In this document: one piece after another, positions 1 to 36,197 of the stretch
How the letters are laid out: each line of letters opens with the position of its first letter
Numbering within the stretch: the first letter of the stretch is position 1
From: Myxococcota bacterium
GTDB lineage: Bacteria; Myxococcota_A; Polyangia; HGW-17
Length of the DNA stretch: 36,197 nt
Assembly (NCBI GenBank): GCA_018821745.1
Contig: JAHJLU010000009.1
Location: forward strand, 1 to 36,197
Reading direction: 5' to 3'
Program-made: the position numbers and the translations under genes
The notes under the pieces: generated by a model
What the model was told of the DNA's origin: nothing
The model's database searches: none
Seen by the model: only the letters and a program-made list of their open reading frames with translations

Positions 1-62
1 CGGGGGATACAAAGGGTTACCAAACCAACAATTATAATGGAGAAAGATAATGTGCGTGCCAT
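1..62 (-). CDS. N-terminal fragment (about 20 codons) of a signal-peptide/lipoprotein-like ORF running off the left edge
   Basis: There is a minus-strand ATG at 62..60 with AGGAGG (complement of 69..74) 6 nt upstream. The translation MARTLSFSIIIVGLVTLCIP is hydrophobic and signal-like, with a Cys. It is too short for the ORF track, so support is weak. Confidence 0.3.
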   Translation of the reverse strand, partial: MARTLSFSIIIVGLVTLCIP

Positions 63-672
63 GCTGCACCTCCTGTACGCCAAATAGCGCAAGGGGAGTG
101 CCAGACTTTCCGGTTCCCGAGAAAAAAAACCACAGAAAGCATGGAAAATATTGATATTTAACAAAAATATTGAATGCCAGCTTTTTTCAACCGGAAAAAA
201 CCGCTTCAGTTGTTTAAATTTTTTGCATCATTATTTCAATGACTTAAATCAAAAATAGACAGAATTTCATATTTTTTCTCACCCCATGGAACCTTTTTTG
301 GAGTAAGGATCTTGTGTATAATTCATCACAGCACGGGGAGTAAACACTGTGAATAGGCCCGTTTGGGCGTCCTCTGATGGCAAAACCCACGGAAGCAATC
401 GAGGGAATCAGAGGGGGCACTTTTTTTCATTGGACCGCAATAACAAACTTTAAGAGGTTTACAAAAGTCCCGGGATGATTAAATACCCAGAGTATTGCCT
501 GGTGGGATTGTGACGACGGTGACGGGCGATTAAACAGTGTAAGCTATTGGTTTTCATTACACTTCCTAATCTCCTTTTCAATTCATCCCATAAGTGCTAC
601 ACAGCGGCAGGTTATTTGCCCATGGCGGGTTTACCCGCGTGTCCCCCCACGGGCTCCTCAAGGAGAAAAGAA

Positions 673-3600
673 ATGGGTCTCAAAGAGATATTCGGAACCG
701 CCCACGAGCGAAAAATGGTGGCGCTCCAGCCTACCATCGACTTAATAAACTCCCTCGAGATGAAGTTTCGCAATATGACCGATGGTCAGATCAAGGCGAA
801 AACAAAGGAGTTCAAGGCTCGACTCAAAAAGGGTGAAACCCTTGATAATCTGCTCCCGGAAGCATTCTCCACCGTCCGTGAGGCGTCAATCCGGGTACTC
901 TCCATGCGCCATTTTGACGTCCAGCTCATCGGTGGCATTGTCCTCCACAACGGCTCCATCGCCGAGATGAAAACCGGTGAGGGAAAGACGCTGGTGGCCT
1001 CGTTGCCCCTGTATCTCAACGCCCTCGAGGGCAAGGGCGCTCACCTGGTCACGGTCAACGATTACCTGGCCTCCCGTGACGCTGACTGGATGGGGACCAT
1101 CTATAATTTCCTGGGCCTCTCCGTGGGAAAGATCATCCACGGCCAGTCGGACTGGGAAAAGCAAAAATCCTACCAGCACGATATCTGCTACGGCACCAAC
1201 TCCGAGTTCGGCTTCGATTACCTTCGCGATAACATGAAGGACTCCATCGAGCGCTATGTCCAGACGCGACTCCATTATGCCATCGTCGACGAGGTGGACT
1301 CCATCCTCATCGACGAATCCAGGACGCCGCTGATCATCTCCGGTCCCGCCGAGGGGGCGGTCAATCTTTATCAGCAGGTGAACGACGTCATCCCCTTCCT
1401 GCGAAGGGATGTGGACTACACCATCGACGAAAAATCCCACAACTCCATGCTCACGGACCACGGTGTCACGGCGGTCGAAGAGAAGCTGGAAATCGATAAT
1501 TTGTATGATCCCCGCAATGTGGAGTGGGTTCACCACGTCAACACTGCCCTGAAGGCACACACCCTCTATAAGCGAGATGTGAACTACCTGGTAGAAAAGG
1601 GACAGGTCATCATCATCGATGAATTCACAGGGCGTAAAATGGAGGGTCGACGATGGTCCGACGGTCTCCATCAGGCCATTGAGGCCAAGGAAAACGTGGA
1701 GATCGAGGAAGAGAACCAGACGCTGGCCACCATCACCTACCAGAACTTCTTCCGCATGTACAACAAACTGGGCGGGATGACCGGAACGGCTGAGACCGAG
1801 GCGGTGGAATTCCAGAAGACCTATAACATCGACGTCTCGGTTATTCCCACGAACCGGCCCGTGATCCGCAAGGACACAGAGGATCTCATCTACAAAAACG
1901 AGATGGCCAAGTTCCGGGCGGTTATCCGAGAGCTGCAGGACTGTCGGGAGCGAGGCCAGCCGGTGCTGGTTGGTACCATCTCCGTTGAAAAGACCGAGGT
2001 GCTCTCCAAACTCCTCACACGGCAGAAGATCGTCCATGAAGTACTCAATGCCAAAAACCACTGGCGCGAGGCCGATATCGTGGCACAGGCGGGCCGAAAG
2101 GGTGCGATCACCATCTCCACCAACATGGCCGGTCGTGGTACCGATATTATTCTGGGTGGAAACCCCACCTTCCTGGCCAAGCAGGAAGTGAATCCCGATG
2201 AGGATCCTGAAGGATACGTGGCCGCCCTGGAGCGATGGCAGGTAGCCTGCGCCAAAGAAAAGGAAGAGGTGCTGGCCGCCGGTGGGCTGCACATCCTGGG
2301 CACCGAACGCCATGAATCCCGCCGGATTGACAACCAGCTCCGCGGTCGTTCCGGCCGCCAGGGTGATCCGGGCAGCTCCCGATTTTACATCTCTCTTGAA
2401 GATGACCTCATGCGTATCTTTGGCGCCGAGCGCCTCCAGCGCATGATGGAGTGGATGAAAATGCCCGAGGATGAGCCCATCCAGCATCGGCTGGTCTCCC
2501 GCTCCATCGAGGACTCCCAGCGTCGTGTTGAGGCCCAGAACTTCGACATCAGAAAGAACCTGCTGGAATACGACAACGTCATGAACAACCAGCGCCAGGC
2601 CATATATAAACTGCGGCGCAATGTTCTCGAGGGGTATTACCAGGAAGAGATCTCCGAAGAAGAGATCAAAGCGGGGAAAAAACCAAAGGTCCCCACCACC
2701 TCGGGCCCATGGACCATGGATAAACTGGGCAAACGCATCAAGCCCTGGGTTATCCGCATCATGGACTACTTCATCCTCAAGGCCGAGGAGCGGAAAGCCG
2801 AGGCGGCTGGCATCGACACCACCGCAGAAGGGGTGGAGATCCCATCGGTCCCCTTCGAGCATTTGAATCTGGACTCACGAAACGTGACCCATGAACTGTA
2901 TCGTAACTTCGGGGCCGTGGTGGACCTTGAAGACGAGCTGCTCATGAGCAAAAACGCCTGCGTCGAGAAGTGTGTGGAGGTGATCTCCGCTTCTCTCATC
3001 CAGCAGCGCGAACGGATTCTCGACCTCATGGACGAGCTCCTGGGCTCCATGCTGGCTATCCACTGTCCCCCCGAGCAACACCCCGAAGACTGGGACATGG
3101 AAGGGCTGCTCAAAGAGATCAGTGAGGTCTTCAACCTCAAGGCCGACATCGACGACAGCACCCCCATGGACACCAAGGTCTATGCCCGCATCATCTTCAA
3201 ACAGCTTGAAGAGATCATCACGGCCAAAGAGGAATCCATGGGGACGGTGCAGTTCCTCTTCTTCGCCCGCCACTACTATCTCGATGAGATCGACTCCAAC
3301 TGGATCGATCACCTGCGCCGCATGGACCACCTGCGAGAAGGTATCGGACTTCGGGGCTACGCCCAGAAGGACCCGAAAATGGAATACAAAAAAGAGGGTT
3401 ACAACCTCTTCAGTTCCATGACCTTTGACATCAAACAGGGCGTCATTCAGCGAATTTTTGCCATCGAGATCGAAGAGGAGACCGATGAGCTCCCCGACTA
3501 CGAGCACAAGCAGATGGCGACCCGGGCCACCCTCTCGGGCGGGCAGACAGCGGCAGCCTCGGCGGGAACTCCGGGCTCAGAACCATCCAAAGTTGAACTG

Positions 3601-3738
3601 AGGAAACTCATCAAGCGGATTCCCCGAAATGGCCCGTGTCCCTGCAACAGTGGCAAAAAATACAAGGTGTGTCACCTGCGCAAGGATGAGGCAGCCATCC
3701 GCAAGGGTGAAGCCCCCGAGTGGTACGAGGAGTACTAG
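673..3738 (+). CDS. secA: Preprotein translocase ATPase SecA
   Basis: ATG at 673 is preceded by AGGAGA (661..666). The N-terminus MGLKEIFG.. is canonical for SecA. Motifs present: Walker A [11 protein letters not shown], DEAD-like [31 protein letters not shown]-type motif, and C-terminal zinc finger [13 protein letters not shown]. The track start at 547 (TTG) adds 42 non-conserved residues. Confidence 0.97.
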   Translation: [1021 protein letters not shown]

Positions 3739-3815
3739 CCTGCTTTTCAACAGGCTGTTTCACCCGGTGCAACCTTCCCCCGAGGCAGGTGTCCATTACA
3801 CTGAGGAGGTATGCC

Positions 3816-4214
3816 ATGAAACAAATATTGATCACTCTGACAGCGCTCATTGCCCTTACAGCGTGCGGAGGTTCCCAAAAAACCGCTTCATCCATGCCGG
3901 CCGCTCACATCCCCGATGGTTCCAAGGCCGTGCTGGAGGTGTTTTTTGATAGCAACGCCCGCCCCGGCATGTCACGGGAGGCGAAGCATCCTCTTACCTC
4001 TGCCGTGATGGCTCTCGATGCCCTCAAGCAAATTTTTTCCGAATTCAAGGATCGGGTGGAGTGCTACACCACCGTGAAGGACCACTTTGTGTTCTCCATC
4101 CGCCCCGAAAAGAGCGAGGGTGATCCCGGGGTCGCTGCCTGCTCCTACACACTGATTATCTATGCCAAACACAACGAAAAGCTCATGCGCTATTACTGGT
4201 TGTTGCGGCAGTAA
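3816..4214 (+). CDS. Small lipoprotein of unknown function
   Basis: ATG at 3816 follows GAGGAGG (3803..3809). The signal peptide has a lipobox (MKQILITLTALIALTAC). The stop lies 5 nt before the sigma-54 activator gene, so co-transcription is likely. Confidence 0.7.
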   Translation: MKQILITLTALIALTACGGSQKTASSMPAAHIPDGSKAVLEVFFDSNARPGMSREAKHPLTSAVMALDALKQIFSEFKDRVECYTTVKDHFVFSIRPEKSEGDPGVAACSYTLIIYAKHNEKLMRYYWLLRQ

Positions 4215-4219
4215 TTCCA

Positions 4220-5569
4220 ATGGATTCCCCCAAGGGCCACCTGCCCTGTGAAACCGTGACCACCATTTTGGAGTCCATCTCCGACGGTGTCTTCACCGTT
4301 GATCAGAATTTCTTCATCACCTCATTCAACAGGGCCGCGGAGACTATCACCGGTATCCCCAGGGACAAGGCCATCGGCAGACGATGCCATGAGGTCCTTC
4401 GCCCCAGCTTCTGCTCCTCCGGATGCGCCCTTGACCGCACTGTCAGGGAAGGTCGCCCCCTCCTCAATCAGAGCGGATACTTTCTCATGGCCAGGGGCAA
4501 CCGCATCCCCGTCTCCATCTCCACGGCTCTGCTCAAGGATCGTGACGGCACTGTCCAGGGAATGGTTGAGACCTTCAGCGACCTCTCCCGTGAGGAGGAG
4601 CTCCGGCGGGAGCTGCAGGGCACCATCAAGGTGGGGCGAATCATCACCCGTTCGCCCCTTCTGCGACGAATCCTCGATGTCCTCCCCCAGATTGGCATGT
4701 CAAAAAGCCCGGTGCTCATCGAAGGAGACACGGGGACTGGAAAAGAACTCCTGGCACGGGAGATTCATCTGCTCTCGGAGCGTCGCGGCAAGCCCTTCGT
4801 GGCCCTCAACTGCGGGGCCCTTCCCGACACACTCCTGGAGAGCGAGCTCTTCGGATACAAGGCCGGGGCATTCACTGGAGCACTTCGGGACAAGCCGGGA
4901 CTTTTTGCTACAGCCCACCAGGGGACCCTCTTTCTGGACGAGATCGGGGAAGTCTCGCCCGCGTTCCAGGTCAAGTTGCTGAGAGTCCTCCAGGAGGGTC
5001 GATACACGCGCCTGGGCGACGTCAAAGAGCAAGAGACCGATGTGCGGCTCGTCGCCGCTACAAACAAGAGACTGGCCACGGAGGTGGAGCGGGGAAATTT
5101 CCGTGAGGACCTCTATTATCGTATCAATGTCGTTCCTCTGGTCATCCCCCCACTCTCCCGAAGACCCGAAGATATCCCGCTGCTCGTGAACCACTTTGTG
5201 GAGCGTTTCTCCCGGATTCTCGGCAGACAGATTCAAGGGGTTGACCCTTCGGCCCTGGCGCTGCTGCTGACACACCCGTGGAAGGGCAACATCAGGGAGT
5301 TGGAGAATGCCGTGGAGCGGGCCTTTGTTCTCTCCACGGGGAACACCCTTCTGCCGGAGCATTTTCCTGGAATCGTCGGCTCGAGACTCCCCGAGGGAGA
5401 CTTGAAAGAATCCCCCGGTGATTTTGACGCACAGATGGACACCGCTGCCCGCCGGGTTATCCAGCACGCCATCTCCATGGCGGGGTCACGGCAGGGAGCG
5501 GCCAAGCTTCTGAACCTGCACAGAACCACCCTCTACCGCAAAATGAAGGACCTGGGTCTTGGTTCGTGA
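4220..5569 (+). CDS. Sigma-54-dependent transcriptional activator (PAS sensor, AAA+ domain, Fis-type HTH; no receiver domain)
   Basis: The N-terminus is PAS-like and carries C56/C65/C69. AAA+ motifs present: Walker A GDTGTGKE, sigma-54 contact loop ESELFGYKAGAFTGA, Walker B LFLDEIGE. The C-terminal HTH reads AAKLLNLHRTTLYRKMK. Confidence 0.93.
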   Translation: MDSPKGHLPCETVTTILESISDGVFTVDQNFFITSFNRAAETITGIPRDKAIGRRCHEVLRPSFCSSGCALDRTVREGRPLLNQSGYFLMARGNRIPVSISTALLKDRDGTVQGMVETFSDLSREEELRRELQGTIKVGRIITRSPLLRRILDVLPQIGMSKSPVLIEGDTGTGKELLAREIHLLSERRGKPFVALNCGALPDTLLESELFGYKAGAFTGALRDKPGLFATAHQGTLFLDEIGEVSPAFQVKLLRVLQEGRYTRLGDVKEQETDVRLVAATNKRLATEVERGNFREDLYYRINVVPLVIPPLSRRPEDIPLLVNHFVERFSRILGRQIQGVDPSALALLLTHPWKGNIRELENAVERAFVLSTGNTLLPEHFPGIVGSRLPEGDLKESPGDFDAQMDTAARRVIQHAISMAGSRQGAAKLLNLHRTTLYRKMKDLGLGS

Positions 5570-5606
5570 ACCGCGGGCGGGCATTCCCCCCTTCTTTTTG
5601 TAACCC

Positions 5607-6041
5607 CTAAGGGTTTCCCGTGGTTTTTACCGGCATGGGTGTCAGGGCGGGCATGGGCTGGGGATGTTCATGCCACAGCATGGATGTTTTTCCTGTCTTT
5701 TTGTCCAGACGGTAACACTCAGCGCCGCCACTCATGCCCCCTCCCGATCTGTGGTGCACCGTGATTTTATAATAGTCGGGAAACTCCACGATGGTGAGTC
5801 GATCGTTTTTGTATCCGGCGGTGAATTGTCTCAGATACTCCCCGGGCGTTTTGGGCCTGGTCGTGTTTCGGGCGTTCCGAGGCTGCAGGGGTGCTCGGGG
5901 CTCCCCGGGTGCTCGGCGCTGCCCCGGCGGCAGTGTCGGCTCCCCGTGGCCGGATACCCCGGCAGGTGTCGTATCGGCACCGGGCTGGCCACAACAGGCC
6001 GACACCAGCGCAATAATAAAAACAACTCCTCGTCCGCTCAT
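5607..6041 (-). CDS. Lipoprotein with Pro/Arg-rich linker and small C-terminal (possibly PepSY-like) domain
   Basis: ATG at 6041 has GGAGGAG 6-7 nt upstream. The lipobox is IIALVSAC. The overlapping plus-strand ORF 5664..6242 has no RBS or recognisable features. Function unknown. Confidence 0.6.
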   Translation of the reverse strand: MSGRGVVFIIALVSACCGQPGADTTPAGVSGHGEPTLPPGQRRAPGEPRAPLQPRNARNTTRPKTPGEYLRQFTAGYKNDRLTIVEFPDYYKITVHHRSGGGMSGGAECYRLDKKTGKTSMLWHEHPQPMPALTPMPVKTTGNP

Positions 6042-6134
6042 GGGAACTCCTCCGTAGGATACATGCTTCCTGCAACCAATATTTGGACACTATCTTTTCG
6101 TACTCTCCAACTCAACCACATTTTTTCCTGCCGC

Positions 6135-6183
6135 GATGCAGTATTGCAACATATTCTTCCCATTATGATGCATTATTGCATCA
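6135..6183. promoter_or_regulatory. Two 17-bp direct repeats, candidate enhancer (UAS) sites for the sigma-54 activator
   Basis: GATGCAGTATTGCAACA (6135..6151) and GATGCATTATTGCATCA (6167..6183) are 15/17 identical with 32 bp start-to-start spacing. Each contains TGCA-N4-TGCA half-palindromes. They lie about 75-125 bp upstream of the -24/-12 element. Confidence 0.4.
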
Positions 6184-6256
6184 CCACCCCCCCCTTCTCG
6201 CAGCGTCCATTCCACTCGCTGTTGAATTATTTACCAAAATAGTAAATTCAATGATT

Positions 6257-6272
6257 GGGCACTGAACTTGCG
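6257..6272 (+). promoter_or_regulatory. Sigma-54 (-24/-12) promoter candidate for the CoADR-rhodanese / NifX-like operon
   Basis: gGGCAC-tgaac-TTGCg matches TGGCAC-N5-TTGC with correct GG-to-GC spacing (G6259 to G6270 is 11 nt). It sits about 37 nt upstream of the ATG at 6309, and a sigma-54 activator gene is adjacent. Confidence 0.55.
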
Positions 6273-6308
6273 GCACTAAGGCCCGTCGGGGGGCGCGAAA
6301 GGACACAA

Positions 6309-8006
6309 ATGGCACAAAAACGCATCGTTATTATTGGCGGCAGCGCCGCTGGACCCAAAACCGCCGCCCGCGCCAGGCGACTGGACCAGAGAGCCCTCAT
6401 CACCCTGATTGAACGGGGGCCCGACCTCTCCATGGCTTCCTGCGGATACCCCTATTACGTTGGTGGTGTCTTCGACTCACGAAACTGCCTCATCGAGACC
6501 CCCACGGGGGTCCCCAGAAACCCGGGCTTCTTCCTCAACGCGAAGAATATCATCGCCAGAGTCAACTGCGAAGTAACAACCATTGATCGCGCTCAGCGCA
6601 CCGTCACATGCCGGAACACCCTCACGGGCGAGGTCGATGTGGTCCCCTATGACAAGCTCATGATCGCCACGGGTTCATCCCCGAGACTTCCCCCCCTGGA
6701 GGGGATCGACCTTGAGGGCGTCACCACCCTCCAGTCCATGAAGGATGCCGACTACCTGCGTGCCATCCGGGATGAAAGGCGTGTAAAAAAGGCCATCATC
6801 ATCGGCGGGGGTCTCATCGGTATCGAGACCGCTGAAGCGCTCCAGCTCGCGGGCATCGAGATCACCATAGTGGAGCTCATGGACCAGCTCCTCCCCTTTT
6901 TGGACTGGCAGTTGGCCAAACTGGTGGAGAACCACCTCAAGTCCAAGGGCGTCAATGTCCTCCTGGGGAACGGTGTGGCCGCATTCACGGGAGAGGCTGG
7001 CACGCTCACGGGCGTCAAACTCGCCAGCGGCACAGAGCTTCCCTGTGAGCTGGCGGTTGTAGCCGTTGGCGTAAAGCCCAGCTCCCAACTGGCAAAGGCA
7101 GCGGGGCTGGAGATCGGTGTCACCGGCGGGATCAAGGTCAACCATTTCATGGGGACCACGGACCCCGATATTTACGCCGCGGGGGACTGTGTGGAGATCT
7201 GCAACTGCATCACCGGTGCCCAAACCTACGCCCCCATGGGTGATCTGGCCAACCTCCAGGGTCGGGTCGCTGCGGACAACATCATCCTCGGCGACAGCGT
7301 CCAGTTCTCGGGGACCATCAACACCGGGATTTGCAAAATATTCGACTTCGCCGCGGGGGCCACCGGACTCACGGAGGCTGCAGCCTTGAAAGCAGGCTAT
7401 GACGTGGAGACCGTGGTCAACGCGAGCCCTGACAAGCCGGGGTTTATGGGCGCAAAGTTGCTGGTCTCCAAAATGGTGGTGGACAGAAAAACAGGAAAGC
7501 TTCTGGGATATCAATGCACCGGTCCCGGTGACGTGTCCAAGCAGGTCGCCCAGGGGGCCATGGCCATCCGAGGCCAACTGACCGTCGCACAGATGATGGA
7601 TCTTGATCTGCCCTATGCGCCCCCCTTCTCTCTGGCAATTGACCACTTCATTGCCTCGGCTCACATAATGGACAACAAGCTCAAGGGCCGCATGAGCGGT
7701 ATCTCCACCCGACAGGTCCGGGAGATGCAGTGCAGGGGCGAGAAGGGAACCTTCTTCCTGGATGCCCGCGGTCCCGACGAGTTCGAGGCCATGCGCCTGG
7801 GAATCGGGGAGGTCCTCATCCCCCTGGGCGCCCTGAGGAAAAGACTGGGTGATCTGCCACCTGACAAAAATCACCCCATTGTCTGTTACTGCAAGATCTC
7901 CCTTCGGGGATATGAAGCCGCGCTCATTCTCATGGACGCAGGCTATACCAATGTTCGCGTCATGGAAGGCGGCATCATGGCCTGGCCCTTCCCACGGGAA
8001 AAATAG
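6309..8006 (+). CDS. FAD-dependent CoA-disulfide reductase/NADH oxidase family enzyme fused to a C-terminal rhodanese domain (persulfide/polysulfide reductase-like)
   Basis: ATG at 6309 follows AAAGGA. Motifs present: FAD fold IVIIGGSAAGPKTAARA, redox Cys in SMASCGYPYY, second dinucleotide fold AIIIGGGLIGIETAE, and rhodanese active-site loop CYCKISLRG near the C-terminus. Confidence 0.92.
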   Translation: MAQKRIVIIGGSAAGPKTAARARRLDQRALITLIERGPDLSMASCGYPYYVGGVFDSRNCLIETPTGVPRNPGFFLNAKNIIARVNCEVTTIDRAQRTVTCRNTLTGEVDVVPYDKLMIATGSSPRLPPLEGIDLEGVTTLQSMKDADYLRAIRDERRVKKAIIIGGGLIGIETAEALQLAGIEITIVELMDQLLPFLDWQLAKLVENHLKSKGVNVLLGNGVAAFTGEAGTLTGVKLASGTELPCELAVVAVGVKPSSQLAKAAGLEIGVTGGIKVNHFMGTTDPDIYAAGDCVEICNCITGAQTYAPMGDLANLQGRVAADNIILGDSVQFSGTINTGICKIFDFAAGATGLTEAAALKAGYDVETVVNASPDKPGFMGAKLLVSKMVVDRKTGKLLGYQCTGPGDVSKQVAQGAMAIRGQLTVAQMMDLDLPYAPPFSLAIDHFIASAHIMDNKLKGRMSGISTRQVREMQCRGEKGTFFLDARGPDEFEAMRLGIGEVLIPLGALRKRLGDLPPDKNHPIVCYCKISLRGYEAALILMDAGYTNVRVMEGGIMAWPFPREK

Positions 8007-8016
8007 GAGAATTTAT

Positions 8017-8385
8017 ATGAAAATTGCTGTACCTGTAGAAAACGGAGTCCTCTCAGCCCACTTTGGTCACTGTGAGCACTTTGCCCTCATCACCGTAAAT
8101 GAAGCGGGAGTCATCACAGAAGAGGAGTCTGTGGACGCCCCCCAGCACCAGCCCGGTCTCTTTCCACGCTGGCTCTCCAGCCTGGGAGCCGACGTGATAA
8201 TCGCCGGCGGCATGGGACAGATGGCCCGCCAGCTCTTTGAGCAGAACAACATCGAGGTGGTGGCAGGCGCTCCCACCCAGGCGCCGAAAACGCTGGTGGA
8301 ATCCTTTATCAAAGGCACCATGGGAACCAATGACGCCCCCTGTGAAGGTGGCCACGGCCACGGAGGGGATTGCGGCGGCCACTGA
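8017..8385 (+). CDS. NifB/NifX-family (dinitrogenase FeMo-cofactor-binding-like) small protein with Cys/His-rich tail
   Basis: ATG at 8017 is 6 nt after AGGAGA and 11 nt after the upstream stop. The sequence MKIAVPVENGVLSAHFGHCEHFALI...DVIIAGGMGQMARQLF is typical of the NifX/NifB C-terminal-like family. The tail reads CEGGHGHGGDCGGH. Confidence 0.85.
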   Translation: MKIAVPVENGVLSAHFGHCEHFALITVNEAGVITEEESVDAPQHQPGLFPRWLSSLGADVIIAGGMGQMARQLFEQNNIEVVAGAPTQAPKTLVESFIKGTMGTNDAPCEGGHGHGGDCGGH

Positions 8386-8422
8386 GCCTTTTACCGCTTT
8401 CGCTAATCACCCTTTTACGGTA

Positions 8423-9031
8423 TTACCAGGCAGCAGAAGGGACCCCTATTCCTGCCCTCCTCCGGATCGTTTCCATATGAAGTTTTTTCAGAAATCTGGG
8501 GAGATTTCTCCAGATTCGGTGATACCCGTAGCCACCCTTCTTCATCTCCCGGATAGCCTCTTTTTTCGACCACCCCTGCACGGCAACCCGGTACACGGCC
8601 ACCATGACCCCGGTCCTGTCCGCACCATGTTGACAATGGACCAGCACCGGGGTTTTGGAAGGGTCGTTGACAATTTTCAGGAACCGCACCACGTCCTCCA
8701 CCTCGGGGTGCCACGCCTTCACCTGGATGTGCTCATGGAACAGTCCCGTCCCGGTGAGTTTGTCCGTGTCCGAGTGGAGCGCTCGAAGATTCACAACGGT
8801 CTTGATGCCCATGCGTTTCGCCTCACGCATCCCTTCGGCGGTGGGCTGGGCACTCCGGTACAACACGGGAGATACCCGATGCAGATTGGGAAGCCCCGGC
8901 CGGTTCAGTTCCCGAGCCCAGCTGCCGGGTCTGTCAGAAGAGCCTCTGCGGGAACTCTCATCTGAAGAAGAGGAGACCGGGGAACAGTTGAAAAACAAAA
9001 CAATACTGAGGAGAGAAAAATATTTGGTCAT
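8423..9031 (-). CDS. Secreted dual-specificity/tyrosine phosphatase-like protein (HCX5R)
   Basis: The N-terminus is a signal peptide (MTKYFSLLSIVLFFNCSPVSS). The P-loop VLVHCQHGADRTGV matches the HCX5R(S/T) signature. GGGAG lies 5 nt upstream of the ATG. The start is 16 nt downstream of the giant ORF stop on the same strand. Confidence 0.85.
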   Translation of the reverse strand: MTKYFSLLSIVLFFNCSPVSSSSDESSRRGSSDRPGSWARELNRPGLPNLHRVSPVLYRSAQPTAEGMREAKRMGIKTVVNLRALHSDTDKLTGTGLFHEHIQVKAWHPEVEDVVRFLKIVNDPSKTPVLVHCQHGADRTGVMVAVYRVAVQGWSKKEAIREMKKGGYGYHRIWRNLPRFLKKLHMETIRRRAGIGVPSAAW

Positions 9032-9047
9032 GGGTACTCCCGATGTT

Positions 9048-12000
9048 TTACCGTTTGCTGCTCAAATCCTGCAGAAGGGGCTTCACAACATAGGCAGGGG
9101 AGGGAACCGCCTCCACAAACCCCATTCTCACCAACTGGAGAATCGGTTCAGTGAGCTCGGGAACCTGAAAAATAGCCCCCGTTTTTATGGATATTAACAG
9201 ACTAAGGGCCGCCTCACCACCTACCATCGGGGCAAGGGCCATGTGGAGTTCCATCACCTGATCCTCCGCCTTTTGCCCCTTGAGCGAGGCAATCCTCTTT
9301 ATGGTCTCGGTGGGCACTTCAATTCCCAGGGCTCTTGCCTCCTCATAGATTGCCGCGAGGGTCGCCATATCATTTCGCAGCCGATCATGCTCCATCTCCA
9401 CAAATGAGTCGAACTGATCCGCGTCCTTCTGACGATCGGGGATATTGTACACATGCTGTTTGCTCCAGACTCCCCCGGGCCGTGGAATGGGCGGTCTGAG
9501 CGGGAGCGGGGGAGCGTGATCCATTTCGCTTTGCACCGAAGCTACAGAACTCATGGCCCCCATGGAACCCGTCGACCCCTCAATGGGCAGTGGGAAAAAG
9601 CCCGTGGCGGTGGGAATGATGGCCAGAGCGAAAAAATGGTCGGGATAGTCTATCATCCCCTTTTGTGCCAGCCACCCCGTGGCCGCCACAGAAGGTATGC
9701 CCAGGTGACGCAACAGCTCAATAGCCATGGAGTTCAACTCGTAGCAAACACCACGGCCCAGATGATGTCTGCTTTTTCCCGCGTGGAGGATGGCCAGGTG
9801 GTGATTTCCCTTTCCCTTCTTGAGGTTTGACATGACCCGTATCACCTTCTCGTTGCGTTTGAACTGGAGATCATAGATATAGCGAGACTGGACAAACTCC
9901 TGCACTGCCATGGCCTTCTCCCACAGAGAGCGACCCGATTTTTCCATGCGGGCCAGCCATGCCTGTACCTCAATGGGAAGCTTCATCCTCTTGAGTGCAG
10001 GCCTCGTGAGGTCTGAAAAGGCGGAAGGCGCGGTTGTCTCTTCCCCCATGGAGGGCACCTGATACAGCTCCACCTCGTACTGGATGGTCACACTCCCGTG
10101 TGAAGGCACATCCATGGTGATGATGTTCCCTTCCTGCTTCACCCCTATGGCCACCTGTTCTCCCCCGATCACCTCGGGAAAGGCTGCGAGTTTCGAGAAG
10201 AGAGGAACGGGCAGAACACTCCTCCCGGGCATTACCCGACCCTCGAAGAGGACCCTTGCCCCGGTAGTGTGCAGCGTGATTCCTCCCTGGAGGTCTCGGG
10301 GCACATTGGCGGAGGTCCAGACCTGACTGCCCCGATGAAAAGCACCCGCGGCAACATGGATCATGTAACAGTAGGGCGACGGGAGGGCCGCAGGGGAGTA
10401 TGCCAGCCGCACAGCGGGAGGTTGTCGGGAAATGGCTCCAACCGTGTCATGGTTTGCCCAGAGTTGGGAGGGAATATTCTCCCGGGGGGCGAGACAGTTG
10501 GCCCCTTTTCTTGCCCATGCGGGTAGGTCTTCATAAACCACAATATTTTGTTTTTCCTTATCTTTTCCAGATATCCAGCCGAAGAGATTCCATCCTCTCC
10601 CGGAAGGTTCTTCATGGACTTGAGGGGAGACCATCACATCATCGGGGCCCGTGGACACGTTCGTGGAGTGATCCCACGAAGGGTCATCGGGCATTGGTTC
10701 AACTCCCCGGCGTTGCTGGTGCTCCTCACGGCGGGTGAGACCATCCCCGGTGACCCGGTGGCCAAACTTCTGCCCAAAGGTGTGCATCAGATCTGCCAGG
10801 TCCTCCCTCTCTTTGTCGGTCATGACGAGGGACGGCCGATCATCATGGGGTGCGGACACAGACATGGACGGCAGGGGTGCCAGCTCATGAAGGGAGGGGG
10901 CCAGATGCCCGAAAACCTCCGGGGGGATGTCGTTGAGAGTGGGAGCTGTCAGCACGGCGGTCATGGCCTCCACGAGGCTCTCTCCCGGGGAGAGCACTCC
11001 CGCCGCTTCCAGCAGAACCAGCGCGACCGTAGCCATTGCTGCGTCGCCATCATGCTCTGCCTGCTTTGTGATCCGGGACAGCAGCCCGGCCTCTCTCCAG
11101 GGAGTGAAATCTGCTCCCCGCAGCTCGGGATACCCCTCCCTGAGACGCTGGTGAATACCATAATCCAGAACGTCACGAATTCGCCCCTTGAGTGGATGAT
11201 CCTCACCAGAACCCGCACTGATGGCCTGGGGAAAATGTCGCAAGTCCATATAGGCGGACATCCGTTCCCGGGTTCTGTGGGGAAGCACCAGCTCGATGAT
11301 ATCCACCAGCATCTCCTCGGATCGCCCCGTGTACAATGCTGGAATGAGCCCCTGTGCGAGCCCGCTGGAATGGTTTTGGGGTTCTGCCAGCACCTTTTCA
11401 TCCACCAGAAGTACTTTTTGCTTCCGATCATAGATGGCGTCCACGGACTGGGTAACGGAGCCAACACCGGAGAGAACATACTGGACCTTGAGATCCGAAT
11501 AGACTTCGACCGCCCGGTGGTCCAGCACCTCCCTGATCCGATGATAGGCCCACCCTTTTTCATCAAGATCATCACGCTTTCTTTCAATTCGGGGCATACA
11601 ATACCAGAGCGCGTCCAACTGACTCACCAGGGAACTGATGTGGCCCGCCCATTTTTCCGTGACACAGACCTGATCAGCGTTATGCTCAATGGTGTATGCC
11701 TCTCGGAGTCGCCGAATCTTCATCAACTGGTAGAATCGGCTGATATGTTTCTGGTCCTCGGGAGGACCATCCATGGTCAGGAACAGCTCGCCGGTGTCAC
11801 GAAACAGCGCCTCCAGCGTTGGCGTGTCGCTCACGAGGAGCCGCGGGTTGTCACTTGAGACAAGAACGTGGGCACCCTGAGGGTCTGCGATGGCGCGGGC
11901 CAAAATACATGGGGTGTTCTGTGGTCCTCCCTCTTCCCGTGCTCCCAGCCAGGCATAGCAGGAGAGCAGCATGCGGGAGAGGGCGTGATCACCCGAGAGC

Positions 12001-14687
12001 ACGCCGGAAGACCCGCTCTCTGTCACCCCGTCACCAATCTCCCTGAGAAAGTCCCTGACTCTCTGGGGGGTCAGAGTGGCCGCGATGCCAAACTGCCGCG
12101 CAAGAACCGGACAGGACGCTAATCCCCGCTCCCAGTACCCCCATCGGTTGCCGAAAAGCTGCAGTGCCCTGACTCCCACTACCCTCTTGTGGTTGTAAAA
12201 TTCACCATCATCGGAGCAGATCCAGGTCGCACCCTCCATGATTGACGCAAGCTCTCCTCCATTTATCCACCCCTCCTTGAGACCCAGATCTATCCACTGG
12301 TAGACTCTCAGCGGAAGAATTTTATGATCTCTGGAGCTATACTCAATGTACCGAACAACCTCCATAAGACTAATATCCTTGTCGGTTTTTAAATTAAGCG
12401 CTCCAAATACCCGCTCCCCCAGGAGCTCTTTCATCCGTGGATCAGGGAAGAGATCAGGAGAATCACCGATGAGCACTTCCACCTCCAGGGACCGCCTGTA
12501 GAGTTCACCGGGTCGCTTGATCACTGTGCTGCCACTTAAGAGCCAACGAGAAGCCTCCAGGGAGAGCTCCAGCGCTTTTTCATTCAATTCTCCCAACAGG
12601 GCGGCCAGGGAGAGCGCCCATTGTGTGTTTCCAGGGCCATTGATCAACTGATCCTCGAAGAGGGAGAGCGCCGGCAATTGCGGCAGATCAAGCTCTCTGA
12701 GAGCCATTTTAATGTCCTGGGGGTAACGCTCAACACTCACCATGTGGAGATCTTCTTTAAACACCGTGGTCAGATGGGGACACAGGTTTTCCGGGGGGAC
12801 GCAACAGCTGCCCAGCGGTGCAAACGAACCATCGGAGCATTCAAGAAGAATCCCCGGCTCACGGAAAACCTTTTTGTGATGCTCCCTGGGAAGATTTCTC
12901 AGCGCCCAGGTGAGAAGCATGGCCGCTTCTTGCGGGGAATTTGCTGAACAGACCGCTCTGTATTTGGGTAAAAAGTGTTCCTGGACCAGGGTGAGGGGGT
13001 CAGGCCGCCCGATCCCCAGATGGCGCTCCAGCAGGGAAATGCACTGGGAAGGAATCCGCGGGTGGGGGATCCAGTCCATTCCCAGATCCGGCAGCTCTTT
13101 ATGGGTTACCAGCGCCGTGGGCACCTTGAAGGTCCCCAGGGTTGTGGGAAAAAGGGGAAGCTGCAGGAGAACGGCACAGTTTTCTTCAATGGAGAAAAGC
13201 TCCCGCTCGCTGGCAATGATCCACTGGAAAAATCTGTCCGGGGTGTCTCCCTCCCGAAACCGGACCAGGGTTTGGGGCCGGGCTATGAACGCTAAAACCT
13301 CGGTCATGGAGAGGTCGGGCAGTTTTTCTCTGACGGCAGGGTCGAGCAGAGAGAAAAAGCCGTCATGGGCCAGGCGGGAAGCCAGCGTGGTCTCCCCGAG
13401 AAGGGAGAGAGTCGCGACAGAGCACTTGCTGAGCCCGTGAGTAACCAACCGGGAGGCTCCATTGACAGCCAGCGGGAGAGAATCAAGGGGAGTTTTTCTT
13501 TCAAGACCCATCAGGAGATTCACAAAACCGGCACACTTCTCCACGCTGTTCAAAAAGGAGCGCTGATTCACAAGGCTCTCATCGTTCTCGACAAAGCGAC
13601 CAAGGAGTTCCTGTGTGCAGGGGATCATCCCGCTGAAGGTAAAAAGCGACCCAAATTCATTTGCGAATTGTTCTGCCGCCGGGGTCAGAGTGAGGCGGGC
13701 CACCAATTCCCATTCGGGGGACCCTTCCTCCATCAACGCAAGCAGCTCTCGACCCACAATTCCCTCACTGGCGGAGACCGTGACATTTCCCAGAGTGGGA
13801 AACAGCGGCAGGAGGTCAAGATTAAGCAGCTCTCCCTCCTTTACTGCAGTGACAAGTTCCGCGCGCCTCTCGACCAGAACTCCCAGAATCCCTGGATAGC
13901 AATCCAGGGGCAGGGGAGAACCATGGGCCACTTCATTGTGCAATAAAAATTGCTGGAGAAGCTTCACACATTTTACTACGGTAAAGGGGGCCACTGAGAG
14001 GGCCTTGAAATAGGCTCCCACGGACTCTTGATTACCCCCTCCATAGATGGGGACCAGTGGCTGGACGATGAAACGAAGGGGCTCCTCAACCAGATAGGTG
14101 CGCCCCGAATCAAAGGGAAGTGCAGGATCTCCGGGCGGTCGCAAGTTTCCCCTCGTGTCGGGGATGAGGGGTAATCGGAGGCACTGGTTCACATCTGTAC
14201 CGCTGAGGGTTGGGACTGATCCGGAAAGAAAATCCAGGATTTTCCAAAGATTGTTCACAACTTTGGGTAAAAATGGGTGGTCTTCTCCATTGGGCTTATT
14301 GCATGCCTCCTCCAGATGGGCGATGAAGGTCGCCGCAGTGAGCATAAGACACTGATCCGTAAGGTGCAGCTCTCGAACCAATCCGCCAGAGACCGATTCG
14401 GGATCAAGAAAATGGGTGGAAAAAAGCTCCCCATAAAGGGACTTCAGTTGATCTGAATCGCACGCGGCAAGAGTCGAGAGCGTATGAAGATCCCCCTTCT
14501 CACACAAAAAGGCCTCTGCCCCCGCAAGAATCTGGGCACTCTTTCCGTGGATCAGTGCTCTCTTCTCGTACAGAAACTGTATGACCGCATGGATATTCTC
14601 CGGTGTTGGGACAATAAGCAATTCAGCGGAACCGACCCTGGCCAGAGCACCGATGATGGCCGCAACCCCGACGCTCTCGACCCCCAT
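9048..14687 (-). CDS. Giant (1,879 aa) cytoplasmic repeat protein with C-terminal transglutaminase-like cysteine protease/transglutaminase core
   Basis: The frame is uninterrupted with coding-like G/C third positions. About 8 repeats of ~105 aa fill aa 170-950. The transglutaminase-core signature is GRGVCYELNSMAIELLRHLGIPSVAATGW...DHFFALAI (Cys1648 codon 9746..9744, His1684 codon 9638..9636). No signal peptide or TM segment is present. The ATG directly abuts the stop of the upstream GHKL ORF. Confidence 0.85.
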   Translation of the reverse strand: MGVESVGVAAIIGALARVGSAELLIVPTPENIHAVIQFLYEKRALIHGKSAQILAGAEAFLCEKGDLHTLSTLAACDSDQLKSLYGELFSTHFLDPESVSGGLVRELHLTDQCLMLTAATFIAHLEEACNKPNGEDHPFLPKVVNNLWKILDFLSGSVPTLSGTDVNQCLRLPLIPDTRGNLRPPGDPALPFDSGRTYLVEEPLRFIVQPLVPIYGGGNQESVGAYFKALSVAPFTVVKCVKLLQQFLLHNEVAHGSPLPLDCYPGILGVLVERRAELVTAVKEGELLNLDLLPLFPTLGNVTVSASEGIVGRELLALMEEGSPEWELVARLTLTPAAEQFANEFGSLFTFSGMIPCTQELLGRFVENDESLVNQRSFLNSVEKCAGFVNLLMGLERKTPLDSLPLAVNGASRLVTHGLSKCSVATLSLLGETTLASRLAHDGFFSLLDPAVREKLPDLSMTEVLAFIARPQTLVRFREGDTPDRFFQWIIASERELFSIEENCAVLLQLPLFPTTLGTFKVPTALVTHKELPDLGMDWIPHPRIPSQCISLLERHLGIGRPDPLTLVQEHFLPKYRAVCSANSPQEAAMLLTWALRNLPREHHKKVFREPGILLECSDGSFAPLGSCCVPPENLCPHLTTVFKEDLHMVSVERYPQDIKMALRELDLPQLPALSLFEDQLINGPGNTQWALSLAALLGELNEKALELSLEASRWLLSGSTVIKRPGELYRRSLEVEVLIGDSPDLFPDPRMKELLGERVFGALNLKTDKDISLMEVVRYIEYSSRDHKILPLRVYQWIDLGLKEGWINGGELASIMEGATWICSDDGEFYNHKRVVGVRALQLFGNRWGYWERGLASCPVLARQFGIAATLTPQRVRDFLREIGDGVTESGSSGVLSGDHALSRMLLSCYAWLGAREEGGPQNTPCILARAIADPQGAHVLVSSDNPRLLVSDTPTLEALFRDTGELFLTMDGPPEDQKHISRFYQLMKIRRLREAYTIEHNADQVCVTEKWAGHISSLVSQLDALWYCMPRIERKRDDLDEKGWAYHRIREVLDHRAVEVYSDLKVQYVLSGVGSVTQSVDAIYDRKQKVLLVDEKVLAEPQNHSSGLAQGLIPALYTGRSEEMLVDIIELVLPHRTRERMSAYMDLRHFPQAISAGSGEDHPLKGRIRDVLDYGIHQRLREGYPELRGADFTPWREAGLLSRITKQAEHDGDAAMATVALVLLEAAGVLSPGESLVEAMTAVLTAPTLNDIPPEVFGHLAPSLHELAPLPSMSVSAPHDDRPSLVMTDKEREDLADLMHTFGQKFGHRVTGDGLTRREEHQQRRGVEPMPDDPSWDHSTNVSTGPDDVMVSPQVHEEPSGRGWNLFGWISGKDKEKQNIVVYEDLPAWARKGANCLAPRENIPSQLWANHDTVGAISRQPPAVRLAYSPAALPSPYCYMIHVAAGAFHRGSQVWTSANVPRDLQGGITLHTTGARVLFEGRVMPGRSVLPVPLFSKLAAFPEVIGGEQVAIGVKQEGNIITMDVPSHGSVTIQYEVELYQVPSMGEETTAPSAFSDLTRPALKRMKLPIEVQAWLARMEKSGRSLWEKAMAVQEFVQSRYIYDLQFKRNEKVIRVMSNLKKGKGNHHLAILHAGKSRHHLGRGVCYELNSMAIELLRHLGIPSVAATGWLAQKGMIDYPDHFFALAIIPTATGFFPLPIEGSTGSMGAMSSVASVQSEMDHAPPLPLRPPIPRPGGVWSKQHVYNIPDRQKDADQFDSFVEMEHDRLRNDMATLAAIYEEARALGIEVPTETIKRIASLKGQKAEDQVMELHMALAPMVGGEAALSLLISIKTGAIFQVPELTEPILQLVRMGFVEAVPSPAYVVKPLLQDLSSKR

Positions 14688-17612
14688 CTACTTCACGTGT
14701 GATCGTGAAGCCACCTCGGCGTGGAGAAACACTCCCCCTCGAGGGCCCGGGGCAAAAAAGGCCCGCACCCCTTCCTCCATGGGAATAAACACCGCCTCCT
14801 TACCCGCGAGGGGTCGCCCTGCTGCATGCTCATCAGGCCAGATCGGCAGTTTGACCAGCTCCTTTCGCTCCGTGGATGAGAGCTCATCCCTCCCCTCCTC
14901 CAGCAGGCCATGGAGACGAAGCAGAACATCGGGCGTGAGCCGGGGACCGAATCCTTCCTGCATATCCCGCACGAAGGTAGTGAGCGACAGGGCATGAATA
15001 TTGAGCTGCCTCATGATGATTCCCGTGGGGGAATCTTCAGAAACCTGGGGACAAATGACGGGTCGAACTCCCTGGTAGAGTTGGGCCAGACCCCTGGAAA
15101 GGTCAGAGTCACCCGTCCTCAGGGCACCTTTCCGATCCGTAATGTTCCTTGCCAGCGGATAATAGAGACCGTCCATGGCCAAGAACACGGGCAAAGCCGC
15201 CAGACGTATCAGTAAATCACGGTTTTCTTCACAGGCGATGGTGAGGACCAGATCGAGCCGCTCTCTGGTCTGTATCAACTCGACCTCCTCGAGTGAACGA
15301 AGGGGCGGTTTTATCTCCCTGAGTTGTCCCGAAAGATCCTGGATCAGCCGGGCCGTCGTCAGGACATTAACCCCAAGTAAATCAATCAGGTGAGCGCCCT
15401 GGGGTAAATAAGCAGAGTCACCGCGGGCCTCCGGGTCAAATCGTGGATGGACAAAGGAACAAAACCCCTCATACAGTTGGCGCAACGGAGCACTTCCCCT
15501 GAACACACCGGAGTCCCCGATGCTCACCAGCCCACCGCCGGAATCCAGCACCAGGGGCAGTTTTTTCAACTCCTCCAGGATACTAGATCGCTGGGCTTTG
15601 TTGGAGGCCAGCTCATGGAGAAACAGGGTGTAGACAGCGTCCATGGTCTCCCATGATGGATTGTGGAGGAAATGTTCCCGGGGAATACCCGCGGTCCCAC
15701 CGGCCAGCAGCACCTTGAGGTGATCAAGGAGATCACGGACACCAAAGCTTTTTACGCCAAGGAATTTACCCACCTCCATCTGACGCTCGGACAGACGGGG
15801 ATCGGCAAAATAGATTGCAGTCCCCTCCTGCCAGAGGAGATCTCCCACCAGACGGGAAATTTCAGGGGTGGTCACTCTGAGCTCCCCAGGGCACCTCAGG
15901 ATACCCCGCTGGTCGGGAATGAGGGCACGGTCAGCCAGCTCCCGGTGGAGCGTCACCGGGATGGTTTTAAATACAGGGGCATTGAGCTCGTGGGGCAAGG
16001 GAAGAATATCCAGAAAGCCCAGCGCCCTCTCCAGAATTTCCGATTCTTCCCCACCCAGAGAGAGCAGAGTCTCCCGAGCCTTCAGCAGGAGCTCAGGGAC
16101 CTTGGAATTAATCCATCGATTCCAGGCGGAGTCGGAGTCTATGCGCTCCCTGTCAACGGGCACATCAAAGTGTCCCTGTAAAAAGAACCTCAGCCCGGAG
16201 TGCTCCCCCGTGGGGAGATAACTGTAGACGGTGGAATCCAAGGGTTCCAGCGGACAGGGCACTCCGGTATCGCTGCACCGAATACCAATCATAACGCCTG
16301 TTGAATCGGGTTTTCCTGCCTGTCTCTGGAGGCCGCTGCACGAATAGTCATTATCGCACACCAGATAATGGGAGACGGCTCCCGATGGCTCCTGCACAAT
16401 GGAAGATATCGCCCGCTCGCCACGATTAATTTCGTGAATCGCATGGGTCCCGGGTCCCCCCGCATCCTGATTAAGCTCCAGCTCGATATGATCAATACTC
16501 TTGAGGGTAAAGAGCACCACGGGATCAAGCGCACATGCTTTCTCGAAGAGAGCAGACGCGCTCCGGAACTGATCGTCCGGGTTTTTCAGGGGCAATAGCA
16601 GGAGTGTCCCATCCGGAGGATACCCCTCAGGCCTCATTGCGAGGGTTTTTGGAATAGAAACATCCACAATTTCAAATTGATAAGCTCCTGAATACAGTTG
16701 AGGCCGCTCTGTGACCTCGTAAATGGATTTGAACCCCACGCCGAAAAAGCCAATCTGGGATTTGCTTTTGGTGGTCTGCCCTATGGAGGTGATTCCCACC
16801 ACATCCTTGGTGTCAAAGGGAGTCCCGTTGTGCCACACCGCTATCTGATCACGGGCGAAGTAGAGCCTCCACACCGTAGCACCCGAGTCTTCTGCATTTT
16901 GCAAAAGCTCAATGAGAAAGTGACCGGGATCCGTGTACACCTTCTTCGCCAACAGCTCCTCGGCATTGGACTGGGAGACCGCCTTGGGAAAATTGGAGAT
17001 TACCTGCACCGCACCAAGAGCGAGCTCCCTGTGGCGTTCCCGGAACGCCTGGACCACCTGTTGTCCCACCTGCTGCGAGAACTGCTCCAGCTGCATGATG
17101 GCCTCGGCTGAGAGCTGGGCGAGATGGTCAACGGTCAGGGATTCCAGACTCCCGGACTCAAGCCGGGACCGACAGGTCAAGAGGAGCTTCGAGAGATATT
17201 CGTCCCGCTCCCCGGGAAAATTGTGCTTCAGTGCCCTGTCTATCAGACACATGGAGGAGAGCTGCCGCAATGGCATAACCCCCATGGCTGCCGTTAAAAT
17301 TTCACAGAGCGCTCCACGATGCTCACGGTGCTCATCCACCACCTCCAGCATGGTTCTGGTAATTTTATTGACCGCTGTCTCGGAGCGCTCCACCAGAAAT
17401 CTGGCAAAATTCTGCCGGTTCTCCTCGGTACCGAAGTATCCCATGGTAAGCAGATGCCCAGCCAGCCACGAGAGGGGAGAGCTGTCTCGCACCGTAGCGG
17501 CAAGCTCCAGAAGGTGTTCGGGAGACTCCCGGGTGAGTTGATCTGTGAGCCAGTTGATCTGCCCCTTGAGAGGGAGGGATGAAAAAACCTGGTCCGGTTG
17601 CGCTTGGGTCAT
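14688..17612 (-). CDS. Sacsin/NO-VEIN-type GHKL (Hsp90-like, HATPase_c_3-like) ATPase with C-terminal repeat modules
   Basis: Bergerat-fold motifs are present: ELLQNAEDS (16910..16884), VWHNGTPFDTKDVVGITSIGQTTK, IGFFGVGFKSIYEVTERPQLYSG, and the sacsin-type YSYLPTGEHSGLRFFLQGHFDVPVDRERI. I prefer the ATG at 17612 (GAAGGGA upstream). The track start at 17663 would add 17 aa and has no RBS. Confidence 0.88.
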   Translation of the reverse strand: MTQAQPDQVFSSLPLKGQINWLTDQLTRESPEHLLELAATVRDSSPLSWLAGHLLTMGYFGTEENRQNFARFLVERSETAVNKITRTMLEVVDEHREHRGALCEILTAAMGVMPLRQLSSMCLIDRALKHNFPGERDEYLSKLLLTCRSRLESGSLESLTVDHLAQLSAEAIMQLEQFSQQVGQQVVQAFRERHRELALGAVQVISNFPKAVSQSNAEELLAKKVYTDPGHFLIELLQNAEDSGATVWRLYFARDQIAVWHNGTPFDTKDVVGITSIGQTTKSKSQIGFFGVGFKSIYEVTERPQLYSGAYQFEIVDVSIPKTLAMRPEGYPPDGTLLLLPLKNPDDQFRSASALFEKACALDPVVLFTLKSIDHIELELNQDAGGPGTHAIHEINRGERAISSIVQEPSGAVSHYLVCDNDYSCSGLQRQAGKPDSTGVMIGIRCSDTGVPCPLEPLDSTVYSYLPTGEHSGLRFFLQGHFDVPVDRERIDSDSAWNRWINSKVPELLLKARETLLSLGGEESEILERALGFLDILPLPHELNAPVFKTIPVTLHRELADRALIPDQRGILRCPGELRVTTPEISRLVGDLLWQEGTAIYFADPRLSERQMEVGKFLGVKSFGVRDLLDHLKVLLAGGTAGIPREHFLHNPSWETMDAVYTLFLHELASNKAQRSSILEELKKLPLVLDSGGGLVSIGDSGVFRGSAPLRQLYEGFCSFVHPRFDPEARGDSAYLPQGAHLIDLLGVNVLTTARLIQDLSGQLREIKPPLRSLEEVELIQTRERLDLVLTIACEENRDLLIRLAALPVFLAMDGLYYPLARNITDRKGALRTGDSDLSRGLAQLYQGVRPVICPQVSEDSPTGIIMRQLNIHALSLTTFVRDMQEGFGPRLTPDVLLRLHGLLEEGRDELSSTERKELVKLPIWPDEHAAGRPLAGKEAVFIPMEEGVRAFFAPGPRGGVFLHAEVASRSHVK

Positions 17613-17806
17613 GGCATGTTTCCCTTCGTTGGAATATTTTCCCTCCGACAGTGACACAATCATTGTAAATTTTCAATGCTCCGCCCCCCGCGATCTCTTT
17701 TCGAAACCCCGCTGTTTGGCAAAACGCCCCCACGGTGCAGAGAGAAACCCGTTTTTTCCTTTTTATTTATTTGTTGTCAGCGATTTGTGACTTCTGAGGA
17801 GGCGGA

Positions 17807-17835
17807 ATTATAAATATTTTTTACATAACTATCAA
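17807..17835 (-). promoter_or_regulatory. Sigma-70-like promoter candidate for the GHKL/giant-ORF operon
   Basis: The minus strand reads TTGATA (complement of 17830..17835), a 17-nt spacer, then TATAAT (complement of 17807..17812). The spacer region is AT-rich, so a chance match is possible. Confidence 0.35.
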
Positions 17836-18022
17836 TTTTGGATAACTGCGGGGTTCCATCCCCCCGAAGGGTTTGAACCGAAAAGAAATTACAATGTATT
17901 ATTAAATATTTATCACATCGAATGTCCCTACGGTGATAGTGAACCCTTTCCGTGGCTATTGTGGGTGAGATGTGCCATACAAAACCCAGACAAGTCTATA
18001 CTTAAACGAAGGAAGGTCCGAC

Positions 18023-18370
18023 ATGTCGCATTTTCGATGCTCCAAGTGTGATAATCTGCTCATTGAAGGGGAAAAAACCTGCTGGAATTGTGCCCAGAAG
18101 GTAACTTCCACCAATGTCGTCGACCGTAAAAAACTTGGTGACAGCGAGTTTGACTTTGACAGCGGCCAATTCGGCGACAGACAACCTGCAAGACCTGCTC
18201 CCGAGAGCGTCGAGCAGCGTTATTCCAAGCCCCTCGGCTATACCGATGACAGCAATTCCCAGGTGAGTCTTGCCCGGGAAGAGGAAGCCAAAAGGCGCAT
18301 GGGGGTCATCCGCTTTGTGGTGATCCTCTCGGTCATCATAGCTGCCGCTACCGTATTTATTTTGAATTAA
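18023..18370 (+). CDS. Zinc-ribbon protein with C-terminal transmembrane anchor
   Basis: ATG at 18023 follows GAAGGAAGG. The N-terminus MSHFRCSKCDNLLIEGEKTCWNCAQK has CxxC-N12-CxxC. The C-terminal helix is IRFVVILSVIIAAATVFIL. It is divergent from the GHKL operon. Confidence 0.65.
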   Translation: MSHFRCSKCDNLLIEGEKTCWNCAQKVTSTNVVDRKKLGDSEFDFDSGQFGDRQPARPAPESVEQRYSKPLGYTDDSNSQVSLAREEEAKRRMGVIRFVVILSVIIAAATVFILN

Positions 18371-18539
18371 GTCGAATTCCCGGGAGATGAGGAACAGCCC
18401 GCCGCCAGCACCAGGCAGAATAAGTAAACTCCCCTGTCGGGACAGGAGCAACTACGGGAGTTGACACTTTTTGGAAAAAACCTGCGGGTCAGGAATGTGG
18501 GCACGGGGACCCCGGGGGCCGTCGCTTACCCATACGTGG

Positions 18540-19139
18540 TCATAAATCGAGATCATCTTTACTCATATCCCAGTTCATTATTCGGGGCATGATCGGTTTC
18601 CCCGCCGTCCGGATTCTGGGGGGTCTCCGTATGCTACCCTTTCTTTGGGGCGGACAGCCATCCAGGGATCGAATGCCCTTTACCTTTGGGCATTTATCCA
18701 GAGAATCGGGGATCCCATCCTTGTCGGCATCTGCGGAAGACGCATTCATGGAATCCGCTGCAGGGGCCATGGTCACGGGGGGCTGTCCGACACTCTTATC
18801 GGGGGCCATTTCCACGATTACAGGGGGAGTTGCGGGAACTGTATCCTTTTGTTTCGGCCAGGAGACCACTCCCTTTTTGCGTATGATTTTGGGTTGAGGG
18901 CACCCATCGACCGTCATGGGAGCGTACTTCTCCGGGCAGCTATCTTTAATATCAGGGATACCATCTCCGTCCCTGTCCCGTTTCTGGGGAGGAGTCGCCT
19001 TCCCTTCCTGGGGGCCGGGATCACTGCATCCCCCCAGACAGAACCCTGCAAGGAGGGTCCCGCCCATGAAGAGATTCCGTGCGAGGGTGAGGGAGGGATA
19101 GGAAGGAGAGTATCGGTGATTGCTGCGCCTGAGTTTCAT
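18540..19139 (-). CDS. Lipoprotein with thrombospondin type-3-like Ca-binding repeats
   Basis: The lipobox is GFCLGGC. Two DxDxDGxxDxxDxCP repeats are present (DRDGDGIPDIKDSCP, DADKDGIPDSLDKCP). The start is uncertain (19175 TTG, 19139 ATG or 19067 ATG). Confidence 0.7.
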   Translation of the reverse strand: MKLRRSNHRYSPSYPSLTLARNLFMGGTLLAGFCLGGCSDPGPQEGKATPPQKRDRDGDGIPDIKDSCPEKYAPMTVDGCPQPKIIRKKGVVSWPKQKDTVPATPPVIVEMAPDKSVGQPPVTMAPAADSMNASSADADKDGIPDSLDKCPKVKGIRSLDGCPPQRKGSIRRPPRIRTAGKPIMPRIMNWDMSKDDLDL

Positions 19140-19369
19140 GATGGAACCTGTGATTTTCCGTTGAGCCAGTATCAATGGTTCACACTACCCAAATTCACCA
19201 GCGGCGTCAATTATACTGCCGCGAATCAGCGCACGTTTCGTTGACTTACGGATAGCTTCAACTATAAAGGTGATTGCTCTACAAGCGGATAGTCGCTCAT
19301 GGGCAAAAACCAATTATATAATTTATTTTATTAGCTTTTTTCAAAATAACCCGTGAGCTTTGGTTCTGC

Positions 19370-20221
19370 ATGTTCAATCGATTTGATGTTTTTCTGAGAA
19401 AACTGTCACCGCTCATGGTTACCCTCATCTCCATTTTCATGGTGGTGATTCTGGCCCTGGTGGATCATCTCACGGGCTATGAAGTCTCATTCTCCGTGTT
19501 TTACCTGGTCCCCATCACCCTGGCCACCTGGTACGGAGGATTTTTTCATGGTACTCTCATCAGTTTTCTCAGCGCCATGGCATGGATCCTTGTGGACTGG
19601 TCAGCGGGACGACATTACAGTCACAGCCTGATTCCGGTCTGGAACGGGGGAGTGCGCTTCGGGTTTTTCCTGATCACCGCCGCATTGTTATCCCGCCTTA
19701 CTGCCCAACTGGAGAGGGAACGCAACACGGCAAGGCTCGACGGTCTCACGGGAATCATGAACAGCCGGGGGTTCCGGGAGGCCGCCGCCTCTGTGTTTTC
19801 CGTTGCAAGAAGATACAACCGACCGCTCTGCATCGGATACATCGATCTGGACAATTTCAAATCCGTGAATGACTCTCTGGGTCACTCCGAAGGCGACCGG
19901 GTACTCAGAACCGTGGCCACAACCCTCAGAAATTCATTGCGAAACGCTGACTTAACAGGACGCCTCGGGGGTGACGAGTTCATTGTTCTGTTGCCCGAAA
20001 CAAATCAGGAAGGCGCCAGCACGGTTTTTTCCAATCTTCGAACCAACCTCCTCGCCCAGGTGGAATCGAGCAAATGGCCCATTGGCTTCAGTGTGGGAGT
20101 TGCCGTCTTCACGCAGGTTCCGCAAAACATCGATGAGGCTGTCCGGTATGCCGACGGGCTCATGTATCGGGTGAAAAACGGCGGAAAAAACAATATCCTC
20201 TTCGAAGTTATCACTCCGTAA
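19370..20221 (+). CDS. Membrane-bound diguanylate cyclase (GGDEF) with intact I-site
   Basis: Roughly four N-terminal hydrophobic helices precede a GGDEF domain (DGLTGIMNSRGF, RLGGDEFIVLLPE). An RxxD I-site (RNAD) lies 5 residues upstream of GGDEF. Confidence 0.92.
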   Translation: MFNRFDVFLRKLSPLMVTLISIFMVVILALVDHLTGYEVSFSVFYLVPITLATWYGGFFHGTLISFLSAMAWILVDWSAGRHYSHSLIPVWNGGVRFGFFLITAALLSRLTAQLERERNTARLDGLTGIMNSRGFREAAASVFSVARRYNRPLCIGYIDLDNFKSVNDSLGHSEGDRVLRTVATTLRNSLRNADLTGRLGGDEFIVLLPETNQEGASTVFSNLRTNLLAQVESSKWPIGFSVGVAVFTQVPQNIDEAVRYADGLMYRVKNGGKNNILFEVITP

Positions 20222-20370
20222 AAATCTTTTGCTGCTCCTCGCCTCCAATACGCGCACTCTCGTGCTTTCCTTTGAGGGCAAATTCTGATACAAGTGCCCC
20301 GCACCCCGGGTCCTCATGAAACGGGACCCTTGGTGCCCCTCACCTCTTGTAACGAGAGGATCCATATACA

Positions 20371-20406
20371 GGGCCCGGGTCCCAAGGGACCCGGGCCCCC
20401 TTTTTT
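20371..20406 (+). terminator. Rho-independent terminator
   Basis: A perfect 12-bp GC-rich stem pairs GGGCCCGGGTCC (20371..20382) with GGACCCGGGCCC (20387..20398) around the loop CAAG. It is followed by CC and TTTTTT (20401..20406). It lies 150 nt downstream of the diguanylate cyclase stop. Confidence 0.7.
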
Positions 20407-20506
20407 CCTTGTTCAGTTTTTCTCACCGCATGCATTGTATAAAGAATCCTAGACCACATGCCACACACGTGGCCTTCAAGCGGATATAACAACACACGCT
20501 TGATGA

Positions 20507-22114
20507 CTATGACTGGGGGACCCCACCCGCTCCTGACCCCTGCAGGAGGAGGCTGCCGGAGCGGATATCCCGGTATTCACCGTCCGCAACCTTCATGGCA
20601 CCTCCCACAAAGAGAAACCTGAGTCCCGTATGTTCTGACTCACTTCGGGGCAGGTGGAAATCGGGGCCGAACAGTGCGAGATCTGCGATGGCACCCTCCC
20701 GGATCACCCCTCTGTCGGTGAGTCCCAACCTTCGGGCGGGAACCGAGGTCATCTTGGCCACGGCACTTTCCAGGGAAATGAGTTTTCTTTTAAAGACAAA
20801 ATCATTAATAATTTTGGGAAAACTACCATAATTGCGAGGGTGTGGAATACCGCCGGGGAGGCTGTCCGTGCCCACCATGGAACCATCGTGGAGAAATATG
20901 GCCTCCACCAACTGCTCTTCCATGTATCTGTCGGTCATGCGTACATTCCCCCCCTCACGCTGCAGAAGCCCAAGAAGAAAGCGCACGGGAGAGATGCCTC
21001 GGTCAGCAGAGGCCTTCGCCATACTGAGACCGATGAGCGAAGTTTCGTGTTGCAAATCGGTTATAACAATATTCTCCCACCCCACAAGCGCAGGCAGGTT
21101 GTCCCAAGGTGTGCCAGGCGGCAAAGACCGGGCTTCCGAAAGAATCAATTCAACTTCTTGAATTACGGACTCCTCAGACAATGTCAGCAACACCTCGGGA
21201 AGTGATTTGTGTGCAAAAATATGCGGTGGAATAAGAGAGAGGAGGGTTGTGCTGCCGAAGTTAAAGGGATACTGATCAAAGGAGAGCCCGTGGTGGTCGA
21301 TTCTGGTGAAGAGTTCTTTCAGTTTTGCGCTGTTTCGTTCGCCAATCACTTTCAGGTGGGAAACATGAAGGACCTCCGGATGTTTACCAGCAAGCCGGAT
21401 CAGTTCATCCATGGCCTCCACAATCTCGTCGCTCTCGCTTCTCATGTGAACCGCTACCATTCGGCCATGGGCTGCTGCCACATCAAAAACCCTCTGGAGT
21501 TCGTCTTGATCCGCAAAGAGAGCCGGCAAATAAATACGTCCCATGCTGACACCCACCGCTCCTGCGGCAAAACATTCTTCAAGAGCCTGTGTCAGGGCAT
21601 CTCGCTCATTCGTGGTGAGTGGGCCCGTGCTCAATGGAGCCACGAACTGGCGCAGAACTCCGTGGGGGGCGAAGGGGATGAGGTTGTGTTCCAGCCGTCT
21701 CGTCCGCAGGGCGCTCAGATACTCATCGAAGCGCTCCCAGTTCCACGGTGCACCAGGATCACCGAAAATAAGTCTCCTGCGAAACCCGGGGCGCTCCAAA
21801 GCGGTAACAGGTGCCACTCCGAGCCCACACACGCCAGTCACCTCGGAGGTGATCCCCTGCATAATTTTTTGGCGCATTCCCTCCTCAAGAAAAGGAGCCA
21901 GGTCCGTGTGAGAGTGGGTATCAATAAAACCGGGTGTGAGAAAACCCCCGCCTCCGTCAATCGTTACTCCCTCATCACTGCAAATGCCACCGCGCCGGAC
22001 ACGAGCGATACGATTGCCTGTAACAAGCACCTCCCCTAAGTAGGGCGGGGCTCCGGTTCCATCCACGATCACAATATTTGATATTCGCACCATGGGGTTT
22101 TCAAATGGATACAA
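20507..22114 (-). CDS. N-acyl-D-amino-acid deacylase (D-aminoacylase) family amidohydrolase
   Basis: The N-terminus reads IVIVDGTGAPPY...GNRIARV...IDGGGGFLTPGFIDTHSHTDL (HxH metal site). Length and architecture are typical of the family. The start is ambiguous (TTG 22114 or ATG 22093). Confidence 0.88.
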   Translation of the reverse strand: MYPFENPMVRISNIVIVDGTGAPPYLGEVLVTGNRIARVRRGGICSDEGVTIDGGGGFLTPGFIDTHSHTDLAPFLEEGMRQKIMQGITSEVTGVCGLGVAPVTALERPGFRRRLIFGDPGAPWNWERFDEYLSALRTRRLEHNLIPFAPHGVLRQFVAPLSTGPLTTNERDALTQALEECFAAGAVGVSMGRIYLPALFADQDELQRVFDVAAAHGRMVAVHMRSESDEIVEAMDELIRLAGKHPEVLHVSHLKVIGERNSAKLKELFTRIDHHGLSFDQYPFNFGSTTLLSLIPPHIFAHKSLPEVLLTLSEESVIQEVELILSEARSLPPGTPWDNLPALVGWENIVITDLQHETSLIGLSMAKASADRGISPVRFLLGLLQREGGNVRMTDRYMEEQLVEAIFLHDGSMVGTDSLPGGIPHPRNYGSFPKIINDFVFKRKLISLESAVAKMTSVPARRLGLTDRGVIREGAIADLALFGPDFHLPRSESEHTGLRFLFVGGAMKVADGEYRDIRSGSLLLQGSGAGGVPQS

Positions 22115-22132
22115 GAGGATCTGTTCTTTTTT

Positions 22133-22936
22133 CTAACTGTATAGCTTCGTTGTTTTATTGTAGGAGGCGAGGATCCCCTGGATCATGGCGCTTGAGAACC
22201 CCTGGTGCTCCATGGTGTTGAGCCCCGTGATGGTGCTCCCCTTGGGAGTGGTGACCTTATCGATCTCCGTCTCGGGGTGGTTCTCCATCTCATCGAGCAG
22301 CGCCGCCGCGCCTTTGGCTACCTGGGCTGCCAGAGGAATTGCCTGGTCGGGATGGAATCCGATCTCAATCCCGCCCTGGGAAGCGGCACGTATCGCCCTC
22401 AGGAAGAAGGCGGTCCCGCAGGCACACAGCACCGTGGCAGGCACCATCATCTCTTCAGTGAGCACCATACATTTGCCCACGTAGCCGAAGAGCTCCATGG
22501 CCAGTGCCAGCGCCTCGGGAAGCTCCCGGTCATAGGCGACACAGGTCATGGACTCTCCGATAGCCGCGGCGGTGTTGGGCATGATCCGGATAACCGGATT
22601 TTCCTTGCCGGTGAGCTTCCTTACGGTGGCACAGGAGACTCCGGAGACCACGGAAAGGATAATGTGATGGGGTGCAAGATGGGGGGCCAGCGACGCAAAC
22701 AGGCTGTCGACCTGCTGGGGCGTGACCGCCACGATCAGCACCAGGGCGTGGTCGAGAGCCTGAGCATTGTCCGTTGTGGCCGTAAATCCCATGGCCTCAA
22801 GCTTCTTGCGAGAGTGGTCGCTCCTGGTGGTAACCATGAGGTTCTCATTGGAAAAATCCTTGGCGCGGCTGAGCCCTTTGGCGATGGCAAGGCCGATATT
22901 TCCACATCCTATGATGGCGGTTTTTTTATTGAACAT
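22133..22936 (-). CDS. proC: Pyrroline-5-carboxylate reductase
   Basis: AGGAGG lies upstream of the ATG at 22936. The NADP fold is KTAIIGCGNIGLAIAKGL, and the C-terminal motif TTPKGSTITGLNTMEHQGFSSAMIQGI is present. Confidence 0.92.
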   Translation of the reverse strand: MFNKKTAIIGCGNIGLAIAKGLSRAKDFSNENLMVTTRSDHSRKKLEAMGFTATTDNAQALDHALVLIVAVTPQQVDSLFASLAPHLAPHHIILSVVSGVSCATVRKLTGKENPVIRIMPNTAAAIGESMTCVAYDRELPEALALAMELFGYVGKCMVLTEEMMVPATVLCACGTAFFLRAIRAASQGGIEIGFHPDQAIPLAAQVAKGAAALLDEMENHPETEIDKVTTPKGSTITGLNTMEHQGFSSAMIQGILASYNKTTKLYS

Positions 22937-22966
22937 TCGGCCTCCTATGGGGCTGAAAAGGGGAGA

Positions 22967-25015
22967 CTACAGATTCCAGGAGTACACAAAGGAGGCCTTG
23001 GGGTACCGCAGGATACGCTGGGCGATTTCAGCGTGGGGGAGATAGTTGCTGTCGACGAACTGGGAGATGAGTGAGAGGGCCTCTTTTTTCAGTCCCTTTG
23101 CCTTGATCATTCCAACCAGCTTCATGAGCTTGTTGATGGCAGCGGGGAACTTGTCGAGGTGGAGCACGAAGGCACCCTTGTCCTTGCCATTGGCTGCCAT
23201 GACGTTTTTATCAAAGACCATGGCTCCTTCCTTCATGAGAAATCCCACCTGGATCGCAGCCAACTGGCTGTAGGGACGCGGTCTGCCCGATGCACTCTTC
23301 ATGCCACGGGAGATGTGACCGAAGGCCCAGTGGATAGAGTCCACGTAGGTCTGCTTTGCAAAGTCGGCGGTGATTAATTTTTTCTTGAGGAAGTAGTCCA
23401 CATACCACAGCGCACCTGTCTGAGCCTTGAGCTCCTCCATGGTGGTGGCCAGGGCCCCGCCGAAGAGATCCACATCTTTCTTGCCACGGATTTTGTATTC
23501 GTGTGATGGTCCGAGGTTGTGGGTGATCTCGTGGAGAATAATGGAGAAGGTTGAGGGTCCCTGCTTGTCGGTGAAATAGGTGAGGCTCTCCTTTGTGAAG
23601 AGGGACTCGGCCTTGTGGCGACTCATGAGGAGGGAGTCTGCGTCAGTGTACAGGTTGGTCATTACCACGGTGCGGCCGCCTTTTTTGGCCACGGGACCCC
23701 AGTTGGGGAGGGACTGGCCGATGGTGGCGCCCATGGGACTGCGGTCATTGCCGGCGTTGGCGATAATATTAATGAAGTCAGGGAGGTGAAGGCCTATTTT
23801 CCTGGCACGATATGGTCTCCCTATGAGCGTGGCCAGGTCCTTCTCCATGGCGTTTTTAATGGGCTCAATCTTCTTCTGCCAGGCGATGGAGTCGGGGTTG
23901 ATTCTGGAGAAGGTCACGTGGAACCCGGCCTTGCGGTTACACGGATCCCAGTACACTTCGTCGGGGCCGATACGCACGTACCACTTGGAGTTTTTACTGC
24001 TCATGGCCACCCATTTTTTGTCGGCCTCATACCAGTTGTTGTCTTTAAAGGCCTTCGCTGCGGCCACGAGGTATTCCTTGAGCGCTTTCTCATTGGGGTC
24101 TTTGATATCGCCTGCGGTTTTGGTCAGTTCATCGGAGAGCTGGGTCATGATCTCTTTGAAGGCTACAGTATAAGGAACGGCAGTCAGTTTCCCCTTCACC
24201 ATTCTCACCGCGTTGAACTGATAGAGCAGCTTTTTGGAATCCTGTTTGGTTTTTTTGTCGAGTTTATCCAGGTTTTCGCAGAATTTTCTGTCTTTGTCGT
24301 CCTTCTGCAGCTCGGCGGGGTACACACCGGGGAGGGGTGTCACACCTTTGATGGAGGCGCAGTTCTCGTTTTTCTCGGTCTTGGGGGCCACGCACTTGGT
24401 GGTGAGGTTCCGCATGAACAGGCGCCAAGAAGCAGGATCATCGGCGGCGATCTGTTTCTCCAGCCCCGCGGTGCCCGTCTGCAGAGCGTAGAGTTTATCC
24501 ATGAGCAGGGAAATTGTGTACATATGGCGCGCGAAGATCTTCTCTTCGGCGGTAAATACCGATGTGTCGGTGTGCACCAGCGTGGGCCGACCCTGATCCA
24601 GGTCGCTTATCACCAGCTCCCGGCGGAGTCGCTCCTTGCAGCAGACCGTCTTGGGAATCGGCGTGGCATGGGCGGCCACCATTTTCTCGTAGGTGTCGGC
24701 AAACTCTTTGGTGAAAGCGCCATTGTTGACCCACATCCCCGTGGTGGAATAAAAGAGCAGGCCCGTTACTTCATTGGGCTCCACGGTTTTGTTTTTGTTG
24801 GCGTCATTGATCCAGAAGAGGGGAAGATTAAGCCGGACGGCAACTTTATTGAATGTCTCACGATCCAGCCGATCATAGGTGAGGGTTTTGGGCACGACAG
24901 GGACCGGTGTCACAGGGTTCCCCGCCTCGGGGGTGGTAGTCTCAGGCTGCTTTTTGTCACCACAGGACCAAAGCACCAGCATCATGGCAGTGGATAATAG
25001 GATAACTCGATACAT
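22967..25015 (-). CDS. Lipoprotein zinc metallopeptidase, HExxH with downstream EExxA (DPP-III/M49-like)
   Basis: GAGGAGG lies upstream of the ATG at 25015. The lipobox is LVLWSC. HEITH is encoded at 23533..23519, and MEELKAQ follows about 28 residues later. The family assignment is tentative; the CDS itself is well supported. Confidence 0.85.
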   Translation of the reverse strand: MYRVILLSTAMMLVLWSCGDKKQPETTTPEAGNPVTPVPVVPKTLTYDRLDRETFNKVAVRLNLPLFWINDANKNKTVEPNEVTGLLFYSTTGMWVNNGAFTKEFADTYEKMVAAHATPIPKTVCCKERLRRELVISDLDQGRPTLVHTDTSVFTAEEKIFARHMYTISLLMDKLYALQTGTAGLEKQIAADDPASWRLFMRNLTTKCVAPKTEKNENCASIKGVTPLPGVYPAELQKDDKDRKFCENLDKLDKKTKQDSKKLLYQFNAVRMVKGKLTAVPYTVAFKEIMTQLSDELTKTAGDIKDPNEKALKEYLVAAAKAFKDNNWYEADKKWVAMSSKNSKWYVRIGPDEVYWDPCNRKAGFHVTFSRINPDSIAWQKKIEPIKNAMEKDLATLIGRPYRARKIGLHLPDFINIIANAGNDRSPMGATIGQSLPNWGPVAKKGGRTVVMTNLYTDADSLLMSRHKAESLFTKESLTYFTDKQGPSTFSIILHEITHNLGPSHEYKIRGKKDVDLFGGALATTMEELKAQTGALWYVDYFLKKKLITADFAKQTYVDSIHWAFGHISRGMKSASGRPRPYSQLAAIQVGFLMKEGAMVFDKNVMAANGKDKGAFVLHLDKFPAAINKLMKLVGMIKAKGLKKEALSLISQFVDSNYLPHAEIAQRILRYPKASFVYSWNL

Positions 25016-25161
25016 ATTGCCTCCTCACCCTCACGGGGCGCTATGGGAAAAAACAGGGCGCTGGGGGTTACTCCCCGGCAGGTCACCCAGTCATAATCAT
25101 TAATCCCCAAAGGCGCAACACTCTTCTTTGGCCCGCCCCACAAGGAATCGGCCCGAAACTG

Positions 25162-25189
25162 TTGACAAAGGTGCCACTGCCGGTATACC
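25162..25189 (+). promoter_or_regulatory. Sigma-70-like promoter candidate for ahcY
   Basis: TTGACA (25162..25167), a 16-nt spacer, then TATACC (25184..25189). This would give a leader of about 125 nt before the ATG at 25320. Confidence 0.4.
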
Positions 25190-25295
25190 CCTTCATCATG
25201 CTCCCGGCAGCCCCTGGTTGAGGCTCCGGTAAAAACTGCCCACGCTCATCACTGTGTGGCCTGAAACCGGGAGTTTCGATACACGATTATTATGA

Positions 25296-26741
<1,446 letters not shown>

Positions 26742-26848
26742 CTTTCCCCTCCTTTTCCCGAAAATTTCCTTTTCTCTCATTGACAATATGTTCCTAAGGG
26801 TGTAGATCCCCTCTACTTTCTGCGCCCCGGCGCGAAAGAATACATGAA

Positions 26849-28621
26849 ATGGAGAATCTTGAAGAAATGACCGAAAACACTATGTCTTTTGCAGAAATGC
26901 TGGAGGGTTCCACAAAACAGCTCCGCCCCCATACGATCGTAAAGGGGAAAGTTATTGAAATTCGTAAAAAAGAAGGAAAGGTAATCATCGACATCGGCTA
27001 CAAATCCGAGGGCGAGATCGCCATCTCTGAATTTTACGATATTGCCAATAACGTCACCACTAAAGTTGGGGACGAAATTGAAGTTTTCATTGAAGAACTT
27101 CAGAGCCGCGACGACATGGTCAGACTCTCGAAGGAGAAAGCCGATCGTCAGAAGGTGTGGGAAGACATCTCCTCTGCCATCGACAAGGAAAGCGAGATCG
27201 AAGGCACCGTCAAACAGAAGGTCAAAGGCGGCCTGAGCGTCCTCATCAAGGGCGGAGTCAAAGCCTTCCTTCCCGGCAGCCAGGTCGATCTTCGCCCCGT
27301 ACAGAACCTTGATCAGTTCGTTGGCGCCACCTATAAATTCAAGATTATCAAGTTCAATAAAAAGCGTGGCAATATCGTGCTCTCCCGGCGGGCCATCCTT
27401 GAAAAAGAACGTAACGAGAAGAAAGCCGACACCCTGGCCCGCCTCCGTGAAGGTGAAGTGGTCAAGGGAACCGTCAAAAACGTCACAGATTACGGTGCAT
27501 TCATCGATCTTGGCGGCGTTGATGGCCTCCTCCATATCACCGATATGTCCTGGGGTCGCGTGACCAATCCCAAGGAGCTCCTGCGCGTCAATGACCTCAT
27601 CGACGTAAAGGTACTCAAATACGATCCTGATCACGAAAAAGTATCCCTTGGCCTCAAGCAGATCACCGACGATCCGTGGATCACCGCCCAGGAACGCTAC
27701 AAACCCGGCACCGTTGTCCGTGGTAAAGTTGTCAGCCTGAAAGATTACGGCGCATTTATCGAACTGGAAGAGGGCATCGAGGGGCTTATCCATATCTCCG
27801 AGATGAGCTGGACCAAACACGTGAAACATCCTTCCCAGGTCCTCGACAAGAGCGACATCGTGGAAGCGGTTGTTCTGGACATCGACGCCACCAACACCCG
27901 TATCTCCCTTGGTATCAAGCAGCTTGAGCCCAACCCCTACGACGTACTCAAAGAGAAATATCCCATTGGCGCACGCGTCCAGGGTAAAGTTCGCAATATC
28001 GCTGACTTCGGCGTATTCATCGAGATCGAAGAGGGCATTGACGGCCTCGTTCACATCTCCGACCTCTCCTGGACCCAGCGGGTAAAACACCCCTCTGAGA
28101 TCTACAACAAGGGCGACGATGTGGAAGTAGTGGTTCTGAACATTGACATCGAGCAGGAGAAACCCAAAATCTCCCTTGGTATCAAACAGCTCGTTCCCGA
28201 TCCCTGGGGATTCATTCCCAGCAAGTATGGTGTTGGCTCCATCGTGGACGGCACCATCCTGAAAGTGCTGGAATTCGGTGCCTTTATTGAACTTGAAGAG
28301 GGCGTGGACGGCTTGGTTCACATCTCCGAGATCAGCGAAGATCACGTGGAAGACCCCAAAGAAGTTCTCACCCAGGGTGAAGTAGTCCAGGTCGCCATCA
28401 TCGGCCTCGACGCCAATGAGCGTCGCATCTCCCTCTCCATCAAAGCCGCCAAGAGAGTGGAACAGCTCTCCACAGCCCAGGGCATCACCGGTGCCGGACC
28501 CAAGTCCACCTTCGGTGATGTTTTCGGCAACATGCTCAAAGGCGCCATCAAAAAAGAAGACGAAGTTGAAGAAAACGTTGAAGAAAACGTTGAAGAAAAA
28601 GAAACAGACCCTGTGGAGTAA
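26849..28621 (+). CDS. rpsA: 30S ribosomal protein S1 (six S1 domains)
   Basis: Six repeats of the G.V..V.D(Y/F)GAFI(D/E)L..G(I/V)(D/E)GL(I/V)HISE(M/I)S pattern are present, followed by an acidic C-terminal tail. An alternative start is the ATG at 26882 (MSFAEMLEGS). Confidence 0.96.
   Translation: MENLEEMTENTMSFAEMLEGSTKQLRPHTIVKGKVIEIRKKEGKVIIDIGYKSEGEIAISEFYDIANNVTTKVGDEIEVFIEELQSRDDMVRLSKEKADRQKVWEDISSAIDKESEIEGTVKQKVKGGLSVLIKGGVKAFLPGSQVDLRPVQNLDQFVGATYKFKIIKFNKKRGNIVLSRRAILEKERNEKKADTLARLREGEVVKGTVKNVTDYGAFIDLGGVDGLLHITDMSWGRVTNPKELLRVNDLIDVKVLKYDPDHEKVSLGLKQITDDPWITAQERYKPGTVVRGKVVSLKDYGAFIELEEGIEGLIHISEMSWTKHVKHPSQVLDKSDIVEAVVLDIDATNTRISLGIKQLEPNPYDVLKEKYPIGARVQGKVRNIADFGVFIEIEEGIDGLVHISDLSWTQRVKHPSEIYNKGDDVEVVVLNIDIEQEKPKISLGIKQLVPDPWGFIPSKYGVGSIVDGTILKVLEFGAFIELEEGVDGLVHISEISEDHVEDPKEVLTQGEVVQVAIIGLDANERRISLSIKAAKRVEQLSTAQGITGAGPKSTFGDVFGNMLKGAIKKEDEVEENVEENVEEKETDPVE
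28565..28600 (+). repeat. 12-bp tandem repeat x3 within the rpsA 3' end
   Basis: GTTGAAGAAAAC occurs twice (28565..28576 and 28577..28588), then GTTGAAGAAAAA (28589..28600). It encodes (VEEN)2VEEK in the acidic tail. Confidence 0.85.
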
Positions 28622-28630
28622 TCTCCTCCT

Positions 28631-29215
28631 TTGTCCCTCCCTCTCTCCCTTTCAACACTGATAAAACGCTTCTCATCGGGTGATTCTCTCGAGGGGGCAA
28701 TCCTTGTGTATCATCAGGAACTCCTCAAGTGGAACCAGCGCATCAACCTGGTCTCCCGCAAAGAGACCGATCTGTATCACCACTTTGAAGACAGCCTCCA
28801 CTTTGCCATCACGCTGCCTTTGGGGGCTCAGGTGGTTGATGTGGGTTCCGGCGGGGGATTTCCCGGCCTCGTGTCCCAGATCGCCCGCCCCGACTGCCAC
28901 TTCACACTCTTTGAACCCACCCAGAAGAAGGTGGCTTTTTTGCAGCACATCGCCGTAAGGCTGGCCCCCACTGCGACCATCCGCTGCGAGCGGGTGGAGG
29001 GTCCTCCCGGGCCCGAGTTTTTCGGCCACGCAGTGTGTAAAGCCTTCACGGATCTTCACTCCTGGGAGACCCTCATGACCGGTCGTGCCAAAGAGCTGTG
29101 GTTTCTTGCCTCTCAGCCACAGATGGAGTCCATGGGGTCCCTCTGGCACGTACACAGTGAGTGGCACCACGAAACACACGGACGACGTTATCTGCTGCAC
29201 AAAACCTGCAACTGA
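28631..29215 (+). CDS. rsmG: 16S rRNA (guanine527-N7)-methyltransferase RsmG/GidB
   Basis: The motif LLKWNQRINLVS and the SAM-binding motif VVDVGSGGGFPGL are present. The only in-frame start is the TTG at 28631, 9 nt after the rpsA stop. Confidence 0.85.
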   Translation: MSLPLSLSTLIKRFSSGDSLEGAILVYHQELLKWNQRINLVSRKETDLYHHFEDSLHFAITLPLGAQVVDVGSGGGFPGLVSQIARPDCHFTLFEPTQKKVAFLQHIAVRLAPTATIRCERVEGPPGPEFFGHAVCKAFTDLHSWETLMTGRAKELWFLASQPQMESMGSLWHVHSEWHHETHGRRYLLHKTCN

Positions 29216-29265
29216 CCGTTTTTTTCACCCTGTTACTCGAATAACTATTGAAATCGTAAAAGAAA

Positions 29266-30333
29266 TCAGAAGCGGAACATGGCGTTGACACCACAGAAGG
29301 TGCCCGTGCACATGGGGAAGAAGGTGAAGGTTTTTGCACTGGGGACATCGGCGGCGGGGGTACCCGCATCGGAGGAAGAGGAGTCCCCCGTAAGGAAAAT
29401 GGCGAGCACCGTGGCGGCGGCGGCAATAACCGCGACACCCAGGCCAATATCGGAATACAGCGCGGCATCCTCACCATCGGACTTCAGTGTTTTCAGGGTG
29501 TTTTGATTGGCACCGGTGACGTTCTTGTCGTCGTATTCGCTCTGCTTGTCCAGCGCCGTCTTGCCAAAGTAACCCATGGCCCCCAGGCCCAGCACTGTGG
29601 CGCCTACGCCTGTGTAAAACCACCATTTCTTGTAAAAGGGCGTGGCTACGGGAGCGGTCACGGGGTCTTTCTTCGGGGTGATCAGGGTGGGGTCTTTTTT
29701 GGGGTCTTTTTCGGGAATGACCACGGGGTCTTTTTTGGGGACCACAGCGGTGCTGGTGGAGACAAGGGTCAATTCAAGGAACTTCATCTCGCCCTTATCA
29801 ACAGTAACCTTGGTGGTCTGAGTCTTGGACCCCTCTTTTTTGATGACCAGCAGGTGGGTCCCCGGAGTCACATAGAGCACCACGGGGCTGACACCCTCGG
29901 GCTTACCGGAGAATGTGTCCACCAGAATCTCTGCACCTTCCGGGTTGGTGATCACCGAGATGCGACCCATGACCTTTTCTTTGGCCTTCTGCTCATCGAG
30001 GGCCTTCTCCATGGCGGCTATCTGCTTGACAACCTCTTCTTTGTAGACGGAGGAGGGGAATTTGGCCAAAAAACGCTTATAGAAGAAGACGGCCTTGTCG
30101 TAGTTTTTGAGGTATCGATGACACTGGGCAATGTTGAAATACATCTCGTATTTCTGACTCAGATCAAAGGCCTTCTCGTAAAGCTTCAGCGCCTTGGAGA
30201 ACTCGCTCTTGTCGTAGGCTTTCTCGGCCTTGTCATAGAACTCTTTGGCTTTCTTAATATTGGCTCCCATGGCCGAGAAGGAAAAACTGAGAAGTGTAAT
30301 AGTAATAATCGAGGAAATAAGTCTCTTTAGCAT
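29266..30333 (-). CDS. Secreted/membrane TPR + PEGA domain protein
   Basis: ATG at 30333 has AGGAG 6 nt upstream and lies 8 nt after the kinase stop. The protein has a signal peptide, TPR-like helices (YDKAEKAYDKSEFSKALKLYEKA..), a PEGA domain (ISVITNPEGAEILVD), a (K)KDP-repeat linker and C-terminal hydrophobic helices. Confidence 0.85.
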   Translation of the reverse strand: MLKRLISSIITITLLSFSFSAMGANIKKAKEFYDKAEKAYDKSEFSKALKLYEKAFDLSQKYEMYFNIAQCHRYLKNYDKAVFFYKRFLAKFPSSVYKEEVVKQIAAMEKALDEQKAKEKVMGRISVITNPEGAEILVDTFSGKPEGVSPVVLYVTPGTHLLVIKKEGSKTQTTKVTVDKGEMKFLELTLVSTSTAVVPKKDPVVIPEKDPKKDPTLITPKKDPVTAPVATPFYKKWWFYTGVGATVLGLGAMGYFGKTALDKQSEYDDKNVTGANQNTLKTLKSDGEDAALYSDIGLGVAVIAAAATVLAIFLTGDSSSSDAGTPAADVPSAKTFTFFPMCTGTFCGVNAMFRF

Positions 30334-30341
30334 TGTTGCTC

Positions 30342-31940
30342 CTACCACATTACTTTGATGGTGCCTTCACCGATCATCGTATTTTTAGGCACCATGGGTT
30401 TCATCACCGTGACCACCTTCATAACCATGGGTGGCTTGGGTTTCATGGGCGTTCTCACATGGTGCCCGTGGGTCTTTACGAGAGGCTGTAATACCACTAT
30501 TTTATCAGACTCTACAGTGAATTTTTGCGGTGCGCCAAATTTTGCAAGGGTGGGTTTCAGGATCACGCTGGAACCATCCTTCAGCCGCACGGTGAAGGGA
30601 GTCTTCATTATCTTCGCCTTTTGCGCGCCAACGGTGATGGAGACCTCAGTTTTCACGCTGGTACTGGTGGAGACGCTGAGCGCAAATTCCTTCACGACTT
30701 TCATGGAGACCATGGGGGGAACCATGACCGGGACCATGGGGACGGTCATGACTGCGGCCTGCATGGGGGCACTAGTGGCCGGTGTTGTTTTTTTGAATTC
30801 AACCTTCCCCTCCCCCTCTCTCGATTTCATATAGAAGTAGCCGCCGACCAGGATGGCGATGATTGCCACCACTCCAGCGGCAATGAAAACTCCCTTTTTA
30901 CCCGGTCCGGAGATGCTCTCTCCTTCAACCTGCGTCCCCGAGGGAGAGGACATCCCCGCTGTGGAACCCGCGCCTTTGACAGCGAGGGTTGCGTTGAGGG
31001 CCGAGGCGGCACTTTTTGTCCCGGCAAAACTGGAATTTATCATTACATCCGAGAGATTCTCCAGCGCGGCGTCAAAAGCGCGGGAGAAATCTCCAGCGGT
31101 CTGGTATCGATCGTCGGGATCTTTTGCCAGGCTTTTTTCGATAACCTGCCACACAAAGGCCGGGAAATCGGGAAGATATTCGAAGATGGGGGTGGGCGGC
31201 TCCGCGATATGCATCACCAGCACTTTGGGAACAATGTCCGCCTCGATGGGGAGTCGCTCCGACAGCATCTGGTAGACAATGATCCCCAGCGCGTAAATAT
31301 CGGACCGGGCAGAGATAGCCTTGACATCCCCCGCCGCCTGCTCGGGGCACATGTAGGAGGGTGTCCCCATGATAAGCCCCGTGGCGGTCTTGTGCTTGGC
31401 CCCAAAATCCGGCTCCAGCAGCTTGGCCACGCCGAAGTCCAGCACTTTGATGCTGGAGGATCCGTCGCCGGGGTCGGTGATGAAGATGTTATCCGGTTTC
31501 AGGTCGCGGTGCACAATGCCCACAGAATGCGCCGCATCAAGGGCGCTGCAGATTTGCCGCAGGAGCCTGGCTGTCATTTCCAGGCTCATCTTGCGGTGAT
31601 CGAGCATAAAGCCGGAGAGGTCAGCCCCTTCGAGGTACTCCATGGTGAGATAGAGCCTCCCGTCGGGGAGTTTGCCAAAATCGAACACCTGAATAATGTT
31701 CGGATGGCTGATCTTATTGACGGCCTTGGCTTCGGAGAGAAACCGGTCCGCCATTTCCGGGTTGGCACTCAGGGAGGCGATGAGAACCTTGATGGCGACT
31801 TTTCGCCCAATCTGGGGATGCTCGCCCAGGTATACCTGGCCCATGGCACCTTCGCCTAAAAGCTCGATTACTTCGTAATTACCTACGGTTGTACCAATAA
31901 GAGGATCATTCTGTTCCATGTGGACACCATTTTGCATCAC
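30342..31940 (-). CDS. Hanks-type Ser/Thr protein kinase with one TM helix and a Met/His-rich periplasmic PEGA-like domain
   Basis: Kinase motifs present: GEGAMGQVYLG, VAIKVL, HRDLKPDNIF, DFGVAK, GTPSYMCPEQ. The TM segment is VFIAAGVVAIIAILVGGYFY. The start is ambiguous (GTG 31940, ATG 31937 or ATG 31919). Confidence 0.93.
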   Translation of the reverse strand: MMQNGVHMEQNDPLIGTTVGNYEVIELLGEGAMGQVYLGEHPQIGRKVAIKVLIASLSANPEMADRFLSEAKAVNKISHPNIIQVFDFGKLPDGRLYLTMEYLEGADLSGFMLDHRKMSLEMTARLLRQICSALDAAHSVGIVHRDLKPDNIFITDPGDGSSSIKVLDFGVAKLLEPDFGAKHKTATGLIMGTPSYMCPEQAAGDVKAISARSDIYALGIIVYQMLSERLPIEADIVPKVLVMHIAEPPTPIFEYLPDFPAFVWQVIEKSLAKDPDDRYQTAGDFSRAFDAALENLSDVMINSSFAGTKSAASALNATLAVKGAGSTAGMSSPSGTQVEGESISGPGKKGVFIAAGVVAIIAILVGGYFYMKSREGEGKVEFKKTTPATSAPMQAAVMTVPMVPVMVPPMVSMKVVKEFALSVSTSTSVKTEVSITVGAQKAKIMKTPFTVRLKDGSSVILKPTLAKFGAPQKFTVESDKIVVLQPLVKTHGHHVRTPMKPKPPMVMKVVTVMKPMVPKNTMIGEGTIKVMW

Positions 31941-32447
31941 ACCGTGACGGGATGTGACCGTTCACACGACCTTTGCAGCAAACCGAGAGACTCCGCAATG
32001 AATCTGTCGAAAGGGAAAAACTGCAATGCCATGATCCAGAGCTATATTCCTGTAAATACGACAATTTGTCAAGATTCATCGTTCATCGGTGAGCGCACGA
32101 ATCCTCACATTCCAGGACGGTGACATCCAACGCCCGGCTCAGACAACTGGATGTATTGCGCAAATTTTTAACCAGGTAAATCAACACAATGAGCCGCATC
32201 GGGCGGCCACGGTCACAGGATTTTTATCATCTCGCACTATGGTATAGCACTCTTCAGCCATAATTCCACAGTGTATTGGGGAAGTGAACCTGACACCTCC
32301 ACGTGACCACCACCACTCTTCGCTCCTTTTTTCCTTTTCAAGGGGGAAAAAAAACATAAAGTGGTAAAACCCGCTTCGTTCACCCCCTGCCTGATCCTCC
32401 CGGGAGCGGGTCTGAAGTCGAACGCACCAGTACCAACGGAGAACCCC

Positions 32448-33083
32448 ATGCGCACAATCCTCATTATCTCATTATTTTTCGGACTGCTGACCTCATGCAA
32501 GAAAACTTCCGATACGAAAAATCAAGAGCCCGTGAAAAAACCCGTGCTCAAAACCCAAATGGACAAAGAGCCTCCCAAGCTCGCAGAGAAACCCAAGGTG
32601 GCAACACCGAAAAAGGTCGAGCCACCGAAAAAAATCTCCATCGTCCCCGCTGACGCCGTGGAGGTCAAGACACCCATTGTTCACAAAACCTTCACTTTGA
32701 ACAAAGAGCCCATGATCGCCATGGAATCCCTCACCATGGAAGCGGCTAAAAAACTCCGTGGCTACAACAAAAAAGTTCCTCTGGGCATCACCGTTGTGTT
32801 CAAAAAGAATGGTGACATCCACAAAATCGAAATCTCCTCCCACAGCGAGACTCCCGACTTCATCACCCGCATCGAGAAGGAGTGGATCCCGAAATTCAAC
32901 GACCTGCTCCACACAAAACCCATAGTGGGACCCAAGGGGAAAGCCATCGACGCCCTCTCCGAGGCCACCATGTCCACGGATGCCATCCTGAAGACCGTTG
33001 ATCTCATGAGGAACGCCTACCTGAAAAACTTTGTAAAGACCGGGAAAAAGGCAAAAAAGAAGGGGAAAAAAGGCGGCAAGTAG
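32448..33083 (+). CDS. Lys/Pro-rich lipoprotein of unknown function
   Basis: ATG at 32448 follows GGAGA. The lipobox is FFGLLTSC. A PK-rich linker and a polybasic tail (KKAKKKGKKGGK) are present. Confidence 0.7.
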   Translation: MRTILIISLFFGLLTSCKKTSDTKNQEPVKKPVLKTQMDKEPPKLAEKPKVATPKKVEPPKKISIVPADAVEVKTPIVHKTFTLNKEPMIAMESLTMEAAKKLRGYNKKVPLGITVVFKKNGDIHKIEISSHSETPDFITRIEKEWIPKFNDLLHTKPIVGPKGKAIDALSEATMSTDAILKTVDLMRNAYLKNFVKTGKKAKKKGKKGGK

Positions 33084-33090
33084 AGTAATG

Positions 33091-33453
33091 TCACTTCACC
33101 GTAAAGGTGAGCTCAGTCCCGTGCTTTCCCGACTTTGAACATTCCCGCCACATTTTAATCATTGCCTTTTTTGCCGTAATTTTCACTTTAAAGGCTGCAA
33201 AATATTTTCCCCTGCCCTTTTTTGACCAACTGATCTTCGAGACCTTCTTGACCCCGATCCATTTGAAATTCACCTCGTCGATATCGAGAACACAGGGGTG
33301 ATGGATCCATTTGATACTGGCAGTAACCGAGACCGTATCTCCCACCTTCACGGTGGTCTTTTCCGCCTTGAGCTTCTGGATGCACGCCTCGGAGGTGGCG
33401 GGCAGTGTAATAAGTCCGAACAGGGTGATAAGAGCAACAAGGGTATGTTTCAT
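33091..33453 (-). CDS. Small secreted protein of unknown function
   Basis: ATG at 33453 has GGAGA 7 nt upstream. The signal peptide is MKHTLVALITLFGLITLPATSEA. The mature part is beta-rich with 3 Cys. Confidence 0.6.
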   Translation of the reverse strand: MKHTLVALITLFGLITLPATSEACIQKLKAEKTTVKVGDTVSVTASIKWIHHPCVLDIDEVNFKWIGVKKVSKISWSKKGRGKYFAAFKVKITAKKAMIKMWRECSKSGKHGTELTFTVK

Positions 33454-33531
33454 GAAATATCTCCAGTGGGCTTCTTTTTACGCCCTCTTGGTTTTACGCC
33501 GGGGGCTGAAAAAATTCAAAGGCATGATTAC

Positions 33532-34845
33532 TTAATAGATTAGTCGCAGAACGACTCGGGCACCATGGCTCAGGGGGAGGCTCCCGGCGGCAAGGTTGAT
33601 GAGCGAGTATATTGCGCGGAACTGGTACTTTGTCTTGCCCCAAATGAACCAGGTGAGACCGGCCTCCAGCTCGTCGTCAATAGAGTCACGGGGATCGCGG
33701 TCCGTGTGGTAGTGGTACCCCGTGTCAAACCGGATACTCCTGTACCGGAGCCGGAGCATCATGGAGAACACTTGACCGTCATACATTCCGTAGCGCTGCC
33801 GTGACCCCACATCATATCCTTCAAAGAGTGACGCGAAGTGGAGATCGGAATCAGATGTGGTGATGGCCCCTGAGTACATCGGGTGAAGCACCAGGTGAGC
33901 GCCTCCGATCTTGATACGGTGGCGAATACCCAGAGAGAGCGCCGGAATAAACGACTGGTCATGGATTTTGTAGGCGCCTGAGAGTTCGGCCTCATAGGAG
34001 GTCGACTCGCTGCCAAGAAGAGGCCCCATGGCATACAGGGAGAGGAAGTTGGTGGTGAGGTTCTCCGGGTATGCAGCGGGCAAGGTGGTCGTGTCAGCGG
34101 GTTGCCCGTCGAGACGCGAGTACTGAAACAGGTTCATGAGGCTGATCTTGTGGGGCCTGAAATGCTTAATATTGAGGACCGCCCCGGCCATGAGATAATC
34201 ACCGTACCCTGCACTACACAGGCGTTTCCAGCTCTTGCGCTTCTCATAATATTGTTCGTAACCGCAGCCCAGGGTCTCCCGGGTGAGCTCCGTGGCCATG
34301 ACTCCCCCAAAAAGTTCAAAGGTTACTTTTTTGGAGAGCTTCTTCGAGACCTTGACGGCGTCGAAGAAGTTATCGAGGATGGACTGGGTCCCAAAGACCA
34401 GATTCTGCCGGCCAAGCTTCACGTTCATGTCCCACTTGTCCATGGAGAGGGAGAGGCCACGCAACTGGGGGACCGTCTCCATGCCATTTTTGTAGGAGAT
34501 AGCCCAGGCATTGCAGTTGGCCACGTCCCTGCGCTGCTTCACTTCTCCCTCAAAGTAGAGGTTGAGCCAGCTCATGGAGTCATCAGGGGTGTAGGTCACA
34601 ATGGACCTGACCGCACCAAATCCATTGAACACATTATTGGTCTGGGGAGGATCCACCGAGATATCCTTCTCGCGGACGAAATATTGTCCGGTCCTGAATT
34701 CGATCCCCCAGTAGAGTTCTTTTTCCCCTACCTGTCGGAGATTTGCCGGCAACTGGGAGGGGCAATTTTTTGCAAAGGCAGGCGCCGCTGTCAGCAGCAC
34801 AAAAAACAGCACACTCCATCCTTGATTGAACGGGATTCTCCTCAT
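33532..34845 (-). CDS. Putative outer-membrane beta-barrel protein
   Basis: The signal peptide ends AAPAFA|KN. Alternating hydrophobic beta-strand patterns run throughout. The C-terminus ends in an aromatic residue (VVLRLIY). ATG at 34845; the track TTG at 34854 is an alternative start. Confidence 0.7.
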   Translation of the reverse strand: MRRIPFNQGWSVLFFVLLTAAPAFAKNCPSQLPANLRQVGEKELYWGIEFRTGQYFVREKDISVDPPQTNNVFNGFGAVRSIVTYTPDDSMSWLNLYFEGEVKQRRDVANCNAWAISYKNGMETVPQLRGLSLSMDKWDMNVKLGRQNLVFGTQSILDNFFDAVKVSKKLSKKVTFELFGGVMATELTRETLGCGYEQYYEKRKSWKRLCSAGYGDYLMAGAVLNIKHFRPHKISLMNLFQYSRLDGQPADTTTLPAAYPENLTTNFLSLYAMGPLLGSESTSYEAELSGAYKIHDQSFIPALSLGIRHRIKIGGAHLVLHPMYSGAITTSDSDLHFASLFEGYDVGSRQRYGMYDGQVFSMMLRLRYRSIRFDTGYHYHTDRDPRDSIDDELEAGLTWFIWGKTKYQFRAIYSLINLAAGSLPLSHGARVVLRLIY

Positions 34846-34866
34846 GGGCAACAACTCCGGGCTCTC

Positions 34867-35415
34867 TCAGGTGGTTTCACCAGGCTCAGCGGGTCCTTCG
34901 AAAATGGCGGTGTTGGGGCAGAACTCAAGCTCCACACACTCTCCACAGTGGGAACAGAGGGTCTGATCAATGCGGGCACGGTTCTCGTCGTTGAAGATCT
35001 CGATGGCCGTTACCCCGGGGCCCTGCTCGGAGACCGGCGCATGGCAGATGTCGTAGCAGGACATGCAGTTCACGCAGGTGTCGAGGTTCACCAGATACTT
35101 ATAGGGGTGCACCCCGTCGTCATCGGGCTGCTGGATGATACTATTGTATTCACAGAGGAAAAAACATTTCCCACAGCGCAGGCACTTATCCTGATTCACA
35201 ATGAGGGCTCTACGCTCCCCCGCGGGAATGGTGATGGCTTTTTTGCCGCACTGACTCACACATATTCCACAACCCGTACACAATTCAGGGGTGATAAAAT
35301 AGGGATACAGTGACTCGCAGTCACCCTGGCACTCTTCTTTGATACTGCCGCAGGAGAGGGCTTTCGCTGCCAGGAACGTGCCACCCGCCACCGTAAAAAA
35401 GGCTCGACGATCCAT
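34867..35415 (-). CDS. Tat-exported polyferredoxin, four [4Fe-4S] binding motifs (NrfC/HybA-like size)
   Basis: The twin-arginine signal is MDRRAFFTVAGG. The four cluster motifs are CTGCGICVSQC, CLRCGKCFFLC, CVNCMSCYDIC and CSHCGECVELEFCP. No CxxCH heme motif is present. The start overlaps the upstream stop (TAATG at 35417..35413). Confidence 0.88.
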   Translation of the reverse strand: MDRRAFFTVAGGTFLAAKALSCGSIKEECQGDCESLYPYFITPELCTGCGICVSQCGKKAITIPAGERRALIVNQDKCLRCGKCFFLCEYNSIIQQPDDDGVHPYKYLVNLDTCVNCMSCYDICHAPVSEQGPGVTAIEIFNDENRARIDQTLCSHCGECVELEFCPNTAIFEGPAEPGETT

Positions 35416-36095
35416 TACTTGACTCCGGTCAGAAAATCGGACTGGATAATCTCCCTGGTGTGGAGAATATAGGTGAGCACCGTGTAGGTGGTGTAGGCGG
35501 CGTTGTGCACCACGCTGCCCTGATATTCTTCAAAGGTGGCGCCCGTCTCCGCGTCGACCATATCGAGCCTGTCTGTGAGAGCCAGGAGAACCGTGGGGGG
35601 ATCGGCAAGGATCCCGTAGAGGGTGTCCCAGTCATCCAGGGTAAAGGCCTCAGAGTCGGTGGTGTTGTTGTCGAGACCCTTGAAAAACTCTCCGGCCGTG
35701 GTGCCCGCGGGATGGAAGACGTGGACATACTCGAGGGAGGGGTCAAACACCAGGATAAACTTGATGGCAGCGCAGGCGCCATCGTGACATCCAACGCCCG
35801 TGTTCACCAGGCGGGTGTACCCGATGAGGGTATCCTGGGCATCGTAGATGAAATCCAGAGTGCCGGACCCGGGGAGTACATAGGGCGCCTCCTCGGTCAG
35901 ACGCACATCGGAGATGGTGAAGCTCTGTTTTTGCTCCGCCGAGGGCAGCGCGGTCCCCAGGTCAGCCTTTTCCGTGGTGGTGAGGCTCTGGATTGGATCC
36001 TTGGTGCTGCCTGAATCATCGCAACCTGCGGGGAACCATGCAAAAACACTGATCAGAAATGCGAGGGTTGTGGAACGACAAACGTGAGATATCAT
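35415..36095 (-). CDS. Lipoprotein with FMN-binding (FMN_bind/NqrC/RnfG-like) domain and flavinylation motif
   Basis: ATG at 36095 has GGAGG 6 nt upstream. The lipobox is WFPAGC. D-A-E-T-G-A-T (35555..35535) matches the ApbE flavinylation consensus D-[AG]-x-[ST]-[SG]-A-[ST]. The upstream segment GYTRLV...IKFILVFDPSLEYVHVFHPAGTTAGEF resembles the FMN_bind beta core. Confidence 0.7.
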   Translation of the reverse strand: MISHVCRSTTLAFLISVFAWFPAGCDDSGSTKDPIQSLTTTEKADLGTALPSAEQKQSFTISDVRLTEEAPYVLPGSGTLDFIYDAQDTLIGYTRLVNTGVGCHDGACAAIKFILVFDPSLEYVHVFHPAGTTAGEFFKGLDNNTTDSEAFTLDDWDTLYGILADPPTVLLALTDRLDMVDAETGATFEEYQGSVVHNAAYTTYTVLTYILHTREIIQSDFLTGVK

Positions 36096-36197
36096 TGGGG
36101 CCTCCGTCGTGGGGTAGTTGGACGCACACCCATTTTCTATAGCATCCATCGTTTGGTTTGGGAATCGGAATTCTTGATCAGGACTCAGGATTTTCCA

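Follow-up and report, generated by a model that had tools for sequence, protein, structure and literature searches.

Positions 9048 to 17663 on the minus strand of the window (the whole 36,197-nucleotide stretch of DNA analysed here) appear, from reading frame and homologues, to encode one polypeptide of ~2,860 residues, with a sacsin-type GHKL part and a transglutaminase-like part as its two ends. The architecture is uncharacterised, and it is not a new two-gene system. We consider it fairly probable that the product is one giant cytoplasmic protein of a conserved family in which, we infer, a GHKL-repeat input gates a tethered thiol enzyme.

A single reading frame with one in-frame stop

The ORF listing of the window contains ORF1 (14688..17663, minus strand, 991 aa) and ORF2 (9048..14687, minus strand, 1,879 aa), exactly where a sequence-only reading had placed two long ORFs, and the motifs quoted in that reading (ELLQNAEDS, HNGTPFD, IGFFGVGFKS, GRGVCYELNS, and LLRHLGIPS..GW..DHFFA) are all found. 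Its view of them as two coupled genes and proteins did not hold. ORF1 and ORF2 share one reading frame and are separated by a single TAG at 14688-14690 with an ATG immediately after it, a sister contig (protein MBU1239653.1) reads through, and the homologue is a single uninterrupted ORF of 2,344-3,005 aa in 17 species-representative genomes. Relatives thus carry single ORFs and not the separate genes of a two-gene operon, and in three homologues the junction is crossed without a break. The shared frame, the single TAG, the intact homologues and the read-through sister contig together lead to one gene, the features of which, with its surroundings, are as follows.

17807..17835, minus strand: candidate sigma-70-like promoter TTGATA-17-TATAAT upstream of the gene; 11 of 12 positions match, a consensus match only
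9048..17663, minus strand: giant gene with one in-frame TAG inside; counted from the first ATG it has 2,871 codons, from the probable start (17612) ~2,854
17610..17612, minus strand: Met18, the probable true start codon, preceded by the Shine-Dalgarno-like sequence GAAGGGA; deposited gene calls (974 aa; MBU1239653.1) begin here
16989..17663, minus strand: N-terminal region, ~aa 1-225, helical according to the sequence-only reading; conserved in 78 of 80 long representatives, no Pfam match
16044..16988, minus strand: sacsin-type GHKL (Bergerat) ATPase-like domain, aa 226-540, recognised by Pfam SACS, NCBIfam P_loop_sacsin, PDB 5v44/5v47 and a motif census
12114..16043, minus strand: about twelve divergent repeats of ~110 aa, aa 541-1850, starting LGV..V....L and ending LP(L/I)(F/I)P..G; compared by hhalign
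14688..14690, minus strand: codon 992, an in-frame TAG located at or close to a boundary between repeat units and followed by a conserved Met codon; GAG (Glu) in a near-identical sister contig
10914..12113, minus strand: conserved middle region, aa 1851-2250, fold not recognised and no Pfam match; 29-39% identity in those listed relatives whose match extends over it
10413..10913, minus strand: variable low-complexity linker, aa 2251-2417, acidic and Pro/Ser-rich, tethering the C-terminal enzyme module
10062..10412, minus strand: beta-sandwich domain ahead of the core (AF2 strands 22-138, pLDDT mostly 80-95); with the core included, it aligns to TgpA 6g49 and 3isr
9576..10025, minus strand: transglutaminase-like thiol-enzyme core, from Pfam, AF2, Foldseek and conserved residues
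9744-9746, 9636-9638 and 9579-9581, minus strand: Cys1648, His1684 and Glu1703 of ORF2; Cys and His invariant, third position acidic
9123..9428, minus strand: C-terminal helical tail, modelled confidently with the core; length differs between clades
8423..9031, minus strand: dual-specificity/tyrosine phosphatase-like gene, recognised by Pfam PTP-NADK, DSPc and similar models; same strand, 16 bases downstream of the giant gene

The sister MAG contig JAHJPZ010000386.1 (locus L034), from assembly GCA_018819465.1, differs from the window by 3 mismatches in 11,862 bases, one of which, a G/T difference at 14690, turns GAG (Glu) into TAG, and its protein is identical to the read-through translation of the window at 1297 of 1298 residues. 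At the position of codon 992, most of 34 homologues have Asp or Glu. Either a nonsense allele at strain level or an error of the consensus sequence accounts for the TAG, which does not mark off two evolved genes. We rejected recoding because TAG is an ordinary stop elsewhere in the window, where it terminates SecA, AdoHcyase, P5CR and other genes.

A split module of two polypeptides in this strain, either as pictured in the sequence-only reading or with ORF2 made by termination-reinitiation at the adjacent TAG-ATG, would suit the position of the ATG directly after the stop, the nearby repeat-unit boundary and the 1,879 open codons of ORF2; moreover, because Met makes up only ~2% of codons, a random nonsense mutation would seldom land just ahead of one. 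We nevertheless regard it as highly improbable, as intact homologues already have this Met, which is conserved and ancestral, Glu stands at the codon in a sister contig of what is essentially one and the same strain, the ORF2 ATG has no clear ribosome-binding site ahead of it, and none of the homologues is broken at codon 992, the other breaks being frameshifts elsewhere (in three long-read assemblies, L022, L023/L003 and L031, in L001, and in the Logan-assembled L004). L001 is frameshifted, yet its 100%-identical counterpart L014 is intact.

Domain architecture of the giant protein

Family members keep a fixed order of leader, GHKL domain, about twelve repeats, middle domain, linker, beta-sandwich plus transglutaminase-like Cys-His-Asp/Glu enzyme, and helical tail, and conservation within the protein is among the highest at the GHKL ATPase site and at the thiol active site. 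The sacsin-type GHKL domain that had been proposed for the first ORF was recovered: ORF1 matches Pfam SACS (PF25794) with 54.6 bits (cut-off 32.8) and NCBIfam P_loop_sacsin (NF047352) with 76.7 bits (cut-off 50), and by sequence it matches the PDB sacsin entries 5v44/5v47 with an E value of 1.3e-6. In the motif census, the N-box ELLQNAED and the G2-box GFFGVGFK are invariant across 35 homologues, as are the GHKL residues E252, N256, D259, G305, G308, G310 and K312 in 35 sequences. In the G1-box, Asn takes the place of Asp in the window copy, as it does in 4 of the 34 other homologues compared. Whether sacsin-type domains bind ATP is debated in the sacsin literature.

The repeats, tested by profile-profile comparison of slices of the family alignment, run on past the ORF boundary as had been suggested, with hhalign probabilities of 90-97.6% between units u2-u7 and u9 and weaker ones for u8 and u10-u12; a self-HMM within the single protein recovered merely its seeds. 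The motif that closes each repeat may be read, from its sequence, as a hairpin. Among the matches listed, the query match in most relatives falls into two stretches flanking the linker. Pfam finds SACS (one copy) and Transglut_core alone, with no match to UBL, DnaJ or HEPN and no further domain at E <= 1 in seven sub-segments, leaving the middle ~2,000 residues without a recognisable domain.

The transglutaminase-like core was recovered both as a profile and as a papain-like fold, as had been anticipated. ORF2 scores 23.5 bits against Pfam Transglut_core (PF01841; cut-off 23), and 28 bits when the sub-sequence alone is searched, and the same model is matched by 24 of 25 family members, with a best E value of 1.3e-12. 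LGRGVCYELN, GW and DH are invariant in 25 sequences. At the third, acidic position 22 of 25 homologues have Asp, whereas the window, L005 and L009 have Glu; the spacing suggests that this column is the third member of the triad. An AF2 model of the C-terminus built from a 28-row alignment reached pLDDT 85.3 and pTM 0.75 (single-sequence AF2, pLDDT 33), and its top Foldseek matches are TgpA (6g49; E 1.2e-7, probability 1.0) and a putative cysteine protease (3isr; E 4.5e-5, probability 1.0). Sequence-profile searches of the PDB with the C-terminal alignment gave chance matches alone; the kinship to TgpA is visible only at the level of the fold. A hydropathy scan picked up neither a transmembrane-like segment nor a signal-like N-terminus, in agreement with the sequence-only reading, and the protein is for this reason placed in the cytoplasm.

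A conserved family in housekeeping surroundings

Word-index searches with ORF2 and with its C-terminal 500 aa returned no matches, which were false negatives; relatives were found instead by a genome pattern scan and an exhaustive HMMER search. The latter delimits a family of 207 clusters at 50% identity at E <= 1e-3, or 155 at E <= 1e-30, carried by Myxococcota, Candidatus Obscuribacterales and Planctomycetota. Both members that any source names are called "hypothetical protein". The expected genomic linkage of the GHKL and transglutaminase parts in other genomes takes the form of fusion, both end domains being present in 77 of the 80 representatives that reach 2,200 aa or more.

The family is conserved, chromosomal and largely vertically inherited. 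Synteny is stable within clades, where the gene is 63-68% identical, compared with 81-83% and 49-59% for its two upstream neighbours. Plasmid carriage was rejected, as the C-terminal module is absent from all 72,556 plasmids searched, on which the N-terminal query found just distant relatives of the ATPase head, less than 30% identical. No mobile or defence genes lie beside the gene within the window, as had been noted before, and the neighbours at 21 loci are of the housekeeping kind, without any partner that recurs and without enrichment in defence genes; a conserved operon partner was rejected on this survey. PADLOC matches among the neighbours are generic Ser/Thr kinases, at 4 of the 21 loci, and may well be chance because such kinases are common in Myxococcota. 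Locus L003 sits among IS66, MqsA-like and HNH genes.

The phosphatase-like gene downstream is probably co-transcribed with the giant gene. In L005, the closest relative, a copy with 68% identity is found 2.4 kb downstream, L003/L023 have a weak one nearby, and the other loci have none. As the association is lineage-specific, its membership in the unit is doubtful, and the phosphatase was rejected as a general partner, being found in the window, at L005 and (weakly) at L003 alone.

Relation to known systems and proposed function

We found no description in the literature of a sacsin plus transglutaminase architecture in bacteria, and the pairing is uncharacterised, as the sequence-only reading had it; its N-terminal part does have a named relative, as ORF1 aa 227-721 match nine PADLOC profiles of the Tiamat protein TmtA (PDLC03964-03972; best E 6.5e-45). 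TmtA resembles the giant protein in being one large polypeptide of the cytoplasm that carries a sacsin-type GHKL domain at its N-terminus, and ~500 residues align. The best match covers profile positions 22-517 of 1,302 (38%) and falls short of full length, and ORF2 has no PADLOC match. Unlike TmtA, the giant protein lacks the NOV_C/DUF3883 PD-(D/E)XK nuclease (PF13020, with no match in either ORF and present in the control P0021), is roughly twice as long, carries a long repeat array that barely picks up Tiamat-like proteins, and ends in a transglutaminase-like domain.

These likenesses allow a single-protein anti-phage or conflict system of the Tiamat kind, in which a transglutaminase-like peptidase stands in for the DUF3883/NOV_C nuclease effector and the GHKL-repeat part senses infection and unleashes the enzyme on host or phage proteins. 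More distant proteins that share only the sacsin-type head carry NOV_C (P0021) or AlbA_2 plus a caspase (P0025), an effector swapping typical of conflict systems, among whose swappable effectors are transglutaminase-like peptidases (PMC8195603). The patchy spread over three phyla and the surroundings of L003 would also fit. However, besides the partial TmtA match and the missing nuclease, the gene sits in a housekeeping and not a defence-island context, keeps its synteny within clades with a divergence between that of its two upstream neighbours, and has left no copies of its transglutaminase module on plasmids, so that the context adds nothing to the defence role earlier entertained. We thus consider such a system unlikely, with some chance kept open because the N-terminal part resembles TmtA.

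Eukaryotic sacsin (SACS; PDB 5v44-5v47) is likewise a giant cytoplasmic protein with an Hsp90-like Bergerat domain (PF25794), an N-box and GxxGxG. It has three such regions as well as UBL, DnaJ and HEPN domains (PMC3710099), whereas the giant bacterial protein has one SACS domain and a thiol-enzyme end. A sacsin-like machine for proteostasis or cytoskeletal organisation, with the GHKL-repeat part as chaperone for large assemblies and the transglutaminase-like domain trimming or cross-linking them, would account for this homology, for the giant size and repeat scaffold, and for the stable, housekeeping-like inheritance. Such a role seems distinctly unlikely to us, as the likeness rests on that one domain, present just once, the companion domains of sacsin are missing, and no chaperone or cytoskeletal genes recur nearby.

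At the other end, TgpA and the Cytophaga hutchinsonii cysteine protease 3isr share the arrangement of a beta-sandwich followed by a transglutaminase-like core. Sequence identity to them is only 10-14%, the invariant LGRGVCYELN motif is specific to the giant family, and the TgpA domain is periplasmic on a membrane protein, whereas that of the giant protein is cytoplasmic and fused to an N-terminal apparatus of ~2,400 residues. A sister architecture, P0002, is 43% identical over 98% of ORF1, sharing leader, GHKL domain and the six initial repeats up to roughly residue 1,166; its C-terminus consists of HisKA, HATPase_c and REC (a hybrid histidine kinase) where the giant family has the middle domain and the transglutaminase-like enzyme. 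Because P0002 carries a histidine kinase in place of the transglutaminase-like enzyme, the N-terminal module appears to be a portable input.

For the GHKL-repeat input and tethered enzyme that we favour, domain composition suggests that the protein is probably an ATP-switched scaffold controlling a tethered thiol protease or transamidase, and an ATP-gated scaffold driving a thiol enzyme is our best mechanistic guess. Driven by ATP, the GHKL head would serve as a conformational switch or a dimerisation clamp, and the repeat array might bind a protein partner or substrate. The GHKL-repeat input module would gate the C-terminal thiol enzyme, and this enzyme could cleave, deamidate or cross-link a target protein in the cytoplasm. 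That the repeats bind the substrate is a guess, as the middle of the protein offers no recognisable domain. The Asn in the G1-box, the debate over ATP binding by sacsin-type domains and the Glu in place of Asp at the third catalytic position also weigh against this mechanism. A bolder version, which we hold to be rather unlikely, makes the protein a bacterial counterpart of sacsin-class machines, in which the GHKL switch and the ~1,300-residue repeat scaffold would capture a specific cytoplasmic assembly and the tethered enzyme would proteolyse or cross-link it. If true, bacteria with complex cell biology would have a class of cytoplasmic sensor-effectors that had so far gone unrecognised, with the input module wired to a histidine kinase in the sister proteins.

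For annotation, the region should be read as one gene with a nonsense SNP or a consensus error, and not as a two-protein system. It belongs to a sizeable family, now defined, of 2,300-3,100-residue proteins in at least 150 clusters at 50% identity, in which about two-thirds of each protein lacks domain annotation. Depending on the protein, the input module is joined to either a transglutaminase-like enzyme or a histidine kinase; more distant relatives, which have only the sacsin-type ATPase head in common with it, finish with a nuclease or a caspase. Such fusions in bacteria could serve as an experimental handle on the role of sacsin-type GHKL domains, a question that also stands for human sacsin.

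A single gene interrupted by a TAG codon

The sequence-only reading had described two coupled genes on the minus strand, a sacsin-type GHKL ATPase (ORF1, 14688..17663, 991 aa) and a transglutaminase-like repeat protein (ORF2, 9048..14687, 1,879 aa). Both ORFs lie exactly where it placed them, and all the motifs it quoted are found in the translation from 17663 to 9048; their separation into two genes did not hold. This frame, common to both ORFs, contains exactly one internal stop, a TAG at 14688-14690 (codon 992, counted from the first ATG of ORF1) followed immediately by an ATG. Three ORF1 homologues (P0002, P0003, and P0004) extend past residue 991 and align with the start of ORF2 from a conserved Met. 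A pattern scan based on the C-terminal alignment (one genome per species) identified 29 loci, in 17 of which the homologue is one uninterrupted ORF of 2,344-3,005 aa, as determined by tracing ORFs from stop to stop and by tblastn with the concatenated protein; in loci L007-L009, one alignment covers residues 27-2862. The other interruptions are frameshifts at differing sites and look like errors. Such frameshifted copies are present in three long-read genome assemblies (loci L022, L023/L003, and L031), in L001, to which an intact counterpart, L014, is 100% identical, and in the Logan-assembled L004.

In a 35-protein alignment, the column of the window stop is Asp or Glu in most proteins. MBU1239653.1 (partial, 1,298 aa, Myxococcota), a member of ORF1's own 90% cluster, is identical to the read-through translation at 1297/1298 positions, with Glu at the stop position. 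Its contig in a sister MAG (L034, GCA_018819465.1) is syntenic with window positions 13720-25581 and differs at 3 of 11,862 bases: at 14690 (G/T, changing GAG to TAG in the window), and at 22678 and 23723, the first giving L87F in P5C reductase and the second leaving Thr431 of a 682-aa ORF unchanged. Because there are only two further differences over 11.9 kb, the two MAGs sample one population. TAG recoding was ruled out, as TAG ends SecA, AdoHcyase, P5CR, and other window genes. Based on the frame, the homologues, the sister contig, and TAG usage, we consider the "pair" a single gene with either a strain-level nonsense SNP or a consensus error. Since the TAG sits at or near a repeat-unit boundary, directly before the conserved Met, reinitiation is conceivable and nothing requires it; that the window strain carries a functional split gene is very improbable, given the Glu codon in L034.

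Domain organization of the giant protein

Features of the giant gene, its product, and the adjacent phosphatase gene (window positions, or residues counted from the first ATG of ORF1)
17835-17807 (-): sigma-70-like promoter match, by consensus only
17612 (-): probable real start, Met18, with a GAAGGGA ribosome-binding-like site ahead
Residues 1-225: conserved leader, helical according to the sequence-only reading
Residues 226-540: sacsin-type GHKL domain (Pfam, NCBIfam, motif census)
Residues 541-1850: about twelve divergent repeats of ~110 aa each (profile-profile comparison)
Residues 1851-2250: conserved region without a Pfam match
Residues 2251-2417: variable, acidic, Pro/Ser-rich linker
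Last 475 residues: C-terminal module of beta-sandwich, transglutaminase-like core, and helical tail (predicted model and Foldseek)
8423-9031 (-): dual-specificity/tyrosine phosphatase-like gene (Pfam PTP-NADK, DSPc, and related models)

We are highly confident of this identity and architecture. The GHKL fold proposed for ORF1 was recovered above curated cut-offs by Pfam SACS (PF25794, 54.6 bits, cut-off 32.8) and NCBIfam P_loop_sacsin (76.7 bits, cut-off 50), and by sequence ORF1 also matches the Hsp90-like domain of sacsin, for which structures are solved (5v44/5v47). Among 35 homologues, the GHKL stretch is ~75% identical vs. ~30% overall, and E252, N256, D259, H278, G280, D287, G305, G308, G310, and K312 are invariant; the G1-box Asp is replaced by Asn in the window copy and four other homologues. 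When slices of the family alignment were compared profile to profile, repeat units 2-7 and 9 matched one another at 90-97.6% probability, with weaker support for units 8 and 10-12.

The transglutaminase-like fold proposed for ORF2 was likewise recovered. Pfam Transglut_core scores barely over its cut-off (23.5 bits vs. 23) and is matched by 24/25 family sequences. The predicted model of the last 475 residues, from a 28-row alignment (pLDDT 85.3, pTM 0.75), lies in Foldseek beside 6g49, which is TgpA's periplasmic domain from P. aeruginosa (E 1.2e-7, probability 1.0), and beside 3isr, a putative cysteine protease from C. hutchinsonii. LGRGVCYELN, GW, and DH are invariant in 25/25 sequences, and at an acidic position ~20 residues past the His, 22 sequences have Asp and three, including the window copy, have Glu. 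These domain and motif matches of ORF1 and ORF2 are not due to chance, and both predicted catalytic centres are shown, at the sequence level, to be under strong purifying selection. A hydropathy scan detected neither a membrane segment nor a signal-like N-terminus, in agreement with the earlier reading. The variable linker stands between the ~2,250-residue N-terminal apparatus and the thiol-enzyme module.

Family distribution and genomic setting

With ORF2 residues 680-1879 as query, an exhaustive HMMER search yielded 207 cluster representatives (50% identity) at E <= 1e-3, of which 155 remained at E <= 1e-30. Eighty representatives are at least 2,200 aa long (median 2,518 aa), and since the GHKL domain at the N-terminus and the transglutaminase-like module at the C-terminus are both present in 77 of them, the fusion is obligate; the linkage of the two parts in other genomes is absolute, in the form of fusion. 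A word-indexed protein search was blind to ORF2 and the C-terminus, even though ORF2 (P0177) and many of its relatives are in the collection, and its family negatives are unreliable. Carriers include Haliangium, Kofleriaceae, Polyangiaceae, Nannocystaceae, and unclassified MAGs within Myxococcota, and Candidatus Obscuribacterales and Planctomycetota beyond it. The two members with a source-given name are both "hypothetical protein," and no description of the sacsin-type GHKL, repeat, and transglutaminase architecture was found in the literature searched. What had been called an uncharacterised module is therefore uncharacterised, but not a gene pair: the giant gene is a single member of an uncharacterised but widespread family, with a novel combination of known domain kinds. 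A new two-component system is excluded, as the giant gene encodes one polypeptide.

The window neighbours encode SecA, a sigma-54 activator, a CoA-disulfide-reductase-like enzyme, P5C reductase, AdoHcy hydrolase, ribosomal protein S1, and RsmG. The 682-aa ORF (22967-25015, -), kept in the sister contig, has a sub-threshold DUF7897 match and no significant Pfam family. The gene at 18540-19175 (-), with the giant gene on one side and a GGDEF gene on the other, encodes a small protein bearing thrombospondin type 3 and Excalibur-like calcium-binding motifs. On the plus strand, 6255-8385 encodes a pyridine-nucleotide disulfide oxidoreductase that has rhodanese as its C-terminal domain; a small ORF, listed as starting within the 3' end of the oxidoreductase gene, has a dinitrogenase FeMo-cofactor-binding-like domain.

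The phosphatase-like gene is on the strand of the giant gene, 16 bases 3' of its stop codon, and is preceded by a GGGAG ribosome-binding-like site. In L005, the closest relative, a 68% identical copy lies 2.4 kb downstream of the giant-gene homologue, and a weak relative is near the homologue in L003/L023; as it recurs only there, the phosphatase was dropped as a general partner.

All-against-all clustering of 194 neighbouring ORFs from 21 non-redundant loci revealed no neighbour family shared beyond close relatives, and Pfam and PADLOC censuses covering 114 neighbours brought up housekeeping genes, with generic Ser/Thr kinases (4 loci) the sole recurrent item. Synteny is kept within clades; identity among the L007-L009 giant proteins is 63-68%, vs. 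81-83% for the adjacent upstream gene. Among 72,556 plasmids, the transglutaminase module had no match, and the relatives of the GHKL head were all distant and of the DUF3883 type. The only locus in a mobile/conflict-like setting is L003 (Kofleriaceae; same contig as L023), flanked by IS66 transposase genes, an MqsA-like antitoxin, an HNH protein, and ADP-ribosylglycohydrolase/Macro/NUDIX genes; its contig name carries "2x" and its homologue is frameshifted.

The defence role raised earlier thus finds no support in the housekeeping neighbours of the 21 loci. A Tiamat-like anti-phage system with a swapped effector would account for the PADLOC TmtA matches (E 6.5e-45, residues 227-721) and accord with effector swapping among sacsin-type heads, but we consider it unlikely, since the TmtA profile is covered only in part, the nuclease is missing, the family loci have a housekeeping neighbourhood, and their synteny is stable. 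A sacsin-like chaperone role, the basis of which is a single shared domain, seems less likely still.

Related architectures and proposed mechanism

P0002 (ENA contig, 6,874 bp) is 43% identical over 98% of ORF1, with homology up to ~residue 1,166; after repeat 6, HisKA, HATPase_c, and receiver domains take the place of the giant protein's remainder. It is the closest sister architecture and, judged by its domains, a hybrid histidine kinase whose input module is of the sacsin-GHKL-repeat kind. Sacsin-type heads of more distant proteins are fused to NOV_C (Tiamat-like) or to AlbA_2 and caspase. In L002 (10001-15895), a 1,304-aa relative ends after repeat 7, with a 634-aa Peptidase_M14-like gene 76 bases on, and may represent an in-trans peptidase variant of the same logic.

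ATP-driven clamp switching is established for Hsp90, MutL, and MORC. We tentatively propose, as a possible rather than a probable mechanism, that the leader together with the GHKL domain and the repeats serves as an input module, cytoplasmic and portable, and that ATP binding and hydrolysis would switch its conformation or its oligomeric state, as they do in other clamps of the GHKL class. This switch would control the C-terminal output, here a transglutaminase-like protease, deamidase, or cross-linker that may act on a target protein held by the repeats.

Follow-up and report, generated by a model that had tools for sequence, protein, structure and literature searches.

In gene pairs coupled by termination-reinitiation the arrangement is conserved, and the products are often subunits of a complex (PMC6728339, PMC10666635), and reinitiation works at spacings of -8 to +10 nt in E. 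coli and Haloferax (PMC10666635). A junction of similar appearance lies within the window analysed here, a 36,197-nt stretch of contig JAHJLU010000009.1 (GCA_018821745.1, Myxococcota bacterium). On its minus strand, ORF A (14691..17663, or 14688..17663 with its stop) comprises 991 codons from the first ATG and is closed by an in-frame TAG at codon 992 (14690..14688), which is directly followed by the ATG (Met993, 14687..14685) of ORF B (9048..14687; 1879 codons plus TAA). The junction reads ...CAC GTG AAG TAG ATG GGG GTC..., and the sequence agrees with the initial annotation that stop and start share a frame with no spacer. The database gene call of ORF A (P0001) uses a start at 17612 (MTQAQ...) and has 974 aa. 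Both ORFs lie in one frame with 0 nt between them, and readthrough would give 2,871 sense positions. With a probability of about 0.9, we consider ORF A and ORF B to be the N-terminal part and the C-terminal two-thirds of one ancestral gene of ~2,870 codons (9048..17663, minus strand), the frame of which is unbroken but for this one TAG, cut by a GAG-to-TAG change that is either a young nonsense allele or a consensus error.

Two assemblies of this population are present in the databases searched, and the intact allele was located in the second one, GCA_018819465.1 (a Myxococcota MAG), via protein cluster membership. Of the 18,925 bases compared, 18,922 are identical to the window. Codon 992 is GAG (Glu) in the sister assembly and the ORF is continuous (…SRSHVK-E-MGVESVGV…), TAG and GAG being separated by a single G/T difference at window base 14690. 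The encoded protein P0162 (MBU1239653.1, 'hypothetical protein, partial [Myxococcota bacterium]'; 1298 aa), a member of the 90% cluster of P0001, reads ...SRSHVKEMGVESVGV... and runs 324 aa beyond the junction, up to the contig end. Its contig (L006, JAHJPZ010000386.1) aligns to window 25581..13720 with 3 mismatches in 11,862 aligned bases and 0 gaps: a synonymous ACC/ACT difference at 23723 and a Leu87Phe difference at 22678, both ordinary C/T sites, and TAG/GAG at 14690. Two more contigs of GCA_018819465.1 are 100% identical to window 10999..13662 and 6243..10641. The genome and metagenome contig sets searched gave no match to an exact junction pattern in which the stop codon was set to NNN. 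An intact allele is present in a near-identical genome that differs by one base at the stop, as expected of a nonsense allele.

When a 754-aa query over the junction was used in a word-indexed protein search, the window's own protein alone was returned, and an exhaustive HMMER search with a junction-spanning query was therefore used, which gave 347 matches. Among the matches listed, most are 2,250-3,000 aa long and run through the junction as a single stretch, and none starts or ends at it. Fifty-one (51) homologues can be aligned over the junction without a gap, and residues 700-1300 (600 around the junction) are covered as a single HMM domain in at least 72 distant homologues. A 601-aa fragment became scattered when aligned with full-length homologues, and pasted segments were aligned instead. 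Over its full length, the gene is collinear with 28 intact homologues of 2,400-3,100 aa. The single ancestral frame of about 2,870 codons that the initial annotation had proposed is thus borne out by the intact sister allele and by homologues continuous over the junction. That annotation had named orthologues always occurring as two separate genes with a spacer as evidence against it; instead, the homologues are single genes (mostly single proteins), the closest 'orthologue' is fused, and GAG occupies the TAG position in the sister assembly.

All homologues carry a sense residue at the stop site, a variable, polar column (D12, R9, E5, A5, S3, T3, Q3). Of the 51 homologues, 28 have Leu and 15 have Met in the Met993 column, and most of the closest ones are among the latter. 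Since Met is found in the intact sister allele and in these 15 homologues, the ATG is, on the evidence of the alignments, an ancestral internal Met codon and not an evolved start codon. ORF B is without decay: 92 of 104 family-conserved residues (88%) are kept, which falls in the range seen for intact homologues (median ~0.88).

The TAG lies inside a tandem array of diverged alpha/beta repeats of ~106-128 aa (13047..15866, minus strand; fused residues ~600-1539). When the family alignment of fused residues 960-1090 was compared with the rest of the protein by hhalign, in-register copies were found at ~600-742, 721-877, 854-984 and 1067-1202 (probability 95-97%), with weaker ones at 1413-1539 (80%) and 1190-1320 (60%). 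The proposal that a repeat straddles the junction survives this profile test. The segment HVK*MGVESVGV is in register with VGKFLGVKSFGV, LIDLLGVNVLTT, IMRQLNIHALSL, LVRELHLTDQ and YFKALSVAPFTV, in agreement with the earlier placement of the stop at the variable position just before an [L/M]-G-[V/I] motif. The motif examples given for that placement hold in part: the proximal ones are in register, whereas the two distal ones (residues 1547 and 1856), although in register, are not significant (hhalign probability 0.6-3%). The repeats were detected by profile-profile comparison alone; BLASTP of ORF A against ORF B gave no significant repeat (best E 0.02), and the repeats have no Pfam match. Mis-assembly by DNA repeats is disfavoured, because no repeats are detectable at the DNA level. 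The AlphaFold2 model of residues 700-1300 (pLDDT 89.5) displays a recurring secondary-structure pattern, and independent folding is predicted for the initial 112 residues of ORF B (pLDDT 88.9). Foldseek searches against the PDB returned nothing significant for the 601-residue model (best E 0.03) or for a single repeat unit (best E 3.3), and a winged-helix resemblance is not supported on this account.

The predicted product is a giant sacsin-like GHKL/repeat/transglutaminase-like protein of ~2,870 aa, with an N-terminal helical region followed by a sacsin/TmtA-like GHKL ATPase, an array of ~110-130-aa repeats and a C-terminal transglutaminase-like domain. ORF A is matched by Pfam SACS (PF25794; aa 243-334, 54.6 bits, cut-off 32.8), by NCBIfam P_loop_sacsin (NF047352; aa 248-323, 76.7 bits, cut-off 50) and by the PDB sacsin entries 5v44-5v47. 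The GHKL ATPase module (15501..16985, minus strand; ORF A aa 227-721) resembles the N-terminal portion of TmtA, a component of the Tiamat defence system (PADLOC model PDLC03972, E 6.5e-45). The likeness to sacsin-like GHKL ATPases and TmtA thus resides in an N-terminal Bergerat-fold ATPase module that is matched by all three profile sets. In contrast to a full-length TmtA, only the first ~500 positions of the best profile are matched (22-517 of 1302), PADLOC has no match to the repeat array of ~1,000 aa or to the transglutaminase-like C terminus (none was found in ORF B), and the gene lies among housekeeping genes with no obvious defence island.

The transglutaminase-like core (9660..9932, minus strand; ORF B aa 1586-1676, GVCYELN ... 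PDHFFA ... PIEGST) matches Pfam Transglut_core at 23.5 bits (cut-off 23). Of the Cys-His-Asp triad, the Cys and His columns are conserved throughout the family; at the third, acidic position this protein and P0006 have Glu, where most others have Asp. A consensus scan found a promoter-like site, TTGATA-17-TATAAT (17807..17835, minus strand; 11 of 12 matches), upstream of ORF A and no comparable site before ORF B. A dual-specificity/tyrosine phosphatase gene (8423..9031, minus strand; Pfam PTP-NADK, Tc-R-P and DSPc) lies 16 nt downstream of ORF B, with the same arrangement in the sister assembly, and is probably in the same operon. Proteins of this kind form a widespread family of ~2,400-3,000 aa, annotated as 'hypothetical' in every named member looked up. 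The gene may merit separate attention. Its family, which is uncharacterised, joins a sacsin/TmtA-like ATPase, repeats that lack a solved structural counterpart and a transglutaminase-like domain.

The TAG is an ordinary recent nonsense mutation or a base-call error, not a programmed split. Of the options raised in the initial annotation, it is the recent nonsense mutation or assembly error that the evidence supports, the sister allele being GAG. We propose that the G-to-T change at 14690 is a nonsense allele of very recent origin that segregates in the population or, failing that, a consensus/base-call error. If the allele is real, translation would stop after residue 991 and the product would be a GHKL fragment with three repeats. 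The adjacent AUG, at 0-nt spacing and lacking a Shine-Dalgarno motif, could permit some termination-reinitiation, yielding the 1,879-aa remainder. Such reinitiation is plausible for the TAG allele, and the restart would be an accident of the mutation's position rather than an evolved arrangement.

We consider a real allele somewhat more likely than an error, by about two to one, because the assemblies also differ at two other ordinary SNPs. A pure artefact, with GAG in the organism itself and the T at 14690 produced by a consensus or base-call error, is nested in the same option and is a possible but less favoured account. It would fit a sister assembly that has G at 14690 and is otherwise almost identical, an ORF B that has not decayed at all, and a G-to-T change, which is a known signature of library damage (e.g. 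oxidative damage). However, position 14690 lies well inside its 36-kb contig, away from any homopolymer or repeat, consensus errors are rare at well-covered bases, and the two C/T differences between the assemblies point to real strain-level variation. Two observations run against the preferred reading of a recent stop or base error as a whole. The position of the ATG hints at a survivorship filter, with a stop being tolerated where translation can restart: an ATG falls right after the stop for 14 of 887 (1.6%) possible single-base nonsense changes in the ORF, and an ATG, GTG or TTG for 6.5%. The break is also near a structural unit boundary, given the predicted independent folding of the 112 residues at the start of ORF B, and might be tolerated there. 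It is conceivable, though improbable, that the TAG is a genuine allele, common in one population, that translation restarts at Met993 and that both halves are made and reassemble. If true, this would be gene fission at its first step, enabled by an ancestral Met codon that opens a self-folding repeat unit.

The initial annotation had preferred a fixed split gene using termination-reinitiation. In such an established, selected arrangement the two halves would be separate subunits made in a fixed ratio by termination-reinitiation at UAG-AUG. The 0-nt spacing is inside the -8 to +10 nt range (PMC10666635), the promoter-like site is upstream of ORF A only, ORF B opens with a repeat that is predicted to fold alone, and a hairpin spans 20 nt before the AUG. 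This hairpin is a perfect 7-bp stem (CTTCACG-ATCACA-CGTGAAG; 14691..14710, minus strand), the 3' arm of which directly abuts the TAG; its significance, judged post hoc, is uncertain. The hairpin predates the stop, because the same sequence is present in the sister GAG allele, and a quasi-palindrome (hairpin-templated) origin of the mutation was rejected, since templating would yield CAG, not TAG. The argument that an ATG exactly after the stop is unlikely by chance, and favours a split gene, stands as far as the arrangement is uncommon (1.6%), but the ATG, too, is older than the stop. Moreover, no Shine-Dalgarno-like motif is present in the 15 nt upstream of the ORF B ATG, no family member is divided at this site, and the intact allele occurs in a genome that differs at 3 of 18,925 bases. 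With GAG in the sister assembly and 51-72 homologues continuous, the split has not reached fixation even in this one population. The sister allele largely refutes this reading, which we regard as very unlikely.

Still less credible is programmed TAG readthrough or recoding (by a suppressor tRNA, pyrrolysine or reassignment) to give long and short isoforms, the remaining option of the initial annotation. The in-frame arrangement would fit it, and nothing else was found in its favour. The stop is not kept in the sister allele, the local RNA fold around the junction is no better than that of shuffled sequence (z = 0.10), and the window contains no tRNA gene and no match to an Rfam family. TAG is also the commonest stop in the window, ending 10 of the 22 ORFs taken as genes, ORF A included; the other nine include SecA, AdoHcyase and P5CR. 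Codon reassignment was discarded, as TAG serves as an ordinary stop there.

In summary, the two protein records deposited for this contig are best handled as pieces of a single gene, and the locus offers a caution, in that an ATG after an in-frame stop looked like design, yet was an ancestral internal Met. The locus resembles termination-reinitiation coupled pairs (PMC6728339, PMC10666635) in its adjacent stop and start and in its operon-like look. In contrast to such pairs, neither the sister genome nor any homologue has this arrangement, and its start codon goes back to an ancestral internal Met. The likeness to an ordinary nonsense-interrupted gene comprises a single-base sense-to-stop change, an intact allele in a near-identical genome, no other lesions, and a nearby in-frame AUG that could serve for restart. 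The locus differs from that model in that the restart codon is at 0 nt and the break is near the start of a repeat unit, because of which the fragments might stay partly functional. What the contig shows is either a premature stop or an erroneous base, seen in one assembly of this MAG population.

ORF A, a GHKL ATPase ORF (14688..17663, minus strand, 991 aa), and ORF B (9048..14687, minus strand, 1879 aa), both from the mechanical ORF list, meet at the minus-strand sequence ...CAC GTG AAG TAG ATG GGG GTC..., in which an in-frame TAG (14690..14688) is followed directly by an ATG (14687..14685). Translation of 17663..9048 in one frame contained one internal stop only and, together with the window sequence, confirmed the coordinates, common frame and zero spacer reported for the two ORFs. 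In the database, ORF A (P0001) is called from a start 17 codons further downstream (MTQAQ..., 974 aa). Two proteins, of 974 aa and 1,879 aa, are deposited from the contig; they are pieces of one gene.

The decisive evidence comes from P0162, a second sequence that clusters with ORF A at 90% identity (MBU1239653.1, 'hypothetical protein KJ865_08070, partial [Myxococcota bacterium]', 1,298 aa), which reads ...EVASRSHVK-E-MGVESVGVAAIIGAL... across the junction and runs 324 residues past it, as far as the contig end. Its contig, JAHJPZ010000386.1 (11,862 bp) of the sister assembly GCA_018819465.1, is syntenic with the window and aligns to 25581..13720 with three mismatches and no gaps: ACC/ACT at 23723 (synonymous, Thr431 of a 682-aa unknown gene), Leu87Phe at 22678 in the P5C reductase gene, and G versus T at 14690, giving GAG (Glu) in place of the TAG. 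Two more sister contigs are 100% identical to 10999..13662 and 6243..10641, and the differences at 22678 and 23723 are the sole ones besides 14690 over 18.9 kb of comparison. Of these three differences, two change a protein, a pattern to be expected if the variation is very recent or if errors are involved. Since the sister contig is near-identical and carries GAG, the same population possesses an uninterrupted allele, and GAG is the ancestral state because the corresponding column in homologues is mostly acidic or polar (D12, R9, E5, A5 and others). The sister assembly splits into separate contigs inside the giant gene, at 13663..13719 and 10642..10998, through both of which the window assembles; strain heterogeneity or low coverage may account for these breaks.

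We searched 1.84 billion proteins (50%-identity representatives) exhaustively with HMMER, using a 1,200-aa query centred on the junction with X at the stop, and obtained 347 matches at E <= 1e-3. The closest relatives are only 33-38% identical and are single proteins of about 2,400-2,970 aa, aligned in a single stretch from query position 1 to about 1,197, through position 600; two homologues looked up individually (P0003 and P0005) are single genes. Among the matches listed (149, with P0001 left out), 82 are 2,250-3,000 aa long and none starts or finishes at the junction. The site is fused in relatives as well as in the sister allele: it is gap-free in a local alignment of 51 homologues, and a profile of residues 700-1300 of the fused protein (ORF A and ORF B read through the TAG) matches as a single domain in 72 homologues over >80% of its length. 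One irregular member (L002, 1097..8559 of Logan assembly SRR23617199) is frameshifted at another place, yielding ORFs of 836 aa and 1,658 aa that overlap by 25 nt, the new one starting about 50 residues upstream of the junction-equivalent position; it is another sporadic interruption of a very long gene.

Profile-profile self-comparison detected a tandem array that extends to either side of the junction, repeats every 106-128 aa or so and is in register with the motif noted by the initial annotation, so that its proposal of a repeat straddling the stop holds. The AlphaFold2 model of fused residues 700-1300, built with 19 homologue rows, was confident (pLDDT 89.5) and places the stop position in a short ordered coil (pLDDT 92-94) that links the end of a helix to the strand-helix beyond the [L/M]-G-V motif. 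Modelled by itself, the N-terminal 112-residue stretch of ORF B was likewise predicted with confidence to fold (pLDDT 88.9, pTM 0.78), which places the break close to where a structural unit begins. A Foldseek search of the PDB found no significant counterpart for the array or a single unit.

The giant ORF pair is thus shown to be one gene, one base from an intact allele, with a split that is not conserved. We infer that the TAG either arose very recently as a nonsense allele or reflects an error in the consensus, as the initial annotation allowed among its options, and we put the odds in favour of a real allele at about 2:1, given that two ordinary SNPs also separate the assemblies. DNA-level repeats able to cause a mis-join were not found. 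A fixed split gene using termination-reinitiation, the option originally favoured because an ATG after the stop seemed improbable, is contradicted by the GAG of the sister allele and by homologues unsplit at the junction. The improbability itself stands, as of the 887 single-base changes that could create a stop only 14 (1.6%) would put it directly before an ATG, but the argument built on it does not: the ATG encodes Met in the intact sister allele, and among the 51 homologues this column has 28 Leu and 15 Met, most of the closest homologues having Met. The ATG was therefore not made for the purpose, and its adjacency is luck or a survivorship effect and no evidence that a start codon evolved here; it lacks a preceding Shine-Dalgarno-like sequence.

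Programmed readthrough of the TAG, giving long and short isoforms, likewise lacks a conserved arrangement. The window contains no tRNA genes or Rfam families, and the 141 nt around the junction did not fold more stably than shuffled controls (z = 0.10). As a normal stop, TAG is used more often in the window than any other codon, ending 10 of the 22 ORFs taken as genes (ORF A and nine more, SecA and AdoHcy hydrolase among them), which also counters TAG reassignment. A perfect 7-bp hairpin (CTTCACG-ATCACA-CGTGAAG, 14710..14691, minus strand) has its 3' arm ending on the base that immediately precedes the TAG/GAG codon; it predates the stop, since the GAG allele has the identical sequence, and may either impede ribosomes that start independently at the AUG or be a chance feature (10 such hairpins in the ORF versus about 4.4 expected).

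A real TAG allele would end translation after residue 991, and a ribosome ending at UAG could restart at the adjoining AUG to produce the remaining 1,879 aa. Termination-reinitiation has been shown to work where cistrons overlap or lie very close together, -8 to +10 nt being taken as permissive and a spacing of about 20-38 nt nearly abolishing it (PMC10666635); given this range, an accidental rather than programmed restart is plausible. A good promoter-like site lies upstream of ORF A only. To judge from its sequence, ORF B has not decayed: of 104 family-conserved residues, 92 remain (0.88; 155 of 166 in the upstream part), within the range of intact homologues, and it is collinear with them to its end, with Cys and His retained in the transglutaminase-like core. 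A stand-alone copy starting within the repeat array (P0145, 1,901 aa, L003 6001..11706) has neither the GHKL ATPase part nor an ATPase gene upstream, and a natural ATPase-less version therefore exists.

The uncharacterised giant-protein family is a separate lead and more interesting than the stop codon. Its members are bacterial proteins of roughly 2,400-3,000 aa with an N-terminal helical region, a sacsin/TmtA-like GHKL ATPase, a repeat array and a C-terminal transglutaminase-like core; the ten looked up in clusters, from Myxococcota, Planctomycetota, Obscuribacterales and Ozemobacteraceae MAGs, are unnamed or 'hypothetical protein'. A Cys-rich insert follows the core in P0013 and P0026, the former with an extra Prok-RING_1 match. 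The giant gene sits among chromosomal genes of ordinary kinds (SecA, sigma-54 activator, ribosomal protein S1, GidB, AdoHcy hydrolase, P5C reductase, Ser/Thr kinase). A dual-specificity/tyrosine phosphatase gene (8423..9031, minus strand; Pfam PTP-NADK, Tc-R-P, DSPc) lies 16 nt downstream of the giant gene in both the window and the sister assembly, and a signalling link is possible; homologue locus L004 has an FHA/TPR protein gene there instead. The P5C reductase gene and an adjoining unannotated gene (575-682 aa) occur near the giant gene in the window (22133..25015, minus strand) and in the distant L005 (426..3064), a weak conserved synteny.

Compared with known systems, the TAG-cut locus belongs with ordinary interrupted genes. 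Conservation of the arrangement defines fixed splits and coupled pairs as well as programmed readthrough, and the TAG-ATG site does not have it; a nonsense allele is defined by an intact allele one base away, which is present here. ORF A is a sacsin-type GHKL ATPase (Pfam SACS, 54.6 bits; NCBIfam P_loop_sacsin, 76.7 bits) that also matches the crystallised sacsin ATPase domain, and TmtA models of the Tiamat defence system match its residues 227-721 (E 6.5e-45). In ORF B, only the transglutaminase-core profile matches, marginally and near the C terminus (23.5 bits versus a cut-off of 23); neither PADLOC nor PDB sequences gave a match. The best TmtA profile is covered over the first ~500 of its 1,302 positions only, and the giant-gene family resembles both sacsin and TmtA only in part.

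What the first reader, a model, noticed from the sequence alone, without database searches (positions are those of the whole stretch)
33532..36095. Heme-free envelope redox module: FMN-binding lipoprotein, Tat polyferredoxin and outer-membrane barrel
Three tightly packed minus-strand genes make up the cluster. The first two overlap as TAATG, and the next follows after a 12-22-nt gap (depending on which start codon is used). They encode (i) a lipoprotein with an FMN_bind-like domain and a flavinylation motif, (ii) a twin-arginine-signal protein with four CxxCxxCxxxC-type [4Fe-4S] motifs and no membrane partner of the NrfD/PsrC type, and (iii) a 437-440-aa predicted beta-barrel with a C-terminal aromatic residue. 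Established: Tat exports folded Fe-S proteins to the periplasm; extracytosolic FMN-binding domains are flavinylated by ApbE and act in extracytosolic electron transfer; porin-cytochrome modules (Mtr/Pcc type) pair a periplasmic redox protein with an outer-membrane barrel. Inference: this cluster could be a flavin/Fe-S analogue of a porin-cytochrome conduit, or a periplasmic reductase system feeding a barrel-associated partner. No CxxCH heme motif occurs in any of the three. A small secreted 3-Cys protein (33091..33453) follows 78 nt downstream.
Basis: partly seen in the sequence, partly recalled or inferred. Interest (0 to 1): 0.75.

Follow-up and report, generated by a model that had tools for sequence, protein, structure and literature searches.

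The report
Heme-free flavin/iron-sulfur outer-envelope redox module
Three always-linked genes in uncultured myxobacteria encode an iron-sulfur "wire" lipoprotein, a lipoprotein from an undescribed family that probably carries a covalently bound flavin next to a cysteine pair, and an 18-stranded outer-membrane channel, which together look like a new cytochrome-free way of doing redox chemistry in the cell envelope.

Summary
Three minus-strand genes (35415-36095, 34867-35415, 33532-34845) encode three proteins:
- g1, a lipoprotein with an exact ApbE flavinylation motif (DAETGAT).
- g2, a twin-arginine-exported protein with four [4Fe-4S] cysteine motifs.
- g3, a protein modelled as an 18-stranded beta-barrel.

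The same gene order is found in all 15 related loci that have sequence upstream of g3. The flanking genes differ between these loci, and all are Myxococcota MAGs.

- g1 is not a detectable FMN_bind (PF04205) member. It belongs to an unclassified family of about 155 representatives. The motif Thr is present in 154/154 and a nearby Cys pair in 152-153/154.
- This family is often fused to TlpA/AhpC-type thioredoxin domains. It lies next to apbE in two operon contexts and is fused to ApbE once.
- g2 also carries an invariant lipobox Cys, so it is probably a Tat lipoprotein.
- g3 resembles AlgE/OprD substrate channels, not the 26-stranded MtrB.
- A true FMN_bind lipoprotein lies convergently at 32448-33083.

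Best reading: an Fe-S to flavin/dithiol chain on the periplasmic side, acting at a specific outer-membrane channel. A Mtr-like wire through the barrel is unlikely but not excluded. No apbE and no inner-membrane partner lie nearby. The function is inferred, not shown.

The parts
35415..36095 (-). g1: Sec lipoprotein (226 aa) from an unclassified Cys-pair/Thr family, a putative ApbE substrate
   Evidence: ORF and RBS. Lipobox Cys25 is invariant. No Pfam or NCBIfam hit. The family comes from a profile search: 157 hits at E <= 1e-3. Family invariants.
35535..35555 (-). g1 flavinylation-type motif D181-A-E-T-G-A-T187
   Evidence: Exact match to D-x-x-[S/T]-G-A-[S/T]. The Thr is present in 154/154 family members.
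35772..35789 (-). g1 Cys103-x4-Cys108 loop (GCHDGAC)
   Evidence: Invariant in the orthologues. Across the family the second Cys is present in 153/154 and a paired Cys in 152/154.
34867..35415 (-). g2: Tat-exported, probably lipidated, 4x[4Fe-4S] polyferredoxin (182 aa)
   Evidence: Pfam Fer4 x4. Best PDB relatives are the MvhB and FwdF polyferredoxins. 19 conserved Cys in 15 orthologues.
35350..35415 (-). g2 twin-arginine signal (M-D-R-R-A-F) ending in a lipobox-like ALS-C22
   Evidence: RR-x-F and Cys22 are invariant in the alignment and in 15 orthologues.
33532..34845 (-). g3: 18-stranded outer-membrane beta-barrel (437 aa), AlgE/OprD-like, with a highly conserved Cys-containing loop L4
   Evidence: AF2 model with 18 strands. 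Foldseek: AlgE 1e-14, TM 0.6, followed by Occ/OprD and MOMP. In loop 184-216, 17/33 residues are invariant. C-terminal Tyr.
33091..33453 (-). Accessory gene: 120-aa secreted basic 3-Cys protein, present in only part of the clade
   Evidence: 58-62% identical in L003 and L005. Present in the window, L015, L003, L005 and L032 only.
32448..33083 (+). Convergent neighbour: RnfG-like FMN_bind lipoprotein (motif DALSEAT), a possible electron-input partner
   Evidence: PF04205, E = 1.7e-9. TIGR01947 rnfG, 2.6e-8. An orthologue sits at the same place in L003/L019 and L015.

Best explanation
This is a conserved three-protein redox module on the periplasmic side of the outer envelope.

g2 is loaded with four [4Fe-4S] clusters in the cytoplasm, exported folded by Tat and probably lipid-anchored at Cys22. 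It serves as a short one-electron wire.

g1 is a Sec lipoprotein. An ApbE encoded elsewhere attaches FMN covalently to Thr187. The flavin sits next to an invariant Cys-x4-Cys pair, so g1 converts one-electron Fe-S chemistry into two-electron flavin/dithiol chemistry.

g3 is an 18-stranded, AlgE/OprD-type specific channel. It delivers or removes a small substrate, or presents conserved disulfide-bearing loops, at the place where the two lipoproteins act.

Shown: gene content, conservation, signal and motif features, the barrel fold, and the family's link to ApbE and thioredoxin-fold domains.

Inferred: flavinylation, the g2-to-g1 contact, the direction of electron flow, the substrate (a disulfide, polysulfide or peroxide-like compound is most plausible), and the inner-membrane electron source.
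For: - The g1-g2-g3 order and orientation are kept in 15/15 loci with upstream sequence, across at least four different flanking contexts. Genes overlap or sit only a few nucleotides apart.
- g2 has an invariant Tat motif, an invariant lipobox Cys and 16 invariant cluster Cys. It is nearest to the polyferredoxins MvhB and FwdF.
- g1 carries the exact ApbE motif. Across the family the Thr is present in 154/154 and the Cys pair in 152-153/154.
- 25/71 diverse family members are fused to TlpA/AhpC-type thioredoxin domains.
- P0075 combines a g1-like domain, a Trx domain (WCPDC) and ApbE.
- The operon AhpC/TSA lipoprotein - g1-like - ApbE occurs in two different genomic contexts.
- g3 has 18 strands and its best structural matches are substrate channels. 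Its most conserved part is a long Cys-bearing loop.
- A bona fide FMN_bind protein next door implies that the genome uses ApbE.
Against: - No apbE lies in the window or within about 10 kb of any of the 15 orthologous modules.
- No inner-membrane quinol dehydrogenase or NapH/NrfD partner is encoded nearby.
- g1 has no detectable homology to any proven flavinylated domain.
- The sister clade has TTAT or STAT instead of TGAT, and other family members have TAPT, TMAT, SGET or TRVT. ApbE acceptance of these variants is untested.
- The g1 model is only moderately confident (pLDDT 71) and matched nothing in the PDB, so the proximity of the Cys pair to Thr187 is unverified.
- No complex modelling was possible.
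Confidence: 0.5

Rival explanations
1. A trans-outer-membrane electron conduit analogous to MtrCAB/Pcc. Part of the polyferredoxin or the flavoprotein sits inside the barrel and passes electrons to or from extracellular or insoluble partners.
For: - The module has a two-lipoprotein-plus-barrel architecture with strict co-inheritance.
- A four-cluster Fe-S wire is present.
- The barrel's N-terminal periplasmic segment is conserved and includes an invariant Cys28.
- From my own knowledge, small barrels can work with a fused redox domain, as in the Cyc2-type fused cytochrome-porins.
Against: - The barrel has 18 strands, and its best matches are the AlgE, OprD/Occ and MOMP channels. MtrB has 26 strands (my knowledge).
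- A 2x[4Fe-4S] ferredoxin domain is unlikely to fit in an 18-strand lumen.
- Nothing indicates surface exposure.
- No inner-membrane feeder is encoded.
- Relatives of g1 pair with thioredoxin-fold proteins rather than with metal reductases.
Confidence: 0.12
2. An envelope thiol-redox or oxidative-stress maintenance system. The Fe-S/flavin pair supplies reducing power to thioredoxin-like or peroxiredoxin-like clients, independently of DsbD. The barrel is a client or an anchor whose disulfide-bearing loops are serviced, not a substrate channel.
For: - The g1 family is fused or adjacent to TlpA/AhpC-TSA domains.
- g3 has four invariant Cys and the small accessory protein has three.
- Rubrerythrin-type genes lie beside the module in two clades.
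- There is a precedent for hybrid thioredoxin/flavinylation systems: the DsbD-DUF3570 clusters (PMC8238504).
Against: - The module itself, and its 10-kb flanks, contain no thioredoxin-fold gene.
- The rubrerythrin-like neighbours of the two clades are not the same gene.
- Strict linkage to one dedicated barrel suggests a specific transport or docking role.
Confidence: 0.2
3. g1 is not a flavoprotein. The invariant Cys pair and Thr bind a metal or serve a structural role. g1 would then be an accessory or plug lipoprotein for the barrel (LptE-like), or a maturation or docking factor for g2.
For: - No HMM or fold link to known flavinylated domains.
- The motif departs from the ApbE consensus in 44% of the family, including the sister clade.
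- No apbE lies near any of the modules.
Against: - The exact 7-residue ApbE motif is conserved in this clade.
- The Thr is invariant across 154 sequences, even where its neighbouring residues vary.
- Gene adjacency to ApbE recurs, and there is a g1-like/Trx/ApbE fusion.
Confidence: 0.15

Closest known systems
ApbE-dependent extracytosolic flavinylated electron-transfer systems (Meheust et al. 2021, PMC8238504; Huang et al. 2024, PMC10979944), in particular the DsbD / thioredoxin-like / DUF3570 / DUF4266 / ApbE clusters
   Same: - Extracytoplasmic lipoprotein with a D-x-x-[S/T]-G-A-[S/T] site.
- Family-level association with ApbE and thioredoxin-fold proteins.
- Co-encoded protein of about 420-440 aa, which DUF3570 also is.
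- Small secreted Cys protein nearby.
- Cytochrome-free.
   Different: - g1 is not FMN_bind, DUF2271 or DUF3570 by HMM.
- g3 has no [S/T]GA[S/T] site and no DUF3570 hit.
- The small protein lacks the DUF4266 C-terminal CXC.
- No DsbD or ApbE is encoded in the cluster.
- The module includes a Tat polyferredoxin, which is not part of those systems.
Porin-cytochrome conduits (MtrCAB, PioAB/MtoAB, Geobacter Pcc)
   Same: Periplasm-side redox protein, lipoprotein and outer-membrane barrel encoded as one tight cluster.
   Different: - No heme motif.
- 18-stranded AlgE/OprD-like barrel rather than a 20-26-stranded sheath.
- No evidence of surface exposure or of an inner-membrane quinol oxidase.
Tat-exported periplasmic ferredoxins NapG / NrfC / HybA, and the archaeal polyferredoxins MvhB / FwdF
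   Same: Twin-arginine signal and four [4Fe-4S] Cys motifs. The best sequence matches are MvhB (4e-19) and FwdF (1e-18).
   Different: - No NapH or NrfD membrane partner and no catalytic subunit.
- Lipobox Cys after the Tat signal.
- Two extra conserved N-terminal Cys.
- NrfC/PsrB-type match only at 3e-6.
AlgE alginate exporter and OprD/Occ substrate-specific channels
   Same: 18-stranded monomeric barrel fold (Foldseek E = 1e-14 to 1e-10, TM about 0.6) with long conserved loops.
   Different: - No sequence-family membership: no Pfam hit, and the NCBIfam Opr match is only E = 0.026.
- Four invariant Cys.
- Genetically locked to two redox lipoproteins and not to polysaccharide or nutrient-uptake genes.

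Membership tests
FMN_bind domain (Pfam PF04205; NqrC/RnfG/PplA type) | Significant match to the PF04205 profile or to solved FMN_bind proteins | tested here: not met
   - g1 has no Pfam hit at E <= 1.
- FMN_bind is not among the families listed for 71 family members scanned at E <= 5 (the 25 families matching most members are shown).
- Profiles A1 and A7 find no NqrC, RnfG or PplA in the PDB sequences.
- hhalign against the two FMN_bind sequences available gives probability 3%.
- Foldseek on the g1 model finds nothing at E < 0.1.
ApbE flavinylation substrates (any fold) | Motif D-x-x-[S/T]-G-A-[S/T] ending in the modified Thr/Ser | tested here: met
   D181-A-E-T-G-A-T187. The motif's D, TGAT core and the Cys pair are invariant in the 7 close homologues. 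Motif definition from PMC12052999.
ApbE flavinylation substrates (any fold) | Extracytosolic location | tested here: met
   Signal peptide with an invariant lipobox Cys. No dedicated predictor was available, so this was judged from the sequence.
ApbE flavinylation substrates (any fold) | An ApbE flavin transferase in the same cluster or genome | tested here: inconclusive
   - None in the window or within about 10 kb in 15 orthologous loci. Whole genomes could not be searched.
- At family level there is positive evidence: apbE lies directly downstream of g1-like genes in L012 and in L028/L029, and P0075 is a fusion with ApbE.
ApbE flavinylation substrates (any fold) | Covalently bound FMN demonstrated | not testable with these tools
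   This needs UV-fluorescent SDS-PAGE or mass spectrometry.
Porin-cytochrome conduit (Mtr/Pcc) | Multiheme c-type cytochromes (CxxCH) | tested here: not met
   No CxxCH in g1, g2 or g3.
Porin-cytochrome conduit (Mtr/Pcc) | Wide sheath-type barrel (MtrB has 26 strands) that encloses a redox protein | tested here: not met
   18 strands. The top 50 structural matches are mostly AlgE and OprD/Occ-type substrate channels, with MOMP, chitoporin and general porins also listed. The MtrB strand number is from my own knowledge.
Porin-cytochrome conduit (Mtr/Pcc) | Redox proteins and barrel co-encoded and co-inherited | tested here: met
   15/15 loci.
NapG/NrfC-type periplasmic Fe-S subunits | Tat signal plus four [4Fe-4S] motifs | tested here: met
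NapG/NrfC-type periplasmic Fe-S subunits | Adjacent integral-membrane partner (NapH, NrfD/PsrC) or catalytic subunit | tested here: not met
   None among the called genes of the window or of L001, L003, L005, L007, L009 and L032.
AlgE / OprD 18-stranded channels | 18-stranded monomeric barrel fold | tested here: met
   AF2 model plus Foldseek, E = 1.4e-14, TM 0.60.
AlgE / OprD 18-stranded channels | Sequence-family membership (Pfam/NCBIfam models) | tested here: not met
   No Pfam hit. The NCBIfam Opr porin match is E = 0.026, 13.6 bits against a cut-off of 150.
DsbD-DUF3570-DUF4266-ApbE clusters | DUF3570 protein with two [S/T]GA[S/T] sites, and DUF4266 with a C-terminal CXC | tested here: not met
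   g3 has no DUF3570 hit and no such motif. The 120-aa protein has no Pfam hit and no CXC (family description).

The most novel reading that the evidence does not exclude
The module is a cytochrome-free route for moving electrons to or across the outer membrane. A Tat-exported Fe-S wire feeds a new class of ApbE-flavinylated protein, whose flavin is coupled to a redox-active Cys pair. This protein is docked on or in a dedicated 18-stranded barrel. The result would be a flavin/Fe-S counterpart of porin-cytochrome complexes, and g1 would found a new ApbE substrate family with a flavin-dithiol centre outside the cytoplasm.
Probability: 0.12. Interest if true: 0.9.

Novelty: new variant of a known kind. 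Interest (0 to 1): 0.62.

Why it matters
Known electron-transfer routes beyond the inner membrane rely on cytochromes, on thioredoxin-like proteins or on FMN_bind-type flavoproteins. This module would add three things:
- A family of about 155 representatives, unclassified in Pfam and NCBIfam. It has an invariant flavinylation-type Thr and Cys pair, is linked to ApbE and to thioredoxin-fold domains, and is a candidate new ApbE substrate class able to bridge one-electron and two-electron chemistry.
- A Tat-exported, lipid-anchored polyferredoxin with no membrane or catalytic partner.
- A dedicated outer-membrane channel genetically locked to both.

If the function is confirmed, it would show how anaerobic, uncultured Myxococcota carry out envelope redox chemistry without heme. 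It would also widen the search space for ApbE targets.

Tried and rejected
- An exact-sequence look-up of g2 in the contig index found nothing, so the window's upstream context stays unknown.
- The Foldseek search with the g1 model gave no meaningful match. The model is only moderately confident.
- Profile searches of PDB sequences with the close (A1) and family-wide (A7) g1 alignments gave only noise.
- phmmer of the window's FMN_bind protein against PDB gave nothing, so no FMN_bind alignment could be built from solved structures.
- The third homologue search, with the FMN_bind domain alone, returned nothing and was wasted.
- hhalign of the g1 family against the two FMN_bind sequences available was not significant. 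This is inconclusive because the template is so thin.
- Regular expressions for ApbE motifs failed to find the ApbE fusion. The probe served only as a pointer; the ApbE assignment rests on the Pfam hit.
- The promoter and terminator scan was at background level.
- The neighbouring 554-aa and 701-aa proteins were tested for homology to the AhpC/TSA lipoprotein of the ApbE operons, and none was found.
- DUF3570 identity for g3 was rejected.
- Two literature searches found no paper describing this gene cluster.
Full report
**1. What is in the sequence**

The last 3 kb of the window carry three tightly packed minus-strand ORFs.

- g1 runs 35415-36149 as a mechanical ORF. The ATG at 36095 is preceded by GGAGG, and it gives an N-terminus that matches the homologues (226 aa).
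- g2 is 34867-35415 (182 aa). Its ATG overlaps the g1 stop as TAATG.
- g3 is 33532-34845 (437 aa from the ATG, which has GGAG 9 nt upstream), or 440 aa from a TTG at 34854. The gap after g2 is 21 or 12 nt.
- A 120-aa secreted 3-Cys ORF (33091-33453) follows 78 nt downstream.
- None of the three proteins contains CxxCH.

**2. The polyferredoxin, g2**

- Pfam finds four Fer4 stretches (E = 8.8e-16).
- Across 15 orthologues the M-x-R-R-x-F twin-arginine motif is conserved, as are all 16 cluster cysteines. These form three CxxCxxCxxxC motifs and one CxxCxxCx5C motif. Two further N-terminal cysteines are also conserved.
This makes g2 a probable Tat-exported lipoprotein.
- A profile of g2 hits the archaeal polyferredoxins MvhB (4e-19) and FwdF (1e-18) best. 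NrfC/PsrB-type subunits score only 3e-6. g2 therefore looks like a stand-alone Fe-S wire rather than a CISM beta subunit.
- No NapH- or NrfD-type gene is called in the window or in the flanks of the related loci.

**3. The barrel, g3**

- g3 has no Pfam hit and only a noise-level NCBIfam Opr hit.
- An AlphaFold2 model built from 15 homologues (pLDDT 72.5, pTM 0.72) has 18 strands.
- Foldseek against the PDB gives the alginate exporter AlgE (E = 1.4e-14, TM 0.60), then the OprD/Occ channels and MOMP, which are substrate channels and porins.
- The C-terminal residue is Tyr.
- Four cysteines are invariant. The most conserved segment of the protein is the long loop 184-216, with 17 of 33 residues invariant, including Cys194 and Cys210. 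This pattern fits a loop that shapes a specific pore or docking site.
- g3 is therefore not the wide sheath type of barrel that Mtr conduits use. MtrB has 26 strands, by my own knowledge.

**4. The lipoprotein, g1**

- g1 has an invariant lipobox Cys followed by D-[DE], and an invariant GC-x4-C loop.
- Its motif D181-A-E-T-G-A-T187 matches the seven-residue ApbE recognition motif D-x-x-[S/T]-G-A-[S/T] exactly (motif from PMC12052999).
- It is nevertheless not a detectable FMN_bind domain:
  - No Pfam or NCBIfam hit at E <= 1.
  - No FMN-binding protein found in the PDB with a close or a family-wide profile.
  - hhalign is not significant.
  - The moderately confident model (pLDDT 71) matches nothing in the PDB.
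- A profile search of 1.8 billion cluster representatives placed g1 in a wider, unclassified family, with 157 hits at E <= 1e-3.
- In 155 aligned domains the motif Thr is present in 154/154, the second loop Cys in 153/154 and a paired Cys in 152/154. The residues before the Thr vary: [ST]GAT in 87, then TAPT, TAAT, TMAT, SGET, TRVT and others.
- Pfam scans of 71 diverse members showed 25 fused to TlpA/AhpC-TSA-type thioredoxin domains and a few fused to c-type cytochrome-like regions.
- One member, P0075, combines a g1-like domain, a thioredoxin domain (WCPDC) and ApbE.
- Two g1-like genes with the TAPT motif lie in the operon AhpC/TSA lipoprotein - g1-like - ApbE, in two different genomic contexts (L012 and L028/L029).

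It also ties the family to thiol-based redox chemistry.

**5. Conservation of the module**

- Close homologues are rare: 7 for g1 and 15 for g3 among 5.8 billion clustered proteins.
- All come from Myxococcota MAGs labelled Polyangia, Haliangium or Kofleriaceae.
- In every locus with sequence upstream of g3 (15 distinct loci), g1-g2-g3 occur in the same order and orientation, usually overlapping. The flanking genes fall into several unrelated arrangements.
- The module is therefore a functional unit and not a chance adjacency.
- The 120-aa protein is confined to a subclade (window, L015, L003, L005, L032). The convergent FMN_bind lipoprotein is found only in the window, L015 and L003.
- The sister clade keeps the module but has D-A-x-[ST]-T-A-T in g1.
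- No apbE is present in the window or within about 10 kb of any module. Whole genomes could not be searched.
- The neighbouring bona fide PF04205 protein (32448-33083) does imply that this organism uses ApbE.

**6. Mechanism**

The best-supported reading is a periplasm-side chain. A Tat-exported, lipid-anchored four-cluster wire (g2) exchanges electrons with a lipid-anchored protein (g1) that carries a covalent flavin beside a Cys pair. From my own knowledge, a flavin placed next to a C-x4-C disulfide resembles the flavoprotein disulfide reductases. The chain would act at a dedicated 18-stranded channel (g3) that passes a small substrate or offers conserved disulfide-bearing loops.

The family's repeated pairing with thioredoxin and peroxiredoxin folds points to disulfide, polysulfide or peroxide-type chemistry. 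Still open:
- the electron source;
- the direction of flow;
- the substrate;
- the membrane to which each lipoprotein is anchored.

In E. coli an Asp at position +2, as g1 has, means retention in the inner membrane (my knowledge). That rule is not established for Myxococcota.

I put 0.5 on this overall picture. The rivals are:
- a thiol-maintenance variant in which the barrel is a client or an anchor, 0.2;
- g1 not being a flavoprotein, 0.15;
- the Mtr-like conduit, 0.12.

**7. Comparison with known systems and novelty**

The nearest described systems are the flavinylation-associated extracytosolic electron-transfer clusters of Meheust et al. (PMC8238504). The closest among them is the hybrid DsbD / thioredoxin / DUF3570 / DUF4266 / ApbE cluster. 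It also combines a protein of about 420 aa and a small secreted Cys protein with flavinylation. None of its defining families is present here, and that cluster contains no polyferredoxin.

The ApbE substrate classes listed in the papers I read are FMN_bind, NqrB/RnfD, DUF2271, DUF3570 and the flavodoxin-like and FMN-reductase-like classes. None of the corresponding Pfam models matches g1. Two literature searches found no description of this gene cluster.

I rate it a new variant of a known kind, namely extracytosolic flavin-based electron transfer, built around a putatively new substrate family and an unusual set of partners.

**8. Limits**

- No multimer modelling was possible.
- No dedicated signal-peptide predictor was available.
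- The model coordinates could not be read.
- The MAGs could not be searched genome-wide.
- The window ends 48 nt upstream of the longest g1 ORF, so the module's own upstream neighbours are unknown.

In the closest long relative (L032), a 554-aa Cys-rich protein and a 701-aa PPC-domain protein precede g1 on the same strand.

Noticed in passing
window 32448-33083 (+): A bona fide FMN_bind (PF04205, RnfG-like) lipoprotein with the motif DALSEAT (E in place of the usual G) lies convergent on the cluster, with stop codons 7 nt apart. Orthologues sit at the same place in L003/L019 and L015. It may be the electron-input partner, and it implies an ApbE in the genome.
   Followed up: partly
window 33091-33453 (-): The 120-aa secreted, lysine-rich 3-Cys protein is more conserved (58-62% identity) than g1 (40-44%) in the same relatives. 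It matches no Pfam family or PDB sequence. It occurs only in the TGAT subclade.
   Followed up: partly
L012 1933-5271; L028 3362-6684; L029 366-2706: A recurrent operon, AhpC/TSA-domain lipoprotein -> g1-like lipoprotein (TAPT motif) -> ApbE, is found in two different genomic contexts. In L012 the ApbE starts with a Tat-like signal. The g1-like protein is the only plausible ApbE substrate in this operon.
   Followed up: partly
protein P0075 (620 aa): A triple fusion of a g1-like domain (motif TRVT), a thioredoxin-like domain (WCPDC) and ApbE.
   Followed up: yes
L007 1-8625; also L020, L024, L027: In the TTAT/STAT clade the module lies directly downstream, on the same strand, of complex-I/Mbx-like membrane genes (Proton_antipo_M, NADHdh, Oxidored_q6, Complex1_30kDa and Complex1_49kDa). 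These are followed by a 611-aa Fer4/Pyr_redox_2 protein, a rubrerythrin-like gene and a LamG lipoprotein.
   Followed up: no
L032 4787-8664; L001, L003, L005, L017 upstream regions: A Cys-rich protein of about 555 aa with no Pfam hit, and a protein of about 700 aa with a PPC domain, always flank the module upstream in the window's clade. They are on the same strand in L032 and divergent in the other loci.
   Followed up: partly
window 29266-31940 (-): A Ser/Thr protein kinase and a TPR/PEGA protein recur 2-8 kb from the module in 7 loci of both clades. This may be regional synteny or a regulatory link.
   Followed up: no
window 6255-8006 (+): A CoA-disulfide-reductase-like flavoprotein with a C-terminal rhodanese domain (Pyr_redox_2 + Pyr_redox_dim + Rhodanese). 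This hints at sulfur or persulfide metabolism in this organism.
   Followed up: no
window 9048-17663 (-): Two very large adjacent ORFs of 1879 aa (weak transglutaminase-core hit) and 991 aa (sacsin-type domain), of unknown function.
   Followed up: no
L030 1025-4398: A 370-aa member of the g1-like family lies directly after a 714-aa DUF5916 protein. This may be another pairing of the domain with a large envelope protein.
   Followed up: no
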